Source: Alphaproteobacteria bacterium
GTDB lineage: Bacteria > Pseudomonadota > Alphaproteobacteria > UBA2966
Direction: 5' to 3'
NCBI GenBank assembly: GCA_018650465.1
Contig: JABIFY010000092.1
Coordinates: 15,477-79,476 of the forward strand
DNA length: 64,000 nt
Below the pieces are notes generated by a model. It was not told the origin of the DNA. It saw only the letters and a list, made by a program, of their open reading frames with translations, and made no database searches. A program made the translations under genes and the position numbers. Numbering within the stretch: the first letter of the stretch is position 1; each line of letters starts with the position of its first letter. Of the stretch, positions 1 through 64,000 are shown piece by piece.

Positions 1-294
1 GACCTGACATCCGCTGTAGTATATCATTTTGATCGTGAAGAAATCGTTATGGACGTTCTCAATTTTGCGCAACGTGATGCGCATGTGACGGCACACAAAA
101 TGTTGTTGTCCGAGATGATGAAGTATGTCTCAAAGTATGAGGCTTCGAATGATGTTCAGGATGCGCAGAAAATTGTTGAAATTCTGAACAACTGGTTGCT
201 CGACCATATTGGAGAAACAAGAAAAATCTATCCCGCACTGGCGAAGGGGCGAAATCAAGATATTCGAAGATCTCTTGAAGGTCTGGTGGGCTGA
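1..294 (+). CDS. Hemerythrin-like metal-binding protein (5'-truncated by window edge)
   Basis: Frame is open from nt 1. Translation HFDREEIV...H..L...W...HI..ET matches the hemerythrin His/Glu diiron ligand spacing. Stop at 292-294. Confidence 0.6.
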   Translation, partial: DLTSAVVYHFDREEIVMDVLNFAQRDAHVTAHKMLLSEMMKYVSKYEASNDVQDAQKIVEILNNWLLDHIGETRKIYPALAKGRNQDIRRSLEGLVG

Positions 295-372
295 CGATGA
301 AGTGTTGTTTGTGATTGTTTTGAAAGAAACTGAGTTAATGTACTTATCCAGAAACCATAAACGGGCTGCGCA

Positions 373-1578
373 ATGACCCGGTCCATTCTCGTTGTGGATG
401 ACGAACTGGGTATTTGTGAGTTTGTCCAGGATGTTGCACAAGACATGTCGTTCGATGTTGCCATAACGACAAGCGCATCAGAAATAGTCTCTGTGCAGTT
501 CGATGCACTGGACGCCATTGTAATGGATTTGTCGATGCCAAATATGGATGGTATCGAATTGATCCGATATCTGGCAGAAAACGGATGTTCAGCAGCACTT
601 ATTTTGATGAGTGGCCTGGATAGTGGTGTTTTGGCAACAGCCGAACGTCTGGCCAGAGATCGGGGATTGACTGTTCTGGGGGCGATCACAAAGCCTATTG
701 ATATTCTGACCCTGGAAAAACTGCTGGAACTGGTGCCTTTGATCGACCGTCACCAGGAAGTATCAAATTCAGGTTCAATGGTCGACAAGAGCGATTTTTC
801 TGTCCAAGAGCTTACTCAAGCAGTTTCGCAAGGGCAAATCAAACCCTGGTTTCAGCCACGAATAAACCTTGCAGATATGGCCTTTGTCGGGGTTGAAGCT
901 CTTGCCAGATGGCAGCATCCGGTCAAGGGCATGATTCCGCCTGACAGATTTATTCCTCTGGCCGAGGAAAGCGGTTTAATTGATGAGTTGACTGTCAGCA
1001 TGGTTGAACAATCCCTTGCCGAAGTTGCCCGTTGGCAAACCGAAAATTTGACTCTGGATGTGTCAATAAACTATTCCGCCCTCTCCCTGGCGGATCTGGG
1101 TTTGCCAGATTATTTGGCGGGCCTTGTGGCGGCCCGGGATTTGAAAGCTGATCGGGTAACGGTTGAAGTGACGGAAAGCTCGGTGCTGACTGAAATCCAG
1201 AACTCCCTTGATGTTCTCACTCGTTTGCGCATGAAAGGGTTTCAATTGTCCATTGACGATTTCGGAACCGGGTTTTCTTCCATGCAGCAATTGCAGAATA
1301 TTCCCTTCACAGAACTGAAAATAGACCAGTCCTTTGTCAAAAGGGCCTTGAGCGACAAGGATGCCAAAGCGATTGTTGAAACGACGGTAGACTTGGGGCG
1401 TCGTCTGGTTATGTCGGTCATTGCTGAAGGGGTCGAAGACCTCGAGACACTTGAGCTATTGAAAAACTACCAGTGCAACCAGGTTCAAGGCTATTTCATT
1501 GCGAAGCCCATGCCTGGTAATCAAATTCTGGAATGGGCCACGATGTGGCCATCTGTAGCATCTGGTTACACGGGCTGA
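373..1578 (+). CDS. Response-regulator receiver + EAL domain c-di-GMP phosphodiesterase
   Basis: ATG start. N-terminal REC (VVDDELG, phospho-acceptor in IVMDLSMPNMDG). C-terminal EAL with EALARW, DDFGTGFSS, KIDQSF and EGVE motifs intact. Confidence 0.85.
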   Translation: MTRSILVVDDELGICEFVQDVAQDMSFDVAITTSASEIVSVQFDALDAIVMDLSMPNMDGIELIRYLAENGCSAALILMSGLDSGVLATAERLARDRGLTVLGAITKPIDILTLEKLLELVPLIDRHQEVSNSGSMVDKSDFSVQELTQAVSQGQIKPWFQPRINLADMAFVGVEALARWQHPVKGMIPPDRFIPLAEESGLIDELTVSMVEQSLAEVARWQTENLTLDVSINYSALSLADLGLPDYLAGLVAARDLKADRVTVEVTESSVLTEIQNSLDVLTRLRMKGFQLSIDDFGTGFSSMQQLQNIPFTELKIDQSFVKRALSDKDAKAIVETTVDLGRRLVMSVIAEGVEDLETLELLKNYQCNQVQGYFIAKPMPGNQILEWATMWPSVASGYTG

Positions 1579-1724
1579 CTTTAAGTCCCTTGCGGGCCTG
1601 AAATGTACCGGCTAATCTTTCGTCGAAAACCACTGGTCTCAATCGCATTTTAGCGGCAATATTCGCGTTCATGAGCCATGCTGGCAATGAACCGTTGAAG
1701 AAACTGACCCCCAAAGGAAGAGCA

Positions 1725-3353
1725 ATGCTTGGAATAATGCAAGATCGGCCGATGCTGATCTCAACTCTGATTGATTACGCTGCCCAATATCACGGAGAGG
1801 GTGAAATAGTTTCGAGGACGGTTGAGGGACCGATCCACAGATATACATATACCGACGCGCAGAAACGTTCCAAACAACTGGCGAAGGCCTTACTGAAGCT
1901 TGACGTAAAACTGGGGGATCGGGTCGCAACCCTGGCGTGGAACGGATTTCGCCATTTCGAACTCTATTATGGTGTCTCTGGCCTGGGTGCAGTCTTGCAC
2001 ACGATTAATCCCCGCCTGTTCGCTGAGCAAATCATCTATATCGTCAATCATGCCGAAGACGATTACATCTTTACGGATCTTACTTTTGTACCGCTGCTGG
2101 AACAGGTTCAGGATCAGTTTGAGGGCGTGAAAGGCTTTGTCATCATGACAGACGAAGCCAATATGCCTGAAACGACTTTGAACAATGTATTGTGCTACGA
2201 AACCTTGATTGACGCTGAAGACGATGAATTTGAGTGGCCGACATTCGATGAGAATACGGCGTCTTCGCTATGTTACACATCCGGCACAACGGGCAACCCC
2301 AAAGGCGTGCTCTATTCACATCGCTCAACTGTCATCCACAGTTTCATTGTTTGTATGAAAGACACGCTCGGCCTGTCGAGTATGGAAACTGTGTTGCCGG
2401 TCGTGCCCATGTTTCACGCCAATTGCTGGGGTATCGCCTATGCGGCACCTATGTGTGGCGCCAAGCTGGTCTTTCCTGGCGCCGGGATGGATGGTGCCAG
2501 TGTTTATGAATTGTTGAACGACGAAAAAGTTACGATGACTGCCGGTGTGCCGACGGTCTGGCTAATGTTGCTCAATCACATGCGGGAAAACAAACTGACA
2601 CTGGACACCGTTTCGCGTGTTGTGTGCGGTGGCTCCGCTGCCCCACGGGCAATGATTGAAGAATTTGAAGAAGCTCACGGTGCCGTTTTGATCCATGCCT
2701 GGGGCATGACAGAAATGAGCCCGATCGGCACTTGCGGTACGCTCAAGACCGGCATGGAAAATTATTCACCGAAAGAACGTTACGACGTTCAGGAAAAGCA
2801 GGGCCGGGGCATTTACGGCGTCGAAATGAAAATCATCGACGACGACAACGAGGAACAACCGAGAGACGGTGTCGCCTTTGGCAGGCTAATGGTTCGAGGC
2901 CCTGCCATTTGCTCTGGCTATTTCAAGGGTGACGGCGGTGACGTACTGGATGACGATGGCTGGTTTGACACTGGTGATGTGGCCAATATTAGTCCTCAAG
3001 GCTACATGCAAATTGTTGACCGTTCCAAGGACGTCATTAAAACCGGTGGCGAATGGATCAGTTCCATTGATCTTGAAAATACTGCTGTTGGCCATCCGGA
3101 TGTGGTGGAAGCCTGTGTTATCGGTGTGTACCACCCCAAGTGGGACGAGCGGCCCTTGATGTTGATCATCAAATCAGCAGGCAGCGACCTTGATCGTGAA
3201 GGTGTGCTGGCTTATCTGGAAGACAAGATTGTTAAATGGTGGGCGCCCGATGACGTCGTCTTTGTTGACGAATTGCCTCATACAGCGACAGGCAAGTTGT
3301 TGAAATCAAAATTGCGGGAAGAATACAAGGACTACAAGCTCCCAACGGCTTGA
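1725..3353 (+). CDS. Long-chain fatty-acid-CoA ligase (AMP-binding family)
   Basis: [20 protein letters not shown]-terminus typical of FadD-like ligases. AMP-binding motif [12 protein letters not shown]. Start taken at the internal ATG 1725 rather than the ORF-track start 1671. Confidence 0.85.
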
Positions 3354-3380
3354 TCGTCTTAAACGGCACCTGAAAAAGCA

Positions 3381-3417
3381 CGCCCTCTGCGAAAGTATTC
3401 GCAGAGGGCGTTTCTTT
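3381..3417. terminator. Bidirectional rho-independent terminator
   Basis: Perfect 13-bp stem CGCCCTCTGCGAA / TTCGCAGAGGGCG with loop AGTA. It is flanked by an A-tract (ctgaaaaa) and a T-tract (tttcttt). Sits between convergent genes ending at 3353 (+) and 3416 (-). Confidence 0.75.
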
Positions 3418-4324
3418 ATCCGGGGCTATATTCTGATGATAATGAGGGAATGCCCTCGCTGCGGGCCTCTCCGGTTTCGGTCAAATGGATCAGATGAGAA
3501 AGAACTGACCTTTGTGCTGCCGGGTGCAAAAAGGCAGGCACATCTGCATACATGGTTTCCACCATTTCCGGGATACCGCGAATGCCATCTTTCAGACATT
3601 TCAGGATTTGGCTGTTTCGGGCATTTCGGTGCTCGATATAACTTCTGACAAAATCTTGTGGGTTTTCAATGGCCGGGCCGTGACAGGGGCGGTAAAGCAC
3701 GTCGTCCCGGGGTAGCAATAGATCCAGGCTGCGCATATAGGCCTGCATGTCACCGTCCGGGGGTGCCACGATTGTCGTCGACCAGCCCATGACATGGTCA
3801 CCGGTAAACACGGTCTTTTCTTCCCTCAAGGCAAAACAGATGTGGTTCGATGTGTGGCCAGGTGTATGCAAAGCTTCGAATGTCCAGCCATCGCCTTCGA
3901 TAATATCCCCGTGGCGCAGTTTGTGATCCGGCTTGAAGTCGTGATCGGCGCCTTCCTCGACAATACCGCCGGCTTCTGGTCTGCCAGACCCATGCGGTCC
4001 AAACCCCCATGTTTGTGCACCTGTTCGTTCCTTTAAAGCGGCGGCAGCCGGGGAATGGTCCTTATGGGTATGGGTGACCAGAATATGACTAACGTTGCGC
4101 CCCTGCACGGCTTTCAGCGTAGCCTCAATATGATTTTCGAGATCGGGGCCGGGATCAATGATGGCAACATTCTTTTCGCCGACGATAAAAGTTCCCGTGC
4201 CCTTGAAGGTGAAGGGGCCTGAATTATCGGCAACAACCCGGCGCACCAGGGGGGACATTATCTGGGCGGCGCCATATTCAACATCGTCATCCCTGTTAAA
4301 TGGTATCCCGTTACTCATGTGCAT
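3416..4324 (-). CDS. MBL-fold metallo-hydrolase
   Basis: HTHKDH (HxHxDH) zinc-binding motif and beta-lactamase-like fold pattern. Confidence 0.75.
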   Translation of the reverse strand: MHMSNGIPFNRDDDVEYGAAQIMSPLVRRVVADNSGPFTFKGTGTFIVGEKNVAIIDPGPDLENHIEATLKAVQGRNVSHILVTHTHKDHSPAAAALKERTGAQTWGFGPHGSGRPEAGGIVEEGADHDFKPDHKLRHGDIIEGDGWTFEALHTPGHTSNHICFALREEKTVFTGDHVMGWSTTIVAPPDGDMQAYMRSLDLLLPRDDVLYRPCHGPAIENPQDFVRSYIEHRNARNSQILKCLKDGIRGIPEMVETMYADVPAFLHPAAQRSVLSHLIHLTETGEARSEGIPSLSSEYSPG

Positions 4325-4455
4325 TTTCCTGGTTGGAGAAGTTTGAACTTAGGTATTATCTGGAGCATTTCCGGGTTTAACGGAAACGCAGCGTTGCCTC
4401 AAGTTAAAGGTTTGCGTCAAACATAACCGCAGAAATGATTCCGTTTAAGCCAGAA

Positions 4456-5157
4456 TCACTCTAACTGTTGGGCACGAAGAAAAGCCCTTGTGTGAAATTC
4501 AGATTGAGCAGAAACATAAACATATTCAGTGCCAACCGGACAAGCATGACGGGCAAGGCAGCCAGTGGTCTTGCAAGTTTCACCCGCCGGATCATGGAGC
4601 ATATGAGCTGTGCATGCCGGAACGTCATATTGGCTTCCATCAAAGGCGCTAACCGGACAGGCATTTAGACAAGGCCGGTCTTCACAACGATCACAGGGCG
4701 ACGGCGCAGGTTCATTTGCTGGTAATTCCAGTTGTTGCTCAAATACCAAGGCTCCCCTGTAAGCATGCCAGAGGCCATAAGTCGGGTGGATGAGGGGACC
4801 GGTAGGAGACGGGTAAACGGGTTCTGCCCGTTGGGCCCACTTCTGAAAGGGTAACCAGGGCGGGCCACCAAACGGATAAAGCGCTTCGACCAGCCCGAAA
4901 CCATCTGTTTGCAAAACAATCTGTCCCAGTATGCGTTTGGTCCAGCGGTCCAAAGGATTGATCGCATTGTCGAGATTTTCCGGACTGTCATGAAACTTAT
5001 GCCACATGGCCGGGCCGGTGTTGCCAATAAGCACAACAGTTTTTGCGACCGATCCATTTGTAAGGGGGGGGACGGCGTCTTTGCTGCCTGGATAAAATCC
5101 ACCGCGGCAAGAAAGAGAAAACGTCTCCAGCAATGAAGCCAATTGCGGAATAATCAT
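4456..5157 (-). CDS. 4Fe-4S ferredoxin-type domain protein (function unknown)
   Basis: C-terminal Cys clusters CDRCEDRPCLNACP and CKTTGCLARHACP. The N-terminal approximately 150 aa are not assignable by eye. Confidence 0.5.
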   Translation of the reverse strand: MIIPQLASLLETFSLSCRGGFYPGSKDAVPPLTNGSVAKTVVLIGNTGPAMWHKFHDSPENLDNAINPLDRWTKRILGQIVLQTDGFGLVEALYPFGGPPWLPFQKWAQRAEPVYPSPTGPLIHPTYGLWHAYRGALVFEQQLELPANEPAPSPCDRCEDRPCLNACPVSAFDGSQYDVPACTAHMLHDPAGETCKTTGCLARHACPVGTEYVYVSAQSEFHTRAFLRAQQLE

Positions 5158-5429
5158 GGAAACATCAATTTGCAGTCAGAGGAAGTACAATTATCAGGCC
5201 GGTAAACCTGAAATTCGAAGAAATCAACGTTGCGGCTGTATCTCAATTAAATCAAGCCTATATAGATCACAATGTACACACCTGTAGCGTCCGGCCTGCC
5301 GGGTTTATACTGTTGAGTTCGACTTGATGAATTCAACCAGGTGAATCAGAGCGGGCAATCGACATAAAATAATACCCGCTTGGGCAACATCCGGTATTTG
5401 TGCGGGGCAATTAGTGATAATGGTAAGAA

Positions 5430-6902
5430 ATGAATTTATTGAATGATGCTGATATACGGGATTTGCAATCCTTCGATTCGCCCGAAGCCGCCATTTCGCG
5501 CATGGAAGAAATTTATGACGAAGGTTGCGAGCTTCTGAGGGCGCATTTCGACCGCTTTGCCGCGGGTGAACGCGGTTTTGAAAAGGTCGATGCCTGTTAT
5601 CCCTATCTACGTATTGAAGTGCCTTCCGTATCGCAACAACAACGGGGTTCCTTGTCCTATGGCGCAGTGGCTGAGGCTGGTGTCTATGGCACCACGGTTA
5701 CCAAGCCTTCCTTGTTTCGCAGCTATTATCTGGAGCAAATCGGCTTGCTACTGAAAAACCATGACGTGCCGATCCAGGTCGGTATTTCAAACCGGCAAAT
5801 TCCCTTGACCTTTGCTATGGAATCCCTGACTTCGGATCTGAAAGCCGATGAAGTTTCTTTGTTGGCTGACATGTTTCATCTGCCGGACCTGGCTCGAATT
5901 GACGACCGGGTTGCTAATGGGACATATCGTGGGCAAGCAGGTGAGCCCCACCCCCTGTCGCTGTTTAGCGCGGAAAGAGTTGATCTCTCCCTGTCCAGGC
6001 TAAACCATTATACGGGAACGTCTCCTGAGCATTTTCAGGGATTTGTTTTATTTACGAACTATCAAAGATATGTGGACGAATTTGTTGAATATGGTCGTCA
6101 GGAAATTGAGACGGGCGATACCTTCAGAGCATTTGTCGAGCCGGGTAACGCAATTTCCTGTAACCCGCGTCTGACTGATTCTGCTTCTTCTGGTGAGCTC
6201 GCGACCAAGTTGCCGCAAATGCCCGCCTATCACCTTGTCAAAGACGGGCATATGGGTGTCACCCTGATCAATATTGGTGTTGGGCCATCGAACGCGAAAA
6301 CGATTACGGATCATGTGGCTGTTTTGCGACCCCATTGCTGGCTGATGATCGGTCACTGTGGGGGCTTGCGCAGAAGTCAGCGTCTTGGTGATTATGTTTT
6401 GGCCCATGCCTATGGTCGGCTGGATAATGTCTTGAACAATGACCTGCCGCCAGAAATTCCGATACCTGCCATTGCCGAGATTCAAGTGGCCTTAAGTGCG
6501 GCCGTGGCCAAGGTCAGCGGTGATACAGCTGCCGATATGAAACAACATTTGCGGACCGGCACGGTCGTGACAACGGATGACCGGGATTGGGAATTACGCC
6601 ACGATGCCTTGTCGACTTATTTCAACCAGACCAGAGCAATTGCCGTTGATATGGAGTCTGCCACAATAGCCGCCAACGGTTATCGCTTGCGGGTACCATA
6701 CGGCACCTTGTTATGTGTTTCGGATAAACCCATGCATGGGGAAATCAAATTGCCTGGTATGGCCAATGCTTTTTACCAGGAACGGGTCAGTCAGCACTTC
6801 AAGATCGGGCTTGAGACGATCAGCATGTTGCGTGAAGAAGTTGATCAACGTGTCTTGCATTCACGCAAACTACGCAGCTTTGATGAACCGGCTTTTCGTT
6901 AG
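5430..6902 (+). CDS. amn: AMP nucleosidase
   Basis: Near-colinear match to E. coli Amn. Landmarks include LFRSYYLEQ, RLNHYTGTSPEHFQGFVLFTNYQRYVDEFV, LINIGVGPSNAKTITDHVAVLRP, LRTGTVVTTDDRDWELR, AVDMESATIAANGYR and the C-terminal HSRKLRSFDEPAFR. Confidence 0.9.
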   Translation: MNLLNDADIRDLQSFDSPEAAISRMEEIYDEGCELLRAHFDRFAAGERGFEKVDACYPYLRIEVPSVSQQQRGSLSYGAVAEAGVYGTTVTKPSLFRSYYLEQIGLLLKNHDVPIQVGISNRQIPLTFAMESLTSDLKADEVSLLADMFHLPDLARIDDRVANGTYRGQAGEPHPLSLFSAERVDLSLSRLNHYTGTSPEHFQGFVLFTNYQRYVDEFVEYGRQEIETGDTFRAFVEPGNAISCNPRLTDSASSGELATKLPQMPAYHLVKDGHMGVTLINIGVGPSNAKTITDHVAVLRPHCWLMIGHCGGLRRSQRLGDYVLAHAYGRLDNVLNNDLPPEIPIPAIAEIQVALSAAVAKVSGDTAADMKQHLRTGTVVTTDDRDWELRHDALSTYFNQTRAIAVDMESATIAANGYRLRVPYGTLLCVSDKPMHGEIKLPGMANAFYQERVSQHFKIGLETISMLREEVDQRVLHSRKLRSFDEPAFR

Positions 6903-6980
6903 GGCAAACCCAGTTTAAACGGAACTGCTCTAATCGCTGAATATCTGGTAATTGGGCCCCGGACGTCCTATCTATGGTAG

Positions 6981-7382
6981 ATGGGAAAGCGACACTTATA
7001 TCTGGTTCTGGGCTTTGCCTTTTTTGGCATTGGCGTTGCCGGTGTCGTGCTGCCTGTTTTGCCGACCACGCCCTTTATGTTGCTGGCCCTGTGGGCCTTT
7101 TCCAATAGTTCTGAACGTTTTCATAACTGGCTGTATAACCATCCGAAATTTGGACCATCCTTGCAAAAATGGCGATCACATGGTGTTGTTCCCAGGCGCG
7201 CCAAGGTATCTGCATTAACCGTCATGGCGTGCAGCCTTACATTTTTGACGATGTTTACCGAAGTGCATTGGGCAGTCATGTTTTCAGCCGCAGCGCTCAT
7301 GTTGATCGGTGCAACTTTCTTGATGACGCGACCCAGTCAGATTCCCGTCGAATATGATGATCCGACGGATCGTGTCCTTTAA
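6981..7382 (+). CDS. ybaN: DUF454 inner-membrane protein (YbaN family)
   Basis: GVVLPVLPTTPFMLLALWAFSNSSERFHNWL matches the YbaN signature. Two-TM topology. Confidence 0.8.
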   Translation: MGKRHLYLVLGFAFFGIGVAGVVLPVLPTTPFMLLALWAFSNSSERFHNWLYNHPKFGPSLQKWRSHGVVPRRAKVSALTVMACSLTFLTMFTEVHWAVMFSAAALMLIGATFLMTRPSQIPVEYDDPTDRVL

Positions 7383-7414
7383 ATTTGGTGCAGACAGGTC
7401 TGGCTGGAAGCTGA

Positions 7415-8623
7415 TTACCAGGTCGTTTTTTGCTTGATAACATCAACGGCTTTTTCAAAATTGAGCGGCTTTGACATATAATACCCTTGGCCATATTGGC
7501 AGCCCAGGGCCCTCAGCGTATCCATTTGGGCTTTTTCCTCGATGCCCTCGGCGACAATGTTTGTGCGCAGAGCAAGGGCCAGCTGGGCAATGCCATTTAC
7601 CACACGAAGACTGTTTGTCGATTTGTCCATATTAACGACAAATGTGCGGTCAATCTTGATGGTGTCCAGCGGGAACTGGTGCAGATAACTCAGGCTTGAA
7701 TATCCTGTACCAAAATCATCAAGCGCAATCGACGTGCCGAGGCTTTTCAACTTTTTCAAGGCCTCGGTCGCGTGGGCGAAGTTTTCCACCATCATTGTTT
7801 CGGTGATTTCCAGCTTGATGTTGGCTGGATTCACCCCGCTCGTGGAAATGATCTCCGCGAGGGTGTCAATTTCCTTCAGCTCCGACAGCTGTAGGCCCGA
7901 AACATTGACGCTCATGAACGGCGAGGGTTTATCAGGAAAGGCGGTGGCGAATTCTGCCATCAGGGTCTTGTGTTGTTCAAGCGATGTTTCCAATGCCCAG
8001 CGACCCAATTCAACGATGTAACCGGTCTCTTCTGCCAGAGGAATGAATTCAACAGGTGAGATGAAGGTGCCGTCTGCCTTTTGCCAGCGCATCAAGGCTT
8101 CAAAGCCGGCAAGGTGGCCGTCATCCAACGAGACGATCGGCTGGAAATGCATTTCGAATTCGTTGTTCGCAAGGGCCTGCCGCATATCTTTTTCAATATT
8201 GATACGACTGAAAGCCAGATCCCTGATTTCGTCGAGCGATGCATCCGTGCCATTGTTGGGAAGTTCTTTGCCAACCAGCAAATGCTGTGTTTCTCGAAAT
8301 CGATTGAGGATGACCCGAATGATCAGGTTCATCATCGGATTATCTGAGCGCAGGTTTCCCATGTAACGGGCTCGCTGAATGACAATAACATCCGTTTTTT
8401 GGGAGGCCCGAACGGAGGCAGAACGTGGAGCGTCATCAATCATCGACATTTCGCCGAAGATTTCACCAGCGCCAAGTGTTGCGATAACAACTTCCTTGCC
8501 GTCCTGAATATTGGAGATTTCAACTTCTCCATTCTCAATCATATAAGCGTTTCGCCCCTGATCACCGATTCGGAATATTTCGTCACCAGCAGCAAAAGAT
8601 TTTGAATAGATCATGTCGGACAT
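7415..8623 (-). CDS. Cyclic-nucleotide-binding (CAP-like) domain + EAL domain c-di-GMP phosphodiesterase
   Basis: N-terminal cNMP-binding signature (GEVEI...FGEMSMIDDAPRSASVRA). EAL domain with EALMRW, DDFGTGYSSLSYL, KIDRTF and EGIE motifs. Confidence 0.85.
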   Translation of the reverse strand: MSDMIYSKSFAAGDEIFRIGDQGRNAYMIENGEVEISNIQDGKEVVIATLGAGEIFGEMSMIDDAPRSASVRASQKTDVIVIQRARYMGNLRSDNPMMNLIIRVILNRFRETQHLLVGKELPNNGTDASLDEIRDLAFSRINIEKDMRQALANNEFEMHFQPIVSLDDGHLAGFEALMRWQKADGTFISPVEFIPLAEETGYIVELGRWALETSLEQHKTLMAEFATAFPDKPSPFMSVNVSGLQLSELKEIDTLAEIISTSGVNPANIKLEITETMMVENFAHATEALKKLKSLGTSIALDDFGTGYSSLSYLHQFPLDTIKIDRTFVVNMDKSTNSLRVVNGIAQLALALRTNIVAEGIEEKAQMDTLRALGCQYGQGYYMSKPLNFEKAVDVIKQKTTW

Positions 8624-8760
8624 TCAGGCGTACCCCGGTAATGAACAATGTTGAACTCGAACTTGCAAATCTTAACAGTTAATAGTTAAGAGATGATATG
8701 AGTAATTAACATTGTGAATTTCAACCCGGCCCCACGTCCCGAATGCAATGTTCTGCGTGG

Positions 8761-8790
8761 CTGACAATGACTGACAATGACTGCCAATGA
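8761..8790. repeat. 10-bp tandem direct repeat x3 (CTGACAATGA CTGACAATGA CTGCCAATGA)
   Basis: Seen directly. Lies in the 190-bp gap between the ispB stop (8815) and the cNMP-EAL start (8623). Confidence 0.9.
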
Positions 8791-8814
8791 CTAGCCCGTG
8801 GGCGTCAGTTGGTG

Positions 8815-9837
8815 TCAGTGGGCTCTTTCAATACAAAAATCAACAACATCAACCAGCGCTTGCTGTTCTTCACCTGCCGGGAAAAATCCGAGGGCATCGC
8901 GGGCTTTTGCGCCATAATGACGTGCGCGTTCAACCGTGTCTGCAAGGGCGCCATGTTTTTCCAGAAGCGCCATGGCCGTTTCCAGGTCACCTTCCTGTTG
9001 ATCCAGCTCTTCCAGTGTTTTGATCCAGAAAGCTCGCTCTTGGTCGTCGCCTCTGCGAAAGGCGAGGATGATCGGCAATGTAATTTTGCCTTCGCGAAAA
9101 TCATCGCCGACTGTTTTGCCCAAGGTCGCCTGTTTTGCAGAAAAATCAAGCACATCGTCAATCAACTGAAAAGTAATGCCGATGTTCCTGCCATATGATT
9201 CCAGCGCTTCTTCTTCTGCCTTTGGCCGGTCGGCGACAACAGCGCCGATACGGCACGCAGCCGAGAACAATGCTGCCGTTTTATTGCTGATAACTTCAAG
9301 ATAGGCATCTTCTGAAGTTGAGGTGTCGTTGGATGTTACCAACTGCTGAACTTCACCTTCTGCAATAACAGCTGAAGCCGTTGATAAAATATCCAGGACC
9401 TTCAATGAGCCATCCTTGACCATCAACTGAAAGGCGCGGCTGAACAGAAAATCCCCGACCAGGACGCTGGCCTGATTGCCCCACAAGGCATTGGCTGTGG
9501 CATTGCCGCGACGTAAATCACTTTCATCGACAACATCATCATGCAGCAGCGTGGCGGTATGAATGAATTCTACGCAGGCCGCTAGCTGGATGTGACGCTC
9601 ACCGGAATACCCACACATATGGGCACTGGCCAGTGTCATTAACGGGCGCAGGCGCTTGCCGCCGGAAGCAACAAGATGTCCGGCAAGTTCAGGGATCAGG
9701 GGAACGCGGCTCGACATGCGGTCGACGATGACCCTGTTGACCTTGGACAGGTCGTCAGCCACCAATGACTGGAGTTTCTTCAGGGATGCCTTTTTTGCGC
9801 TATCGCTTTTGGTTCCCAGTGGTACAACAACACCCAC
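8815..9837 (-). CDS. ispB: Octaprenyl-diphosphate synthase (polyprenyl synthetase)
   Basis: Both aspartate-rich motifs are present (LLHDDVVDESDLRRG; FQLIDDVLDF). Length 340 aa. Confidence 0.85.
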   Translation of the reverse strand: MGVVVPLGTKSDSAKKASLKKLQSLVADDLSKVNRVIVDRMSSRVPLIPELAGHLVASGGKRLRPLMTLASAHMCGYSGERHIQLAACVEFIHTATLLHDDVVDESDLRRGNATANALWGNQASVLVGDFLFSRAFQLMVKDGSLKVLDILSTASAVIAEGEVQQLVTSNDTSTSEDAYLEVISNKTAALFSAACRIGAVVADRPKAEEEALESYGRNIGITFQLIDDVLDFSAKQATLGKTVGDDFREGKITLPIILAFRRGDDQERAFWIKTLEELDQQEGDLETAMALLEKHGALADTVERARHYGAKARDALGFFPAGEEQQALVDVVDFCIERAH

Positions 9838-10102
9838 AAAACCACCTTTCGTGACAATGGACTATTTCATTTAAAGAATAAGGTGGGGGTTGAACGGCGG
9901 TCAAGCACCTGCCCGAAAAATTCACCTATATCGTTGATTTTGCGACGATTTGGCGCAATCGTAGAGCATTATGATTGAAGTCCTGCGCACTAGAGTGTTT
10001 TAATTCTGATTGAAACACTTGATGCTGCAACCCGTTGCAAAGTATGGAATATATGAAACGAGGCGATTCCGATAAGATCGGAATCGCTTTAATGACGTTG
10101 TC

Positions 10103-10291
10103 TTGCTTTCGTTCGTTTCGGCATTGCTGGAGGACGCGGATATTGACGCCCTGGTCTTCGATACACATGCGTCAGTTATGGAGGGTAGCCTTGGTGTCTT
10201 GCCGCGGCGTATTATGGTTGCCGATAGCGACCAGTATTACGCGCGGAAGGTGATTGAGCAGGCAATGGACGATCGTGGTGTCAAAAACTGA
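10103..10291 (+). CDS. DUF2007-like small protein (TTG start; true N-terminus uncertain)
   Basis: LSFVSALLEDADI...SVMEGSLGVLPRRIMVADSD resembles DUF2007 proteins commonly found next to ispB in alphaproteobacteria. Only a TTG start is available in frame. Confidence 0.5.
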   Translation: MLSFVSALLEDADIDALVFDTHASVMEGSLGVLPRRIMVADSDQYYARKVIEQAMDDRGVKN

Positions 10292-11015
10292 ACATACTGT
10301 TCTGGACGGAAGTCTGGTCCTGAACCAGCCAGCTACGGGCTACAGGGCTGCAATTGATCCGGTCTTGTTGGCCGCATCAGTGGTTGCCCGTGCCGGTGAC
10401 AGGATACTTGACCTCGGGACCGGCATTGGAACGGCGGCCTTGTGCCTGGCCCAACGGTGTCCTGACGTTCAAATCGTCGGACTGGAATTGCAAAGTGAGC
10501 TGGCCGGGCTTGCCCGCGAAAATGCAGAGCAGAATAAACTGTGTGCGTTAGTGAATATCCTGGAAGGGGACATCAATTGCCCACCTGCGTCCCTTGGCGA
10601 CGCAACATTTGACCAGGTTATCGCCAATCCGCCCTTTTATCGGGCTGATCAGGCGCAGGTGTCGCCAAATCAGATCAAGGCTGTGGCAAATGTGGAAGGG
10701 GCTGGAGGGCTTGAAGCCTGGGTTGTTTCCGCCCGCCAGTTTTTGAAGGAAGGCGGCATTTTGACAATTATTCATACCGCTGACCGCCTGGCGGACCTTG
10801 TAGATGTGGTAGGAAATTATCAATTTGGCAGTGTCGAAATAATGCCTTTCTGGCCGAAGCAAGGACGTCCGGCCAAACGCGTAATTGTACGTTGTCGCAA
10901 AGGTGGCAAGGGCGCAACTGTCCTGCATGGCGGGCTGGTCTTGCACAATGCTGACGGTGGTTTCACGCGCGAAGCTGACAAAATCCTTAAAGAGTCCGTC
11001 AGTCTGGATTTTTGA
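10254..11015 (+). CDS. tRNA (adenine-N6)-methyltransferase family (YfiC/TrmN6-like)
   Basis: ILDLGTGIGTAAL SAM-binding loop and NPPF catalytic motif (VIANPPFY). Overlaps the preceding ORF, so the start is probably at the GTGs at 10275/10278 rather than the TTG at 10254. Confidence 0.75.
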   Translation: MSRQWTIVVSKTEHTVLDGSLVLNQPATGYRAAIDPVLLAASVVARAGDRILDLGTGIGTAALCLAQRCPDVQIVGLELQSELAGLARENAEQNKLCALVNILEGDINCPPASLGDATFDQVIANPPFYRADQAQVSPNQIKAVANVEGAGGLEAWVVSARQFLKEGGILTIIHTADRLADLVDVVGNYQFGSVEIMPFWPKQGRPAKRVIVRCRKGGKGATVLHGGLVLHNADGGFTREADKILKESVSLDF

Positions 11016-11095
11016 TAAAAATCCCTTTTTTTGAAAAACCGCGATGAGGCAACGCTGCGCTTCCGTGAGACCCGGAAACGCTCTAGAATTCACCC

Positions 11096-11980
11096 ATGGA
11101 AATAAACTTAACAAATTGGCTAACCTGGCTACCGTTTGATCGGTTTCGCAGTCCCCGCCCGGTTGTGGCCGTTATTCGTTTGTCTGGCGTTATTGGTCAG
11201 GGCGGGCGATTTCAGCAGGGATTGAATATTCATGCCCTGGGCAGCAGCCTGGAAACCGCTTTCAAGACCAGCGGACTAACAGCGGTGGCACTTGCCATCA
11301 ATTCTCCTGGTGGTGCCCCGGCTCAATCCAATTTGATCTATGCGCGTATTCGTGCGCTGGCCGCTGAAAAGGAAATGCCCGTTCTTGCATTCGCTGAAGA
11401 TGTTGCGGCTTCGGGCGGTTATTGGCTGGCTTGTGCGGCAGATGAAATCTATGCGGATGTTAATTCAATTGTAGGCTCAATCGGTGTCGTCTCGGCCGGG
11501 TTTGGCTTTCAGGACATGCTGGAGAAAGTTGGTGTTGAGCGCCGCATTCATGCTCAAGGTGATCGCAAGGCCATGCTGGACCCCTTCGAGCCGGAGCGAG
11601 AATCTGATGTTAAGCGCTTGCTGGCGATCCAGAAAAATATCCACGACAATTTCAAGAACCTGGTCAGGGAACGGCGGGGCGAGCGAGTGAAAATCAGCGA
11701 CCGCAAACTCTTTTCCGGTGATATTTGGACGGGGCGTGAAGCTCTGGATGCCGGTCTGATTGATGGCCTTGGCGAAATGCGCGAAATTTTGCACCAGAAA
11801 TACGGTGATGACGTAAAAATCCGCGAGGTCGGCAGAAAGTCATCTTTCCTGAAAAGACTGATCGGACGCGGCAGTGCCTCAGCGCCAGACCTGAATTTTG
11901 AGAACCCCTTGGGAAACCTGCCCGGCCAATTGCTGACAGCAATTGAAGACCGGGCATTCTGGTCTCGTTTTGGTCTCTAG
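11096..11980 (+). CDS. S49 family peptidase (SppA-like, short form)
   Basis: INSPGGAPAQSN and DVAASGGYWLACAADEIYA catalytic-serine region typical of the S49/ClpP fold. Confidence 0.75.
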   Translation: MEINLTNWLTWLPFDRFRSPRPVVAVIRLSGVIGQGGRFQQGLNIHALGSSLETAFKTSGLTAVALAINSPGGAPAQSNLIYARIRALAAEKEMPVLAFAEDVAASGGYWLACAADEIYADVNSIVGSIGVVSAGFGFQDMLEKVGVERRIHAQGDRKAMLDPFEPERESDVKRLLAIQKNIHDNFKNLVRERRGERVKISDRKLFSGDIWTGREALDAGLIDGLGEMREILHQKYGDDVKIREVGRKSSFLKRLIGRGSASAPDLNFENPLGNLPGQLLTAIEDRAFWSRFGL

Positions 11981-11983
11981 ATT

Positions 11984-13123
11984 TTAATAACCGGACAAGG
12001 TCGCAAAACGATCCCGGTGCCAGGCGGATGAACCAAAGGTATGTTCTGCCACCCGGGCCCGCTTGAGATAAAGACCGGAATCATGTTCATCCGTCATGCC
12101 AATGCCACCATGCATTTGCACACCTTCACTGGAGATCAGGTGCATGGCATCGCCAACCTTTGCCTTGGCAAAACTGGCCATGGCAGGCATATCATCGCGG
12201 CCTTCATCAACAGCTGTCAGTGCTTCCATAACGACTGAATTGCAGATTTCCAGTTCGCCAAACATCTTTACGGCACGATGCTGCAAAGCCTGAAATGTGC
12301 CAATGGGTTGGCCAAACTGATGGCGCTCCTTCAGATATTCCAGTGTAAATTCAAAGACTTGTTGGGCAGCGCCCAGCATCTCGGCGGCCAGGGCGATCCG
12401 GCCACGGTCAAGCACAGCATCCAGTATATCGGCACCTTTATCCTGCGTCCCCAGCAAGTCACCCGCATCCAGACGAACATTGCCAAATTTGACATTGGAA
12501 GCATTTCGATTGTCGACCATGGAAAGGGCCTCAATCTCGACACCGTCTGAATCAGCCGCCACGACAAATAATGAAATGCCATCGCGGTCTGTGCCTTTGC
12601 CAGATGTCCGGGCGGAGACGATCAGTTGATTGGCAACGTGGCCATCCAGAACCTGGCATTTGTTACCGTTCAGCACCCAACCGTCACCATCGGCCGTAGC
12701 CGTTGTTTCGACGCCATATGGAGCGTGATGGGCACCTTCCTCTGCCGCCAGGGCCAACAGGCATTTGCCCTCGGCAATCGCGGGCAAGAAAGTTGATTTC
12801 TGTTCATCCGATCCACCCAACATCAAGGCTGAGCTACCCAGCACGATGGTGGACACCAGGGGTGATGGCAACAAAGTGCGCCCGGTTTCCTCCAGCACAA
12901 CGCCCAAGCCCTGAAAGCCAAAGTCGGCACCGCCAAATTCTTCCGGAATAATCACGCCAGCCCAGCCAAGTTCGGCCATTTCTGTCCACAGGGCCTTGTC
13001 AAATCCATCGGCGTTTTCTTCGTCCCGGATTTTGCGGAAGGCACTGACAGGTCCCTTGTCACTGACAAAGTCACGCGCGGAATCGCGCAACATGTTTTGT
13101 TCTTCGTTTAAGATCATCGCCAT
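11984..13123 (-). CDS. Acyl-CoA dehydrogenase family protein
   Basis: ACAD-fold pattern throughout. Last gene of the minus-strand beta-oxidation operon. Confidence 0.8.
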   Translation of the reverse strand: MAMILNEEQNMLRDSARDFVSDKGPVSAFRKIRDEENADGFDKALWTEMAELGWAGVIIPEEFGGADFGFQGLGVVLEETGRTLLPSPLVSTIVLGSSALMLGGSDEQKSTFLPAIAEGKCLLALAAEEGAHHAPYGVETTATADGDGWVLNGNKCQVLDGHVANQLIVSARTSGKGTDRDGISLFVVAADSDGVEIEALSMVDNRNASNVKFGNVRLDAGDLLGTQDKGADILDAVLDRGRIALAAEMLGAAQQVFEFTLEYLKERHQFGQPIGTFQALQHRAVKMFGELEICNSVVMEALTAVDEGRDDMPAMASFAKAKVGDAMHLISSEGVQMHGGIGMTDEHDSGLYLKRARVAEHTFGSSAWHRDRFATLSGY

Positions 13124-13138
13124 GAAACTGTTCCTGAA

Positions 13139-14335
13139 CTACTGATGGTCGCGCAGGCCAAGAACCTGCTTGGCGACAACATTGGTGTTAATCTCCGAAG
13201 TGCCACCTTCGATGGAGTTGCCTTTTGAGCGCAGCCACTGGCGGGTCGCCGCAATTTCATCTTCGCTGAAGCTATCGCCTGACCAGCCCAAACCCTGGGC
13301 CCCCATGGCTTCAACGGTCAGCTCGCAACGATCCTGATTGATTTTGGCACCATAGGATTTAAACAAAGATGACGCGGCACTGGGACCGGACCCCTGCGTC
13401 GCTTCCAAGGCAACCCGCTTCAGAGTCAGCTGGAAGCCAAGGTCTTCCATACGATGGGTCACAATGCGTTCCCGCAGGCTGGCGTCGGCCAGTTTGCCGT
13501 CGTCGTTTGTGCCGACATAATTACGGGCAACAAATTCAAGTGGCACGGGTTCTGAACCTGTGACGGCACCAAAATTGGAAATCGACGTACGCTCGTGCTG
13601 CAACAATCGTTTGGCAATGGTCCAGCCCGCGTTCAGCTTGCCAACCAAATGAGATTGCGGCACCCGTACATCTCTAAAGAATGTTTCACAGAACGGGGAT
13701 GATCCAGAGATCAGTTTGATCGGCCGGGTCTCTACTCCCTCTGTTTCCATATCAAACAGAATGAAACTGATACCTTCATGTTTGACCGATGTGTCTGTGC
13801 GGACCAGGCAGAATATCCAGTCAGCCTGATCAGCATAGGATGTCCAAACCTTCTGCCCATTGATCACATAGTCATCACCATCTGGCACAGCGCGGGTTTG
13901 CAAGCCGGCAAGGTCGGAACCTGCACCCGGTTCGGAATAACCCTGACACCAACGGATTTCACCGCGAACGATTTGCGGCAGGAATTTCAGTTTCTGTTCT
14001 TCACTGGCAAACTCCAGCAAGGCTGGGCCCAACATCCAGAGACCAAAGCTGAACAAAGCCGGTCGCGCGTTGATGCGTTTCAACTCGCTTTGCAGGATCA
14101 TGTTTTGATCCTTGCTTAAGCCCCCGCCACCGTATTCGGTGGGCCAAACAGGGGCCGTCCAACCGCGCGCCGACATGCGTTCCAACCAGATTTTGGAATC
14201 AGGATTGGGGAATTGTGCGTTGCGGCCACCCCAGACAATTTCATTTTCGCTCATGGGCTCACGCATGGAGGCCGGGCAATTTTTCTCAAGCCAATCGCGC
14301 GTTTCCTGGCGGAACTGTTCCTGATCAGTCATCAT
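13139..14335 (-). CDS. Acyl-CoA dehydrogenase family protein
   Basis: ACAD N-terminal, middle and C-terminal domain pattern (WTAPVWPTEYGGGG, QGYSEPGAGSD). Sits 16 bp upstream of the second ACAD. Confidence 0.8.
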   Translation of the reverse strand: MMTDQEQFRQETRDWLEKNCPASMREPMSENEIVWGGRNAQFPNPDSKIWLERMSARGWTAPVWPTEYGGGGLSKDQNMILQSELKRINARPALFSFGLWMLGPALLEFASEEQKLKFLPQIVRGEIRWCQGYSEPGAGSDLAGLQTRAVPDGDDYVINGQKVWTSYADQADWIFCLVRTDTSVKHEGISFILFDMETEGVETRPIKLISGSSPFCETFFRDVRVPQSHLVGKLNAGWTIAKRLLQHERTSISNFGAVTGSEPVPLEFVARNYVGTNDDGKLADASLRERIVTHRMEDLGFQLTLKRVALEATQGSGPSAASSLFKSYGAKINQDRCELTVEAMGAQGLGWSGDSFSEDEIAATRQWLRSKGNSIEGGTSEINTNVVAKQVLGLRDHQ

Positions 14336-14344
14336 TCAAACTTT

Positions 14345-15250
14345 CTATTTTGTGGCTTCAGCAGCTTGTTGCAAAAACTTTTGTGTCTGGTCCGAAGCAC
14401 CGTTCATTTCACGCAAGGAAGACAGATCAGAAATCTGATCCCAGTTCTGCGCAACATCGTCGGCGCTCGCACCAGCAGAAATATGCATGCCTTCCGATTC
14501 CTGGATGGCTGCGATGGCGAAGCTGCCAGCACCCGCACATAGAATGTTCCGGGTTGGTGCCTGGTCTGATGCCAGATAGACAACGCCAGCGGTGACGCTT
14601 TCGGGCTGCAAAAGACCGTGGAATTCAGCGGGAATGATGTCCTTTGTCATTCGGGTCAAGGCCACAGGTGCGATGGTGTTGACGAAGATGTTGTTCTTGC
14701 GACCTTCCAGCACCAGCGTATTCATGAAGCCAACGACGCCCATTTTGGCAGCGCCATAGTTCGCCTGGCCAAAGTTGCCATATAGTCCGCTGGCAGATGT
14801 TGTCATGACAATGCGGCCATAATTCTGCTCACGCATGACCGCCCAAACAGCCTTGGTGCAATTGACGGAGCCGATCAGGTGGACATCAACAACAACCTGG
14901 AAATCAGCAACTTCCATTTTGTTGAACGACTTGTCGCGCAAGATTCCGGCGTTATTGATCAGAACATCAATCCGGCCCCAGGCATCCATCACTAATGCAA
15001 CCATGGCGTTGACACTGTCCAGTTTCGTGACGTCTGTCCCGTCTGCCATGGCTGTACCGCCAGAGGCTTCGATTTCAGCAACAACTGCATTTGCAGCCGC
15101 ACTGGAACCACCACTGCCATCCACTGCACCGCCAAAGTCGTTTACAACGACCTTGGCGCCACGTGCAGCAAGTTCCAGGGCGTGACTGCGGCCAAGACCG
15201 CCGCCAGCACCCGTGACAATCGCAACTTGACCGTCAAAACTTATTGTCAT
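14345..15250 (-). CDS. SDR-family (R)-3-hydroxyacyl-CoA dehydrogenase, MFE-2/HSD17B4-like
   Basis: VAIVTGAGGGLGRSHALELAARGAKVVVNDFGG...DGSGGSSAAANAVVAEI is the hallmark of the MFE-2 N-terminal dehydrogenase. Catalytic YxxxK present. Confidence 0.75.
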   Translation of the reverse strand: MTISFDGQVAIVTGAGGGLGRSHALELAARGAKVVVNDFGGAVDGSGGSSAAANAVVAEIEASGGTAMADGTDVTKLDSVNAMVALVMDAWGRIDVLINNAGILRDKSFNKMEVADFQVVVDVHLIGSVNCTKAVWAVMREQNYGRIVMTTSASGLYGNFGQANYGAAKMGVVGFMNTLVLEGRKNNIFVNTIAPVALTRMTKDIIPAEFHGLLQPESVTAGVVYLASDQAPTRNILCAGAGSFAIAAIQESEGMHISAGASADDVAQNWDQISDLSSLREMNGASDQTQKFLQQAAEATK

Positions 15251-15365
15251 TCTATATAGCCCCTACTAAAGCGAGTCCGGTTTTACCCGAATTGCCTCGT
15301 TTCATTTTATCGTTGCTTTTCAATGCCTCGTCGTAATCCCGTGTTTCAGAACAAGGCTGAAACAC

Positions 15366-16550
15366 TTAGAGGATTTCGAACAGGCCAGCGGCACCCATGC
15401 CACCACCAACACACATTGTGATGACGGCGTATTTGACGCCTCGACGCTTGCCTTCGATCAAGGCGTGCCCGGTCATGCGGGCACCGCTCATGCCATAGGG
15501 ATGACCGATGGAGATCGAGCCACCATTGACGTTCAGGTTTTCATCCGGAATGCCCAACTTGTCACGGCAATACAGAACCTGCACAGCAAATGCTTCGTTC
15601 AGTTCCCACAGGCCAATGTCATCCATTTTCAGGCCATTGCGTTCCAGAAGCTTTGGAATGGCGTACACAGGACCGATGCCCATTTCATCAGGCTCGCAAC
15701 CAGCGACGGCCATGCCACGATAGATGCCCAAAGGCTCAAGGCCTTTTTGTTCGGCCAATTTGGCGTTCATGACAACTGATGCCGAGGCACCATCCGACAA
15801 CTGACTGGCGTTGCCCGCGGTAATGACCTTGTCTTCGCCCAGGACAGGCTTCAGGGATTGCAGGCCTTCAAGGGTTGTGCTGGCCCGATTACATTCGTCG
15901 CCTGTGACGGTGACTTCGTGAATGGAAACCTCTTTGGTCTCCTTGTTCATTTTGCCCCATTGGGCTGTGACTGGAACGATCTCATCGTCAAACTTGCCTG
16001 CTTCCTGGGCGGCAGCGGTACGTTGCTGGCTTTGCAGGCTGTAGGCATCCTGATCTTCGCGGCTGATACCATAGCGCGATGCGACAGTTTCAGCTGTGTT
16101 CAGCATATTCATGTAAATATTCGGAGCGATTTCCAGCAAAGCCGGATCAGCAGCGCGGTACGTGTTCATATGTTCGTTCTGCACCAGGCTGATGGAATCA
16201 AGTCCACCGCCAACGGCAATCGGCATGCCGTCATCACTGACTTGTTTGGACGCCGTTGCAATGGCCATCAAACCAGATGAACATTGACGATCCATGGTCA
16301 TGCCAGAGACGGTTACCGGACAGCCAGCACGCAGGGCGATCTGACGGGCGACGTTGCCGCCTGTGCTACCTTGCTGCAAGGCTGCACCCATGATGACGTC
16401 ATCAACTTCACCGGCTTCAATGCCAGCGCGCTGAATAGCGGCAGAAACAGCATGACTGCCCAGGGTCGGGCCTTCGGTATTATTGAACGAACCTCTGAAC
16501 GCTTTTCCGATGGGGGTGCGGGCGGTTGATACGATTACGGCTTCAGCCAT
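15366..16550 (-). CDS. Acetyl-CoA C-acyltransferase (3-ketoacyl-CoA thiolase)
   Basis: [13 protein letters not shown]-terminus. Thiolase active-site Cys context present. C-terminal GGGMG.AGLFE. Confidence 0.85.
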
Positions 16551-16615
16551 GGGGTCTCTCCTGAAATTGATAAAGGGGGATTGTTTGATTATTGATGTGT
16601 GACTAACGGTGTTGT

Positions 16616-17416
16616 TCAGCGACCCTTAAAGACGGGCGGGCGTTTTTCTACAAAAGCTTTGGCTGCTTCCTGATGATCTTCCGTCATGCCGCTGCGGGAA
16701 TGATGTAAGGCTTCCATATCCAGCATATCTCTTAAAGGCGCGCCACCTTCTGCGGCATTCAGATTACGTTTCATATAACGATAGGCGATCCGGGGACCCG
16801 CAGCCAGCCCTTCGGCAAGTCCCAGCGCTTCGGCCTCATATTCTGCGTCAGGAAATACATGATTGACCATGCCCAAGGTCAAGGCTTCGTCCGCCATCAC
16901 AAGTGCCGCTGTATAATAAAGTTCGCGCGCCTTGGCGGTACCAACCAGGTGGGTCAGGTAATAACTGCCACCGAAGTCACCAGAATAGCCAACTTTGGCA
17001 AAAGCCGTTGTGAATTTAGCCGATGCGGCAGCAATGCGCATGTCGCAGGAAAGTGCCAAGGAAAGCCCGGCACCGGCTGCGGCGCCACCGACCATGGCAA
17101 TAGTTGGCTTCGGCATTTCATGCAGCAGGCGGGATGTTTCCATTACGGCCCGCAATTGCTGGGTTTTTGCTTCAAGAGATTCAGCCTCAAATTCCTCGCC
17201 TGCGGCCATGGCCTTGACGTCACCGCCAGCACAAAAGGCACCACCGGCACCGGTGAGCACGACACAACCGATGGACTCATCAGCCGACAGACGGCCCAGT
17301 TTTTCCAGCATGGACAACAGCATTTCTGTGCTCATGGCGTTGCGCCGATCCGGGCGGTTCATGGTCAGGATGGCAACACCACCGCGAATTTCTTCCAATA
17401 GATGGTCGGTCATTTT
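16616..17416 (-). CDS. Enoyl-CoA hydratase/isomerase (crotonase family)
   Basis: Oxyanion-hole signature [12 protein letters not shown]. Start placed at the internal Met (MTDHLLEEI), which leaves an 8-nt gap to tesB instead of an overlap. Confidence 0.8.
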
Positions 17417-17423
17417 TTGTTCC

Positions 17424-18284
17424 TTATTTGTCGTGAAGCCGGGCGAGGCCTTCCTGGGTGACGGATGCAATCAGGATGCCCTCCCTGGAATAGATTTCGC
17501 CGCGATTAAAACCTCTGGCCCCGGAAGCACTGGGGCTGTCCTGGGCGTAGAGCATCCACTCGTCTGCCTTGAAGGCGCGATGAAACCACATGGCATGATC
17601 CAGGCTGGCCATTTGAATATTCTGGGTGAGGAACCCCAAACCGTGGGGTCCAAGACTGGTTTCCAACAACGACATGTCCGAGGCATAAGCCAAAACACAT
17701 TTGTGGATGCTCGGATCATCCGGCAGTTCATGGCGCGCCTTGAACCAGACGTTTTTGGCGGCGTCCCGGATGGGTGGGTCGGTTGGATCGTGTGGATTAA
17801 CCGGGCGTATTTCCACAGGACGTTCCCGTGAATACCAGGCCCTGTATTTCTCAGGGATTTTATCCATTATATCGGCACGAAGATCTTGTTCCGACTTCAG
17901 ATCTTCCGGCATGGGCACGTCCGGCATTGTACTTTGATGATCAAGGCCTTCTTCTGAAATCTGATAAGACACAGACATGCTGAAGATGGCTTTGCCGTGT
18001 TGGATGCCGTTTACCCGACGGGTGGTGAAGCTTTTGCCATCCCTGATCCGGTCGACGTCATATATAATGGGTATTTCCGGATCGCCTGGCCGCAAGAAAT
18101 AGCCATGCAGGGAATGGGCCTCCCGATCTTCAACAGTTCTTGAAGCCGCGACCAGTGCCTGGCCCAGAACCTGGCCACCAAAAACACGAACCATTCGTTC
18201 CTTGGGGCTAAAGCCACGAAACAGGTTTACTTCGATCTGTTCAAGGTCAAGCAGTCCAACCAGCTGGTCGAGTGGATCAGTCAT
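17424..18284 (-). CDS. tesB: Acyl-CoA thioesterase II
   Basis: LLDLEQIEVNLFRG...RVFGGQVLGQAL...DGKSF matches the TesB double hot-dog fold. Confidence 0.85.
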   Translation of the reverse strand: MTDPLDQLVGLLDLEQIEVNLFRGFSPKERMVRVFGGQVLGQALVAASRTVEDREAHSLHGYFLRPGDPEIPIIYDVDRIRDGKSFTTRRVNGIQHGKAIFSMSVSYQISEEGLDHQSTMPDVPMPEDLKSEQDLRADIMDKIPEKYRAWYSRERPVEIRPVNPHDPTDPPIRDAAKNVWFKARHELPDDPSIHKCVLAYASDMSLLETSLGPHGLGFLTQNIQMASLDHAMWFHRAFKADEWMLYAQDSPSASGARGFNRGEIYSREGILIASVTQEGLARLHDK

Positions 18285-18301
18285 TCAAAGGGCGTCCTTT
18301 A

Positions 18302-19882
18302 TCAACTGTTTTTCCAGTAAGGTTCCCGCAGTTCACGTTTGAGAATCTTGCCGATCGTGCTGCGCGGCAGTGTTTCTACAAACTCGATGCCCGACAACCG
18401 TTGTGCCTTGCCCAGTTTACTATTTGCCCAGGCCGTCAAATCCTCTGCCGATGCCTTGGCACCGGGTTCCGCAACAACCAGACCAAGCGGTGTTTCGCCC
18501 CACTGATCGGACGGAATACCAATGACCGCAATATCAGCAACATCCGGATGATCGGTCAGAACGGCTTCCAGATCGGCGGCATAGATATTAAAGCCGCCAG
18601 AAATGATCATATCCTTGATTCGATCCAGCAGGAACAAAAAGCCGTCTTCGTCAAACCGGCCCATGTCGCCTGTGCGGAAAAACGTAATACCCTCAGGGGA
18701 TTGCCACAGCATATCATCTGTCAGGTCCTGGCGTTTGTAATATCCGGCCATCATACCCTGCGACCGTCCGACAACTTCACCGATTTCACCTTGCGCCAAT
18801 TCATTGCCTTCAGCGTCGATAAGTCTGATGTCAGCGGTTTCAGCCGGCACGCCAACAGATTCCAGCTTGGTTGGAAAATCCGTGCAACTCAGGATCGTTG
18901 ATCCGCCGCCTTCTGTCAGGCCATAGATTTCCAGCATCTTGCCGGGCCAGCGGGCGACGATCTGTTGTTTGATGCCAATACGTAGCGGTGCACTTGTGGA
19001 AAACTTCAGCTCGTACGAAGACAGGTCGGTTTTGTCGAAATCTTCGTGGTCAAGCACACGCTGGTACTGAACCGGGACCAGCATGGCAGTGTTCACTTTT
19101 TCGGCTTCCGACAAACGAAGGAACTCATCGGCTTTGAACTTTTCCATCAAAACAACGGTTCCACCCCAGGCCAGCGTCGGTAGAGCCACGACCAGGGTGG
19201 TGTTTGAATAAAAAGGTGTCGACACCAGGGAAATGGTATTTTCATCGATGCCCGATACGCCAAAGCGTTCCACGTGGAATGCCCGCATGTCATGATTTTG
19301 CTGGATGCCTTTGGGTACGCCGGTAGTGCCCGACGAATAGATGATGTTGAAGCCGTAGTCGGGTTTTATTTCAATTTCAGGGTCGGCGTCATCAGCAGCA
19401 TCCCGCCAGGCAGTGAAATTCTGCCAGCCATCGGCTTCAAAATCCGCAGCAATGAGACCGTTTTGTATCATGTTTGGGAAATTTTGTCCGTCAGAAGCTA
19501 GCAAATTACGCATGTTTTCTGAGATCATCAGCACCCTGGAATCGGAGTCATTGATCATCACTTCAAGCTGTTCAGCCGACGCCATACCCGACAAAGGAAC
19601 AACACAAGCACCTGCTCTCAACGCGCCAACAAACATCTCCGCATAAGCCAGTGACGTCGACGCCAGCACGGCAACCTTGTCTTCAGGCTTGATCCCCATC
19701 CCGATCAAGGCGTTGGCGACCTGGTCAACATGACGGGCGAAATCCCTCCAGGAAGTCCGCTCACCTTTATAAATGATCGCCGGGTGATCACCACGCTCCC
19801 GGCCCATTCGGGCGATCTGGCCTGGAACGTCAGTGAATGCGGCGGCGCTGGAGCCATCCGTGGAAGCGTTGGATAAAGTCAT
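18302..19882 (-). CDS. Acyl-CoA synthetase (AMP-binding)
   Basis: YSSGTTGVPKG AMP-binding motif. C-terminal GKI...E ligase signature. Confidence 0.85.
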   Translation of the reverse strand: MTLSNASTDGSSAAAFTDVPGQIARMGRERGDHPAIIYKGERTSWRDFARHVDQVANALIGMGIKPEDKVAVLASTSLAYAEMFVGALRAGACVVPLSGMASAEQLEVMINDSDSRVLMISENMRNLLASDGQNFPNMIQNGLIAADFEADGWQNFTAWRDAADDADPEIEIKPDYGFNIIYSSGTTGVPKGIQQNHDMRAFHVERFGVSGIDENTISLVSTPFYSNTTLVVALPTLAWGGTVVLMEKFKADEFLRLSEAEKVNTAMLVPVQYQRVLDHEDFDKTDLSSYELKFSTSAPLRIGIKQQIVARWPGKMLEIYGLTEGGGSTILSCTDFPTKLESVGVPAETADIRLIDAEGNELAQGEIGEVVGRSQGMMAGYYKRQDLTDDMLWQSPEGITFFRTGDMGRFDEDGFLFLLDRIKDMIISGGFNIYAADLEAVLTDHPDVADIAVIGIPSDQWGETPLGLVVAEPGAKASAEDLTAWANSKLGKAQRLSGIEFVETLPRSTIGKILKRELREPYWKNS

Positions 19883-19907
19883 CTATCGAGAATTCCTATA
19901 GGGCACG

Positions 19908-21560
19908 TCAGGAGGATCGCAAACGATCAATCGTAGTATATGCAGAAATATGTTCAAGGCTGCTTTGGATGTTGATCAAGGCTGGCCCGGGATGCTCAAG
20001 GGCTTGTTGCAAGACCGGACCAATTTCATCGCTGTCAGTAACGGTCAAACCCAGGGCGCCATAAGCTGTTGCCATCATTGCAAAATCTGGATTATTCAAC
20101 ACCGTTGCTGAGACCCGTCCCGGGAAATGTTTTTCCTGATGGGCTCTGATCGTGCCGTAAGCACCATTGTTCGACAGCAATATTTTTATCGGTAATTCAT
20201 ATTGTACTGCCGTGGCCATTTCATTTCCCGTCATCATGAAACCACCATCCCCCACCAGGCAAATGACTTGCCGGTGTGGTTGGCGCAAGGCAGCTGCAAC
20301 GGCGGCAGGCACACCCATGCCCATGGCGCCAGCAACAGCGCCCAGCAGTGTGTGATCCTTGCCAAACATAAAGTGGCGATGAAGCCAACTGCCAAAGTTG
20401 CCGGCATCAGTAGCAATGACCGCGTCGTCGGCAATCTGTTTTTGTAGTTCCGCTATGACAAACCCAAAATCCAGCCCATCAGGGGCGGAAGACGCCGACC
20501 ACTCTGAAAGCTTTTTGGCGTGACTATTCAGGCGTTTGATCCATTCCTTGCGGCCCGCTGGAGGCGCCGGAACTGTATGTACACCAAGGGCTTGAACGAA
20601 CTCATTGCTTCGACAAATCAGGCCAAGCTCTGTCTCGTAAACCTTGCCCGGCACATAAGCGTCCGGGTAAATATGGACCAGAGGCTGGGCGGGTTCAGGG
20701 GCTTGAGGCAATACATAACCTTGTGTTGTTGCGTCGCCCAGGCGCGTGCCTAACGCAATGATCAGGTCCGCTTCTAACATGATATCGACTTGCGGTCGCG
20801 GAATGTTGTAACCCAGATAGCCACCGAAATTCGCATGATCATTCGGGAAAAGGTCCTGGTGTTTGAAGGAGGGAACAACAGATACGCCCCAGCTCTCCGC
20901 CATGGCCACAAGTTCTGGTTTCAGGCCAACGGTATCACCGCCAACAATAACAAGTGGACGAATGGAATTTGCAATTAGTTCAGCCACTTGCGCGACGTCA
21001 TCCTGAACCGGTGCCGGTACAATAACTTGCTGCTGCGGTTCCAGTTTGGCTTCAACCTCATCATCAAGCATGTCTTCCGGCAAGACAATGACAACCGGCC
21101 CCTGAGTAGGGGTTTTGGAAATCCGCACGGCGGCGGCAATGACTTCAGGCAGAGTTTCCGGATCAGTGACGGTATGAACCCATTTTGCCATGTCTTCAAA
21201 AGTTGTTTCGTAATCAACTTCCTGGAAAGCGCCACGCCCCAAATCATCACGTGCGACCTGACCAACAAAGAGGATCAAAGGTGCCGCATCCTGTTCAGCC
21301 GTGTGGACGGCAATAGAAGCGTTTGTCGCCCCTGGACCCCGGCTGACAAAGGCGACGCCTGGCTCGCCGGTTAGTTTGGCATCAGCAACAGCCATAAAAC
21401 CTGCACCACCTTCGTGACGGCAGGTAATAACATCAAAATTATTGGCAGATGCAATGGCGTCCAGGACAGGCAAATAGCTTTCGCCTGGCACGCAAAAACC
21501 CCTGTTCAGGTCATGATGTTGGAGGCAATCAATAAGAAGGTCGGCCGCGCGACGGGTCAT
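19908..21560 (-). CDS. Thiamine-diphosphate-dependent enzyme (acetolactate-synthase/oxalyl-CoA-decarboxylase-like fold)
   Basis: TPP N-terminal PYR domain (GFCVPGESYLPVLDAI...GPGATNASIAVHTA) and C-terminal PP domain (GDGGFMMTGNEMATA). Start taken at the internal Met (MTRRAADLL). Confidence 0.7.
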   Translation of the reverse strand: MTRRAADLLIDCLQHHDLNRGFCVPGESYLPVLDAIASANNFDVITCRHEGGAGFMAVADAKLTGEPGVAFVSRGPGATNASIAVHTAEQDAAPLILFVGQVARDDLGRGAFQEVDYETTFEDMAKWVHTVTDPETLPEVIAAAVRISKTPTQGPVVIVLPEDMLDDEVEAKLEPQQQVIVPAPVQDDVAQVAELIANSIRPLVIVGGDTVGLKPELVAMAESWGVSVVPSFKHQDLFPNDHANFGGYLGYNIPRPQVDIMLEADLIIALGTRLGDATTQGYVLPQAPEPAQPLVHIYPDAYVPGKVYETELGLICRSNEFVQALGVHTVPAPPAGRKEWIKRLNSHAKKLSEWSASSAPDGLDFGFVIAELQKQIADDAVIATDAGNFGSWLHRHFMFGKDHTLLGAVAGAMGMGVPAAVAAALRQPHRQVICLVGDGGFMMTGNEMATAVQYELPIKILLSNNGAYGTIRAHQEKHFPGRVSATVLNNPDFAMMATAYGALGLTVTDSDEIGPVLQQALEHPGPALINIQSSLEHISAYTTIDRLRSS

Positions 21561-21690
21561 GGCGTTCTTTGGGTAATCAAGGTGACAGGAAACATCAATT
21601 TTGATGTGGGGGGACCAGGATTGTACCCATGACAAGTCTGTTCAGCAATCACCTCTCACGCTGTTTCTCGCGCCGGACAAATAAAGCTGG

Positions 21691-22542
21691 CTAGACTGCG
21701 TAGGCCGGAGCTTGGGCAAGCAATGACATCGCCTGATCTCCCGACAGGGGGCGGCTGAACAAAAACCCTTGGAATTCATTACATTTCAGCGGCCGCAAGG
21801 CATCCAGTTGGGCAGGTTCTTCAATGCCTTCGGCCACAACTTTCAACCCGAGGTCCTTGGCCATGTTGACCATACCCTTTACCAGCAAAGCATCTTTGTG
21901 ATTGTCGGGAATATTGCGGATAAAAGATTGATCTATCTTGACCGCGCCTATCGGTAGTTTGCGTACATAGTCAAGCGACGCATATCCGGCCCCAAAATCA
22001 TCCAGGGCAAACTTCACGCCGATATCACGAAGACGCAGCATGGTGTTGACGACCTGATCTATATTATCAAGCCGTGTAGATTCAGTTACTTCTAGCTCCA
22101 GGTCGCCAGGTTCAACGCATGTGGCTTCCAGCAAACGTTCCACCATATCAGCAAAGGCTGGTTCAAGCAGTTGGCGGGGGGAAACGTTTACAGCGAGACC
22201 TCCTGGTTTGAGTCCGGTCTCTTTCCATTGGCGATGCGTTGCCAGCGCGTTGAACAGTACCCATTCCCCCAGTTCAGTGATCATCCCGGTTTCTTCGGCG
22301 ACAGGGATAAATCGTTCGGGTTCAATCATCCCGAGATGGGGGTGGTGCCACCGAACCAGAGCTTCGCAGCCCTTGATCCGACCACTGACGGTATCGATAC
22401 GAGGTTGATAATGCACAGAAAGTTCGTCCCGGCGCAGGCCGTTGCGCAGAACTGTATACAAACCGGTCGCCAGAGATTGGCGGCTCACGCCTCGTCGCCG
22501 TTCAGCGGAAGCTGGTCTTTGAAAGGTGGTATCGTCACGCAT
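21691..22542 (-). CDS. Stand-alone EAL domain c-di-GMP phosphodiesterase
   Basis: EALVRWHHP, DDFGAGYASLDYV, KIDQSF and EGIEE motifs. No sensory domain. Confidence 0.8.
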   Translation of the reverse strand: MRDDTTFQRPASAERRRGVSRQSLATGLYTVLRNGLRRDELSVHYQPRIDTVSGRIKGCEALVRWHHPHLGMIEPERFIPVAEETGMITELGEWVLFNALATHRQWKETGLKPGGLAVNVSPRQLLEPAFADMVERLLEATCVEPGDLELEVTESTRLDNIDQVVNTMLRLRDIGVKFALDDFGAGYASLDYVRKLPIGAVKIDQSFIRNIPDNHKDALLVKGMVNMAKDLGLKVVAEGIEEPAQLDALRPLKCNEFQGFLFSRPLSGDQAMSLLAQAPAYAV

Positions 22543-22618
22543 ATTTTCTGGTTCCTGTGCAGCCCTTGCGGACTTTGTTCTGCAGCACTATGGGCCAAGA
22601 GAGTTAACGGACAGTTGC

Positions 22619-23593
22619 TTAATGTGACATTATTTTGTGGCCCAGACCGGATGGTAAGGGGGCGTGTCTGTCGCGAATCCAGGACAAGATGTCCCGCCAG
22701 ACGATTTTCGACTGCAAATCACGTAATAACATGTGAAATCCGTCCGGATATATGGCTTCAGTCCTGTTGTTTTTCAACATTTTCAGCAATTCCTGATGCG
22801 CGTGGCCAGGAATAAGCTGATCGTCACCGGCACCCAGAACAAGAGCATACTGGTCGATCTGGTTAGCGCCTTCCAGGGCTGCCCCCATCAGGTGCACCAG
22901 CCCGTATAACGTGTCGACACGAGTTGATTTGATTATCAGCGGATCACGGCCCAAGGCACGTAACATTGGAATATTGTCAGAAGGCTTGATCCGCAAGCCT
23001 TCGCCGGTCAGGAGATTGGCTGGCACCGTATGCGCGCCAAGCCACAGAATAAGCCGGTAAAACGGGTTCATGGTCCCGGGGCCCCAGACAGCAGGACCAA
23101 CAAGGATAACGCCATCAACCGCTTTCAGCACAGCCTTCCGGTTTGGATCCCCAAGCGCCGTCAGAATAACTGCGGCCCCCATGCTGCTGCCCAGCAGATA
23201 AATTGGTAATTCCGGATGCCGATGATTTACGGCCCGGACTGCGTCGCCAAGGTCTGCAGCCATGGTCGGGGTGCTGGACCAGTATCCGGTATGCGGCGCT
23301 TGGCCAAAACCACGCTGATCATAAGCATATATCGTCAGCCCCTTGGCAGCCCACCAATCAGCGGGTTGTTCAAAGGCGCGGGAATAATCGTTAAATCCAT
23401 GCAAGGCAATAACGACCGCTTTTGGGGTGCCGTTTTTTGCCGGCCACTGGCGGAGCGGCAGGCGAACCTGATCTGCTGTGACAAGCACTTGGGTATCAAG
23501 GCTTGGCAAGGCGATCCGGTCGCCGCCTGGATGATATTGCGGGGCGCATGCAGCCAGGTTTGTCAGGATGATCAAACTGGAGAAGAGCCGCAT
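22619..23593 (-). CDS. Alpha/beta hydrolase (lysophospholipase-like), lipoprotein
   Basis: Lipobox signal peptide MRLFSSLIILTNLAAC. Nucleophile elbow GSSMGAAV. HGFNDYS oxyanion-region motif. Confidence 0.7.
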   Translation of the reverse strand: MRLFSSLIILTNLAACAPQYHPGGDRIALPSLDTQVLVTADQVRLPLRQWPAKNGTPKAVVIALHGFNDYSRAFEQPADWWAAKGLTIYAYDQRGFGQAPHTGYWSSTPTMAADLGDAVRAVNHRHPELPIYLLGSSMGAAVILTALGDPNRKAVLKAVDGVILVGPAVWGPGTMNPFYRLILWLGAHTVPANLLTGEGLRIKPSDNIPMLRALGRDPLIIKSTRVDTLYGLVHLMGAALEGANQIDQYALVLGAGDDQLIPGHAHQELLKMLKNNRTEAIYPDGFHMLLRDLQSKIVWRDILSWIRDRHAPLPSGLGHKIMSH

Positions 23594-23830
23594 CTATATT
23601 CCCTGTTTCGTTTCTGCGCCATCGGCGATCAGAGTGAAAATCCTGGTTGCGAAACTGTGACCTGCCCGTCCAGATTTTTGCAGACAGTCAACATGCCATT
23701 TTGCGGCGCACCTTCAACATCCAGATTGGCAAAAACCAGATCACCAACGCGAAGCATATCGGAGGCCCGATCAAAGTGTCCACAGGCCAAAACCTGTTGA
23801 ACGGAATCCTTCGAACGATAGTGCCAAAGT

Positions 23831-24232
23831 GTGAATCCATTCGCATATGATGTGAAACTTGAAGCGGCTCCTGGCCGGGTCCGGGTCATGTTTGGCGGCG
23901 AAGCCATCGTTGATACCACCCAGGCATTTGTCTTGCTGGAAACACGCCATGCGCCTGTTTATTATTTTGCCACGTCGGATGTGAAGGCCTCGGCCTTGTC
24001 CCCGACGGACCACAGCTCACATTGTCCCTTCAAGGGGGACGCCAGTTATTGGTCCCTCAAGGTTGGGGGCCAGGTCTCGGAAAATGCGGTCTGGAACTAT
24101 CCAACCCCGCTGCCGGAAGTTCCACAACTCGCAAGTTTGATGGCATTTTACCCCGATCGGGTCGACAGCTGGTGGCTGGACGATGTAGAGATTGAGGTAC
24201 CTGTGATCGCGGCTGACTATAAAGCCGCTTGA
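23831..24232 (+). CDS. DUF427 domain protein
   Basis: Two DUF427 half-repeats (RVRVMFGGEAIVDTTQAFVLLETRHAPVYYF; AVWNYPTPLPE...FYPDRVDSWW). Confidence 0.65.
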   Translation: MNPFAYDVKLEAAPGRVRVMFGGEAIVDTTQAFVLLETRHAPVYYFATSDVKASALSPTDHSSHCPFKGDASYWSLKVGGQVSENAVWNYPTPLPEVPQLASLMAFYPDRVDSWWLDDVEIEVPVIAADYKAA

Positions 24233-24284
24233 TCAGCAGGCCCCATCAGCCAATTCCGGCCCCCCCCATCGTTAAAACTTTCCC

Positions 24285-25592
24285 ATGATAATTCTTTCCC
24301 GCATTCGATCCGAACTGGCTTTTGTGTGCATCGATCCGCGCCTGCTGGCCTTTGGTTTTCTGGTGACCATGTGTTCGACGTTCGGGCAAACCTTTTTTAT
24401 CTCGCTGTATGCCGATTACATCAAAGCGGATTTTTCACTTACGAATGGCGAGTTTGGCGCGGCTTATTCCATGGGCACCATCGCCAGTGCCGCAATTCTG
24501 ACCTGGTCGGGGCATTGGATTGATCGTCTTGATTTACGGCTGTGGACAAAGATTGTCATCGGCGTGTTTATCCTGGCCTGCCTGACCATGGCCATGGCGC
24601 AGAATTTTGTCACCCTGGTCATCGCCATATTCCTGTTACGCCAGGCGGGACAGGGGCTGATGACACACACGGCCATGACCAGCCAGGCGCGATATCATGA
24701 CAAGGCACGAGGGCGGGCTGTGGCCACCGCAGGCCTGGGCTTTCCGGCGGCGGAATCCTTTGTGCCGATGCTGGGCGTCTTGTTGGCCATTGCCATTGGC
24801 TGGCGTGAAACGTGGTTTCTGTATGCCGGCTTTATGATTGTCGGGCTATTACCTCTTGTCATGTGGTTGCTCAAAGGGCACGACCAGCGCCATGCGCAAT
24901 ATTTGCTGCGGGACGCAAAATCTGTGGCAGTCGACGAAGAAAAGGGCGGCCAAAAGTCTGATACCGGCGCAAGTTATATGCACAAGGTGCTTTCCCATTC
25001 CCGGCGGCATTGGCAGCGGCGCGAGGTGCTTCGCGATTATCGCTTTTATGTTCTTCTGCCGGTTATCCTGGCACCTTCCTTCATTTCAACAGGTTTGTTT
25101 TTTCATCAAAATCAGCTTGCCTCGGACAAGGGCTGGCTCTTGTTACAATGGGCTGGCACATTTCCGGCACTGGCAGTTGCATCTGTCGTGGGCGCAATTG
25201 TAGCGGGATTTGTGACGGACCGGATCGGCGCTGTCCGGTTGTTGCCTTATGTGTTACCGCCGCTTGGCCTGGCTTGTTTTGTTTTGTCTCAGTCCGATTC
25301 CATCTGGATCGCCTGGAGTTTCATGGCCTTATTGGGCGTGACAACGGGCACATTACAAACATTTTTCGGGGCCTTCTGGGCCGAGGCTTACGGCACCCGT
25401 CACCTGGGCGGGATACGCGCCCTGGCAACCGCTTTGATGGTGCTGTCCAGTGCCTTGTCGCCAGTGATCATGGGCCTGCTGATTGATGCCCATGTTTCCA
25501 TGAATGTGATTGCCCTGGCTTGTGCGGCCTATTGCATCTTTGGCACGGCGGTTGCTGTTCTCTCCAGCCGGATATACCAAAAAACCTTGTAA
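24285..25592 (+). CDS. MFS transporter
   Basis: About 12 predicted TM helices in a 6+6 arrangement with a central cytoplasmic loop. Confidence 0.7.
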   Translation: MIILSRIRSELAFVCIDPRLLAFGFLVTMCSTFGQTFFISLYADYIKADFSLTNGEFGAAYSMGTIASAAILTWSGHWIDRLDLRLWTKIVIGVFILACLTMAMAQNFVTLVIAIFLLRQAGQGLMTHTAMTSQARYHDKARGRAVATAGLGFPAAESFVPMLGVLLAIAIGWRETWFLYAGFMIVGLLPLVMWLLKGHDQRHAQYLLRDAKSVAVDEEKGGQKSDTGASYMHKVLSHSRRHWQRREVLRDYRFYVLLPVILAPSFISTGLFFHQNQLASDKGWLLLQWAGTFPALAVASVVGAIVAGFVTDRIGAVRLLPYVLPPLGLACFVLSQSDSIWIAWSFMALLGVTTGTLQTFFGAFWAEAYGTRHLGGIRALATALMVLSSALSPVIMGLLIDAHVSMNVIALACAAYCIFGTAVAVLSSRIYQKTL

Positions 25593-25660
25593 ACCTTGCT
25601 TGTCGGCACAAATGCCTTACATCAGCTTGTCGTTGACAATTATCAAGCTGGATAGGGTAA

Positions 25661-26017
25661 ATGAAAGACGATACGGGCGGATATCCGCATGAAATTACCG
25701 TTGCGACTTTGGCCGCTGCACTGGAAGATATTGGTGGCCTCGATGCCACAAAAGTTACGCTGCTGGATGTACGTGAACAGGTCGAAGTACAAACCTGTGC
25801 CATGGCAGACTTCGTGCACATCCCCTTGATGGACGTACCGCGTGAGTTCGCGTCCTTGCCACGGGATCATGCACTTGTTGTTGTCTGCCACCACGGCATG
25901 CGCAGTGCCCAGGCCGTAGGCTTTTTACGCCAACAAGGTTTTGAAAATGCGATCAATCTGCAAGGCGGCATCGACGCCTGGGCCAGGCAGATCGACACCT
26001 CCATGCCGACCTACTAA
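25661..26017 (+). CDS. Rhodanese-like sulfurtransferase domain protein
   Basis: Active-site Cys loop VVVCHHGMRSAQA followed by GGIDAW. Confidence 0.8.
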   Translation: MKDDTGGYPHEITVATLAAALEDIGGLDATKVTLLDVREQVEVQTCAMADFVHIPLMDVPREFASLPRDHALVVVCHHGMRSAQAVGFLRQQGFENAINLQGGIDAWARQIDTSMPTY

Positions 26018-26032
26018 GCCATCCCAAACAGA

Positions 26033-26548
26033 TTAAACGTTGCCGCCAGCCTCGCTGTAGGCCATGGATAGTTCTGCGTCGTCTTCCGGCTCCAGAATTT
26101 GCTCCAGGGCGGGCAGAAATCCCATTTCTTCCTTTTGAATGTGGAAGACTTCACGCTCAACCAGTTCCAGTCCCTGGGCATGAAATGCTGACCAACTGGC
26201 ATCATCAAATCCATTTTCCAAGGCGTCTTTGGCCTTCGCAAGTAAGGCTTCAGCCAGTGGTCTGATGATCTCGTGTTCTTCCTTCAGCATGGTTGGAATG
26301 CCAGGGTCAACATATTCTGAGAATGTGGGAAATAACCTGCTTTCTTCAAAGGCAAAATGCCCTTTGACATCTGCTTCCAGAACGGCAATCAGTCCCGTTA
26401 ACAGGCTGCGCCAGGTTGGGTCATCTGCTGTGGGGACAGCGCTGGCACCCTGGCGGTTCAGATCAGTTTCCAGTTTTTCCAACATGGCGAGCGTCGCCAC
26501 GTGATCGCGGTGCAGGGCCTTGGTAATACTCAACTCGAATTCAAACAT
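26033..26548 (-). CDS. Hemerythrin HHE cation-binding domain protein
   Basis: H..H...E...HFAFEE..LFP...EH His/Glu spacing. Confidence 0.65.
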   Translation of the reverse strand: MFEFELSITKALHRDHVATLAMLEKLETDLNRQGASAVPTADDPTWRSLLTGLIAVLEADVKGHFAFEESRLFPTFSEYVDPGIPTMLKEEHEIIRPLAEALLAKAKDALENGFDDASWSAFHAQGLELVEREVFHIQKEEMGFLPALEQILEPEDDAELSMAYSEAGGNV

Positions 26549-26571
26549 TCTTCAATCCACTTTTGGGGACG

Positions 26572-27870
26572 TTAGTTTTCTGCTGCGGTCCGGTGATAGG
26601 TAAAAAAGCTTCGCAGCACTGAGAAACAGAACCAGGCAAAGCCAGCCGCACCGATAAATCCAACCAACCCGGCAACCCTCAATCCATCCGGTTGATCCAG
26701 CGCAATACTGGTTGCCCCCACAACAATGGCGAGGCCATGACAGATGGCATGCAGTTTCAGGGGGGAGCCTTGGGCCAATTCGGATAACCTTGGTGGTTTG
26801 TGATTTCGTTTCGACATATTCATTGCTGCCAAAAATGGCACAATCCGCTGCAACATGCCCTTGATGTAGGTCAAGAGCCAGCCAAACAGCAACACAAAGC
26901 CAAACAGGGCAGGTCCCTGATCACCGAGCAGGTCGAGCGCCAGGGCGAAGCCACAAATAATACTGAGCAACATCATGCCCCAGGCACCTTTAATCATGAA
27001 AAAGGAAAGTCCCAGCTTTTTACGCATGCCATTTTCCAGGCACCAGACCATGCCTTTAATATGAAGAGCTGCACCCGCCAGCCCGGCAACAGCGGCTAGG
27101 GCGATCAACTCAGGCAGGGCAAAATTCAATCCGGCAATCGTGCCCGCCAAGCCTGTCACCAACAGGGTGTAAGAAACCCAACCTTGCTTGCCTGGGGCAT
27201 TTTGTGACAACGCAAACATTGGCACCAGAATGTTGCCAAACCCCACTGCCAGAAACCCCATAAACCCGCAGGCCGCCAGCACCATGTGCTGGGCCGCGAC
27301 GCTCTCGTGATCCATCAGCCAGGCAAATTCAAAATCAAGTACCAGGGCAACCCCCAGTCCCAACAATCCAAATAATGCGGCCATGGAAATCCATGCATGG
27401 GCAACGGCCAGTTTCAAAGTTGTCGAACGCCACAGCAGGCTGGTGATGACATGCAGGAAGACCATCAAGGTCAAGGTTATTAATAACGCGCCACAAGACA
27501 TCAAAAACTGATTGCTTAGAAAAAAACCTGACAACAAACACGCAAGTCCCGGCAGAAACAGCCAGATCAACAGTTTGGCGGGCAACAGGCTTTTGTGGCC
27601 AAGGCCGGTGGCGACAGGCAGCAGCTGGATTGCAGCACCTATGGCCGTTGCCACCATAACGCCCAATGTCAACAAATGCAGGACAGCCAACACAGGTCCC
27701 GGCCCGCCGGCGTAGGATGGAATGTCATCGGCAGTATAGATCACGCCCAGCCAGACACCTGCGTGACAAACCACCGCGACCAGAAAAAACACGAAGGGCA
27801 GCATGGGCGGCAACAGCCTTTGTTGCGCCCCCATCAAAATCATGCCCGGTAGCTGTGGCGCCTTTTTCAT
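26572..27870 (-). CDS. Polytopic membrane protein of unknown function (His-rich TM helices; possibly NnrS-like)
   Basis: About 12 hydrophobic segments with conserved-looking intramembrane His (HLLTLGV, AHAWISMAAL, HMVLAACGF, HIKGMVW). The family was not identified. Confidence 0.45.
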   Translation of the reverse strand: MKKAPQLPGMILMGAQQRLLPPMLPFVFFLVAVVCHAGVWLGVIYTADDIPSYAGGPGPVLAVLHLLTLGVMVATAIGAAIQLLPVATGLGHKSLLPAKLLIWLFLPGLACLLSGFFLSNQFLMSCGALLITLTLMVFLHVITSLLWRSTTLKLAVAHAWISMAALFGLLGLGVALVLDFEFAWLMDHESVAAQHMVLAACGFMGFLAVGFGNILVPMFALSQNAPGKQGWVSYTLLVTGLAGTIAGLNFALPELIALAAVAGLAGAALHIKGMVWCLENGMRKKLGLSFFMIKGAWGMMLLSIICGFALALDLLGDQGPALFGFVLLFGWLLTYIKGMLQRIVPFLAAMNMSKRNHKPPRLSELAQGSPLKLHAICHGLAIVVGATSIALDQPDGLRVAGLVGFIGAAGFAWFCFSVLRSFFTYHRTAAEN

Positions 27871-28124
27871 GCTGATAATCTTTTCAGGTGCAGTTCAATA
27901 TTCCCGGGGGCTTCATTCAGATAATCCCAATCCCAGTCGATTTCATTAAGCTCCGGAAACAAATAAACCGGGTCTCTCTCCAGACTGACGATTACCTCCG
28001 TTGCATCCGGATTTGCTTCGATCCAGCCCATGATGGCGACAAAGGGACCGGGCGGCTCCATACCGATCGTATTGATACGAGGCCGTCCATCCTCACCGGT
28101 GCTGATTTGAGCTTCGATTGTCAT
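27867..28124 (-). CDS. Small conserved hypothetical protein (about 85 aa; possibly DUF2249-like)
   Basis: Start taken at the internal Met (MTIEAQ...). Its stop overlaps the start of the membrane-protein gene by 4 nt (ATGA). The upstream approximately 90 codons of the ORF-track version look non-coding. Confidence 0.4.
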   Translation of the reverse strand: MTIEAQISTGEDGRPRINTIGMEPPGPFVAIMGWIEANPDATEVIVSLERDPVYLFPELNEIDWDWDYLNEAPGNIELHLKRLSA

Positions 28125-28496
28125 TTTTTTGCCATTATTCTGATTTAGTACTGCAGCATTACGAGAGCATTTCTGACTTCGACGGAAACGCTGCGATGCG
28201 TATTGCTCATGCAGGACGCCTGATAGATATGTGGTGGCGATTCCGTCAAGACCGAAATCGCCATAGTTGGTGAAGCTGGAGAGATTGCCTTGCCTTTGGT
28301 CATGAAAGCACCATTTTCCAATGTACGATAGGCTGGATTTGACCGCCGGAATGAATCTTATTATACCTTCGCCCCGGATTGATCCGGTTTTGCACAAAAT
28401 TTAAGATTTGTCGTGTAGATAGAGTGTCCAAATTCACAGGAATGTCGGGAGCCGCTCTTGCTTCCCATACAGATATTGATGTTACGGAGTTTTGAA

Positions 28497-29084
28497 ATGC
28501 GTGCTTTTTTTACGGCCTTATTGCTATTGATCATTGCTGTCCCGCAAGCAATTGCCGGTGATTTTGAAGATGGCATGGAAGCCTACCGCGCCAAGGATTA
28601 TGGGAAAGCCAGGATTTTGTGGCTGCCTTTGGCACAAGGTGGTCATACTTTTGCGATGAATAATGTCGGCATGATGTACAAAAAGGGCAACGGCGTTCCC
28701 CAGGACCACAAAAAGGCCGTAAAATATTTCAAACAATCATCTGATCAAGGGTTTAGCTTGGCCAGCTATAATCTGGCAGCCATGTATCAATCTGGAAAAG
28801 GCGTAAAGAAAAATCGGAAAGCTGCCTTTAAATGGATGCTCAAAGCTGCCGAGAAACGATTTGGCAAAGCGCAAATCAAGCTTGGACGATGGTACAAAAT
28901 TGGCTTTGGTGTGAAAAAGAGCAAGGTCAAGGCGCTGGAATGGTTTTTGATCGCCGAAAATAACTCCAAGGGAAGACTTGCCGAGTTGGCCGCAAAGGAA
29001 ATAAAAAAAGTGAAAACAATCCTTAGCGAAGCAGAAATTGCCAAGGCGACAGATGCTGCTGAGTCGTTTGTTCCAGCTTCCTGA
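28497..29084 (+). CDS. Secreted Sel1-repeat (TPR-like) protein
   Basis: Signal peptide MRAFFTALLLLIIAVPQAIAG. At least four Sel1 repeats (AMNNVGMMYKKGNGVPQDHKKAVKYFKQSSDQG; AMYQSGKGVKKNRKAAFKWMLKAAE). Confidence 0.8.
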   Translation: MRAFFTALLLLIIAVPQAIAGDFEDGMEAYRAKDYGKARILWLPLAQGGHTFAMNNVGMMYKKGNGVPQDHKKAVKYFKQSSDQGFSLASYNLAAMYQSGKGVKKNRKAAFKWMLKAAEKRFGKAQIKLGRWYKIGFGVKKSKVKALEWFLIAENNSKGRLAELAAKEIKKVKTILSEAEIAKATDAAESFVPAS

Positions 29085-29096
29085 TCTTTGTTGCGC

Positions 29097-29915
29097 CTAA
29101 GCCGTCAAGCCGCCATCCACGACTATTTCGGTGCCGGTTACATATCTGGCTTCGTCTGAGGCCAAAAAAACGGCTGCCCAACCAACATCCCAGGCTGTTC
29201 CCATCTTGCCCGTCGGGCACATGGCATCTCTCATAGCGATCGTCTCGTCAATGTCGCCGGCACCATATTGGTCAGCAATCCGGTCCATGACCAGGGGTGT
29301 ATTCATCAGACCCGGGACAATCGTGTTCGCACGGATACCTGCTGCGGCATATTGCCGGGCGACGGATTTGGAGAACTGGATCAAACCGGCTTTGGCAGTG
29401 GCGTAAGATACCATGTCGCGACCCAGATAGCTGGTGCCCGCAACTGATGAAACATTCAGAATGCTACCTTTACCCTGATTAACCATATGCGGCAGCGCAT
29501 ATTTACAGCCGAGAAAAGCTGTTTTCAGGTTCAAGTCCAGATTGCCTTGCCACTCAGAGACCGACATTTCGACTGGGCCACCGGGGATAGAGCCGCCAAC
29601 ATTGTTCATTAAAATGTCGATCTGGCCAAATTGATCGATGCAGGCCGCAACTACTTTTTCGATATCGCTTTCGTTGGTCGCATCAGCGGTCATTGTCTCG
29701 CAGGATCCGCCCTCCCGTTCGATGATTTTCCTGGTGTCAGCGACAGCATCGGCGCGCAAATCGACGGCAAAAACGCGGGCGCCTTCTCTGGCAAAAAGTG
29801 TGGCAGCGGTCTTGCCATTTCCCCAACCACCCAAATCACCGTCTGTGGCAGCCGTTGTGCCAACTGATCCAGCTCCAATGATCAATGCTGTTTTTCCGGC
29901 AAGACGTTCAGCCAT
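29097..29915 (-). CDS. SDR family oxidoreductase
   Basis: TALIIGAGSVG Rossmann motif with an unusual insertion. NNVGG and YxxxK are present. Confidence 0.75.
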   Translation of the reverse strand: MAERLAGKTALIIGAGSVGTTAATDGDLGGWGNGKTAATLFAREGARVFAVDLRADAVADTRKIIEREGGSCETMTADATNESDIEKVVAACIDQFGQIDILMNNVGGSIPGGPVEMSVSEWQGNLDLNLKTAFLGCKYALPHMVNQGKGSILNVSSVAGTSYLGRDMVSYATAKAGLIQFSKSVARQYAAAGIRANTIVPGLMNTPLVMDRIADQYGAGDIDETIAMRDAMCPTGKMGTAWDVGWAAVFLASDEARYVTGTEIVVDGGLTA

Positions 29916-30017
29916 TTACTTGTTTCCCCATTTTTGGTCACATTCTGTTAACTACGTTCTGATATGCACAAGTAGTGATATTTTAGAATAGCCACGAATC
30001 CAATATAGAATTCGACA

Positions 30018-31286
30018 TTGGATTCCACAATGAGCGTGCGACCAGAAGCCAGGGGTGCGGACAGGATGTCTGACGAAGACGAAGTCATTGACGACGAAGC
30101 TGTTGCGGCGGAGTGGGAAGCCTCGATGTTGGCGGAAGCCGGCGGGGACGAAGAGGAAGGCGTGGACGACGACGCTGTTGCCGCCGAATGGGAAGCCCAG
30201 ATGGCGGCCGAAGGCGGTGGCGATGAAGGTGGCGGTGATGACGATGCCATGGCCGAGGAGTGGGCCGCTATGGCCGACGGCGATGGTGATGGCGAAGATG
30301 AAGACGATGACATGGGGTCGACCCAGTCGACGCGTGTTCTTGACCAGGACGAAATCGACAGCCTGCTCGGCTTTGACAATGATGGTGACGGCGAGGAAGA
30401 AACTTCCGGCATCAAGGCGATCATCAACAGTGCGCTGGTTTCATACGAACGACTTCCCATGCTGGAGATCGTTTTTGACCGCCTGGTCCGGTTGATGTCG
30501 ACGTCCTTGCGTAACTTTACCTCAGATAATGTTGAAGTTTCGCTGGATAACATCACGTCAATTCGATTTGGCGATTACCTCAATTCCATTCCCTTGCCAG
30601 CTATTCTCAGTGTATTCCGAGCGGTTGAATGGGATAACTTCGGTTTGATCGTTGTTGATTCAGCCATGATCTATTCGATTGTGGATGTGCTGCTTGGCGG
30701 ACGTCGAGGCACTGCGGCTATGCGTGTTGAAGGTCGTCCATACACGACCATTGAACGAAACCTGGTTGAGCGCCTGGTGACCGTTGTGCTGGCCGATATG
30801 GGTGCGGCATTTGAGCCCCTTAGCCCTGTTAGCTTTAATTATGACCGCCTGGAAACCAATCCACGCTTTGCAACGGTTGCGCGACCTGCAAACGCGGCTA
30901 TTTTGATCAAGCTTCGGGTTGATATGGAAGACCGCGGCGGTCGTTTGGAAATAATGTTGCCATACGCCACGCTTGAGCCCATTCGTGAATTGCTGTTGCA
31001 GCAGTTCATGGGCGAGAAATTTGGCCGGGATACAATCTGGGAAAGCCACCTGGCAACAGAGCTCTGGTCGACCGAAATCTCTATTGAAGCTGTGCTTGAC
31101 GAACAAACAATGTCTTTGACAGATGTTATGAATTTTTCGGTTGGTGAAACCTTGATGTTGAACAGTGCGCCAGACGACCAGATTGAGTTGCGCTGCGGCG
31201 GCATTCCCCTGATGACCGGTAAGATGGGCCGGGTTGGGAATTCAATTTCAATTCGTGTGGACAATGGTATCGAATCGCGAAACTGA
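30018..31286 (+). CDS. fliM: Flagellar motor switch protein FliM with acidic tandem-repeat N-terminal extension
   Basis: Colinear with E. coli FliM (CheY-binding LDQDEIDSLL, RLPMLEIVFDRL, VDVLLGGRRG, IMLPYATLEPIRELL, C-terminal SpoA/FliN-like LRCGGIPLMTGKMG). It is preceded by about 100 aa of Asp/Glu-rich repeats (DDEAVAAEWEA x3). Confidence 0.85.
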   Translation: MDSTMSVRPEARGADRMSDEDEVIDDEAVAAEWEASMLAEAGGDEEEGVDDDAVAAEWEAQMAAEGGGDEGGGDDDAMAEEWAAMADGDGDGEDEDDDMGSTQSTRVLDQDEIDSLLGFDNDGDGEEETSGIKAIINSALVSYERLPMLEIVFDRLVRLMSTSLRNFTSDNVEVSLDNITSIRFGDYLNSIPLPAILSVFRAVEWDNFGLIVVDSAMIYSIVDVLLGGRRGTAAMRVEGRPYTTIERNLVERLVTVVLADMGAAFEPLSPVSFNYDRLETNPRFATVARPANAAILIKLRVDMEDRGGRLEIMLPYATLEPIRELLLQQFMGEKFGRDTIWESHLATELWSTEISIEAVLDEQTMSLTDVMNFSVGETLMLNSAPDDQIELRCGGIPLMTGKMGRVGNSISIRVDNGIESRN

Positions 31287-31297
31287 GTTTTTCACAT

Positions 31298-31651
31298 GTG
31301 ATCAAGCCACAAACCGCTCCTTCGCAGGGGCGGTTTTCTTTTGGAATCTGTCCAACTCCCCATTCTATCGAAAATGATATTAGGCTAATATTTGGTTCGG
31401 CTGGAGAAGCGGTCCTGTTGGCCAACGATACGCCTTATGGTCTGGCAGTCGCTGTATGGACGAAAAATTCTGCCCGGATGCATCGCCTGGGCCGCAAGAT
31501 TGAAGCCTGTATTCAATGGATGAATTGTTGGTTCTTGCGGGATCTCAGGACGCCGTTCGGCGGTTCAAAACCATCCGGTATTGGTCGCGAGGGCGGCGTG
31601 CATTCACTGGAATTCTATACCGATTTGCGTAATATCTGCGTCAAGCTTTAG
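31298..31651 (+). pseudogene. Remnant of an NAD-dependent aldehyde dehydrogenase (2-hydroxymuconic-semialdehyde-dehydrogenase-like), C-terminal about 95 aa only
   Basis: LLANDTPYGLAVAVWTKNSARMHRLGRKIEACIQWMNCWF...PFGGSKPSGIGREGG matches the ALDH C-terminus. The catalytic Cys and Rossmann domains are absent, and there is no upstream ALDH-coding frame. Confidence 0.7.
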
Positions 31652-31665
31652 GAGCAACTGACGAC

Positions 31666-32460
31666 ATGACAACAACGAACGAAAGCATCGAAAAAGCGGC
31701 AGCCGCCATTCGCAAAGCCTACGATACTGGCGAGGCTTGTGCTCCCGTGCGAGAGTTTATTGGTGAGACGGATCTGGATGCAGCTTATGCAGTTCAGGAA
31801 ATTAACACCAAACACTGGCTCGACACCGGCCGTCGACCTGTCGGGCGGAAAATTGGTCTGACGTCAAAAGTTGTGCAGACCCAATTGGGTGTGGATCAGC
31901 CTGACTACGGCATGCTCTATGCGGACATGGATGTCGGCGATAGTGAAGAAGTGGCTCTTGGTCGGGTCATTCAGCCACGGGTAGAAGCTGAAATATTTTT
32001 TGTTCTGGGCGATGACCTCGATGAAGAACAACTCACGACTGCCGATGTGATGAACGCCATTGACTACGCCGTTGCCGGAATTGAAATCGTTGGATCTCGC
32101 GTCGCTGAATGGAATATCCGCATTACCGATACGATTGCTGATAATGCGTCCTCCGGCCTGTTTGTGCTGGGCCAGCAACCTAAACTGATTTCCGAATTTG
32201 ATTTGCGCTTGTGTGGCATGGTCATGGAACGCAAGGGTGAGCCGGTTTCCGTGGGGGCAGGTGCCGCATGTCTCGGCAGCCCGATCAACGCAACTTTGTG
32301 GCTGGCCAGAATGATGGCGAAGGTCGGTCGTCCCTTGATGCGTGGCGATATTGTTCTGTCTGGTGCCCTGGGCCCTATGGTGCCTGTCTCACCTGGAGAT
32401 GTCGTTGAAGCACGGATAAGCGGGCTGGGTTCAGTTCGTGCCGTCTTTGCGCCTGAATAA
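31666..32460 (+). CDS. 2-oxopent-4-enoate (2-keto-4-pentenoate) hydratase family (XylJ/DmpE/MhpD-like)
   Basis: Member of the MhpD/4-OD fold family. Assigned as the hydratase from its position immediately upstream of the acetaldehyde dehydrogenase and aldolase genes. Confidence 0.6.
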   Translation: MTTTNESIEKAAAAIRKAYDTGEACAPVREFIGETDLDAAYAVQEINTKHWLDTGRRPVGRKIGLTSKVVQTQLGVDQPDYGMLYADMDVGDSEEVALGRVIQPRVEAEIFFVLGDDLDEEQLTTADVMNAIDYAVAGIEIVGSRVAEWNIRITDTIADNASSGLFVLGQQPKLISEFDLRLCGMVMERKGEPVSVGAGAACLGSPINATLWLARMMAKVGRPLMRGDIVLSGALGPMVPVSPGDVVEARISGLGSVRAVFAPE

Positions 32461-32478
32461 ACTTTAGGGAAACAAATT

Positions 32479-33417
32479 ATGAAAGCCAAAGTGGCGATTA
32501 TTGGTTCCGGAAATATTGGAACCGATTTGATGATCAAGATACAACGCATGTCGCAGGTGCTGGAAATGGCCGCAATGGTTGGTATTGATGCAGATTCGGA
32601 TGGATTGAAACGAGCCACTGAAACGGGCGTCGCTACAACCTATAAAGGCCTTGAGGGACTGACGAAACTGGATTGTTATGCCGATATCAAAGTCGTGTTC
32701 GATGCAACATCTGCTGGTGCTCACAAGGCACATTCCGAGCGACTGATCGCGGATGGCAAGCAAGTCATTGACTTGACCCCGGCAGCAGTCGGTCCGTTTG
32801 TGGTACCGGTGGTCAATATGGACGAGCATCAAAATGAGCCAAATATGAACATGGTGACCTGCGGCGGCCAGGCGACAATCCCGATTGTTGCTGCTGTGCG
32901 ACGGGTTGTGGATCGTGTGGTTTATGGTGAAATTGTCGCTTCTATTTCTTCAAAATCGGCAGGACCAGGTACCCGAGCAAATATTGATGAGTTTACAGTG
33001 ACCACAGCCAAAGGCATTGAAACCGTGGGCGGTGCCGAAAGGGGCAAGGCGATTATTGTCATGAACCCGGCCGAGCCCCCGATGATCATGCGAGACACAG
33101 TGTACACCTTCAGCCAGGGTGGCAACGAAGACGCGATCCGGGATTCCATCCAGACTATGGTTGCTGAAGTTCAAAAATATGTTCCAGGGTATCGTTTGAA
33201 ACAGGAAGTTCAGTTTGAACATTTTGGCGATAATCAAAAACTCAACATTCCTGATGTCGGTCAGACGGCTGGACTGAAAACAACGGTCTTTCTGGAGGTT
33301 GAAGGCGCTGCACACTATTTACCCGCCTATGCCGGAAATCTTGACATCATGACGTCATCTGCTTTGGCAACCGCTGAACGCTGGGTTGAAACCAAGCTTG
33401 ATGAAAAGGCTGCCTGA
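32479..33417 (+). CDS. Acetaldehyde dehydrogenase (acetylating)
   Basis: [22 protein letters not shown]-terminus and overall DmpF/MhpF pattern. Confidence 0.85.
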
Positions 33418-33419
33418 TC

Positions 33420-34484
33420 ATGAATGCAACTCAAACGCCTGATAAAATATATATCCAGGATGTAACCCTGCGGGATGGGATGCATGCTGTGCGTCACCAG
33501 TTTGATCTGGACACAGTGCAGTCAATTTCGCGGGCGCTGGATGAAGCGCATGTGGATGCCATCGAGATTTGCCATGGCGACGGTTTAACGGGCACCTCCT
33601 TCAACTATGGTTTCGGCTCGCATTCTGACAATGACTGGATTGCCGCCGTTGCCGATGTCGTTGAACAGGCGAAGGTTACTGTTTTGCTGATCCCCGGGAT
33701 CGGCACGATTGAAAACCTGAAATCGGCCTATGACGCCGGTGCCCGCAGTGTCCGTATTGCCACGCACTGCACCGAAGCTGATGTTTCGAAACAACATATT
33801 GAAGCGGCCCGCGAAATGGGTATGGATACGGTCGGATTTTTGATGATGGCCCATATGATTCCTGCACAGGAACTTTTAGCCCAGGCATTGTTGATGGAAT
33901 CTTATGGTGCTGAATGTGTTTATGTAACCGACAGCGCCGGAGCCTTGTTGCAGGATGAAGTGGCGGAGCGAGTGCGAATTTTTCGGGATGCATTGAAGCC
34001 TGAAACGGGTATTGGTATCCATTGCCACCACAATCTTTCGCTTGGTGTCGCCAGCTCTGTGTCAGCTGTCCAGAATGGCGCGACAAGAGTTGATGCTTCG
34101 CTGGCCGGGAACGGGGCTGGTGCCGGCAATACACCGCTTGAAGTTCTGATTGCGGTATTCAATCGCATGGGTATCGAAAGTGGGTGTGATCTCTACAAAT
34201 TGATGGATGCGGCGGATGATCTTGTTCGTCCATTACAAGATCGTCCTGTGCGGGTTGACCGTGAAAGTTTGTCGCTGGGGTATGCTGGAGTCTATTCCAG
34301 CTTCTTGCGTCATGCCGAAAATGCTTCTGAAACCTATGGCATTGATACCCGTGAAATGCTTGTAGAGCTGGGGCGTCGTCGCATGGTCGGTGGCCAGGAA
34401 GACATGATTGTCGATGTGGCACTGGACCTGGTGAAGAGCAGGCAAGAAGCGGGCGCTGAAAATTCTGAAGAGGCAACAACATGA
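33420..34484 (+). CDS. 4-hydroxy-2-oxovalerate aldolase
   Basis: [12 protein letters not shown]...EICHGDGL DmpG/MhpE signature. Start is 3 nt after the previous stop. Confidence 0.85.
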
Positions 34485-35251
34485 GTAATCTTGGAAACCT
34501 GGCGGAAATTGTTGATGAAGCTGCGCGAACGGCAACTGCGGTACCGCAATTGACTATTGATACACCGGATTTGACGCCAGAAGACGGTTATGCCGTGCAG
34601 GCCCTCGCCATGGCGAGGCGCCTTTCACGTGGTGAAAAACGTGTTGGCGTGAAGATGGGCCTGACCAGTCGGGCCAAAATGATTCAGGTGAATGTGGAAG
34701 AGGTCATCTGGGGTCGCTTAACAGATGGCATGCGGGTCGAAGAAGGCGGTTTCACATCCATGTCGAAATATGTGCACCCCCGGGTGGAGCCTGAAATTGC
34801 TTTTTTGATGGGTGCGCCTCTGTCAGGGGATGTCAGTGCCGTTGAAGCTATGAACGCTGTGGAAGCTGTTGCGCCTGCCATGGAAATCATCGATAGCCGC
34901 TACAAGGATTTCAAATTTACCTGGGCAGATGTTGTTGCAGACAATTGTTCATCTTCCGGGTTTGTGATTGGGAATTGGTGTGCACCGGACAGCGATATCG
35001 CAAATGCGGGCATGGTCATGGAAATTGATGGGCAAGCCCGGCAAATCGGGTCCAGTGCTGCGATCCTGGGCAATCCGGTGCGGTCGCTGGTCGCGGCGGC
35101 CCGCATGGTGTCCCAATGGGGCGAACGTCTGGAAGCCGGGTACATTGTGATGGCAGGTGGGGCGACGGCCGCCGAACCTCTGGCTGCGGGCATGAGCATC
35201 CGGAATACAGTTCAGGGACTTGGCAGTGTGTCGTTTCAGGTAGAGGCCTGA
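34481..35251 (+). CDS. 4-oxalocrotonate decarboxylase family (XylI/DmpH-like)
   Basis: Second MhpD-fold paralogue, placed after the aldolase as in dmp/xyl operons. 4-nt overlap with the upstream gene. Confidence 0.55.
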
Positions 35252-35352
35252 GCAACAAGTATCACGCAGGCGCGATATCTGCGACAATATACCACGTCGT
35301 TGCCGGGGTCGTTTTCATTTTCAATAGATCGGTCTGATCAAAAGAGGCCGAC

Positions 35353-36360
35353 ATGACCCATACTGAACCGATGCGTGACATAGCCCATCTGGGCCATATC
35401 GAATTGCTCTCACCCAAGCCTGACGAAAGTTTCCGCTATTTCACAGAGCTGCTGGGCATGGAATGTGTGCACCGCGAGGGACAGTCAGTCTATTTGCGGG
35501 GGTACGGAGACAATGCTTCAACAACCTTGAAGTTATCCGAATCTGACAAGCCAGGTGTCGGCCATGTGGGTTGGCGTGCCATCAGCCCCCAGGCATTGGA
35601 ACGCAGGGCGGCGGAGATTGAGAAAACCGGTCTTGGCCTTGGTTGGAGCAATGGGGACTTTGGCCATGGTCGCGCTTATCAGTTTTTTGATCCGGATGGA
35701 CACAAGCAGGAAATTTACTACGAGGAAGACCGCTACATTGCACCGGATGACAAGCGATCAACCCTGAAAAATCTACCCATGAAATACCCCGGTCGCGGCG
35801 TCGGTGTGCGGCGGACAGACCATCTGGCCTTGCTTTGTAAAGACGTCGGACCCAATCGTGAATTCGCCCAGGAAAATCTGGGTTTGCAACTGCGTGAACA
35901 AGTGCTTTTCGACGAGGGTAAATTTGAAGTCGGCTCGTGGATGAGTTCAACTGCCGTTCATCATGAAATGGCTTATGTTGCCGATGTCAAAGGCTTGAGC
36001 GGTCGATTGCATCATGTTTCGTTCTGGGTCGATAATCGAGAAGATGTGTTGCGGGCGGCCGATATCCTTATGGAAAATGGAATCGAAATCGAGGCAGGGC
36101 CATCGCGTCATAATAATTCCCAGGCCTTCTATCTCTATTCCTTTGAACCCGGTGGCAACCGCATCGAAATCTACTCAAGCGGGTTTTTGGTTTTTGCACC
36201 AGACTGGCAACCTGTCATCTGGAACGAACAAGAACGCGGTACAGGCGTTTATTGGGGCGCAGCCTTGCCGGACAGTTTTTTGAATTATGGAACACCAGAC
36301 CCGGAAACACATGGATTGCCGACCCCAGCCAGCGATATACCCGGCGTTGATCCGCTGTAA
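35353..36360 (+). CDS. Catechol 2,3-dioxygenase (type I extradiol dioxygenase, VOC superfamily)
   Basis: Colinear with XylE, including GRLHHVSFWVDNREDVLRAADIL...GPSRHNNSQAFYLYSFEPGGNRIEIY. Confidence 0.8.
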   Translation: MTHTEPMRDIAHLGHIELLSPKPDESFRYFTELLGMECVHREGQSVYLRGYGDNASTTLKLSESDKPGVGHVGWRAISPQALERRAAEIEKTGLGLGWSNGDFGHGRAYQFFDPDGHKQEIYYEEDRYIAPDDKRSTLKNLPMKYPGRGVGVRRTDHLALLCKDVGPNREFAQENLGLQLREQVLFDEGKFEVGSWMSSTAVHHEMAYVADVKGLSGRLHHVSFWVDNREDVLRAADILMENGIEIEAGPSRHNNSQAFYLYSFEPGGNRIEIYSSGFLVFAPDWQPVIWNEQERGTGVYWGAALPDSFLNYGTPDPETHGLPTPASDIPGVDPL

Positions 36361-36641
36361 ATACTGTCTGGACTATTCTGGAAGGTCAGCCAGGGCATCT
36401 CTGATTTCTTGTAGATTGCAGGGCTTGCGAATAATCGGAATGATGCCCCCAAATCTTCCTGGGTTTGTTCCATATTTTCATTACTATTCAAGGCCTTGAT
36501 GCCGCGCTGCGTTTTCAAAAGAGCCGCACAGACCAAACCAAATGATAATCTATTTTATCGACAAAGCATTGTTGCTCGCAGGATGAGTGCCGGATACTCT
36601 TGAATAGCTAATTCCCCAATAATTTCCTTCCGAAATACAAA

Positions 36642-37055
36642 ATGAAAATCCATATACATCAAATCTCCGTTGAGTGGGGCGATTGTGACCCTGCCGGCAT
36701 TGTATTTTATCCGAACTATTACCGCTGGATGGACGAAGCAACCTTTCATTTGTTTGACAGTGCAGGTTACGGTTGGACGGAAATTCGAGAAAAATTTGGC
36801 CCCCCCGGATTACCTTTGGTAGCCACACATGCGGAATATCGCATTCCAGGCTTTTTTGGTGACAAAATGAGTATCGAAGTCGGCGTTTCCGAATGGGGAA
36901 CCAAATCACTAACTGTGTCCCACCGCTTTATGAAAGACGGCAAGCTGGCAGTTGAAGGTTGGGAAAAGCGCATCTGGAGCGAGGGTGATCCGGGGGCCGG
37001 CAAAAAAATTGTAACGGCTCCCATCCCCGAAGAAGTGAAGGTCGCGCTGAGTTAA
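36642..37055 (+). CDS. 4HBT-fold acyl-CoA thioesterase (YbgC-like)
   Basis: Catalytic-region motif WGDCDPAGIVFYPNY (DxxGxV). Confidence 0.7.
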   Translation: MKIHIHQISVEWGDCDPAGIVFYPNYYRWMDEATFHLFDSAGYGWTEIREKFGPPGLPLVATHAEYRIPGFFGDKMSIEVGVSEWGTKSLTVSHRFMKDGKLAVEGWEKRIWSEGDPGAGKKIVTAPIPEEVKVALS

Positions 37056-37084
37056 ACCGGATCATTGAATCAAGGACAGGAATT

Positions 37085-37918
37085 ATGACCAGTGGAGTAG
37101 TCGCAAGCGCAATCGTGCCCCATACACCTCGCATGGGCGTTGAGGAATCCGCACCGGATTTTGTCCGTCCACTTATCCAGGGACAACGCGATCTTGGTGA
37201 AGAACTACGCGCGCTCAAACCAGATGTAATTGTCTTGCAGTCCAGCCACTGGGTCAGCACATTTAATTGGTACGTGACTGTTAACAAAATCCATGAAGGT
37301 GTTTGCATCGCCGACGAAGCACCAGACCTTATTCCCGGCTCCCCTTACAAATACGATGGTGATCCAGAATTCGGACAGGCCGTTGTCGATGCGCTCAAAG
37401 GGGCAGGCCTGGCTGTTGGTTTGATGGATTCACCCCATTTCAAATGGGATTATGCCTCATATGTGCCGCTGCATTATCTCGACCCGGAAGCAACGATCCC
37501 GGTCGTCTTGCTGCCATCCGTCATATGTTCTGATCTGAATGAAAACATCAGGGTTGGTGGACTTGTACATGAGGCCGCAGTCAAGGAGGGCAAAAAAGTT
37601 GTTTACCTGGGCAGTTGCGCCCTCGCTCACAAAGTTGTCCGTGGGCCCCATTTGTGGCCATCACAGGAGCATATGGATACAGATAAAAAGCTGATTTCCA
37701 TGTTCTGTGACGGCGAAATAGATGCGTTGATTGATTGGCTGCCTGCTTATGCTCACGATGTTGTCACCGAAATGGGGGGGCGACCCCTTGCCGGGATGTT
37801 GGGGGCAACTGCTGCCATGGCCGGGGATACTGGTCGTGTCCGTGGCAAACAATGGGGTCCCTACGGACAAAGTTCCGGATCTGGCAATGCCAGCATTTGT
37901 GTTTTGCCAGCAGACTAA
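37085..37918 (+). CDS. Class III extradiol ring-cleavage dioxygenase, LigB family (AmnB/HpaD-like)
   Basis: AIVPHTPR N-terminus, PDVIVLQSSHW, WDYASYVPLHYL and LGSCALAHK match LigB-family landmarks. Confidence 0.65.
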   Translation: MTSGVVASAIVPHTPRMGVEESAPDFVRPLIQGQRDLGEELRALKPDVIVLQSSHWVSTFNWYVTVNKIHEGVCIADEAPDLIPGSPYKYDGDPEFGQAVVDALKGAGLAVGLMDSPHFKWDYASYVPLHYLDPEATIPVVLLPSVICSDLNENIRVGGLVHEAAVKEGKKVVYLGSCALAHKVVRGPHLWPSQEHMDTDKKLISMFCDGEIDALIDWLPAYAHDVVTEMGGRPLAGMLGATAAMAGDTGRVRGKQWGPYGQSSGSGNASICVLPAD

Positions 37919-37948
37919 TTCGTAAATAATACAGAACGGAATTTAACC

Positions 37949-40084
37949 ATGGGTGCTGAACGGTCTTTTGCCAAGGAAGTACAACAACTTCGCGCGGGCG
38001 AGGGGGAGGTATTTTTTGGCGAAGGCATCCTCGCTGTTACCAAAGGTTTGCTGCAGTCAGGTGTGGCCTATGTTGGCGGCTATCAAGGAGCACCTGTTTC
38101 ACATTTGATTGATGTGCTGGTAGATGCCGAAGACTTGATGACTGAACTGGGTATGCATGTAGAAACCTGCGCCAGTGAAGCGGCGGCAGCCGCCTTGCTG
38201 GGCGCATCAATTAATTATCCTTTACGCGGTGCCGTGACCTGGAAGTCCATCGTAGGTACCAACGTTGCGGCTGATGGCTTGTCCAATCTGTGCTCACCGG
38301 GGGTCATGGGCGGGGCATTGATTGTTGTTGGCGAGGATTACGGTGAAGGCGCCAGCATCATCCAGGAGCGTACCCTCGCCATGGCCATGAAGTCGACGAT
38401 CTGGCTTTTTGATCCCAGACCGGATTTGCAGAATATCGTCGACATGGTGGAGCAATCATTCGAGCTATCCGAAGCCTCCAATACGCCTGTGATGATGCAG
38501 CTACGTATCAGGTCCTGCCATGTCCAGGGAGAATTCATAGCCAAAAATAATCGCGCACCGAAAGTTGGCACCAAAAACCGTTTCACCGATCCGGCGGTGT
38601 TTGACTATGACCGTCTGGCGCATCCACCCGTGACCTTCAGTCATGAAAAGCTGAAAGTCTCTGCCCGCTTGCCGGCCGCACAGCGCTACATCGTTGAACA
38701 TGGCCTGAATGAACTGATCGAAGGTGAGCAAAAATCGGTCGGCATCATCGTCCAGGGAGGGATTTACAATATCCTCATGCGACGCTTGCAGGTCATGGGG
38801 TTAGCCGATGCTTTCGGAAACAGCAAGATACCCGTGTTGGTGTTGAATGTGACCCATCCGCTGGTGCCGGATCAGATAACGGATTTCTGTGCCGGTAAAA
38901 ATGCTGTTCTGATGGTCGAGGAAGGCAATCCCGAATTTATGGAACATCAGGTTAGCTCCCTGCTGCGCAAGGCTGACCTTTCAACCAAACTACACGGTAA
39001 GGACATCCTGCCGGCGGCTGGCGAATATACAGCTGATGTTTTGCAGCAGGGGCTGGTTTCATTTTTCGAGCTGGCCATGCCGACGGGCATTCACAAGTCC
39101 CATATACAGGACCTGGTCGCTCGTAGCGATGATGCGCGCATGGGCGGTAAGGTAGCCCTTGGTCAGCCATCACCGCCCAGACCTCCCCAGTTCTGCACGG
39201 GTTGCCCGGAACGCCCGGTTTTTTCGGCGATCAAGATCATCGAGCAGGAAACAGGGAAGGTGCATATCGCGGCTGATATCGGCTGTCACGCCTTTGCGAC
39301 CTTTGAACCATTTTCCATGGGGAATTCCATTCTTGGTTACGGCATGTCGCTGGCCAGTGCCGCCGCAGTTGCCCCTTTTCAGGAACGGCGCTCTATATCC
39401 ATTATGGGGGATGGTGGCTTTTGGCATAACGGCCTGACCAGCGGTGTCGTCAGCACCATGTTGAACGCTGGTGATTCTATTCTGATCATCATGCAGAACG
39501 GCTATACGTCTGCGACCGGCCAGCAATTTATCCCCAACAGTGCCGCCGGCCGTCACAAGGAGCCGCCGGGTATGGACATCGCCAAGACATTGAAAGGGTT
39601 GGGTGTTCCGTGGATGAAGACGATCCGGACATATTCTGTATCTGTAATGGTCGATACTTTGCGGGAAGCTTTGACGACGGACGTACCGGGCCTGAAGGTC
39701 ATTATCGCCGATGGTGAATGTCAGCTTGCGCGGCAACGACGACTGCGGGGTGAAAATGCCGGAAAACTGGAACGGGGCGAACGCGTTGTCACGCCGCGAT
39801 TTGGCATCGATGATGAAATTTGCTCAGGCGATCATTCCTGCATTCGACTTTCAGGTTGCCCCAGTCTTGGTATCAAGGACAATCCAAATCCGCTCAAATC
39901 TGATCCGGTCGCGACGATTGAGCCCACATGCGTTGGCTGTGGAATGTGCGGTGAAGTCTCCCACGCAGCAACGCTTTGCCCTTCCTTTTACCAAATCGAA
40001 AAAGTGACCAATCCAGGAGTTTTCGAGAATATGCTTGCAACCGTTCGACGCGGCGCAATCGGATTTTTGGGAGGCGGAGCGTGA
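37949..40084 (+). CDS. iorA: Indolepyruvate/2-oxoacid:ferredoxin oxidoreductase alpha subunit (ThDP-binding)
   Basis: ThDP motif GDGGFWHNG. Ferredoxin-type Cys clusters CTGCPERP and CVGCGMCGEV. IorA-type domain order. Confidence 0.75.
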   Translation: MGAERSFAKEVQQLRAGEGEVFFGEGILAVTKGLLQSGVAYVGGYQGAPVSHLIDVLVDAEDLMTELGMHVETCASEAAAAALLGASINYPLRGAVTWKSIVGTNVAADGLSNLCSPGVMGGALIVVGEDYGEGASIIQERTLAMAMKSTIWLFDPRPDLQNIVDMVEQSFELSEASNTPVMMQLRIRSCHVQGEFIAKNNRAPKVGTKNRFTDPAVFDYDRLAHPPVTFSHEKLKVSARLPAAQRYIVEHGLNELIEGEQKSVGIIVQGGIYNILMRRLQVMGLADAFGNSKIPVLVLNVTHPLVPDQITDFCAGKNAVLMVEEGNPEFMEHQVSSLLRKADLSTKLHGKDILPAAGEYTADVLQQGLVSFFELAMPTGIHKSHIQDLVARSDDARMGGKVALGQPSPPRPPQFCTGCPERPVFSAIKIIEQETGKVHIAADIGCHAFATFEPFSMGNSILGYGMSLASAAAVAPFQERRSISIMGDGGFWHNGLTSGVVSTMLNAGDSILIIMQNGYTSATGQQFIPNSAAGRHKEPPGMDIAKTLKGLGVPWMKTIRTYSVSVMVDTLREALTTDVPGLKVIIADGECQLARQRRLRGENAGKLERGERVVTPRFGIDDEICSGDHSCIRLSGCPSLGIKDNPNPLKSDPVATIEPTCVGCGMCGEVSHAATLCPSFYQIEKVTNPGVFENMLATVRRGAIGFLGGGA

Positions 40085-41565
40085 TGGAACTAAGTACTGT
40101 TCGCCCGATTACCCTTTTGATTGCAGCCATGGGCGGCGAAGGTGGTGGTGTGTTAACCAGCTGGATCGTCAACGCCGCGAGAAGCTGCGGTTTGCCGGTT
40201 CAAGCAACCTCCATCCCCGGAGTGGCCCAGCGCACAGGTGCAACCACATATTATATAGAAATTTGGCCAGAGGTCTTGTCTGTGGGGGCCACAAAACCGG
40301 TGCTGGCATTGGCCCCGGCCATTGGTGAAATAGATATTCTGGCGGCAACAGAATATGTTGAAACGGGTCGCATGATCGAAGCAGGCTATGTCACGCCTGA
40401 TCGCACGACCTTGATTGCGTCAAATCATCGTGTTTTCACTACGCATGAAAAACTGGCGATGGGGGATGGTCGTGCAGATGTCGCGCCGATAAAAAAAGCC
40501 ATTAAAGAGCGCGCGAAAAGAGCCGTTGTCGTCGATATGCGCGAAGCCTCAAGCAAAAGTGGCGCGGTGATCAATGCCGTTATGCTGGGGGCCATATGCG
40601 GTGCCGGTGTCTTGCCAATTACTAGAAATGTTTTTGAAGATGGCATTCAGGCTGAAGGCAAGGCTGTTGAAGCAAACCTGCGGGGCTTTAAAGCCGGACT
40701 TGACGCAGCCACAACCCGCGCAAATTCCGATGAAGTTACTGAGGCTTCGGTCGCCGTCCATTCTGCGCTGTCGCATGCGATCAGCAATGATTTTCCTCTG
40801 GCGGCGCATCAAACCCTGATACATGCGACTACTCGACTGATTGATTATCAGGATATCGCTTATGCGACAGCCTATCTCGAAAAACTGAAGCCTTTCGCGC
40901 AAGGTGATCAGGAACTTTTAGTCAGTGTCGGCCGAAATCTCGCCGTCCGGATGGCCTATGAGGATGTTTACCGTGTTGCCCAGGTGAAAGCCCACCCAGA
41001 CCGCCTGATGCGAATCAGGAAGGAAGCTCGCGCTCAAACCGGTGAGCCAATCAAGGTCAGGGAATTCTTCAAACCGCGACTATCTGAAATCAGTGATGCC
41101 TTGCCCGCAGGGCTGGGGCGTTGGCTTCAATCCCTGGCAGAGCGCAATCCTGGACTTGCGCAAAAATCGTGGCCCATGTTGATCGAAACAACCTCTGTTT
41201 CGGGATATCTGCGAATTCGGGTTTTGTCAGGATTGAGACGCATCCGTCGGTCGACCCTTCGTTTCAAAACAGAAGAACAAGCGATCACGAACTGGTTGGC
41301 GTACGTTGGCAAAGCCATGGAGACAAGTCACAAGGCTGCCATGCAAGTCTCGGAATGTTCCAGTTTGATCAAAGGGTATGGCGATACCCACAAGCGCGGC
41401 GTTAGAAGCTATAGTGCCATCATGAATCAACTCGTTGTGCCTGCCGTTACGGGCGACAAGTTTACTGACCAATTGGCCGCAGATATTTATGCCGCCAGAA
41501 CGGCAGCTTTGGCTGATCCGGAAGGCAAAAACCTGATGGCAGTTCTGGAAGGTATGGCGGCATGA
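40084..41565 (+). CDS. iorB: Indolepyruvate/2-oxoacid:ferredoxin oxidoreductase beta subunit
   Basis: ITLLIAAMGGEGGGVL...ATSIPGVAQRTGATTYYIE matches the IorB / PFOR-gamma fold. Its ATG overlaps the iorA stop (TGATG). Confidence 0.75.
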   Translation: MELSTVRPITLLIAAMGGEGGGVLTSWIVNAARSCGLPVQATSIPGVAQRTGATTYYIEIWPEVLSVGATKPVLALAPAIGEIDILAATEYVETGRMIEAGYVTPDRTTLIASNHRVFTTHEKLAMGDGRADVAPIKKAIKERAKRAVVVDMREASSKSGAVINAVMLGAICGAGVLPITRNVFEDGIQAEGKAVEANLRGFKAGLDAATTRANSDEVTEASVAVHSALSHAISNDFPLAAHQTLIHATTRLIDYQDIAYATAYLEKLKPFAQGDQELLVSVGRNLAVRMAYEDVYRVAQVKAHPDRLMRIRKEARAQTGEPIKVREFFKPRLSEISDALPAGLGRWLQSLAERNPGLAQKSWPMLIETTSVSGYLRIRVLSGLRRIRRSTLRFKTEEQAITNWLAYVGKAMETSHKAAMQVSECSSLIKGYGDTHKRGVRSYSAIMNQLVVPAVTGDKFTDQLAADIYAARTAALADPEGKNLMAVLEGMAA

Positions 41566-42968
41566 CGGGCACGACAACGAACCTCGACACCGGTGAAATG
41601 ATGGCTCTTTATGCCAGCGGCGACTTGTCTCCAGTGACAGTTGCTGAGGATCTGTTTGTGAGTATCGAAAAACAGGAACCGGTTCTGAATGCTTTCCAGG
41701 TGCTGGACCAGGAAGCCGCCCTGTCACAGGCACGTGCCAGTGAAGCACGATGGCACCGCGGTAAACCGATGGGCGATCTTGATGGTGTGCCGGTCAGTAT
41801 CAAGGAACTGATCCTGACAAAAGGCTGGCCAACCCGGCAAGGGTCGCTGACGACGGACGCTGATCAGGCCTGGGATGTTGATGCGCCTGCCGTTGCCCGG
41901 TTACGTGAAGCAGGGGCTGTATTGTTTGGAAAAACTACTTCTCCTGAATTTGGCTGGAAGGGAATAACAGACAGTCCTTTAAGTGGCGTCACCCGAAACC
42001 CGTGGAACCCGGATTATTCCCCTGGAGGTTCCAGTGGCGGGGCAGGAGCTGCCGTCGCTGCCGGTCTCGGGCCCCTGGCCCTGGGGACAGATGGCGGCGG
42101 TTCGATACGAATACCTGCCAGTTATTGCGGTTTGTTCGGCATTAAACCGACATTCGGCCGGGTGCCTTCCTGGCCTCAGGACAGTGCTTATTCGACATTG
42201 GTCAGCAGTGGCCCTCTGTCGCGTAACGTTGCTGACGCGGCCCGCATGTTGAATGTCATTACACGACCGGATTATCGCGACTGGTATGCCTTGCCGCCGG
42301 AAAAAGTGGACTACCTCGATCAACTGTCACGTCGCGTAAAGGGTTTACGTATTGGATACAGTCCATCTCTGGGCGGGGCCAAAGTGACGCCAGAAGTTGC
42401 CGGGATTGTTGCAAAAGCCATTGATACCTTCGCTGATCTGGGTGCTCACGTTGAGATCGTCGACGACATCATTGAGCCCTTGCGCCCCAGGTTTGAAGAC
42501 TATTGGGTTGCCGGATTTGCAGCTATTTATCGCAATGTACCGGTTGGCATGCGGGATCACCTGGACCCTGGTTTCAGGAAACTTGCCGAACGAGGTTTAT
42601 CAGTTGATCTGGAAGGGTATTACAAGGGACTTGCGGCGAGGGTAACGCTGGCAGAAGAATTCAGCCGTTTTTACGAAAATCATGATTTGTTAATGACCCC
42701 GACCATGCCATCCACTGCGCCCAAAGCCGATGTTATCTACCATTCCGAAACATTCGATCGCTGGAATGATGCGGTTCCATATACCGTCCCGTTCAACCTG
42801 ACAGGGTTGCCCGCAGCTTCCGTTCCGGCTGGACTTGATTCAAGGCAACTCCCTGTCGGCCTGCAAATTGTTGGCCCCAGGTTTGCCGAGTTTCGCATTT
42901 TGGCGGCAGCCGCCGCTTTTGAGCAGGTCAGACCATTTCCGACACTGCTGAAACCAGGCAACGACTGA
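41562..42968 (+). CDS. Amidase-signature family amidase
   Basis: GGSSGGAGAAVAAG signature and Ser-cisSer-Lys triad context. 4-nt overlap with iorB. Confidence 0.8.
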   Translation: MTGTTTNLDTGEMMALYASGDLSPVTVAEDLFVSIEKQEPVLNAFQVLDQEAALSQARASEARWHRGKPMGDLDGVPVSIKELILTKGWPTRQGSLTTDADQAWDVDAPAVARLREAGAVLFGKTTSPEFGWKGITDSPLSGVTRNPWNPDYSPGGSSGGAGAAVAAGLGPLALGTDGGGSIRIPASYCGLFGIKPTFGRVPSWPQDSAYSTLVSSGPLSRNVADAARMLNVITRPDYRDWYALPPEKVDYLDQLSRRVKGLRIGYSPSLGGAKVTPEVAGIVAKAIDTFADLGAHVEIVDDIIEPLRPRFEDYWVAGFAAIYRNVPVGMRDHLDPGFRKLAERGLSVDLEGYYKGLAARVTLAEEFSRFYENHDLLMTPTMPSTAPKADVIYHSETFDRWNDAVPYTVPFNLTGLPAASVPAGLDSRQLPVGLQIVGPRFAEFRILAAAAAFEQVRPFPTLLKPGND

Positions 42969-43181
42969 TAGCAGTCAGACATGCCTGCTACGGCAGAGCA
43001 TAATATTGAATTGCAAAGCCAACAGGTCATTCTGCTATTGTTTGTAACGCCAAATAGATAGAATTGTTACAAATTGACTTAAAAATGACATTCTTCTGAA
43101 ACAATTGCTGCTGATACTCGTATCAGGATTTGTGACTGTCAGTGTAGTCAACGTGATGGTGGTGCAATTCATGTTGATCAA

Positions 43182-45971
43182 TTGGAATTTGGTGCAAGAA
43201 GGGAACCGTTCGTGCTGCAAGCCAAATCAAGAGTTCTTTATGTGGAGGACTACCAATACCTTGGGATTTTGTTCCAGAAGGTCATGGCCCGTCTTGGCCT
43301 CGATATAGATTTGGCAGCAACGGGACGTGAAGGCCTTGAGAAATTTAACGACAATCCCTACGACGTTGTTGTCCTGGACTACCACTTGCCGGATATGACC
43401 GGAATTGATATTGCCCGCGAGCTATTGGAGAACAATCCTGATCAGGCCGTTGTTTTGGTAACGGGTCGCGGTGACGAGCAAACCGCTGTAAATGCTCTCA
43501 GTTTGGGTATCGCTGAATATCTGGTCAAAGACAACCAAAATATCTTTCTTGAAAAGCTGCCTGAAGTTGTCAAGAAATTATTGCTGGAAGGCGAAAAACG
43601 GCGGGAAAAAGAAGAACAAAGTGCTGCCTTGCGAGAAAGTGAAGCACGTTACCGTGCATTGTTCGAAAGTTCACTTCAAGGCATCGTCGTTCACGCGAAT
43701 TACCAACCCCTGTTTGCCAATCAAGCATTCGCAAGCATGCACGGATATGCTGATGCAGTAGAGATATGTACTCTCGAAAGCATCCTGTCCCTGTTGCCGG
43801 ACGATGAACGAGAAGCATATAAAAAGGCAACCACCTCTGTGGCCTTGGGGAGCGAGCAAACCTGGGATCATGATCATCGGGGTGTGCGCAAGGACGGCGG
43901 AACTGTTTGGTTGGATATTCGCGGGCAACAGATCCAGTGGGAAGGCAATTCTGCCATGCAGATTGTCGCAGTTGATACGACGGCGCGAAGGGAAGCGCAG
44001 TTCGAACTGGAGCAACGTGAAGCCCGCTTGCGAGAAAGCGAAGCCATGTTGCAAGCCATTCAGGAAAACTTGCCTGCGGCTCTCAATATCAAGGAAGAAG
44101 ACGGGCGCTTCACCTATGTAAACAAACAATTCAGATTGCGTTACAAGGAAAAAACAGAAAATGCGATTGGCCTCACTGCTTTCGATCTGTTTGATTCTGA
44201 AACTGCAAAGATAATTCAGGCGCATGATGCAAAGCTTCTGCGGGATGGCAACGTATCAAGTGAAGAAGTAGAAATGACCTGGCCAGACGGCAGGCCGCTT
44301 TTCGTCGAGAATATCAAGTTCCCTGTAATCTTCGGTGGCAAAAGATTTATTGGAACGATCAGTCTGGATATCACCAGGCAAAAAGAAGCATTTTTGGACC
44401 TGCAGCGAAGTGAAAAACTACTTCAAGAGTCGGAAAACTATCTTCACGAACTTATCCAGACTGCCAATGCACCGATCATTTCACTGGACAGTGAATTCCA
44501 TATTACGGACTGGAACAAGGCAGCTGAAAACATCACTGGTTATGAAAAAAGTGAGGTCCTGCAGAGCAATTTTGTTGAGCGTCTTGTCACCGAAGATATG
44601 CAACAACAAGTCAAGGAAATGCTGGTTGACAACCTTGGGGACTCCCACACCAATAATGCAAAGATTACACTGCGCACAAAATTTGGTGAGTATGCAACTG
44701 TCTTGTTCAGTACCTCTGCGCGTCGCGGTGAAGATAACAAAATTGCAGGCTTGGTCTGTATTGGACAAGATGTCACCTTGCTGATGCAAGCTCAGGACCA
44801 ACTATCGCAATCCCAAAAAATGGAAGCAGTGGGCCAGCTGACTGGCGGCATTGCACATGATTTTAATAATCTGCTGCAGATTATTTCCGGTGCCACAACC
44901 ATGCTGGAAGAACTGCATGGTAAAGAAAGCACACTAAGTAAATGGATTCGCCAAATTGAAGAAGCTGTGGACCGCGGTGGAAGTTTGACTTCTCAGCTTC
45001 TGGCTTTCTCGCGACAGCAAAACCTTAGCCCGACTGTTGTGCGGCCCGGCAAAGTGATTTCTGAAATAGAGGCATTGCTACAACGAACACTTGGTGAAGA
45101 TATTCATTGGAATATTCTTGTGTCAGGCGTTACACCTCTGGTCAATGTTGACGCGCATGCCTTGCAAAATGCCATCATCAATCTCTGCGTAAACTCCAGG
45201 GCCGCGATGCCCGCTGGTGGGGAGTTGTCAATCAAGGTTGCCGAGACGGAAATTGCGGAAGATGAAGTGGTCGATGATGATATTGTTGCCGCTGGATCGT
45301 TTGTTGAGATTTCAGTTTCTGACAATGGTGAGGGTATGACGCCGGAGATTCTTGAAAATGCGATCAATCCATTTTTCTCAACCAAGCCTGTCGGTGAAGG
45401 AACCGGACTTGGTTTGAGCATGGTCTACGGCTTTAGCCGCCAATCAGGTGGCTTGACCAGGATTGACAGTAAAGTTGGCGTCGGCACGCGTGTCAGCATA
45501 TTGTTGCCGGTTACGAAATCGGCGGTCGATGACGACGCGACACCTGATTTGATCGCCGGGAACGATCCGGAACAATCGTCACAGCAACCTGAGGTCGTCG
45601 TAATTTCCGGACCAATTCTTGTTGTTGAAGACAATAAAGAGGTCAGGGATACAACCTGCGCCATGCTTGAGGTGTTTGGCTACGAATTTGTTGAAGCTGA
45701 AAATGCCAGCAATGCCTTGGAGATTCTTTCTCAGCGGCCAGACATAAATACGGTTTTCAGCGATGTTGTGATGCCAGGCGGCATGAGTGGATTTGACCTT
45801 GCCAAAAAGCTGGGAGAATCGGGTCGAAAGTACAATGTGTTGCTGACGTCAGGCTATCCCGACAAATTGAGCCACGGAAATTCGATTGTCGACCATTCCA
45901 TTCAAATGATTGCCAAGCCCTTCTCGATAGCAGACCTTGAAACGGCGCTGGGCAATTTAGTCAGGAGCTAA
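43182..45971 (+). CDS. Hybrid sensor histidine kinase: REC-PAS(x2-3)-HisKA-HATPase-REC
   Basis: N-terminal receiver (VVVLDYHLPDMTG). H-box [21 protein letters not shown]. HATPase G-boxes. C-terminal receiver (ILVVEDN...DVVMPGGMSG). TTG start at 43182, so the true start may be the GTG at 43212. Confidence 0.8.
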   Translation: MEFGARREPFVLQAKSRVLYVEDYQYLGILFQKVMARLGLDIDLAATGREGLEKFNDNPYDVVVLDYHLPDMTGIDIARELLENNPDQAVVLVTGRGDEQTAVNALSLGIAEYLVKDNQNIFLEKLPEVVKKLLLEGEKRREKEEQSAALRESEARYRALFESSLQGIVVHANYQPLFANQAFASMHGYADAVEICTLESILSLLPDDEREAYKKATTSVALGSEQTWDHDHRGVRKDGGTVWLDIRGQQIQWEGNSAMQIVAVDTTARREAQFELEQREARLRESEAMLQAIQENLPAALNIKEEDGRFTYVNKQFRLRYKEKTENAIGLTAFDLFDSETAKIIQAHDAKLLRDGNVSSEEVEMTWPDGRPLFVENIKFPVIFGGKRFIGTISLDITRQKEAFLDLQRSEKLLQESENYLHELIQTANAPIISLDSEFHITDWNKAAENITGYEKSEVLQSNFVERLVTEDMQQQVKEMLVDNLGDSHTNNAKITLRTKFGEYATVLFSTSARRGEDNKIAGLVCIGQDVTLLMQAQDQLSQSQKMEAVGQLTGGIAHDFNNLLQIISGATTMLEELHGKESTLSKWIRQIEEAVDRGGSLTSQLLAFSRQQNLSPTVVRPGKVISEIEALLQRTLGEDIHWNILVSGVTPLVNVDAHALQNAIINLCVNSRAAMPAGGELSIKVAETEIAEDEVVDDDIVAAGSFVEISVSDNGEGMTPEILENAINPFFSTKPVGEGTGLGLSMVYGFSRQSGGLTRIDSKVGVGTRVSILLPVTKSAVDDDATPDLIAGNDPEQSSQQPEVVVISGPILVVEDNKEVRDTTCAMLEVFGYEFVEAENASNALEILSQRPDINTVFSDVVMPGGMSGFDLAKKLGESGRKYNVLLTSGYPDKLSHGNSIVDHSIQMIAKPFSIADLETALGNLVRS

Positions 45972-45991
45972 AGCGTTTTCTAAGATCTATC

Positions 45992-46006
45992 TGGAACGCC
46001 TGTTGC
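45992..46006 (+). promoter_or_regulatory. Sigma-54 (-24/-12)-like element TGGAACgcctgTTGCT
   Basis: GG and GC dinucleotides at the consensus 10-nt spacing (TGGCAC-N5-TTGC, one mismatch). Lies about 130 bp upstream of the aldehyde dehydrogenase start. Confidence 0.3.
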
Positions 46007-46139
46007 TCTTGATCTGTTGAAAAACCCAGATATTCCATACATTTATTGTTGATGTCGGTTTATTTGCTGGTCCCGTTGTCAGCAGGTGGTTTTTCGTGGG
46101 AAAACACAGGTTCTGAATATAGAAGAGGATGCAGGTAGT

Positions 46140-47567
46140 ATGCTGATCAACGGAAATTGGACCGAAGCCCCTGAAGGCGCTTTGTTTGACGTTATTAACC
46201 CGGCAAATGGAGACGTGGTGGGGCAAGTGCCGGATGGTAATGCAGCATCTGCCCGATCCGCCATTGAAGCGGCTGCGGCTGCCTTTGGTTCCTGGTCAAA
46301 AACTACTGCACATGCCAGATCTGCAATCCTTTACAAGGCCTGGCAACTGATGCTGGAGCGCAAGGAGGACCTGGCCCGGACGATGACGCTGGAGCAGGGA
46401 AAACCGCTGCGTGCGGCGACGACCGAAGTTCAGTATGCAGCTGATTTTCTGCTTTGGTTCGCCGAAGAAGCAAAGCGAAGCTATGGGGAAACCATCCCCT
46501 CGGCCCGGGCCGATCAACGCTTTATTGTATCTCATTATCCGGTTGGTGTGGTTGCCGCGATTACGCCGTGGAATTACCCCGTTTCCATGATTACCCGAAA
46601 AGTGGGCCCGGCGTTGGCTGCGGGCTGTACCGTTGTATTAAAACCGGCTGAGGCCACACCGCTGTGTGCAATCAAGGTTTTCGAAATATTGACAGAAGCT
46701 GGCCTGCCTGACGGTGTCATCAACCTTGTAACAACAAGCAATCCAGCACCGGTGGGCGAAGAATTTGTTTCCAACCCCCTGGTGCGGAAACTCACCTTCA
46801 CCGGCTCGACCGCTGTCGGCAAGATGCTGGCTGGCAAAGCTGCCGGCAACATGAAGCGTGTGTCCTGTGAATTGGGCGGCCATGCGCCGTTTCTGGTATT
46901 TGATGACGCTGACCCGGTACACGCGGCCAAGGGCGTGCAGTTGGTGAAATTTCTGAACACCGGCCAGGCTTGCATCAGTCCTAACCGTATATTTGTGCAC
47001 CAGTCCAAAGTCGATGCCTTTGTCGATACCCTGCAATCGCGGGTCGCGAACATGAAGGCGGGCTCAGGCATGGAAGATGGTGTGACCATCGGACCACTTG
47101 TTGATGAGCGCGCCGTTGCCAAGGTTTCTGCCCAGGTCGATGATGCCGTCGCCAAGGGAGCTGAAGTCGTTTGCGGCGGTAATCGGTTGCTTTCCAACGG
47201 ACTGGAAAAAGGATTCTTTTATGCACCAACGGTGCTTAGGGGTGTGACGCCGGACATGTTGATCTACCGCGAGGAAACTTTTGGACCGGTCGCCCCGATC
47301 ATCACCTTTGACGATGATCAGGAAGCGCTGAAAATGGCAAATGATACAAATTATGGCCTCGCGGCTTATGTTTACACACGCGATATCTCACGCGCCATGC
47401 GCATGTTTGAAGCGCTGGAATTTGGCATTATCGGGGTGAACGATATTAACCCCAGCGCCGCATCGGCACCGTTTGGCGGCATGAAGGACAGTGGTCTTGG
47501 CCGCGAGGGCAGTCGTGAAGGTATGGCTGAATATCTTGAAACCAAACTGGGTGGCTTCGCGATTTAG
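46140..47567 (+). CDS. NAD(P)-dependent aldehyde dehydrogenase (succinate-semialdehyde-dehydrogenase-like)
   Basis: MLINGNWTEAP...VINPANGDV N-terminus. ELGGHAP and catalytic Cys (QACISPNR) are present. Confidence 0.8.
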   Translation: MLINGNWTEAPEGALFDVINPANGDVVGQVPDGNAASARSAIEAAAAAFGSWSKTTAHARSAILYKAWQLMLERKEDLARTMTLEQGKPLRAATTEVQYAADFLLWFAEEAKRSYGETIPSARADQRFIVSHYPVGVVAAITPWNYPVSMITRKVGPALAAGCTVVLKPAEATPLCAIKVFEILTEAGLPDGVINLVTTSNPAPVGEEFVSNPLVRKLTFTGSTAVGKMLAGKAAGNMKRVSCELGGHAPFLVFDDADPVHAAKGVQLVKFLNTGQACISPNRIFVHQSKVDAFVDTLQSRVANMKAGSGMEDGVTIGPLVDERAVAKVSAQVDDAVAKGAEVVCGGNRLLSNGLEKGFFYAPTVLRGVTPDMLIYREETFGPVAPIITFDDDQEALKMANDTNYGLAAYVYTRDISRAMRMFEALEFGIIGVNDINPSAASAPFGGMKDSGLGREGSREGMAEYLETKLGGFAI

Positions 47568-47599
47568 GAATTGGTTAAAAACGGACTTGTAATTTGCGA

Positions 47600-47618
47600 T
47601 AATAAATACTATTTATTA
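47600..47618. promoter_or_regulatory. Perfect AT-rich palindrome TAATAAATA-c-TATTTATTA (operator-like), with an imperfect second copy at 47630-47646
   Basis: Seen directly. Lies in the 160-bp gap upstream of the MDR oxidoreductase gene. Confidence 0.4.
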
Positions 47619-47728
47619 ATTGAAGTTTCTAATAAATAGTATTTTTGGAAATATGTAACCACAGTATTCCGGCCTTTTCTGACACAGGCAAACGCCTTGA
47701 AAACCGGTGCAAAACAAGGACCGTTGAT

Positions 47729-48742
47729 ATGAAATCCATTGGTTTCACCCACTCTCTTGCCGTTGACGAAGCGCAAAGCCTGTTTGAATTTGATACGCCA
47801 GATCCCGTAGCGGTTGGCCGCGACTTACTGGTTGATGTCAAAGCTGTTTCCGTTAATCCGGCTGATGCCAAACGACGCCTTCGCACAGCCGTTGATGCCC
47901 CGCACGAAACCCCGCTGGTGTTGGGTTACGACGCTGTTGGTGTTGTGGCGGCGATTGGATCGGACGTATCAAACTTTGCTGTTGGCGATGAGGTCTGGTA
48001 CGCCGGAGATGCAAACCGCCCCGGCAGCAACGCCCAGCGCCAACTGGTCGACGAGCGTGTCGTGGGCCGCAAGCCGTCGAACCTTTCCTGGGCCGAAGCC
48101 GCGGCCATGCCGCTGACCGGACTGACATCGTTCGAGATGTTATTTGACCGCTTCGGTATTGCCGAAAGCAGCGGCAAGGGCAAATCCTTGTTGGTCATCG
48201 GCGGTGCCGGTGGTGTGGGATCGCTGACAATCCAGTTGGCCCGCAAACTGACAGACCTGACGGTAATCGCCACCGCGTCAAGGCCGGAAACCGCAGAATG
48301 GTGCCGGGAAATGGGCGCCCATGAAATTGTTGATCACCGTGATCTGGTCGCTGAGGTTCAGGGCAAAGGCTTTGAAACCGTTGAATATATTGCCAATTAC
48401 GCCGACACCTCGCAGCACTGGGACGCCATGTCGACGCTGGTAGCACCGCAAGGCAAGCTGGGCTGCATCGTTGAAACCGACGATCTGATCGATGTCACCA
48501 GTCTGCAAGGAAAATCGGCTTCCCTGCATTGGGAATTGATGTTTACCCGTTCCATGTTTGGCACCGATGATGTGGCCCGCCAGCACGATATTCTGAACCG
48601 TATCGCGGATCTGGTGGAGAGTGGCGATATCCGTTCGACCCTGCGCCAAACTTTGAACGGTTTTTCGGCCGATGTGCTGAAAGACGGGCACCGGATCATC
48701 GAAACCGGCCAGGTATTCGGCAAGCTGGTCATCGAATACTGA
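47729..48742 (+). CDS. Zinc-independent MDR-family quinone oxidoreductase/alcohol dehydrogenase (YhdH/Qor-like)
   Basis: MDR fold with nucleotide-binding loop VIGGAGGVGS. Confidence 0.75.
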   Translation: MKSIGFTHSLAVDEAQSLFEFDTPDPVAVGRDLLVDVKAVSVNPADAKRRLRTAVDAPHETPLVLGYDAVGVVAAIGSDVSNFAVGDEVWYAGDANRPGSNAQRQLVDERVVGRKPSNLSWAEAAAMPLTGLTSFEMLFDRFGIAESSGKGKSLLVIGGAGGVGSLTIQLARKLTDLTVIATASRPETAEWCREMGAHEIVDHRDLVAEVQGKGFETVEYIANYADTSQHWDAMSTLVAPQGKLGCIVETDDLIDVTSLQGKSASLHWELMFTRSMFGTDDVARQHDILNRIADLVESGDIRSTLRQTLNGFSADVLKDGHRIIETGQVFGKLVIEY

Positions 48743-48774
48743 AGCGAATATCAAGCCTGATTCCATAAGGAAAA

Positions 48775-48841
48775 GCGGCGGCATTTTGTAGCAATTGAGA
48801 CCCTTTTTGGGATCATTTTGTCGCAAATGCTGCCGTTTTTT
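48775..48841. terminator. Candidate bidirectional terminator (long compound hairpin + T6)
   Basis: GCGGCGGCATTTTG ... CAAATGCTGCCG stem with an inner ACCC-TTTTT-GGG hairpin. Flanked by aaaa and tttttt. Lies between the convergent MDR and galE genes. Confidence 0.35.
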
Positions 48842-48847
48842 ATGGAT

Positions 48848-49867
48848 TCAGGACGTTATTTCAGGTGTGAAACGCTTTCGGTGCCAGGCCCAGGCATCAG
48901 TGACAATCGTCTCGATATCGCTGCGCACAGCTTGCCAGGAAAGTAATTTATACGCTAATGACGGATCGGCCACCAGGCGGGGTGGATCACCGGCACGTCT
49001 GGCTGCATCGGTCGTTGGAATTGTTGACCCCGTCACCCGACTGGCGGCATCGATCACTTCGCGCACTGAGGCACCCGTGCCGGTCCCGAGATTAAGCGCC
49101 AGGGATTTTCCGTCTTTCAGTAAATGATCGAGCGCCGCTACATGGGCCCGGGCCAAATCCGAGACGTGAATATAATCACGCACGGCGGTGCCGTCGGCGG
49201 TTGCATAATCATTGCCAAAAATCCGGATCCCGTCTCGTCTACCCAGGGCCGCATCCAGGATGATTGGAATGAGATGGGTTTCAGGATTGTGATGTTCACC
49301 GATTTCTTCATCCGGGTCTGCTCCCGCCGCGTTGAAATACCGCAAACAGGCCGAGCGCAAGCCGTGGTCCACGCCGGACGCCTGGATCATTTCTTCACAG
49401 GCAAGCTTGGTTTCGCCATAGGGGTTGCCAGGCTTTTTGCCGGCGGCTTCGTCAATCAGATCGACGTCCGGTTCGCCAAAGATTGCGGCGGTTGATGAAA
49501 ACACCAGGGGCGGAACGTTGCCAGAGAATTCAGATGTCGTCATGGCGTCCAGCAAATTCCGGGTGCCACCACAATTAACTTGTTTGTACAAATCCGGTTG
49601 TTCTACCGATTGGCCCACCAGCGAGAGGGCGGCAAAGTGCATCACGGCGATGGGCCGGGTTTGTGCGACAGCATCTTTTAAGGCGACCGCATCCCGCACG
49701 TCGCCCTCGATGACCGGTCCCCAGCGAACAAAGTCCCGATGGCCGGTGCTGAAATTATCAAACACGACGGGCGCATAACCTGCCTTGGCCAATGCCTTGG
49801 CGCAATGGCTGCCGACATACCCGGCCCCGCCGGTGACAAGAATATTTTTTTGTTCCTGTTTCGTCAT
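48848..49867 (-). CDS. galE: UDP-glucose 4-epimerase
   Basis: ILVTGGAGYVGSH Rossmann motif, YxxxK and overall GalE colinearity. Confidence 0.85.
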   Translation of the reverse strand: MTKQEQKNILVTGGAGYVGSHCAKALAKAGYAPVVFDNFSTGHRDFVRWGPVIEGDVRDAVALKDAVAQTRPIAVMHFAALSLVGQSVEQPDLYKQVNCGGTRNLLDAMTTSEFSGNVPPLVFSSTAAIFGEPDVDLIDEAAGKKPGNPYGETKLACEEMIQASGVDHGLRSACLRYFNAAGADPDEEIGEHHNPETHLIPIILDAALGRRDGIRIFGNDYATADGTAVRDYIHVSDLARAHVAALDHLLKDGKSLALNLGTGTGASVREVIDAASRVTGSTIPTTDAARRAGDPPRLVADPSLAYKLLSWQAVRSDIETIVTDAWAWHRKRFTPEITS

Positions 49868-49952
49868 TTGCCGTGATCATAGGGCGGTAATTGAGACCTG
49901 ACGAGGCGGCAAAAGACAAATATCTTGACTCCCAAATACCGTTTGCATACTA

Positions 49953-50825
49953 ATGATTAATACATTGACTGGGAGGGAAGTTCTGTTGCGTTATTTCCTG
50001 CCGGATACGGTTGCTGAGGCGACCGCCGGACTAGCTGAAAAAAATTATCGGATCGTTGCGGGCGGCACGGATTTTTACCCCGCCCTGGCTGATCAGCCTG
50101 TGCGCGACGACGTCATGGATATTTCCGGCCTGCAAGCTTTGCGCGGCATCGCCCGGGAAACCAAACACACCCGCATTGGTGCCCTTGCCACCTGGACAGA
50201 TATTGCCCGGGCGGAGCTGCCAAATAAATTCCGCGGCCTGCAACTGGCGGCGCGTGAAGTGGGGGCTTTGCAAATACAGAATGTGGCGACCGTTGCAGGC
50301 AATCTTTGCAATGCCTCGCCCGCGGCGGACGGCGTGCCGCCCCTGTTGACCCTGAATGCGCAAGTCGAAATCTCCGCTGCGAACGGCCAGCGTGTTTTAC
50401 CGCTGGATCAGTTCATCCTTGGCAACAGGCGCACGGCGCTGGAGCCAAATGAAATGCTGACCGCCATTTTGATCCCGAATGATGCAGAAGCGGCAAACAG
50501 TCATTTTATGAAACTGGGCTCCCGGCAATATCTGGTTATCTCCTACGTCATGGTGGCGACTTTGCTGGAAGCAGACGATTCCGGCATTATCACCCAGGCC
50601 CGGGTTTCGGTTGGCGCCTGTTCCGAGGTGGCGTGCCGTCTTGCCGATCTTGAAGCGGCACTCGTTGGGCAACCCTTGACAACGACCAGTGCTGTCGTGC
50701 GGCCCGACCATCTGTCCATCCTTGCGCCCATCGATGATATTCGGGCGTCGGCTGATTATCGCCTGGCGGCAGCGTTGGAATATACCAGGCGCAGCCTTTC
50801 GGCCTGTACGGAGGGTCTGTTATGA
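49953..50825 (+). CDS. Xanthine-dehydrogenase-family FAD-binding subunit (CoxM/XdhB-like)
   Basis: RIVAGGTDFYP FAD-binding motif and C-terminal CO-dehydrogenase flavoprotein domain. Confidence 0.8.
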   Translation: MINTLTGREVLLRYFLPDTVAEATAGLAEKNYRIVAGGTDFYPALADQPVRDDVMDISGLQALRGIARETKHTRIGALATWTDIARAELPNKFRGLQLAAREVGALQIQNVATVAGNLCNASPAADGVPPLLTLNAQVEISAANGQRVLPLDQFILGNRRTALEPNEMLTAILIPNDAEAANSHFMKLGSRQYLVISYVMVATLLEADDSGIITQARVSVGACSEVACRLADLEAALVGQPLTTTSAVVRPDHLSILAPIDDIRASADYRLAAALEYTRRSLSACTEGLL

Positions 50826-53581
50826 CATCACCTGGTACGAGTGGGTCTGTCGACTTTTCCCTGAACGGAAAACCGGTTTCAGTTTCCGTTGATCCCACGC
50901 GTCGGCTGTCACAAGTGCTGCGCGAAGACCTTGGTCAGACCGGCACCAAAATAGGTTGTAATGCGGGCGACTGCGGGGCCTGTACGGTGTTGGCCGATGG
51001 CCTTTCGGTTTGTGCCTGCATGGTACCTGTCGGGCGGTTGCAGGGTGCGCAAATCCAGACCGTGGAGGGATTGGCTGAAGCGGGCATTCCCAATCGACTG
51101 CAAAAAGCATTTTTGCATTTTGGCGCCGCCCAGTGTGGCATTTGTACGCCGGGTATGTTGATGGCGGCCACCGCATTGCTGGCGGAAAACGCCCGTCCCG
51201 ATGAAGCCCAGGTAAAAGACGCGCTGGGCGGTGTGCTTTGCCGCTGTACAGGATATCGCAAGATCATCCAGGCGGTGATGGCTGCCCATGATTTTGATGC
51301 CGAACCTTTGCGGGCTGAAACCGGCACGGCAGTGGGCACTCGCCTTAACCGGCTTGATGGTGAAGAAAAGGTTCTCGGCACAGATTTGTTTGGTGATGAC
51401 GTTGCTGGACAAGGTGCACTCGTCCTCAAGGTTATTCGCTCACCTTATCATCGGGCGTCATTTTCCTTCGGGGATACAGGCGGGTTACTGGTGACAACAC
51501 CTGGCCTGATCAAAATCCTGACCGCCAGCGATATTCCGGGCAGAAATTTACATGGCGTTATTCCGGATACTGTCGATCAACCAGTCTTTGCCGTGGCTGA
51601 AACCCGTTTCAAGGGCGAGGCGATTGCTGCCGTGGTTGGGGATGCCGACGCCGTGGACAAGTTTGATGTGTCGGACTTTCCCGTGACCTGGACGGAACGA
51701 CCCGCGTACCTGACGCCGGAAAAGGCTTTGGCTGACAATGCACCCCTGATACATGCCAACCGGCCCGGAAATATCCTGATGAACGGCATCGTGCAGCGCG
51801 GTGATCTGGCGGCCGGCTTCGCGCACAAAGACGCCACGATTGCCGAAGGCGATTTCATCACCGGCTTTGTTGAGCACGGTTATATTGAACCGGAAGCGGG
51901 CCTGGCCCAACGTGTGGGCGACCGACTTGAAATGCATGTTTGCACCCAGTCGCCCTATATGGATCGCGATGACACGGCAGCTATTCTTGGTATCGCCAAA
52001 GAAGATGTGCGCATCATACCGACGGCGGTTGGCGGTGGCTTTGGCAGCAAGCTTGATCTCTCGGTCCAGCCCTATATCGCACTGGCCGCCTGGTTGCTGG
52101 ATCGCCCTGTGCGCATGACCTACAGCCGCCAGGAAACCATGATGTCGACAACCAAACGACATCCTTCAGCCATCAAGGCCAGAATCTCTGCAGACAAACA
52201 GGGCAAGCTGTTATCCATGGATTTCAACGGCGTGTTCAACACCGGGGCCTATGCTTCGTGGGGACCGACGGTTGGCAATCGGGTGCCGGTACATGCCTCG
52301 GGTCCTTATATATATGATGCCTATCGCGCCCGCAGTCAGGCGGTGCATACCCATTGCGTGCCGTCCGGTGCCTTCCGGGGATTTGGTGTGCCGCAATCTT
52401 CCATTGTGCAGGAAACCCTGTTTGATGAACTGGCGGACAAGCTGGCCATTGATCGGCTGGACTTTCGTTTGCGCAACGCCCTGGTGAACGGTGCAACGAC
52501 GGTTTGTGGCCAGGTCTTCAGCGAAGGTGTGGGCATCAAGGATTGCCTGCAAAGTCTGAAACCCCATTGGGACCGGGCCTTGTCTGAAGCTGATGGTTTC
52601 AATGCCGCATCAGATGGCAGCTTGCGACGCGGTGTGGGTGTGGCGGGCATGTGGTACGGCTGTGGCAACACGTCGCTGCCCAATCCGTCGACCATCAAGG
52701 TTGCCATTCGCAATGATGGCCAGGTGGTTCTGTTCCAGGGTGCTGTGGATGTGGGGCAGGGGGCCAACACCGTTATCACACAAATCTGTGCTGATGCCGC
52801 AGGCCTGGACATCCTCAATTTTTCTCTTGTCTATGGTGATACCGATCTAACGGCGGACGCGGGTAAAACCTCAGCCTCACGCCAAACCTTTATCAGTGGC
52901 AAGGCGTCATACCTCGCGGGCCAGGATTTGCGCAAAAAAATCCTGCGTATGGTCAATGCCAGTGAAGATGCGCGCCTCGCCATTAATGGCAGCAAAATTA
53001 CCGCCATCGATACAGCCGGGCGAAATGATATCGATCTGGCTGCCTTGCCGGCGGATGAAGATGGATTTGTCTTTACTGGTGAAGGAACCTTTGATCCACC
53101 TACCGTGGCCCTCGATGAAAATGGCCAGGGTGAACCCTATGCGGTTTTTGGATATGGCGCACATATGATGGAACTGGAAGTCGATACCCGCCTGGGCACG
53201 GTACGCTTGATCAAGCTGACGGCCGCCCATGATGTGGGCAAAGCCATTAACCCAACCCTGATTGAAGGCCAGATCGAAGGCGGTGCAGCCCAGGGACTGG
53301 GCCTCGCTCTGATGGAAGAATTTGTGCCGGGCCGCACCGAAAATCTGCACGATTATTTGATTCCGACCATTGGCGATGTGCCCGAGGTGGAATCGATCCT
53401 TGTTGAAGTGCCCAACGCACATGGTCCTTACGGGGCCAAAGGCATAGGTGAACAAGTTCTGATCCCGACTGCGCCAGCCATCCTCAATGCCATCCGACAT
53501 GCCACGGGTGCGGTTTTACGGGATATGCCCGCAACGCCAGAAAAAGTGCGCAATGCAGTTTTGCGGGCGAAAGGGAATTAG
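50822..53581 (+). CDS. Xanthine-dehydrogenase-family fused [2Fe-2S] + molybdopterin-binding subunit
   Basis: N-terminal plant-type and second 2Fe-2S Cys motifs (CNAGDCGACTV; CGICTPG). Large aldehyde-oxidase/XDH Mo-binding body. 4-nt overlap with the FAD subunit. Confidence 0.8.
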   Translation: MTSPGTSGSVDFSLNGKPVSVSVDPTRRLSQVLREDLGQTGTKIGCNAGDCGACTVLADGLSVCACMVPVGRLQGAQIQTVEGLAEAGIPNRLQKAFLHFGAAQCGICTPGMLMAATALLAENARPDEAQVKDALGGVLCRCTGYRKIIQAVMAAHDFDAEPLRAETGTAVGTRLNRLDGEEKVLGTDLFGDDVAGQGALVLKVIRSPYHRASFSFGDTGGLLVTTPGLIKILTASDIPGRNLHGVIPDTVDQPVFAVAETRFKGEAIAAVVGDADAVDKFDVSDFPVTWTERPAYLTPEKALADNAPLIHANRPGNILMNGIVQRGDLAAGFAHKDATIAEGDFITGFVEHGYIEPEAGLAQRVGDRLEMHVCTQSPYMDRDDTAAILGIAKEDVRIIPTAVGGGFGSKLDLSVQPYIALAAWLLDRPVRMTYSRQETMMSTTKRHPSAIKARISADKQGKLLSMDFNGVFNTGAYASWGPTVGNRVPVHASGPYIYDAYRARSQAVHTHCVPSGAFRGFGVPQSSIVQETLFDELADKLAIDRLDFRLRNALVNGATTVCGQVFSEGVGIKDCLQSLKPHWDRALSEADGFNAASDGSLRRGVGVAGMWYGCGNTSLPNPSTIKVAIRNDGQVVLFQGAVDVGQGANTVITQICADAAGLDILNFSLVYGDTDLTADAGKTSASRQTFISGKASYLAGQDLRKKILRMVNASEDARLAINGSKITAIDTAGRNDIDLAALPADEDGFVFTGEGTFDPPTVALDENGQGEPYAVFGYGAHMMELEVDTRLGTVRLIKLTAAHDVGKAINPTLIEGQIEGGAAQGLGLALMEEFVPGRTENLHDYLIPTIGDVPEVESILVEVPNAHGPYGAKGIGEQVLIPTAPAILNAIRHATGAVLRDMPATPEKVRNAVLRAKGN

Positions 53582-53583
53582 TG

Positions 53584-55080
53584 ATGCCAGATGACAAAGA
53601 AGACCTCGTCGTTTGTGATGCCTGCCCGGTACGTTGTCGCATCAAACAAGGCCGCCCCGGTGCGTGCGATCGATATGCAAATGTTGATGGCCTGCTGACC
53701 CGCGTTGACCCGCTAACCGTGGTTGAACGGGCCGAAACCCACGGCACACCCCTGGTGCCTTTCCTGAAAAATGATCAGGAATGGAGCGGTGATCTGGTGC
53801 AGTCTGAAAACACCTTTGTCACTGCTGTGGGTGCTGGCACCACCTATCCCGACTATAAACCGGCCCCTTTCATAGTCTCCAGCGAGGTGGACGGTGTGGA
53901 TATGGTGACCGTGGTCACAGAAGGCATCTACAGCTACTGCGGCGTCAAGATCAAGGTCGATACAGATCGCCACCTGGGCCATGAAGCCGCCTCAGTACGG
54001 GTCGACGGCGAAGTCGTTGGCCATGTCACGACAGGTGAATACGGATCACAAATGATGTCCCTCGGCGGTGTTGCCCATCTGACCGGCGGCAGTAAAAAAG
54101 AAGGCCGCGTGACCTGTCAGACCCTGATGGATTTGTGCAATTGCAAGCCGGTCAAGCTGACGATTGATGACGGCGTGTCGATCATTGTTGAGGCCGGCAA
54201 GGCCCCGATCATTGATGACGTGACGGAGGAACGCATGCGCGTTGGTTGTGGCTCCGCCGCAATCGGTATGTTCGCCATGCAGTGGCAGCCCCTGGTCGAC
54301 GAAGTCGTTGTGGTAGATGATCACATCACCGGCGTGATGTCAGAACACGAAGCCGGAAAAGTTCTGGATGTACCGCCCACGGGTATTTCCATCAACGGCC
54401 GTCGCTCGACCCCCGGTCGCTATTTCAAGGTCGCCGAACCAGGTACGGGTTGGGGTGGTACAGATATCAGCGATCCCCTGTCGATCCTCAACGACTTTAA
54501 GCCAGCAGATGCCAAACCAGGCACAACCCTGTTGATGGTCTCGACCACCGGCGAACATTATGCTTATTTTGTGCTGGACGATAATCTGAAACCTGTCGAA
54601 GAACCCTTGCCGGATGTCTTGATGGCCTCGGTCGAACGGGTGCGGGAAAATTGTGAACCGGCATTATGTTCTGTGTTGTTCATTGGCGGTGCCGGTGGCT
54701 CGCTTCGGGCAGGCGTTACCGAAAATCCCGTCAAGCTGACCATGTCCGTGAAGGACGCCTTGACCAATGTTACCAGCGGCGGAGCGGAAACCTTTGTCTG
54801 GCCTGGCGGGGGCATTACCTACATGGTCGACGTGACGCGCATGCCTGAAAATTCCTTTGGTTATGTCCCCACACCGGCCATCGTCGCCCCCATCGAATTT
54901 TCCATGCGTCTTGAAGATTACGCGGCCCTGGGTGGCCATATGGAGTCGATTGTGCCTTTGGCCGAGGTGCTAAAGGATCCGAACCTTCGTCCTGTGGAAC
55001 AGGGCGAAAGTTCCTGGCCCATGGAAAAGAGCCAGTATAAATGGCCAGATGAGCAAAAAGACGAGCGCAAAGATGAATAG
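53584..55080 (+). CDS. Cys-rich conserved protein, possible 6-hydroxynicotinate-reductase (Hnr)-like
   Basis: N-terminal CDACPVRCRIKQGRPGACDRY Cys cluster. No other fold recognisable by eye. Starts 3 nt after the Mo-subunit stop. Confidence 0.45.
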   Translation: MPDDKEDLVVCDACPVRCRIKQGRPGACDRYANVDGLLTRVDPLTVVERAETHGTPLVPFLKNDQEWSGDLVQSENTFVTAVGAGTTYPDYKPAPFIVSSEVDGVDMVTVVTEGIYSYCGVKIKVDTDRHLGHEAASVRVDGEVVGHVTTGEYGSQMMSLGGVAHLTGGSKKEGRVTCQTLMDLCNCKPVKLTIDDGVSIIVEAGKAPIIDDVTEERMRVGCGSAAIGMFAMQWQPLVDEVVVVDDHITGVMSEHEAGKVLDVPPTGISINGRRSTPGRYFKVAEPGTGWGGTDISDPLSILNDFKPADAKPGTTLLMVSTTGEHYAYFVLDDNLKPVEEPLPDVLMASVERVRENCEPALCSVLFIGGAGGSLRAGVTENPVKLTMSVKDALTNVTSGGAETFVWPGGGITYMVDVTRMPENSFGYVPTPAIVAPIEFSMRLEDYAALGGHMESIVPLAEVLKDPNLRPVEQGESSWPMEKSQYKWPDEQKDERKDE

Positions 55081-56173
55081 CGCTTTTGCCCGCATTTTGC
55101 CCGACGGCAAACGCCTGCATTTGCAGCAAGGCCCCATTGATCTGGTGATCGATGCAGATGGCGATGAGGCTGAAGTTGCCTTGGCTTTTGAGCAGGCGAT
55201 GCGGGCCTTCGAGCCTGTGTTGACGGATTTGGTAGCGGAATTGGAAGTGTTGCGGAAGGTCCTGGCGCCACACTCCTCTACCGTCATGCGCGGGCTTGAC
55301 CCGCGTACCCACGCCTTCGGGGAACAGGTCTGCCAGAAGGCGAATTTCCTGAGTTCTGCATCATCCTCAAATGACCAGAGTTCTGCGCCTGAAGATAAAT
55401 GCCGTCAAGACGTGGGTACCCGTGTCAAGCACGGGCATGACGGACGTGGGGTGCAGTTTTACGATCCGAATAAATCCAATCCTGTCGCGAACATCATGAC
55501 ATCCGCCGCAGCCAACTTCGCAGCCCACAACGTCAGCCCCATGATCGCCGTCGCCGGGTCCGTCGCCGACTACATCCTGGATAAAATGCTGGCAGGGCGA
55601 ACGCTGAATCGAGTCTACGTCAATAACGGTGGCGATATATCACTGTATCTGAACGACGGCCACAGCTTTGATATCGGTATCGTCGACCGGGTTGATGCAC
55701 CCGAAATTTCCGCCACGGCTCATATCACATCCAATGACACCGTTCGTGGCGTCGCGACCAGCGGCTGGAGAGGACGCAGTTTCTCGCTTGGTGTGGCTGA
55801 CGCGGTAACCGTCCTTGCCCCGACGGCGGCTCTGGCAGACGCTGCCGCAACTCTGATCGCCAATGAAGTTGATCCCGGCCCTTGTTTTGAAATTTCCCGC
55901 ACGCCGGCCCATGACCTGGACCCCGACAGTGACCTCGGCGCACGACTGGTGACAACCGATGTCCAGCCTTTGTCGGCCCGGCAAAAAGACCTGGCCCTGC
56001 AACGCGGTCAGGACCTGGCCCGGACTTTTGTTCGGGACGGTTTGATCACGGCTGCTGCCTTGTCCCTGCAGGGCAGTACGCGCATGGCCGGGGACCTCAA
56101 TCCCAAAATTAGTCTCAATAACAACGTTGCCCCAAACAATCCTGATCCGGAGAAAAAATATGCCCGCGGTTGA
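55073..56173 (+). CDS. Conserved hypothetical protein (C-terminal region possibly UPF0280/ApbE-like)
   Basis: ATG overlaps the upstream stop by 8 nt. Segment PMIAVAGSVADYILDKM...VYVNNGGDISL is weakly reminiscent of UPF0280. Confidence 0.35.
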   Translation: MNSAFARILPDGKRLHLQQGPIDLVIDADGDEAEVALAFEQAMRAFEPVLTDLVAELEVLRKVLAPHSSTVMRGLDPRTHAFGEQVCQKANFLSSASSSNDQSSAPEDKCRQDVGTRVKHGHDGRGVQFYDPNKSNPVANIMTSAAANFAAHNVSPMIAVAGSVADYILDKMLAGRTLNRVYVNNGGDISLYLNDGHSFDIGIVDRVDAPEISATAHITSNDTVRGVATSGWRGRSFSLGVADAVTVLAPTAALADAAATLIANEVDPGPCFEISRTPAHDLDPDSDLGARLVTTDVQPLSARQKDLALQRGQDLARTFVRDGLITAAALSLQGSTRMAGDLNPKISLNNNVAPNNPDPEKKYARG

Positions 56174-56744
56174 ACTCAGAAAACAAATCATATCCGTCGA
56201 GGAAACCTGGCACGAAGGTGGCCCGGTTGCACAAACACCCAACCGCCGGGCCAGTGGCATGATCATCATCAAAAATCCCTTCGCCGGAAAATATGTGGAA
56301 GATATCCAGCCTTTCATTGAAGATCTGAAACCCTTTGGTCTGGCCCTGGCGACTGCTGTGCTGGATGCTCTGGGTGGCGATGGTTCTGCCATTGAAGGTT
56401 ATGGCAAGGGTGCCATCATCGGCGAGGCCGGAGAGCTGGAGCATGGTGCCCTGTGGCATCCCGCCGGTGGTTATGCCATGCGGGCCCTGTTGGATGGCAC
56501 CAAGGCCATTGTTGCCTCAACCAAAAAAGTTGGTGGGGTCGGGGCCCGGCTGGATGTACCGATCACCCATACCAATGCATCTTATGTGCGCAGTCATTTT
56601 GATGCCATGGAAGTGGGCTGCAATGATGCGCCGCGCGCCAACGAGCTGGCCTACATACTGGTCATGAGCACCGGACCCCGCGTCCACAGCCGGTCTGGCG
56701 GTCTGGAAGTAGCCGACGTTAAAGGAGAGGATGGATTAAAATGA
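56160..56744 (+). CDS. Amino-acid-synthesis family (PF06684/DUF1185-like) protein, paralogue 1
   Basis: Shared motifs with the downstream paralogue: NPFAG, GELEH, YVRSHFDAMEV, NDAPRANE. Confidence 0.45.
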   Translation: MPAVELRKQIISVEETWHEGGPVAQTPNRRASGMIIIKNPFAGKYVEDIQPFIEDLKPFGLALATAVLDALGGDGSAIEGYGKGAIIGEAGELEHGALWHPAGGYAMRALLDGTKAIVASTKKVGGVGARLDVPITHTNASYVRSHFDAMEVGCNDAPRANELAYILVMSTGPRVHSRSGGLEVADVKGEDGLK

Positions 56745-57328
56745 CTACTGCAATAATTCGCAAGATCATCACTGTTGTCGACGAAACTCACATTGAAATG
56801 GGCAAGGCCATCTCGCCCGCAACCCGGCGGGCTGCGGCCATCGCCGTCATCGCCAACCCCTTTGCGGGCAGCTATACGGAAGACCTCGATCCTCTGATGG
56901 AAATCGGTGCGGAGCTGGGCGGTATATTGGGCGCGCGCGCCGTTGAGGCTTTGGGGATCACGCCGGAGCAGGCCGAGAGCTATGGCAAAGCGGCCATCGT
57001 TGGTGAAAATGGTGAGTTGGAACATGCAGCTGCAATTTTACATCCCAAACTGGGTGCCCCCTTGCGCAAGGCCGTCGAAAAGGGTGCTGCTCTGGTGCCT
57101 TCTGCCAAGAAGATGGGCGGTCCTGGTACGCCCATGGATGTGCCCCTCGGTCACAAGGAAGCCGCCTATGTGCGCAGCCATTTCGATGCCATGGAAGTGC
57201 GCGTCAATGATGCCCCGCGGGCCAATGAAATTCTGGTCGCCGTTTGTGTCACGGACAGCGGGCGGCCTTTGCCAAGGGTCGGTGGTCTGACCCATGAAGA
57301 TGCCGAAGGCAAAGACGGCTTGCGCTAG
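56741..57328 (+). CDS. Amino-acid-synthesis family (PF06684/DUF1185-like) protein, paralogue 2
   Basis: About 45-50% identical to paralogue 1 over the full length. 4-nt overlap. Confidence 0.45.
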   Translation: MTTAIIRKIITVVDETHIEMGKAISPATRRAAAIAVIANPFAGSYTEDLDPLMEIGAELGGILGARAVEALGITPEQAESYGKAAIVGENGELEHAAAILHPKLGAPLRKAVEKGAALVPSAKKMGGPGTPMDVPLGHKEAAYVRSHFDAMEVRVNDAPRANEILVAVCVTDSGRPLPRVGGLTHEDAEGKDGLR

Positions 57329-57342
57329 GCTGGACCCCGAAT

Positions 57343-58401
57343 ATGCAATTCATCCATAACAGCTGGTACGTGGCAGGTTGGTCGAAAGAGTTCACGCGTG
57401 AGCTAAGCAAAGCCACGATCCTTGGCGAAAACATCGTCTTCTACCGCACTGAAGCCGGCACCGTTACGGCCCTGGAAGATCGTTGTCCGCATAAACTGTT
57501 GCCTTTGTCCGAAGGTCGGTTGATCGGTGATGATTTGCAGTGCGGTTATCACGGCGTGACCTTTGGCTGCGACGGTAAATGTGTGCGGGTGCCGGGCCAA
57601 TCAGTGCTGCCTAAAAGCGCCTGGGTGCGCCACTTCCCCACGTTCGAGCGTCACAATATTGTCTGGATCTGGATGGGTGATGAGGGCAAAGCGGATGAAA
57701 GTCTGGTCTTTGATTTGCCGGAACTTTCCAGTCCTGACTATGCGCCGCACCAGGGCAATCCGCTGCCTTATGCCTCAAACTATCTGAATGTGGCCGACAA
57801 TCTGTGCGACCCGGCCCATGTCAGTTTCGTGCACCCGACAACGCTGGGCAATCCTGAGATGGAGGATTTGCCTATTGATTCCGAAATGACGGGGGATGGC
57901 ACAGTGATTACCTCGCGCTGGACCCGCGATACCCCGCCTGTGGGTGTGTTTCAGGGACTGTCGGGCTTTGGCGTGAATTTCCGGGGCAACGTAGATCGCT
58001 GGCAATATTACATCATGAATGTGCCGTGTGTGGCCGTGATCGATTTTGGCAGTGCTGAGGTCTCGCAAGAAATAACTTATGACCGACGGGCGGAAGGTGT
58101 GCATATATATGCCATTCATTTTCTGACGCCCGTGGACGAGTTCCGCACGATTGATCGTTGGATGCATGTGCGAAATTTTGCTCTGCAGGACAAAGCCGTC
58201 GGTGGTGCCATGAATGATCTTTTTAATGTGGCCTTCGCCGAAGATAAAGTTATCCTCGAGGCGATCCAGATTGAGGAACGCCGCCCCAGATCAGCTGAGC
58301 AAGAACAACGACGGCCCTTGCGCATTGCTATCGACAAGGGATCAAACCTCTATCGTCGTCGTATTGATGAGTTGATCAAACAGGAACAGGTGAATGACTG
58401 A
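57343..58401 (+). CDS. Rieske non-haem iron oxygenase alpha subunit, VanA/GbcA/NdmA family
   Basis: Rieske CPHK...CGYHG, mononuclear-Fe motif DNLCDPAHVSFVH. Colinear with the vanillate O-demethylase oxygenase N-terminus (WYVAG...IVFYR...ALEDRCPH). Confidence 0.75.
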   Translation: MQFIHNSWYVAGWSKEFTRELSKATILGENIVFYRTEAGTVTALEDRCPHKLLPLSEGRLIGDDLQCGYHGVTFGCDGKCVRVPGQSVLPKSAWVRHFPTFERHNIVWIWMGDEGKADESLVFDLPELSSPDYAPHQGNPLPYASNYLNVADNLCDPAHVSFVHPTTLGNPEMEDLPIDSEMTGDGTVITSRWTRDTPPVGVFQGLSGFGVNFRGNVDRWQYYIMNVPCVAVIDFGSAEVSQEITYDRRAEGVHIYAIHFLTPVDEFRTIDRWMHVRNFALQDKAVGGAMNDLFNVAFAEDKVILEAIQIEERRPRSAEQEQRRPLRIAIDKGSNLYRRRIDELIKQEQVND

Positions 58402-58819
58402 AGATCGGAAAGGCTACGCCCTGGACGATCAGGTCGGGTTTATCCTGCGCGAAGTTGGCCAGCGCCACAGCACGATTTTTGCGGGCAAGATGATTGAGCG
58501 CCTCACGCCCACCCAGTTTGCCGCCATGGCCAAGCTGATCGAGGTCGGTGATTGTTCGCAAAATCAACTGGGCCGCCACACAGCGATGGATGTGGCCACG
58601 ATCAAGGGCGTTGTGGATCGTTTGGCCAAGCGCGGATTTGTGGACAGTCATGCCGACGACAAAGACGCCCGCCGCCGTATCGTTTGCCTGACCGATACGG
58701 GTCGCGATGTGGCCTTGCGGGCCATCCAGGTTGCGGGAGACATCACCCGGGAAACATTGAAACCCTTGTCAGAAGCCGGGCAAAAACAGCTGCTGAAGCT
58801 GTTGAGGGAATTACGTTAA
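58394..58819 (+). CDS. MarR family transcriptional regulator
   Basis: Winged-helix segment LTPTQFAAMAKL...QNQLGRHTAMDVATIKGVVDRLAKRGFV...DARRR. Confidence 0.75.
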   Translation: MTEDRKGYALDDQVGFILREVGQRHSTIFAGKMIERLTPTQFAAMAKLIEVGDCSQNQLGRHTAMDVATIKGVVDRLAKRGFVDSHADDKDARRRIVCLTDTGRDVALRAIQVAGDITRETLKPLSEAGQKQLLKLLRELR

Positions 58820-58867
58820 TCGGGCATTCTGGCCCAAATCAAAATAGCATGACAGGGAAGTAATATA

Positions 58868-59974
58868 ATGAAAACACGTGCAGCCATCGCCACCCAGGCC
58901 GGAAAACCGCTTGTTATTGAAGAAGTCGATCTGGACGGACCACAGCCCGGCGAGGTTCTGGTTGAAATCAAGGCGACAGGCGTTTGTCACACGGATGCTT
59001 TCACCCTGTCTGGCGATGATCCGGAAGGGGCCTTTCCGGCGATCCTGGGTCACGAAGGGGCCGGTATTGTGCGGGAAATTGGCAAAGGCGTAACTTCCGT
59101 GGAAGTGGGCGATCATGTGATCCCGCTTTACACGCCCGAGTGCCGGGAATGCGAATACTGCCTCAATCACAAGACCAATCTTTGTCAGTGCATTCGGGAA
59201 ACCCAGGGTGCGGGGGTCATGCCCGATGGCTCCAGCCGCTTTTCCCTGAACGGCAAAAAAATCCTGCATTATATGGGCTGTTCTACCTTTTCGAATTTTA
59301 CCGTGTTGCCGGAAATTGCCGTCGCCAAGGTGCGTAAAGACGCGCCGTTTGAACAAATTTGTTATATCGGTTGCGGTGTCACAACCGGCGTCGGGGCCGT
59401 CGCCCTGGATGCCAAGGTCGAGCCCGGCTCCAACGTCGTGGTCTTTGGCCTCGGCGGCATTGGCCTGAATGTGGTGCAGGGTGCGCGCATGGTGGGGGCC
59501 AACAAGATTATCGGCGTCGATCTGAATGATGGCCGGGTGGAGTTGGCGAAAAAATTCGGCATGACCGACTTCATCAACCCCAGTGAATGCGACAATGTTG
59601 TCGAAGCCATCATGGATATGACCAATGGGGGTGCTGATTATTCCTTCGAATGTATCGGCAATACCATGACCATGCGTCAGGCCCTGGAATGCTGTCACAA
59701 GGGTTGGGGCGAAAGCATCATCATTGGCGTCGCTGGTGCCGGTCAGGAAATTTCCACGCGCCCGTTCCAGCTGGTTACCGGCCGGGTCTGGCGTGGTACA
59801 GCCTTTGGCGGCGCCCGTGGCCGGACTGATGTGCCAAAGATTGTCGACTGGTACATGGACGGCAAAATCAACATCGACGACTTGATCACCCACACCATGC
59901 CGTTGGATGAAATCAACAATGCTTTCGATCTGATGCACAAGGGCGAGTCAATTCGCTCTGTTGTTTTGTATTAG
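58868..59974 (+). CDS. frmA: S-(hydroxymethyl)glutathione dehydrogenase / class III alcohol dehydrogenase
   Basis: Colinear with ADH3 ([50 protein letters not shown]). Confidence 0.85.
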
Positions 59975-60014
59975 GAACGATTATTTTTGGCGACTACTCT
60001 GGGGGGAAAGAACA

Positions 60015-61172
60015 ATGTCTAAACTTGTCATCAAAAATATCGGCCTGGTGCTCAGTGGCGATCTGGATAATCCGGTGTTGGATGCGGACACTATCGCCAC
60101 AGAAGATGGCAAGATCACCGGCATTGGGGCTGAGAAAGACTTTGATCAGGAAGGGGCCACGGTCGTTGATGCCAAAGGCACGACTGTCACCCCCGGTCTG
60201 ATCGACAGCCATGTGCACCCGGTCGCGGGCGACTGGACCCCACGTCAAAGCCAGCTCAACTGGATCGATTCAAGCTTGCATGGTGGCGTCACCACCATGA
60301 TCTCGGCCGGCGAGGTGCACTATCCAGGACGGGCCAAGGATATCGTTGGCCTGAAAGCGCTGGCGATCACGGCGCAGCGAGCCTTTGATAATCTGCGCCC
60401 CTCGGGGGTCAAGGTGCATGCCGGTGCGCCGGTCATTGAACAGGGCATGGTCGAACAGGATTTCAAAGAGTTGGCCGAGGCTGGCGTAAAACTGCTGGGT
60501 GAAATTGGCCTGGGCAGCGTCAAGGCCGGGGCGGAGGCCAAACAGATGGTCACCTGGGCCCGAAAATATGGCATTCAAAGTACCATCCACACCGGTGGCC
60601 CTTCCATTCCAGGCTCTGGCCTGATCGACAAGGACGTGGTGCTGGAAGCTGATGCCGATATCATCGGCCACATCAATGGCGGGCACACGGCTTTGCCTGA
60701 CGACCAGATCACCTGTCTTTGTGAAAGCTGCGGTCGTGGCATCGAAATCGTGCATAACGGCAACGAGCGCTCCGCTCTGCTGGCCCTGAATTGCGCTCGT
60801 GAACTGAAGCAGATGGAACGCGTTATCCTTGGCACGGACGGCCCGGCTGGTTCCGGTGTACAGCCCTTGGGAATTTTGCGTATGGTGTCCATGTTGTCAG
60901 CCCTGGGCCAGGTGCCCGCAGAAATCGCCCTGTGTTTTGCCACCGGCAATACGGCCCGCATGCGTGATCTGAATTGCGGCATTATCGAAGTCGGACGTGA
61001 GGCCGATTTTGTGATTATGGACCGGGCCCAGCATTCTCCGGCGGAAACCATTCTGGAGAGTATCCAGCTTGGTGATCTGCCGGGCGTCGGCATGACCATT
61101 ATTGATGGTGTCATCCGCAGCGAACGCAGCCGCAATACCCCACCCGCCAACACCCTGCCCGAAGTAATCTAG
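60015..61172 (+). CDS. Amidohydrolase-superfamily protein, enamidase-like
   Basis: MSKLVIKNIGLVLSGD N-terminus. Metal-binding HVHPV. Size and layout are consistent with the single-domain amidohydrolase group that includes enamidase. Strong SD (GGGGGGAAAG) upstream. Confidence 0.55.
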   Translation: MSKLVIKNIGLVLSGDLDNPVLDADTIATEDGKITGIGAEKDFDQEGATVVDAKGTTVTPGLIDSHVHPVAGDWTPRQSQLNWIDSSLHGGVTTMISAGEVHYPGRAKDIVGLKALAITAQRAFDNLRPSGVKVHAGAPVIEQGMVEQDFKELAEAGVKLLGEIGLGSVKAGAEAKQMVTWARKYGIQSTIHTGGPSIPGSGLIDKDVVLEADADIIGHINGGHTALPDDQITCLCESCGRGIEIVHNGNERSALLALNCARELKQMERVILGTDGPAGSGVQPLGILRMVSMLSALGQVPAEIALCFATGNTARMRDLNCGIIEVGREADFVIMDRAQHSPAETILESIQLGDLPGVGMTIIDGVIRSERSRNTPPANTLPEVI

Positions 61173-61285
61173 CTATCTGTTATTAAACAATAAATCAAAT
61201 ATCTGGCGACAAGGCTTGAACCGGACCCGTAATCAGGTTTGAATCGTTCAAAATCCCTTTCCTTCGAAACCCACAGGACCCCGTC

Positions 61286-62995
61286 ATGCGTAAACATTTG
61301 ACCCTCAATCTTGCCACCCGCGACGCCAGCAGCAAAACTGTTGAAGGCGAAGACCTGGCCCGTGCCGGGCGCTGGTTGATCGCCCGCACGTTGCTGGACG
61401 AAGGTGCGGCGACCGTTGATCCCCTGTCGCCAGGTAACCCGCTGATTTTTTCTGCCGGTCCGTTTGCAGGCACCAACTTCTCCAATGCCAACCGTTTGTC
61501 TGTAGGCTGCAAAAGCCCGCTGACCGGTGGCATCAAGGAAGCGAACTCTGGTGGTACATTCGCTTACGCCATGGGCCAGAACGAAATGTCCGGCATTACC
61601 TTCTGCGAGGCTTCGGACGATTGGGTTGTCATCCACATCAACAAAGAAGGCGATGTAACTTACGATGATGCCACGCCTTACATGGGCAAAAGCAACTTCG
61701 AAGCCGCCGATATGCTGATCGAAAAATACGGCAAGAAAATCTCCTATGCCCTGTGCGGTCCCGTCGGCGAATACCAGGGCCTGATGTCGGCCATCGCTTT
61801 CCCCGATCCTGAAGGTGGCCCAACCCGCTTTGCCGCCCGTGGTGGCGTGGGCGCCGTGATGGGCAGCAAAAAGGTCAAGGCTGTGATCATCGAACAGATC
61901 AAGATGCCAACCTTTGTGGACCGTAAAAAGGTCATGAGCCACGTCAAGGACTATGGTGCCAAACTGGGCGAGGAAGCCGCTATTCAAACTTTTGCTGATT
62001 ACGGCACCGCCATTGTGGCCGACCTCACCAACAAGATCGGCGGGCTGCCGGTGAACAATTTCAGCAAGGGCCAGCAGGTCAACTCCAAGGAACAAACCTT
62101 CGAGATGGGCGGCACCTTTATTCACGACCTGAACAAATCCCGTGGCGGCGAAACGACCCACGCCTGCATGCCGGGCTGCTTGATCCGTTGCAGCAATAAC
62201 TTTCATGGTGAAGACGGCGAATCCATTACCGCCCCGCTGGAATATGAAACCATCGGCTTGATGGGTACCAACTGTGGTCTGACCCACCCCGACCAGGTGG
62301 CGCGGGTCAACCAGGTGGCCAATGATTTGGGCATCGATACCATCGAAATCGGTTGCACCATCGGCGTACTGATGGAAGCAGGCGAGGGCGAATTTGGTGA
62401 CGAAGCCTTTATGATGCAGGTGCTGGAAGATATCCGCGCTGGCAATGAAAAGGGCAAACTATATGCGCAAGGCACCCAGCGGGTCGGCGAACATTTTAAC
62501 GTCAAACGCATTCCCGCCATCAAGAAACAAGGCATCAGTGCCTATGACCCGCGTGTGATCGAGGTCACAGGTATGAGCATGATGTTAACCGCCCAGGGCG
62601 CGGATCATACGGCCGGAAACATGCCGGGCTATCCTTGCAAAGACAAGACCACCGAAGACCTGATGGCCGTCAGCATGGACAGCCAAATGAACTGCGCCGC
62701 CGCCGACAGCCTCGGCCTGTGCATCTTTGGTCGCTCGGTGACCGAAACCAATTCCCAGCTGATCGTCGATGCCATCAACGCCGCCTTTGGCACCAGCCTG
62801 GAGCCATCCTTCGTGCCGAAACTGGGCACTGCCGCCCTGAAACTGGAAGACGAGTTCAACCGCGCCGCTGGCTTCACCGCAGCCGACGACGAACTGCCTG
62901 ACTTCTTCAACACCGAAGCGCTTGCCCCCACCGGCAAAACCAACCGCCACCAGGTGGGCGACCTGCATACCTTCCGCGAAAACTGGTGGAATTAA
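61286..62995 (+). CDS. Aldehyde:ferredoxin oxidoreductase (AOR) family tungsto/molybdo-pterin enzyme
   Basis: AOR N-terminal domain (LIFSAGPFAGT, SVGCKSPLTGG, RGGVGAVMGSKKVKAVII). 4Fe-4S and pterin region (HACMPGCLIRCSN, LEYETIGLMGTNCGL). Confidence 0.75.
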   Translation: MRKHLTLNLATRDASSKTVEGEDLARAGRWLIARTLLDEGAATVDPLSPGNPLIFSAGPFAGTNFSNANRLSVGCKSPLTGGIKEANSGGTFAYAMGQNEMSGITFCEASDDWVVIHINKEGDVTYDDATPYMGKSNFEAADMLIEKYGKKISYALCGPVGEYQGLMSAIAFPDPEGGPTRFAARGGVGAVMGSKKVKAVIIEQIKMPTFVDRKKVMSHVKDYGAKLGEEAAIQTFADYGTAIVADLTNKIGGLPVNNFSKGQQVNSKEQTFEMGGTFIHDLNKSRGGETTHACMPGCLIRCSNNFHGEDGESITAPLEYETIGLMGTNCGLTHPDQVARVNQVANDLGIDTIEIGCTIGVLMEAGEGEFGDEAFMMQVLEDIRAGNEKGKLYAQGTQRVGEHFNVKRIPAIKKQGISAYDPRVIEVTGMSMMLTAQGADHTAGNMPGYPCKDKTTEDLMAVSMDSQMNCAAADSLGLCIFGRSVTETNSQLIVDAINAAFGTSLEPSFVPKLGTAALKLEDEFNRAAGFTAADDELPDFFNTEALAPTGKTNRHQVGDLHTFRENWWN

Positions 62996-63030
62996 GGCTG
63001 CGAACACGGCACGCGAACAAGGCACGCAAT

Positions 63031-63069
63031 TTAGATATCCGAATTAGATATCCGAATTAGATATCCAAA
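63031..63069. repeat. 13-bp tandem repeat x3 (TTAGATATCCGAA; third copy TTAGATATCCAAA)
   Basis: Seen directly. Each unit carries a GATATC palindrome. Lies between the convergent AOR and histidine-kinase genes. Confidence 0.9.
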
Positions 63070-63073
63070 CTAC

Positions 63074-63113
63074 GGGGGCATGACCTGATTTTCTTCAAAT
63101 CAGGATCGTGCCC
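63074..63113. terminator. Candidate terminator hairpin
   Basis: GGGGCA-tga-CCTGATTT (loop tcttc) AAATCAGG-atcg-TGCCCC, an imperfect stem followed by ttaatt. Confidence 0.4.
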
Positions 63114-63197
63114 CTTAATTCGCCACACCGTACGATCAGACCTGGCCGATCAGACCGGGCCACAATTGTTATTTTGGGTTAATCTTGTCTTTGCGTC

Positions 63198-64000
63198 TTA
63201 TCCCCGCGTTTGGGGTAAATAAAGGCTGATGGTGGTTCCTTTTCCGACTTCGCTGTCGACCGTAATGTGGCCCATGGATTGTTTTATGAAGCCGTAGACC
63301 ATACTGAGGCCAAGGCCGGTGCCGACGCCGGATATTTTGGTCGTGAAAAAGGGTTCGAACACTTTTTCAAGAACATCGGGGGGCATGCCTGTGCCTGTGT
63401 CGATCACTTTGACTTCAACATAGTCACCAGGCACCACCTCATCATTTTCTGCGGCGAAGACTTGATCAAGGATAACATTGGCCGTTTTGATGGTCAGGGT
63501 GCCGCCGTGGGGCATAGCGTCACGCGCGTTGATAGACAGGTTGAGCAAGGCGTCTTCAAATTGGTGCGGGTCGATTTCTGCCTGGGCCAATTCCTCGCCG
63601 CACATGGTTGAAAGCGAAATTGTTTCTCCCAGGGTTCGTTGCAGCATTTCTTCAAAGCCCTGAACCATTTCATTGATGTCTGTCGCCTGAGGTGACAGGG
63701 TTTTCTTCCGGGAAAATACCAGTAAACGGCTGGTCAGGGACGAGCCTCGATCAACGGCATTGATGATCGCATTTATGCTAAATAACGCATCCTTGTCCTC
63801 ACCCACCTTGTCCGACAACATTTCGGCATTGCCGACCATGACACTCAGCAGATTGTTGAAGTCGTGGGCAATTCCCCCGGTGAGTTGTCCAACAGCTTCC
63901 ATCTTCTGGGCATGGCGAAGTTGCTCTTCCAGCAAGTTGGACCTGGTCAGATCTGTGGCGATAGTGCCAATCCCCTTGATCTCTCCATCGTCGCCATAGA
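63198..64000 (-). CDS. Sensor histidine kinase (HisKA + HATPase), N-terminus beyond window
   Basis: H-box [21 protein letters not shown] is nearly identical to the kinase at 43182. HATPase N, G1 and G2 boxes present. The reading frame is open to nt 64000 (…[27 protein letters not shown]). Confidence 0.8.

Follow-up and report, generated by a model that had tools for sequence, protein, structure and literature searches.

A VanA/DdmC-type Rieske oxygenase within a THON-route nicotinate gene array, possibly acting as a demethylating feeder enzyme

We analyzed a 64-kb stretch of DNA (referred to below as the window) and found that a Rieske oxygenase gene, a MarR-family regulator gene and frmA form part of one tightly spaced array of genes on the forward strand (positions 49953-62995) for nicotinate catabolism by the THON route. 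The array comprises genes for a molybdenum hydroxylase, a 6-hydroxynicotinate reductase (Hnr), a UPF0280 protein, two AA_synth proteins, the Rieske oxygenase, the MarR regulator, FrmA, an enamidase and a member of the aldehyde:ferredoxin oxidoreductase (AFOR) family. The original prediction had identified three of these, with exact coordinates, as a VanA-family Rieske oxygenase, a MarR regulator and a glutathione (GSH)-dependent formaldehyde dehydrogenase, and these identities were confirmed by matches to Pfam, TIGR02818 and ADH5. It had also regarded the three genes as a discrete module, a view that did not survive: the MarR gene also adjoins hnr in oxygenase-less clusters, and frmA adjoined the oxygenase cluster in only one of the 80 best-scoring of 525 genome loci encoding a relative of the window oxygenase. 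Our leading reading, held tentatively, is that the array combines a THON cluster with an oxygenase that demethylates a nicotinate derivative, most probably trigonelline, with FrmA taking up the formaldehyde and a remote ferredoxin and reductase supplying electrons.

The array opens with an XDH-type molybdenum hydroxylase, composed of a FAD subunit (49953-50825; FAD_binding_5, CO_deh_flav_C) and a fused 2Fe-2S/Mo subunit (50822-53581; Fer2, Fer2_2, Ald_Xan_dh_C, MoCoBD_1/2). This enzyme, conserved in 48-51 of the 80 best-scoring loci, is presumed to be the nicotinate 6-hydroxylase, with nicotinate as its putative substrate. It is followed by an Hnr homologue (53581-55080; 65-68% identity to annotated hnr plasmid genes), a UPF0280/ApbE_bact protein (55049-56173; NCBIfam PRK04334) and two AA_synth (DUF1185) proteins (56127-56744 and 56741-57328; Pfam AA_synth). 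The UPF0280/AA_synth block (55049-57328) yielded a match to PDB 2qtp (E = 1.7e-95); these genes were present in 53-56 of the 80 best-scoring loci as well as in oxygenase-less clusters, and their three products are conserved unknowns of the THON-route cluster. Downstream of frmA, we found an orthologue of the enamidase that opens the ring of tetrahydro-6-oxonicotinate (60015-61172; PDB 2vun, E = 2.7e-114), whose alignment to 2vun begins at query residue 19, corresponding to the ATG at 60015. The last gene of the array encodes the AFOR-family protein (61286-62995; AFOR_N, AFOR_C), which has a putative role in the pathway and was present in 7 of the 80 best-scoring loci.

The joint occurrence of Hnr, enamidase and a nicotinate hydroxylase, by which a THON cluster is defined, places the array among such clusters as judged from gene content. 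The encoded route would convert nicotinate to 6-hydroxynicotinate (molybdenum hydroxylase), then to THON (Hnr), and finally to 2-formylglutarate and ammonium (enamidase). THON clusters have been described for Eubacterium barkeri, Azorhizobium caulinodans and other proteobacteria, and contain a nicotinate hydroxylase, Hnr, enamidase, an ABC transporter, MarR, UPF0280 and two AA_synth genes (PMC3511419); we observed this gene set also in Neorhizobium and on Comamonadaceae plasmids. However, the described clusters contain neither a Rieske oxygenase nor frmA, whereas the window version lacks the ABC transporter and has the AFOR gene.

The spacing of the genes around the oxygenase is tight: the first 8 bp of the MarR gene overlap the end of the oxygenase gene, and 48 bp and 40 bp separate MarR from frmA and frmA from the enamidase gene, respectively. 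The order Rieske-MarR-frmA-enamidase-AFOR was repeated in three metagenome contigs (oxygenase identity of 88% and 80%), and a MAG locus (L007; oxygenase identity of 85%) contained the same genes, with an ABC transporter placed between the Rieske and MarR genes. Across these contigs the tested genes showed saturated synonymous divergence (dS > 1) and dN/dS values of 0.01-0.09, and the recurring arrangement is not due to chance. Upstream of the first gene of the operon, a promoter-like stretch (49914-49957, forward strand; TTGAC ... ACCGTTTGCATACTAATGA) was conserved between the window and locus L001, and in part in L007. A search of four intergenic regions revealed neither a palindromic operator nor inverted repeats. 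A weak terminator-like hairpin with a T-rich tail was located at the 3' end of frmA (59940-59959, forward strand); it scored highest in the scan (8 pairs), in which the total of 18 sites did not stand out above the shuffle mean of 14.6.

The oxygenase gene (57343-58401, forward strand) encodes a Rieske non-heme-iron monooxygenase of 352 aa with a Rieske domain (PF00355, E = 2.6e-20) and a VanA_C domain (PF19112, E = 3.8e-39) that covers 193 of 193 profile positions, and it is a Rieske oxygenase of the VanA/DdmC type (alpha3, VanA_C). Among PDB entries, only the O-demethylases DdmC (E = 2.6e-40) and GdmA (7qwt; E = 5.5e-35) matched it over the full length. The AlphaFold model (pLDDT 88.8) gave Foldseek TM values of 0.87-0.91 to DdmC (DMO) and 0.85 to GdmA, SxtT, KshA and NdmA/B, which are hydroxylases and N-demethylases, followed at a greater distance, and the 50 best fold matches included no alpha3beta3 ring-dihydroxylating dioxygenase. 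With DdmC and GdmA as its best matches over the full length in both sequence and fold, the enzyme groups, as had been predicted, with the demethylating and monooxygenating alpha3 Rieske enzymes and not with the ring-dihydroxylating ones. The VanA_C family also includes monooxygenases that do not demethylate, a point against the demethylase reading.

The catalytic residues are intact. The Rieske ligands C48/H50/C67/H70 correspond to C49/H51/C68/H71 of DMO and were invariant in 20 members of the oxygenase clade; the iron ligands H159/H164/D301 correspond to DMO H160/H165/D294, and N153 and D156 are conserved. The pocket differs from that of DMO: D234 aligns exactly with DMO N230 using HMMER and is one position off using MAFFT, L293 replaces W285, and D271 and H275 are specific to the clade. 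D234 and D271 are invariant in the clade and replaced by K or Y in a sister clade at 41% identity, which itself adjoins sarcosine-oxidase-like N-demethylation genes. H259, conserved in the clade, aligns with DMO H251, which we take to be the carboxylate-binding residue. The pattern of D234, D271 and H259 may be compatible with a cationic carboxylate substrate, although we regard it as suggestive only. With its transporter and partners missing, the oxygenase might be viewed as a decaying relic; its dN/dS of 0.04-0.05 and its intact ligands led us to reject this view.

We compared the oxygenase with characterized systems of similar chemistry. The best match, DMO of Stenotrophomonas maltophilia (PDB 3gb4, 3gke), shares 29-31% identity, the same ligands and the VanA_C domain; its substrate is an aromatic carboxylate and formaldehyde is a product, but its context is herbicide degradation, whereas the window oxygenase lies in a nicotinate pathway. 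GdmA of Rhizorhabdus wittichii, the second-best full-length match, and VanA are likewise alpha3 VanA_C-type monooxygenases that release formaldehyde; both are paired with an adjacent VanB-type FMN/2Fe-2S reductase, which is lacking in the window clade. Such a VanB-type reductase does occur next to the oxygenase in a Paraburkholderia relative at 41% identity. The window oxygenase matched no NCBIfam equivalog and, with no VanB homologue and a nicotinate context, it is not a VanAB orthologue. NdmA and NdmB of Pseudomonas putida CBB5 are Rieske monooxygenases that take N-methyl groups off an N-heterocycle as formaldehyde; only the Rieske domain (oxygenase residues 26-179) aligned with them (55-57 bits), and the TM values of about 0.7 were below those of DMO, GdmA and SxtT. 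The window oxygenase thus shows no full-length homology to the Ndm enzymes, although it could act in an Ndm-like manner. Genes for GSH-dependent formaldehyde oxidation, frmA and frmB, likewise flank ndmABCDE, the gene set for caffeine N-demethylation (PMC4408171). The Ndm cluster includes the NdmD reductase, whereas the window has frmA only, and no frmB (fghA).

To place the array among its relatives, we used an all-vs-all clustering of ORFs from the 80 best-scoring of 525 loci only to pick candidate neighbors, which were confirmed by Pfam and tblastn, because antisense ORFs in GC-rich DNA made the clustering noisy. These 80 loci span Rhodobacterales, Hyphomicrobiales, Kiloniellaceae, Kordiimonadales and Granulosicoccaceae. 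In 57 of the 80, no more than 10 kb separated the oxygenase gene from hnr, and in more than 50 loci, from at least six families of Alphaproteobacteria plus Granulosicoccaceae, it was located between AA_synth and the transporter gene. However, complete THON clusters without the oxygenase were found in Neorhizobium, on a Comamonadaceae plasmid, in Paracoccaceae La6 and in Sulfitobacter mediterraneus, whereas Sulfitobacter pontiacus has the oxygenase (WP_260005762.1). Therefore, the core pathway does not need the oxygenase, which is an optional accessory of marine versions of the THON cluster; its pattern of presence and absence is as expected of a funneling enzyme. A strict coupling of the oxygenase to the XDH-type hydroxylase was considered and rejected, as the S. 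mediterraneus cluster, although oxygenase-less, has a hydroxylase of this type.

The original prediction had noted the lack of a reductase partner nearby, and both a domain scan and tblastn extended this to the whole 64-kb window. No ORF of at least 100 aa in the window contained FAD_binding_6, NAD_binding_1, Pyr_redox_2 or a free-standing Fer2 domain, and tblastn of the window with the adrenodoxin-type ferredoxin, Fpr-type FNR, TrxR-like reductase and VanB-type reductase of relatives gave nothing significant. The missing adjacent reductase is the norm for the oxygenase clade and not special to the window. Directly upstream of the oxygenase, a TrxR-like reductase (FdR) and an adrenodoxin-type ferredoxin (Fdx) were found, in the order FdR, Fdx, oxygenase, in 8 of the 80 best-scoring loci, and this ferredoxin alone in 13 of the 80; Pelagibius (L011, 8628-9967) encodes both FdR and Fdx. 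Homologues of these two proteins are likely to be the missing partners of the window oxygenase. Also for DMO, a three-component system, the ferredoxin and reductase genes are not adjacent to the oxygenase gene. In the window organism, we infer that an NAD(P)H:ferredoxin reductase and an adrenodoxin-type [2Fe-2S] ferredoxin, encoded at unlinked sites, would pass electrons to the Rieske center, as their counterparts do in this dicamba demethylase. An Fpr-type FNR, present in 14 of the 80 best-scoring loci, was rejected as the partner; because it is also found in oxygenase-less clusters, it more likely serves Hnr.

The MarR-family regulator (58394-58819, forward strand; 141 aa; PF01047, E = 2e-10) was 47% identical to the one beside hnr in the oxygenase-less Neorhizobium cluster and 51% identical to an annotated nicR in the Paracoccaceae plasmid CP031593, and was present in 54 of the 80 best-scoring loci. 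By this conserved linkage to nicotinate genes it belongs to the nicotinate cluster, and it would act as a NicR-like repressor of the whole cluster and not as a regulator dedicated to the oxygenase. In P. putida, the operator binding of NicR is relieved by 6-hydroxynicotinate. The ABC transporter, lost in the window, is a constant neighbor of the oxygenase in most relatives, and we considered whether the two constitute an uptake and conversion module for betaines. This idea was rejected: a similar transporter (fused permease; SBP 53-60% identical) occurs in oxygenase-less clusters of a Comamonadaceae plasmid, Rhizobium lusitanum and Roseomonas, the last of which has a FAD-dependent monooxygenase annotated at the expected NicC position. 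Since oxygenase-less nicotinate clusters have the same type, the transporter is probably a general nicotinate importer and does not point to uptake of a betaine, which weighs against the demethylase reading. Among solved structures, the SBP of the relatives is closest to PDB 3i45, which may carry bound nicotinate.

FrmA (58868-59974, forward strand; 368 aa) scored 631 bits on TIGR02818, S-(hydroxymethyl)glutathione dehydrogenase (cutoff 544), and matched human ADH5 over residues 2-366 (E = 1.5e-151), and is thus a class III ADH of the canonical type, a GSH-dependent formaldehyde dehydrogenase. Besides the one genome locus mentioned above, its gene adjoined the oxygenase cluster in three metagenome contigs. 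FrmA was 95-98% identical in L001 and L007, with a dN/dS of 0.014-0.025; the adjacency is old and under purifying selection. Because the contigs that have it form one lineage, it may stem from a single event. This restriction to one lineage counts against the demethylase reading, as does the window's lack of fghA and gfa: no esterase-D-type fghA/frmB or Gfa domain was found among the ORFs scanned. Genes of this kind may lie at other sites of the genome.

These results are consistent with the idea that the oxygenase feeds the THON pathway. For this enzyme we infer demethylation, formaldehyde release and the identity of the substrate; the indirect evidence for demethylation comes from its closest characterized relatives, which are O-demethylases, and from the adjacent frmA of the window lineage. 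As a monooxygenase, it would hydroxylate a methyl group of a nicotinate derivative, most likely the N-methyl of trigonelline itself or of the 6-oxo compound that the molybdenum hydroxylase would make from it, and the resulting hemiaminal would collapse to nicotinate (or 6-hydroxynicotinate) and formaldehyde. In the window lineage, FrmA would then oxidize the released formaldehyde as S-hydroxymethylglutathione. Among the substrates that had been proposed, an N-methylpyridinium fits best because the surrounding operon encodes the nicotinate pathway (Hnr, enamidase). Methylxanthine does not fit, as no purine or urate genes are present and the operon is nicotinate-specific.

A more specific proposal, which we regard as possible yet rather unlikely, is that the widespread oxygenase clade represents the missing trigonelline N-demethylase, forming a demethylate-first route by which trigonelline from phytoplankton would enter the THON pathway, distinct from Tgn/Hom ring opening. 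Trigonelline-demethylating activity has been reported since 1983, yet by 2024 the responsible gene had been identified in no organism (PMC10963276), and our literature search found no paper on the oxygenase clade or on a Rieske trigonelline demethylase. TgnAB (trigonelline) and HomAB (homarine) act on the same class of candidate substrates, the N-methylpyridine carboxylates of plants and phytoplankton; in these systems a flavin-dependent two-component oxygenase opens the ring first and the methyl group is lost later (PMC13236597), whereas the proposed route demethylates first. That both characterized routes open the ring before demethylation counts against a demethylase (PMC13236597, PMC8269262). 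No tgn- or hom-like genes were recognized in the 64-kb window.

We further considered the possibility, which we judge to be unlikely, that the oxygenase hydroxylates the ring of a pyridine or pyridone (nicotinate, 6-hydroxynicotinate or a related N-heterocycle). On this account frmA is a passenger, engaged in housekeeping detoxification of formaldehyde or GSNO, or acting on an alcohol or aldehyde of the pathway such as 2-formylglutarate; class III ADHs also oxidize omega-hydroxy acids. The quinoline pathway, where the Rieske oxygenase OxoO follows the molybdenum hydroxylase Qor, offers an analogy, and the oxygenase repeatedly adjoins molybdenum hydroxylases, including at locus L089, which has no hnr nearby. 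The rarity of the frmA adjacency and the probable nicotinate importer beside the oxygenase agree with a hydroxylase as well. However, the THON route needs only C6 hydroxylation of the ring and several clusters run without the oxygenase, the nearest characterized relatives of the oxygenase are demethylases, and FrmA, as a canonical TIGR02818 equivalog conserved at 95-98%, is unlike a recruited specialist.

It is also conceivable, though improbable, that the oxygenase demethylates or methyl-hydroxylates another relative of nicotinate, either a methoxynicotinate or a C-methyl compound (methylpyridine or methylnicotinate, compare TsaM), the product being oxidized by the ADH and AFOR. An ADH and an aldehyde oxidoreductase do lie downstream in the window lineage, the top homologues are aryl O-demethylases for aromatic carboxylates, and H259 matches the presumed carboxylate-binding residue H251 of DMO. 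Against this, most oxygenase-bearing clusters have neither AFOR nor frmA, the ADH is a canonical GSH-dependent formaldehyde dehydrogenase, and we know of no abundant natural methoxy- or methyl-nicotinate in seawater. Trigonelline, by contrast, has been measured in seawater (PMC8269262). That the oxygenase is a mere neighbor with no functional tie to the nicotinate genes, such as a vanillate-like O-demethylase of lignin-type aromatics, is very improbable given its constant position in the relatives and the lack of linked vanB, protocatechuate or other aromatic-acid genes, although L067 and L020 have the oxygenase and transporter with no hnr within 10 kb.

Trigonelline is a common metabolite of plants and phytoplankton and an NAD+ precursor in animals. 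If trigonelline demethylation is indeed the function, the oxygenase would serve as a marker gene for a second sink of N-methylpyridine carboxylates in the sea, tie that sink to an aerobic and little-studied form of the 'anaerobic' nicotinate pathway, and represent a three-component VanA-type enzyme acting on a cationic heterocycle. Whatever the substrate, the THON cluster is modular, in that the hydroxylase type, transporter type, ring opener, electron supply, oxygenase and frmA vary independently, and the presence of the oxygenase in S. pontiacus but not in S. mediterraneus makes these two Sulfitobacter species a natural test pair.

ORF and domain searches reproduced exactly the coordinates of the three genes that the original prediction had singled out: a VanA/DdmC-type Rieske oxygenase (57343–58401, + strand, 352 aa) in which a Rieske domain is joined by a complete VanA_C catalytic domain, a MarR regulator (58394–58819, +, 141 aa) sharing its first 8 bp with the end of the oxygenase gene, and the glutathione-dependent formaldehyde dehydrogenase FrmA (58868–59974, +, 368 aa). 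FrmA scored 631 bits against the class III ADH / S-(hydroxymethyl)glutathione dehydrogenase equivalog (cutoff, 544 bits) and matched human ADH5 at E 1.5e-151. All three genes are contained in one same-strand array (49953–62995) with gaps of 0–113 bp. The array starts with an XDH-type FAD subunit (from 49953) and a fused 2Fe-2S/Mo subunit, followed by a 499-aa protein with 65–68% identity to genes annotated as 6-hydroxynicotinate reductase (Hnr), and then by a UPF0280/ApbE-like protein and two AA_synth (DUF1185) proteins (PDB 2qtp, E 2e-95). After the oxygenase, MarR and FrmA come an enamidase orthologue (PDB 2vun, E 2.7e-114) and a tungsten/molybdenum-type aldehyde:ferredoxin oxidoreductase (AFOR, 61286–62995). 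The array encodes the degradation of nicotinate by way of tetrahydro-6-oxonicotinate (the THON route), a pathway already known in Eubacterium barkeri and Azorhizobium caulinodans. In proteobacteria, a conserved cluster described for this route combines genes for its first three steps with those for an ABC transporter and two proteins of unknown function (PMC3511419).

The three genes had been read as a demethylation/formaldehyde module acting on a methylated substrate. This interpretation was supported in part: the arrangement itself stood, but the genes do not form a module, as each has a different evolutionary association within the nicotinate operon. The MarR shares 47% identity with the MarR beside hnr in a Neorhizobium cluster and 51% with a MarR that is annotated as nicR in a cluster on a plasmid of marine Paracoccaceae; because both clusters lack the oxygenase, it is probably a nicotinate-cluster regulator. 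Complete THON clusters without the oxygenase were found in Neorhizobium, a Comamonadaceae plasmid, Paracoccaceae La6 and Sulfitobacter mediterraneus, the last with an XDH-type hydroxylase of the same kind, an enamidase and fpr. The core pathway thus has no step for the oxygenase, which is an optional accessory.

Scanning a single genome from each species yielded 525 loci with oxygenase relatives, and the best 80 (53–85% identity) were analyzed; they came from Kiloniellaceae, Pelagibius, Roseibium, Stappia, Labrenzia, Salipiger, Sulfitobacter, Planktotalea, Cohaesibacter, Kordiimonadales, Geminicoccaceae, Minwuia and Granulosicoccaceae. Within 10 kb of the oxygenase at these 80 loci, tblastn detected an ABC substrate-binding protein (67), ABC permease (63), Hnr (57), AA_synth (56), MarR (54), UPF0280 (53), Mo subunit (51), FAD subunit (48), enamidase (24), the alternative ring opener HyuA (23), Fpr-type FNR (14), adrenodoxin-type ferredoxin (13), TrxR-like ferredoxin reductase (8), AFOR (7) and FrmA (1). 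Enamidase and the hydantoinase/oxoprolinase-like HyuAB were mutually exclusive, except for one 28%-identity paralogue, and look like alternative THON ring-opening enzymes. The sole FrmA locus belonged to L007, an alphaproteobacterial MAG from Saanich Inlet and the closest genome, and the order Rieske–MarR–frmA–enamidase–AFOR was also present in three metagenome contigs (oxygenase identity 88% and 80%).

Among solved structures, only the dicamba O-demethylase oxygenase DdmC (E 2.6e-40) and the guaiacol O-demethylase GdmA (7qwt, E 5.5e-35; PMC12445004) matched the oxygenase over its full length, every other Rieske oxygenase matching in the Rieske domain only. The AlphaFold model (pLDDT 88.8) gave TM scores of 0.87–0.91 with DMO, 0.85 with GdmA, 0.71–0.78 with SxtT/GxtA, about 0.7 with the caffeine N-demethylases NdmA/B and about 0.65 with KshA. 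With DdmC and GdmA closest in both sequence and fold, the enzyme does not group with ring-hydroxylating dioxygenases. The Rieske and iron ligands are conserved without exception, and dN/dS is 0.04–0.05. Uncharacterized relatives are numerous, and the 120 best-scoring protein clusters show 54–88% identity to the oxygenase, with a single truncated copy at 100% as the exception. The enzyme adds a new, widespread and uncharacterized member to the VanA/DdmC family. D234, D271, H275 and W220 are invariant in its clade, whereas a 41%-identical sister clade has K, Y and Q at these clade-specific positions, and DdmC and GdmA also differ there. D234 aligns no more than one or two residues from DMO N230 (the same position by HMMER, one position off by MAFFT), and H259 aligns with DMO H251. 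As no more than a hint from the alignment, the two additional acidic residues and the retained histidine would suit a cationic carboxylate.

The core pathway needs no oxygenase, the nearest characterized relatives demethylate aromatic carboxylates, and a canonical frmA has been kept in this lineage's operon through saturated synonymous divergence. We therefore tentatively favor, at a little below even confidence, a demethylating feeder with trigonelline as its most plausible natural substrate, a candidate function for the oxygenase that is specific and testable. The enzyme would turn a methylated derivative of nicotinate into nicotinate or 6-hydroxynicotinate and formaldehyde, which FrmA would then oxidize. 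In the caffeine cluster, Rieske N-demethylase genes are flanked by frmA and frmB (PMC4408171). Trigonelline has been measured in seawater and phytoplankton (PMC8269262); the gene for a trigonelline demethylase is not known (PMC10963276), and ring opening comes first in the Tgn and Hom routes already described (PMC13236597). The main rival, which we consider rather unlikely, is a ring hydroxylase with frmA, so rare among the 80 loci, as a passenger; the DdmC/GdmA-like sequence and fold argue against it. A second alternative, improbable in our view, replaces trigonelline with another O- or C-methylated nicotinate; DdmC and GdmA are themselves O-demethylases. Taking the feeder reading and this alternative together, the oxygenase more likely than not attacks a methyl group, while trigonelline itself or its 6-oxo derivative (the pyridone) as the direct substrate is a more doubtful proposal.

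The predicted lack of a nearby reductase held for the whole 64-kb window: a domain scan of ORFs of at least 100 aa detected no FNR-type, Pyr_redox or free ferredoxin domain, and tblastn of the window with four kinds of redox partner from relatives' loci gave no match. In Kiloniellaceae, Pelagibius and Cohaesibacter, a TrxR-like Pyr_redox_2 reductase (343 aa) and an adrenodoxin-type ferredoxin (105 aa) lie immediately upstream of the oxygenase, indicating, by analogy, a three-component system like DdmABC; a 41%-identical Paraburkholderia relative instead has an adjoining VanB-type reductase. The Fpr-type FNR is also part of clusters that lack the oxygenase and thus probably feeds Hnr. Neither partner is encoded close to the oxygenase at most loci, so that lack of a reductase is typical of the clade.

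In L007, a four-gene ABC transporter (11072–15694; 3i45-type substrate-binding protein, fused permease and two ATPases) lies between the oxygenase and MarR, as in most relatives; it is absent in the window, where the two genes overlap (58394–58401), and in the three metagenome contigs. The same transporter type, with a 53–60% identical substrate-binding protein and fused permease, occurs in oxygenase-less nicotinate clusters, so that this transporter is not specific to the oxygenase. One such cluster, on a Roseomonas plasmid, has an annotated FAD-dependent monooxygenase where NicC would be expected.

The terminal AFOR recurs in seven of the 80 related clusters (L041, L050, L064, L069, L071 and L076 among them), where others have Fpr-FNR or FdR and Fdx; it might oxidize 2-formylglutarate or glutarate semialdehyde, returning low-potential electrons to Hnr. 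The UPF0280/ApbE_bact gene (55049–56173) always lies 3′ of hnr, whether or not the cluster includes the oxygenase. In the window copy, a low-complexity stretch of ~75 aa is added at the N-terminus and overlaps the end of hnr, and the match to the family begins at residue 142. Hnr reportedly carries a covalent flavin (Alhapel 2006), which this protein may attach. At 59940–59959, within the last frmA codons, lies the region's strongest terminator-like hairpin (eight pairs and a T-rich tail), which could split Rieske–MarR–frmA from enamidase–AFOR transcripts; the total number of such sites is not above chance. Upstream of the first operon gene (49914–49957; about 2690–2725 in the related contig L001), TTGAC-N(17-19)-ACCGTTTGCATACTAATGA is conserved; an ATG conserved within it suggests that the annotated FAD-subunit start, 49953, may be too far upstream.

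In L090, an Alisedimentitalea plasmid (region 3071–9038), a 41%-identical sister-clade oxygenase is directly preceded by four sarcosine-oxidase-like subunit genes and followed by a Liv-type ABC transporter, which suggests another, putative and uncharacterized, methylamine-type demethylation system. GC content is 0.54–0.58 over the nicotinate operon (48000–62000) versus 0.48–0.52 in the window's first 10 kb, a contrast compatible with horizontal acquisition; the nicotinate cluster lies on plasmids in Sulfitobacter, Sagittula and Rhizobium. At 30018–31651, a complete fliM (30018–31286) is followed after 12 bp by a 117-aa ORF, which matches aldehyde dehydrogenases only in their C-terminal 80 residues, and then by meta-cleavage pathway genes; this junction looks like a rearrangement or island boundary.

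Follow-up and report, generated by a model that had tools for sequence, protein, structure and literature searches.

Why would a bacterium with O2-dependent enzymes carry, at the end of a catabolic gene cluster, a gene for a member of the tungsten/molybdenum aldehyde oxidoreductase (AOR) family? This locus, part of a 64,000-nt stretch of alphaproteobacterial DNA (the window), raises two questions: (i) whether the gene is genuine and intact and to which branch of the family its product belongs, and (ii) which aldehyde it might oxidize and where the electrons would go. The AOR-family gene, from an unstudied bacterial branch of the family, lies next to an enamidase gene in a known type of pathway, and its product most likely oxidizes the aldehyde set free by ring opening.

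Addressing the first question, we located the following features in the AOR gene.

61286..62995, + strand: AOR/WOR-family large-subunit gene (569 aa, ATG start; identified by Pfam, the match to 1aor, the fold, and dN/dS)
61292..61894, + strand: AFOR_N domain (residues 3-203; R70, N87, and R181 align to PfAOR R76, N93, and R182)
61943..62980, + strand: AFOR_C domains 2 and 3 (residues 220-565)
62006..62008, + strand: T241, second-shell residue (PfAOR T243)
62159..62191, + strand: [4Fe-4S] Cys motif H292-A-C294-MPG-C298-LIR-C302 (CX3CX3C; the canonical spacing, CX2CX3C, is one residue shorter)
62246..62248, + strand: E321, second-shell residue, in an EYE motif (PfAOR E313)
62321..62338, + strand: first pterin motif N346-DLGI-D351 (PfAOR D338-ELGL-D343)
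62543..62545, + strand: Y420, second-shell residue, in AYDPR (PfAOR Y427)
62606..62608, + strand: H441, second-shell residue, in the clade-specific AQGADHT (PfAOR H448)
62705..62722, + strand: second pterin motif D474-SLGL-C479 (PfAOR D489...C494; C479 is the predicted fourth Fe-S ligand)

On sequence evidence, this is a genuine, intact AOR-family gene. Two Pfam profiles are almost fully covered, AFOR_N (PF02730, E=4.9e-49 on residues 3-203) and AFOR_C (PF01314, E=2.9e-56 on residues 220-565), and the best solved relative is the AOR of P. furiosus (PfAOR, structure 1aor; E=5e-52 over residues 5-557). The AlphaFold2 model (pLDDT 85.3, pTM 0.89) matches 1aor, 9g7j, 9mqx, and 1b25 in Foldseek with a TM score of 0.87 each, and no structure from outside the family matches it with E below 0.04. 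At a dN/dS of 0.086 against its ortholog in locus L001, the gene is evidently under strong purifying selection. Its length is normal for its clade (569-573 aa), and exact copies of the protein were found on at least 23 contigs from several samples, among them JGI 3300024324 and 3300024302 and ENA ERZ27250236. The product is best explained as a single-subunit (Class I-like), cytoplasmic enzyme of the AOR/WOR family, whose members contain one [4Fe-4S] cluster and a W or Mo center with bis-pyranopterin.

The active site is intact. HMMER pairwise registers are ambiguous at the Cys motif, and an L-INS-i alignment was used for placement; it sets C294, C298, and C302 on PfAOR C288, C291, and C295 and puts the extra residue between C294 and C298. 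Together with C479 (PfAOR C494), these clade-invariant residues are the predicted [4Fe-4S] ligands. The Cys motif is invariant in 120 of 120 database homologs; of 89 locus homologs, 88 have it, Thermus included. Both pterin motifs fit the family form DXXGL(C/D)X, and the Asn in the first position of motif 1 is shared with 9g7j, 9mqx, and WOR83. Aldehyde-oxidizing members of the family have the second-shell residues T243, E313, Y427, and H448 in PfAOR numbering (PMC13328260); the counterparts T241, E321, Y420, and H441 are invariant in a 42-sequence alignment, as are all cofactor and catalytic motifs across the clade. Near the cofactor and the active-site His, the clade departs from PfAOR at three positions (R444 to Q, C447 to D, and K450 to A; Q437, D440, and A443 in the window AOR).

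From its sequence, the window AOR belongs to an uncharacterized deep clade of ~570-aa single-subunit proteins that comprises thousands of 90%-identity clusters, with members in Alpha-, Beta-, and Gammaproteobacteria, Chloroflexota, and Thermus. Most relatives at 31-41% identity carry the variant Fe-S motif, and none of the solved structures among the sequence matches falls within the clade. With PfAOR (WOR clade 87, Class I) the window AOR, as modeled, shares the three-domain fold (TM 0.87), as well as both pterin motifs, four cysteines for one [4Fe-4S] cluster, the second-shell set, and a single catalytic subunit without partner genes. It differs in sequence (32-35% identity), in being ~35 residues shorter at the C terminus, in its CX3CX3C rather than CX2CX3C spacing, in the embedding of its gene in a catabolic operon, and in its host, a bacterium with O2-dependent enzymes rather than a hyperthermophilic anaerobe. 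PfAOR and bacterial AorB, which make up AOR sensu stricto (clade 87), are about 50% identical to each other (PMC6365974 Table 5). Membership in this group was ruled out, given the 32-35% identity to PfAOR and a match of only 131 bits to AorB (8c0z).

The initial annotation had recognized AOR N-terminal and Fe-S/pterin landmarks, which the AFOR_N and AFOR_C domains, the Cys cluster, and both pterin motifs bear out, and had proposed placing the protein against characterized AORs, YdhV, and the Aromatoleum AOR. Match scores confirm the family and neither of the two named relatives: the Mo-dependent YdhV (clade 41) is rejected, with 69 bits where the NCBIfam equivalog NF007354 requires 868, and AorB is as distant as noted above. 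GAPOR is likewise rejected (26.7 bits, where the NCBIfam equivalog NF040818 requires 1300). The three-subunit AorABC of Aromatoleum aromaticum is also a proteobacterial AOR-family aldehyde oxidoreductase in aromatic-compound degradation. However, genes for AorA (polyferredoxin) and AorC (FAD) neither adjoin the window AOR nor recur among the neighbors of its homologs, so the NAD-linked nanowire architecture is not expected here.

Single-subunit AOR-family enzymes of O2-respiring organisms, as proposed for the window AOR, are known from clade 83 (Brevibacillus massiliensis BmWOR and Haloferax WOR83). These come mainly from aerobes, and BmWOR uses ferredoxin and is active in air (PMC9424855). 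Compared through 9q1t, the solved clade-83 structure, the window AOR is not evidently a member, since it matches 9q1t less well (141 bits) than 1aor (180 bits), and 9q1t carries the canonical CX2CX3C. The proposed roles also differ, detoxification of food aldehydes there and a catabolic pathway step here. Clade 83 and the wide distribution of the window AOR's own clade in Proteobacteria have overtaken the view, held in the initial annotation, that AOR-family enzymes belong typically to anaerobes and archaea. The only cultured carrier of that clade found here is Thermus thermophilus HB27, whose TTP0122 (plasmid pTT27; 570 aa, 50-51% identity, motif HACMPGCxIxCSN) is also a stand-alone protein. 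Unlike the window AOR, it lacks nearby nicotinate genes, and its neighbor is a type III-B CRISPR module. The protein is uncharacterized, and its only mention is in a comparative-genomics paper (PMC1274311).

The neighbors of the window AOR gene are the enamidase upstream and, on the opposite strand, a histidine kinase downstream. Neither a Pfam census of 77 same-strand neighbors nor ORF clustering across 80 family loci revealed a recurrent Fe-S (WorS/AorA-like) or FAD (AorC-like) partner family, and in the window no WorS, WorN, or WorABC gene lies beside worL. This absence of partner genes fits Class I, in which WorL acts alone and all characterized members reduce ferredoxin (PMC13328260). The ferredoxin motif CxxCxxCxxxC does not occur in any of the six frames of the 64-kb window, and tupABC, modABC, moa/moe, MoaD-like, and ferredoxin genes were not found in searches that covered ORFs of at least 200 aa outside 26572-29915 and shorter ORFs at 38000-64000. 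That neither a ferredoxin gene nor the motif occurs in the window is an observation that weighs against the pathway role proposed below.

Turning to the second question, the genes upstream indicate where an aldehyde could arise.

46086-47567: NAD-type aldehyde dehydrogenase, 2.4 kb upstream of the cluster
49953..53581, + strand: Mo hydroxylase, presumed nicotinate dehydrogenase (FAD subunit 49953-50825; fused 2x[2Fe-2S]/molybdopterin subunit 50822-53581)
53584..55080, + strand: 6-hydroxynicotinate reductase (Hnr) ortholog (498 aa, Cys-rich N terminus; 64% to a RefSeq-named Sulfitobacter protein)
55073..56173, + strand: UPF0280/ApbE-like protein (NF003322, E=4e-97; precomputed PF27030 AbpE_bact)
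56160-56744 and 56741-57328, + strand: two PF06684 genes (DUF1185, "amino acid synthesis"; cluster core, function uncharacterized)
57343..58401, + strand: VanA-type Rieske demethylase/oxygenase (accessory to this version of the cluster)
58394..58819, + strand: MarR-family regulator (in 36 of 80 enamidase loci)
58868..59974, + strand: class III alcohol dehydrogenase/S-(hydroxymethyl)glutathione dehydrogenase (TIGR02818, 631 bits against a cutoff of 544)
60015..61172, + strand: enamidase ortholog (2vun, E=2.4e-114, full length)
61173..61285, + strand: AT-rich spacer of 113 bp between enamidase and AOR; part of it is shared with L001, namely two TTGAAyC blocks plus an AGGA ribosome-binding site

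By its gene content, the cluster is a reductive (THON) nicotinate pathway of the Eubacterium barkeri/Azorhizobium type: the first three enzymes of that catabolism (Ndh, here the Mo hydroxylase, then Hnr and enamidase) all appear to be encoded in the window. The reductive THON pathway was first found in an anaerobe. The core of Mo hydroxylase, Hnr, and enamidase was recovered from 28-41 of 80 enamidase loci, a set that includes many truncated ones. The window cluster is syntenic with a published proteobacterial cluster, with which it shares both conserved unknown proteins and an Hnr homolog, and the Azorhizobium nicotinate route proceeds via glutarate (PMC3511419). The published proteobacterial clusters list no AOR (PMC3511419), whereas the window cluster has one beside enamidase. 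Relative to the E. barkeri/Azorhizobium type, the window variant additionally has a Rieske demethylase and a formaldehyde dehydrogenase, which suggests that a methylated analog may be the real substrate. We also considered the AOR as a missing 6-hydroxynicotinate reductase and rejected this, the 498-aa protein at 53584-55080 being the Hnr ortholog.

The initial annotation had correctly set the gene at the end of a Mo-hydroxylase/amidohydrolase cluster, as the enamidase and Mo hydroxylase coordinates show. Its description of that cluster as aerobic-type does not hold, since the pathway is the reductive one with a ferredoxin-dependent reductase; a low-potential enzyme is thus less out of place than was assumed. 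Its further suggestion, that the enzyme oxidizes an aldehyde released by ring hydrolysis (for example, a formyl-dicarboxylate), is the best-supported reading: enamidase converts 1,4,5,6-tetrahydro-6-oxonicotinate to (S)-2-formylglutarate and ammonia (PMC9304392), which makes it the likely aldehyde producer of the cluster, and the two genes are adjacent in three AOR subclades. The fate of 2-formylglutarate would then distinguish the window pathway, with its predicted AOR-family oxidation, from that of E. barkeri. There, an NADH-dependent dehydrogenase reduces 2-formylglutarate.

Several features of the locus bear on the autonomy of the AOR gene. It is the last cluster gene in the window, behind the 113-bp spacer and possibly under its own promoter, which speaks against a pathway role. 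The spacer may contain such a promoter or an operator; a simple scan detected no terminator in it, and a promoter/terminator scan near the AOR gene gave nothing above shuffled background. The NAD-type aldehyde dehydrogenase at 46086-47567 could carry out the same step, also a point against a pathway role.

Across loci, the AOR adjoins enamidase in 13 cases, distributed over three separate AOR subclades and three gene orders. These are the window, L001, L020, L041, L047, L088, L089, L091, L092, L096, L109, L116, and L120. In the L088 group the AOR lies within the operon (MarR-Ena-AOR-FAD-Mo-Hnr, with gaps of 151-273 bp), and an Hnr ortholog is present in AOR-containing clusters with flanks reaching that far. 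Enamidase was found in 4 of 57 informative AOR loci and AOR in 7 of 33 informative enamidase loci, the remaining 53 and 26 lacking the other gene. This minority linkage in both directions marks the AOR as a recurrent accessory gene, neither dedicated to nor required by the nicotinate pathway. The other neighbors of AOR homologs differ greatly from locus to locus and include TPR-sulfotransferase, pirin, redoxin, AMP-ligase, GlcDEF, and UbiD/MttB. AOR-less enamidase clusters contain no other conserved aldehyde-oxidizing gene, with an ALDH homolog in one locus only, and in five enamidase clusters without AOR a ferredoxin-NADP reductase adjoins enamidase. We count these five in favor of a probable pathway demand for low-potential electrons. 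A comparison of enamidase-linked AORs for convergent specificity residues yielded only three weak, uninformative positions (226, 282, and 434); this lack of a signature, like the linkage in a minority of loci, speaks against a pathway role.

We judge it moderately probable that the AOR oxidizes 2-formylglutarate or glutarate semialdehyde within the THON-type cluster and passes the electrons to a ferredoxin-level acceptor. In the proposed sequence, set in a nicotinate or methyl-nicotinate catabolic cluster, the Mo hydroxylase would make 6-hydroxynicotinate, which the ferredoxin-dependent Hnr would reduce to tetrahydro-6-oxonicotinate. Enamidase would open the ring to give 2-formylglutarate and ammonia, and the AOR would oxidize 2-formylglutarate, or the glutarate semialdehyde that arises when it loses CO2, to the acid, towards glutarate. 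Two electrons would leave the AOR via its [4Fe-4S] cluster to the ferredoxin-level acceptor, for which Hnr, two steps earlier, would be a natural user. For this enzyme we only infer substrate, metal (W or Mo), acceptor, and any coupling to Hnr.

A more speculative extension, which we consider unlikely as it stands, is that the AOR closes an internal ferredoxin-level loop, returning electrons from the ring-opened aldehyde to Hnr two steps upstream. The acid/aldehyde couple lies near -580 mV. If the loop exists, an "anaerobic-type" reductive dearomatization would be self-sufficient in oxygen-respiring marine bacteria, with no uphill NAD(P)H-to-ferredoxin step, and AOR-less clusters would solve the same problem by the ferredoxin-NADP reductase beside enamidase. 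As a corollary, Proteobacteria of ocean and soil would harbor, in the very widespread and structurally unsampled CX3CX3C clade, an AOR lineage compatible with oxygen. Such a lineage may use Mo, since oxic seawater holds little tungstate.

The alternative that survives best, possible though on balance rather improbable, is a generalist oxidoreductase at the cluster edge that detoxifies any reactive cell aldehydes, as proposed for PfAOR and BmWOR. The 53 informative family loci unrelated to enamidase, the diverse neighbors, the lone TTP0122 beside its CRISPR module, and the lack of a specificity signature in enamidase-linked copies would all fit such an enzyme, as do the broad substrate ranges of characterized Class I enzymes (PMC13328260). 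It is, however, very unlikely that chance placed the AOR beside enamidase in three separate subclades with three gene orders, and in one group the AOR lies between the enamidase and hydroxylase genes. A broad-range enzyme would oxidize the pathway aldehyde anyway, so this explanation overlaps with oxidation of the ring-opened product.

Formaldehyde released by the VanA-type demethylase would be the substrate if the protein were a formaldehyde oxidoreductase (FOR-like) working in parallel with the glutathione-dependent dehydrogenase. This we regard as quite improbable, although the demethylase and class III alcohol dehydrogenase are inserted in the same cluster in both the window and L001, and FOR is itself a family member whose structure (1b25) the AOR model matches at TM 0.87. 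In the L088 and L020 groups the AOR stands beside enamidase with no VanA or ADH3 match within 10 kb, and four VanA loci (L087, L098, L125, and L129) lack an AOR. Moreover, the score to FOR (133 bits) is below that to AOR proper (180 bits), and the cluster already has a dedicated formaldehyde dehydrogenase.

Marginally less probable still is chemistry on something other than an aldehyde, whether ring reduction as in BamB, sulfonate oxidation as in one WOR, or acid reduction, with 6-hydroxynicotinate or THON among the conceivable substrates. All four second-shell residues typical of aldehyde oxidizers are kept and, among solved relatives, BamB lies farthest away (54 bits, TM 0.78), even though the family includes non-aldehyde enzymes (PMC13328260 Table 2) and the clade departs from PfAOR near the cofactor in the three substitutions and the Cys spacing described above. 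The Hnr ortholog in AOR-containing clusters leaves no missing reductase step for such an activity to fill. Finally, a degraded, silent, or non-catalytic remnant, an outcome that the initial annotation had allowed for, is effectively refuted by the intact frame, the dN/dS, the clade-typical length, the invariant cofactor and catalytic motifs, and the recurrence of the identical protein; nothing speaks for it beyond the slightly shorter C terminus relative to PfAOR and the lack of partner or cofactor genes in the window, and with its catalytic residues conserved the protein is not obviously a non-catalytic paralog either.

A defined physiological role is known for only five of 92 WOR clades (PMC13328260), and a 2025 review counts one aerobic species known to produce an AOR (PMC12096430). 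Our claim is modest: family, chemistry, and core pathway had all been described before, and the linkage occurs in a minority of genomes only. Nevertheless, a large uncharacterized clade gains a concrete, testable candidate substrate and pathway. Likewise, the AOR becomes a candidate for the step of the Azorhizobium-type nicotinate route that oxidizes the aldehyde, a step to which no gene was assigned in the literature searched. The analysis also raises the question of whether marine aerobes use the W or the Mo version of the cofactor.

We identified the gene for an AOR/WOR-family protein (AOR) at the end of a forward-strand gene cluster:

Mo hydroxylase (FAD subunit and fused FeS/Mo subunit), upstream of Hnr, +
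6-hydroxynicotinate reductase (Hnr) orthologue, +, 498 aa, Cys-rich, 64% identical to the RefSeq-named Sulfitobacter enzyme
55073-56173, +, UPF0280/ApbE-like gene (NF003322, E=4e-97; precomputed PF27030 AbpE_bact)
56160-56744 and 56741-57328, +, two tandem PF06684/DUF1185 ("amino acid synthesis") genes
57343-58401, +, VanA-type Rieske oxygenase/demethylase
MarR regulator, upstream of AOR, +
58868-59974, +, class III ADH (ADH3)/glutathione-dependent formaldehyde dehydrogenase (TIGR02818, 631 bits)
60015-61172, +, enamidase orthologue, immediately upstream of AOR (2vun, E=2.4e-114, full length)
61286-62995, +, AOR, 569 codons, ATG start

Pfam assigned AOR residues 3-203 to AFOR_N (E=4.9e-49) and 220-565 to AFOR_C (E=2.9e-56). 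Across all PDB sequences, the top match was the P. furiosus aldehyde:ferredoxin oxidoreductase (PfAOR; 1aor; E=5e-52, AOR residues 5-557), followed by the bacterial AORs 9g7j and 9mqx, Haloferax WOR83 (9q1t), FOR (1b25), Aromatoleum AorB (8c0z), WOR5, and BamB. An AlphaFold2 model from 42 homologues (pLDDT 85.3, pTM 0.89) superposed on each of 1aor, 9g7j, 9mqx, and 1b25 with a TM of 0.87, and structure comparison returned no unrelated folds with E<0.04. Every sequence and fold comparison places the predicted product in the AOR/WOR family, and the ORF, domains, PDB matches, and fold confirm the initial annotation of such a gene at these coordinates.

PfAOR numbering was transferred through a HMMER alignment, using published residue lists (PMC12096430, PMC13328260). 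AOR has the full set of four second-shell residues of aldehyde-oxidizing members (T241, E321, Y420, and H441), R70, N87, and R181 align with PfAOR R76, N93, and R182, and there are two pterin motifs (N346-DLGI-D351 and D474-SLGL-C479). The Fe-S motif (H-A-C294-M-P-G-C298-L-I-R-C302) reads CX3CX3C, whereas PfAOR has CX2CX3C. The CX3CX3C form occurs in 120/120 database homologues (the best 120 of 7969 matches) and in 88 of the 89 homologues from compared loci, Thermus among them. HMMER pairwise alignments conflict on the Cys register between AOR and its relatives; aligning AOR by L-INS-i with PfAOR and the C. autoethanogenum AOR places the three motif cysteines on C288, C291, and C295 and leaves one inserted residue behind the first. 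Beside the active-site His, the AOR clade has AQGADHT, in contrast to NRGGCHIK in PfAOR (R444 -> Q, C447 -> D, K450 -> A).

AOR is 32-35% identical to PfAOR, and among all PDB sequences no solved structure is nearer to its branch than this ~35%-identical enzyme. It scores far under the cutoffs of the YdhV and GAPOR equivalog models and falls outside AOR sensu stricto, AorABC, YdhV, and GAPOR. It is also not evidently a member of clade 83 of the 92-clade WOR scheme; in the PDB sequence search, the solved clade-83 enzyme is not nearer than clade 87, which includes PfAOR. A word-indexed search gave 7969 matches at E<=1e-10, the best 120 of which are all 569-584 aa long and 62-93% identical to AOR; every organism-named one among these 120 is a proteobacterial MAG. 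A GTDB scan found 80 AOR-homologue loci in Alpha-, Beta-, and Gammaproteobacteria and Chloroflexota. The sole cultured carrier of the clade found is Thermus thermophilus, whose stand-alone TTP0122 (pTT27) is 51% identical and has the same Fe-S motif. Exhaustive phmmer over 1.84 billion representatives returned 5241 family members; the >50%-identity clade collapses there to one full-length representative, and the next ~90 (540-600 aa, 31-41% identity) have CX3CX3C in 81/89. These identities, homologue counts, and motif distributions mark a deep, populous, and biochemically unsampled branch. AOR is a real, intact enzyme of this uncharacterized clade.

The surrounding genes form the proteobacterial counterpart of the nicotinate cluster of E. 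barkeri, as described in PMC3511419, with the first three enzymes and two conserved unknown proteins. The pathway comprises 6-hydroxylation, ferredoxin-dependent ring reduction to 1,4,5,6-tetrahydro-6-oxonicotinate (THON), and ring opening by hydrolysis, yielding (S)-2-formylglutarate and ammonia (PMC9304392). This is a reductive, oxygen-independent design, so the earlier description of the cluster as "aerobic-type" is not borne out. The host clearly uses O2, given the Rieske oxygenase and extradiol dioxygenases in the window. In Azorhizobium the route goes on via glutarate (PMC3511419).

The DUF1185 pair is core to the cluster (~40/80 enamidase loci). Its closest structures, 2qtp (E=1.7e-95) and 3byq, were both deposited as uncharacterized, and these genes are candidates for an unassigned post-ring-opening step, e.g., 2-formylglutarate decarboxylation. 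Kitts et al. reportedly described, in 1992, decarboxylation and then oxidation to glutarate, and activation of Azorhizobium glutarate through CoA transfer from succinyl-CoA. Given the latter, a family III CoA-transferase gene ~5 kb past AOR on the source contig, outside the window (L163 16727-17815), could be part of the downstream route. The UPF0280/ApbE-like gene directly follows the Hnr gene where the region is present (32/80 enamidase loci, many incomplete; also L162 14518-15378). Since E. barkeri Hnr is said to have a covalently bound flavin (Alhapel, 2006), its product may be the flavin transferase of Hnr. The VanA-type demethylase (also in L001, L087, L098, L125, and L129) and the formaldehyde dehydrogenase (also in L001 and L140) are insertions in this cluster variant, and the cluster may in fact act on a methylated pyridine carboxylate, for instance trigonelline.

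The initial annotation proposed that AOR could oxidize the aldehyde released by ring hydrolysis. We consider this the most probable reading, with the balance tipping modestly toward oxidation of the aldehyde released after enamidase. The two genes are adjacent in 13 loci, counting incomplete loci and the window itself, in three arrangements: Ena-AOR at the cluster end (window and L001, the closest genome; gap 114-117 bp), AOR-TetR-Ena-FAD-Mo-Hnr (L020, L041, and L047), and MarR-Ena-AOR-FAD-Mo-Hnr-UPF0280 (L088 group; gaps 151-273 bp), where AOR lies within the operon. A neighbor-joining tree splits the three linked groups into distinct subclades that have unlinked genes between them. By our rough estimate, the odds that two given families lie side by side by chance are ~1 in 1000 per lineage, so three independent cases argue for function. 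The link nevertheless occurs in a minority of loci: AOR is present in 7/33 enamidase loci with >=2 kb each side.

The main rival, which overlaps with this reading and to which we give distinctly less credence, is generalist aldehyde detoxification. It is suited by the presence of enamidase in only 4/57 AOR loci with >=3 kb each side and by the varied contexts of the clade. In Granulosicoccaceae (L058, L060, and L061), GlcD/GlcE/GlcF-like genes (FAD-linked oxidase, FAD-binding subunit, and CCG Fe-S subunit) lie directly before the AOR homologue, ~4 kb upstream; they would generate glyoxylate, which is also a carboxy-aldehyde. Elsewhere the neighbors are UbiD with an MttB-family gene, TPR-sulfotransferase, or pirin. 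Such neighbors are consistent with a generalist and prove nothing beyond that, and adjacency to enamidase in three separate subclades speaks against it. A degraded remnant, named initially as one refuting outcome, is ruled out by the intact catalytic residues, a dN/dS of 0.086 against the L001 orthologue (dN 0.103, dS 1.20; 85% aa identity), and the recurrence of the identical protein across several samples, on 23 or more contigs.

Because close relatives of the cluster lack AOR (e.g., L081 and L084) and no residue signature was found setting enamidase-linked AORs apart from unlinked ones, we regard AOR as an accessory gene that has been recruited repeatedly and whose product probably accepts a broad range of substrates. 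The Hnr step depends on ferredoxin (EC 1.3.7.1), and the pathway therefore requires low-potential electrons. A census of same-strand neighbors revealed no recurrent Fe-S or FAD partner of AOR, which fits Class I (WorL alone), whose four characterized members all reduce ferredoxin (PMC13328260); AOR would work similarly. It would then supply reduced ferredoxin from the pathway's own aldehyde, with a 2e-/2e- balance, but this loop to Hnr, although attractive, is a hypothesis that we think rather unlikely. No ferredoxin motif occurs in any frame of the window, and no tup, mod, moa, or MoaD-like genes were found among the window ORFs scanned. In five enamidase clusters, all without AOR, a ferredoxin-NADP reductase gene is divergent from enamidase (Sulfitobacter plasmids, among them Sulfitobacter mediterraneus plasmid P3 at L162 10030-10839, and L082, L083, L118, and L141). 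This gene may offer Hnr another source of reduced ferredoxin, and the pattern is compatible with accessory genes beside enamidase providing reduced ferredoxin.

None of the papers searched connects an AOR-family enzyme with 2-formylglutarate or with the THON pathway, and the published account of proteobacterial clusters names no AOR-type gene (PMC3511419). AOR does not represent a novel type of system, but it offers a useful and testable way into an unstudied WOR clade and a missing pathway step.

In the 113-bp spacer 61173-61285, two TTGAAyC blocks and a ribosome-binding site are kept in L001, although synonymous sites of the adjacent AOR have diverged strongly (dS ~1.2); the spacer may serve AOR as promoter or operator. 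Divergence from L001 (MAG SI054_bin61) across 56127-62995 is mosaic, with protein identities of 97% for enamidase, 98% for ADH3, and 93-94% for DUF1185, versus 85% for AOR and VanA and 78% for MarR. L001 also carries an additional ~4.7 kb separating VanA from MarR, and the overall pattern suggests recombination inside the cluster.

Elsewhere in the window, 31666-37918 holds genes for meta-cleavage (LigB, extradiol dioxygenase, DmpFG-like, and hydratases). An indolepyruvate/2-oxoacid:ferredoxin oxidoreductase-like pair (TPP subunit; POR + DUF6537 subunit), then an amidase, occupies 37949-42968; this gives an oxygenase-containing organism a second enzyme of the ferredoxin type. Three genes for EAL-domain proteins (c-di-GMP phosphodiesterases) that differ in their sensor domains occur within 22 kb (373-1578, 7415-8623, and 21691-22542).
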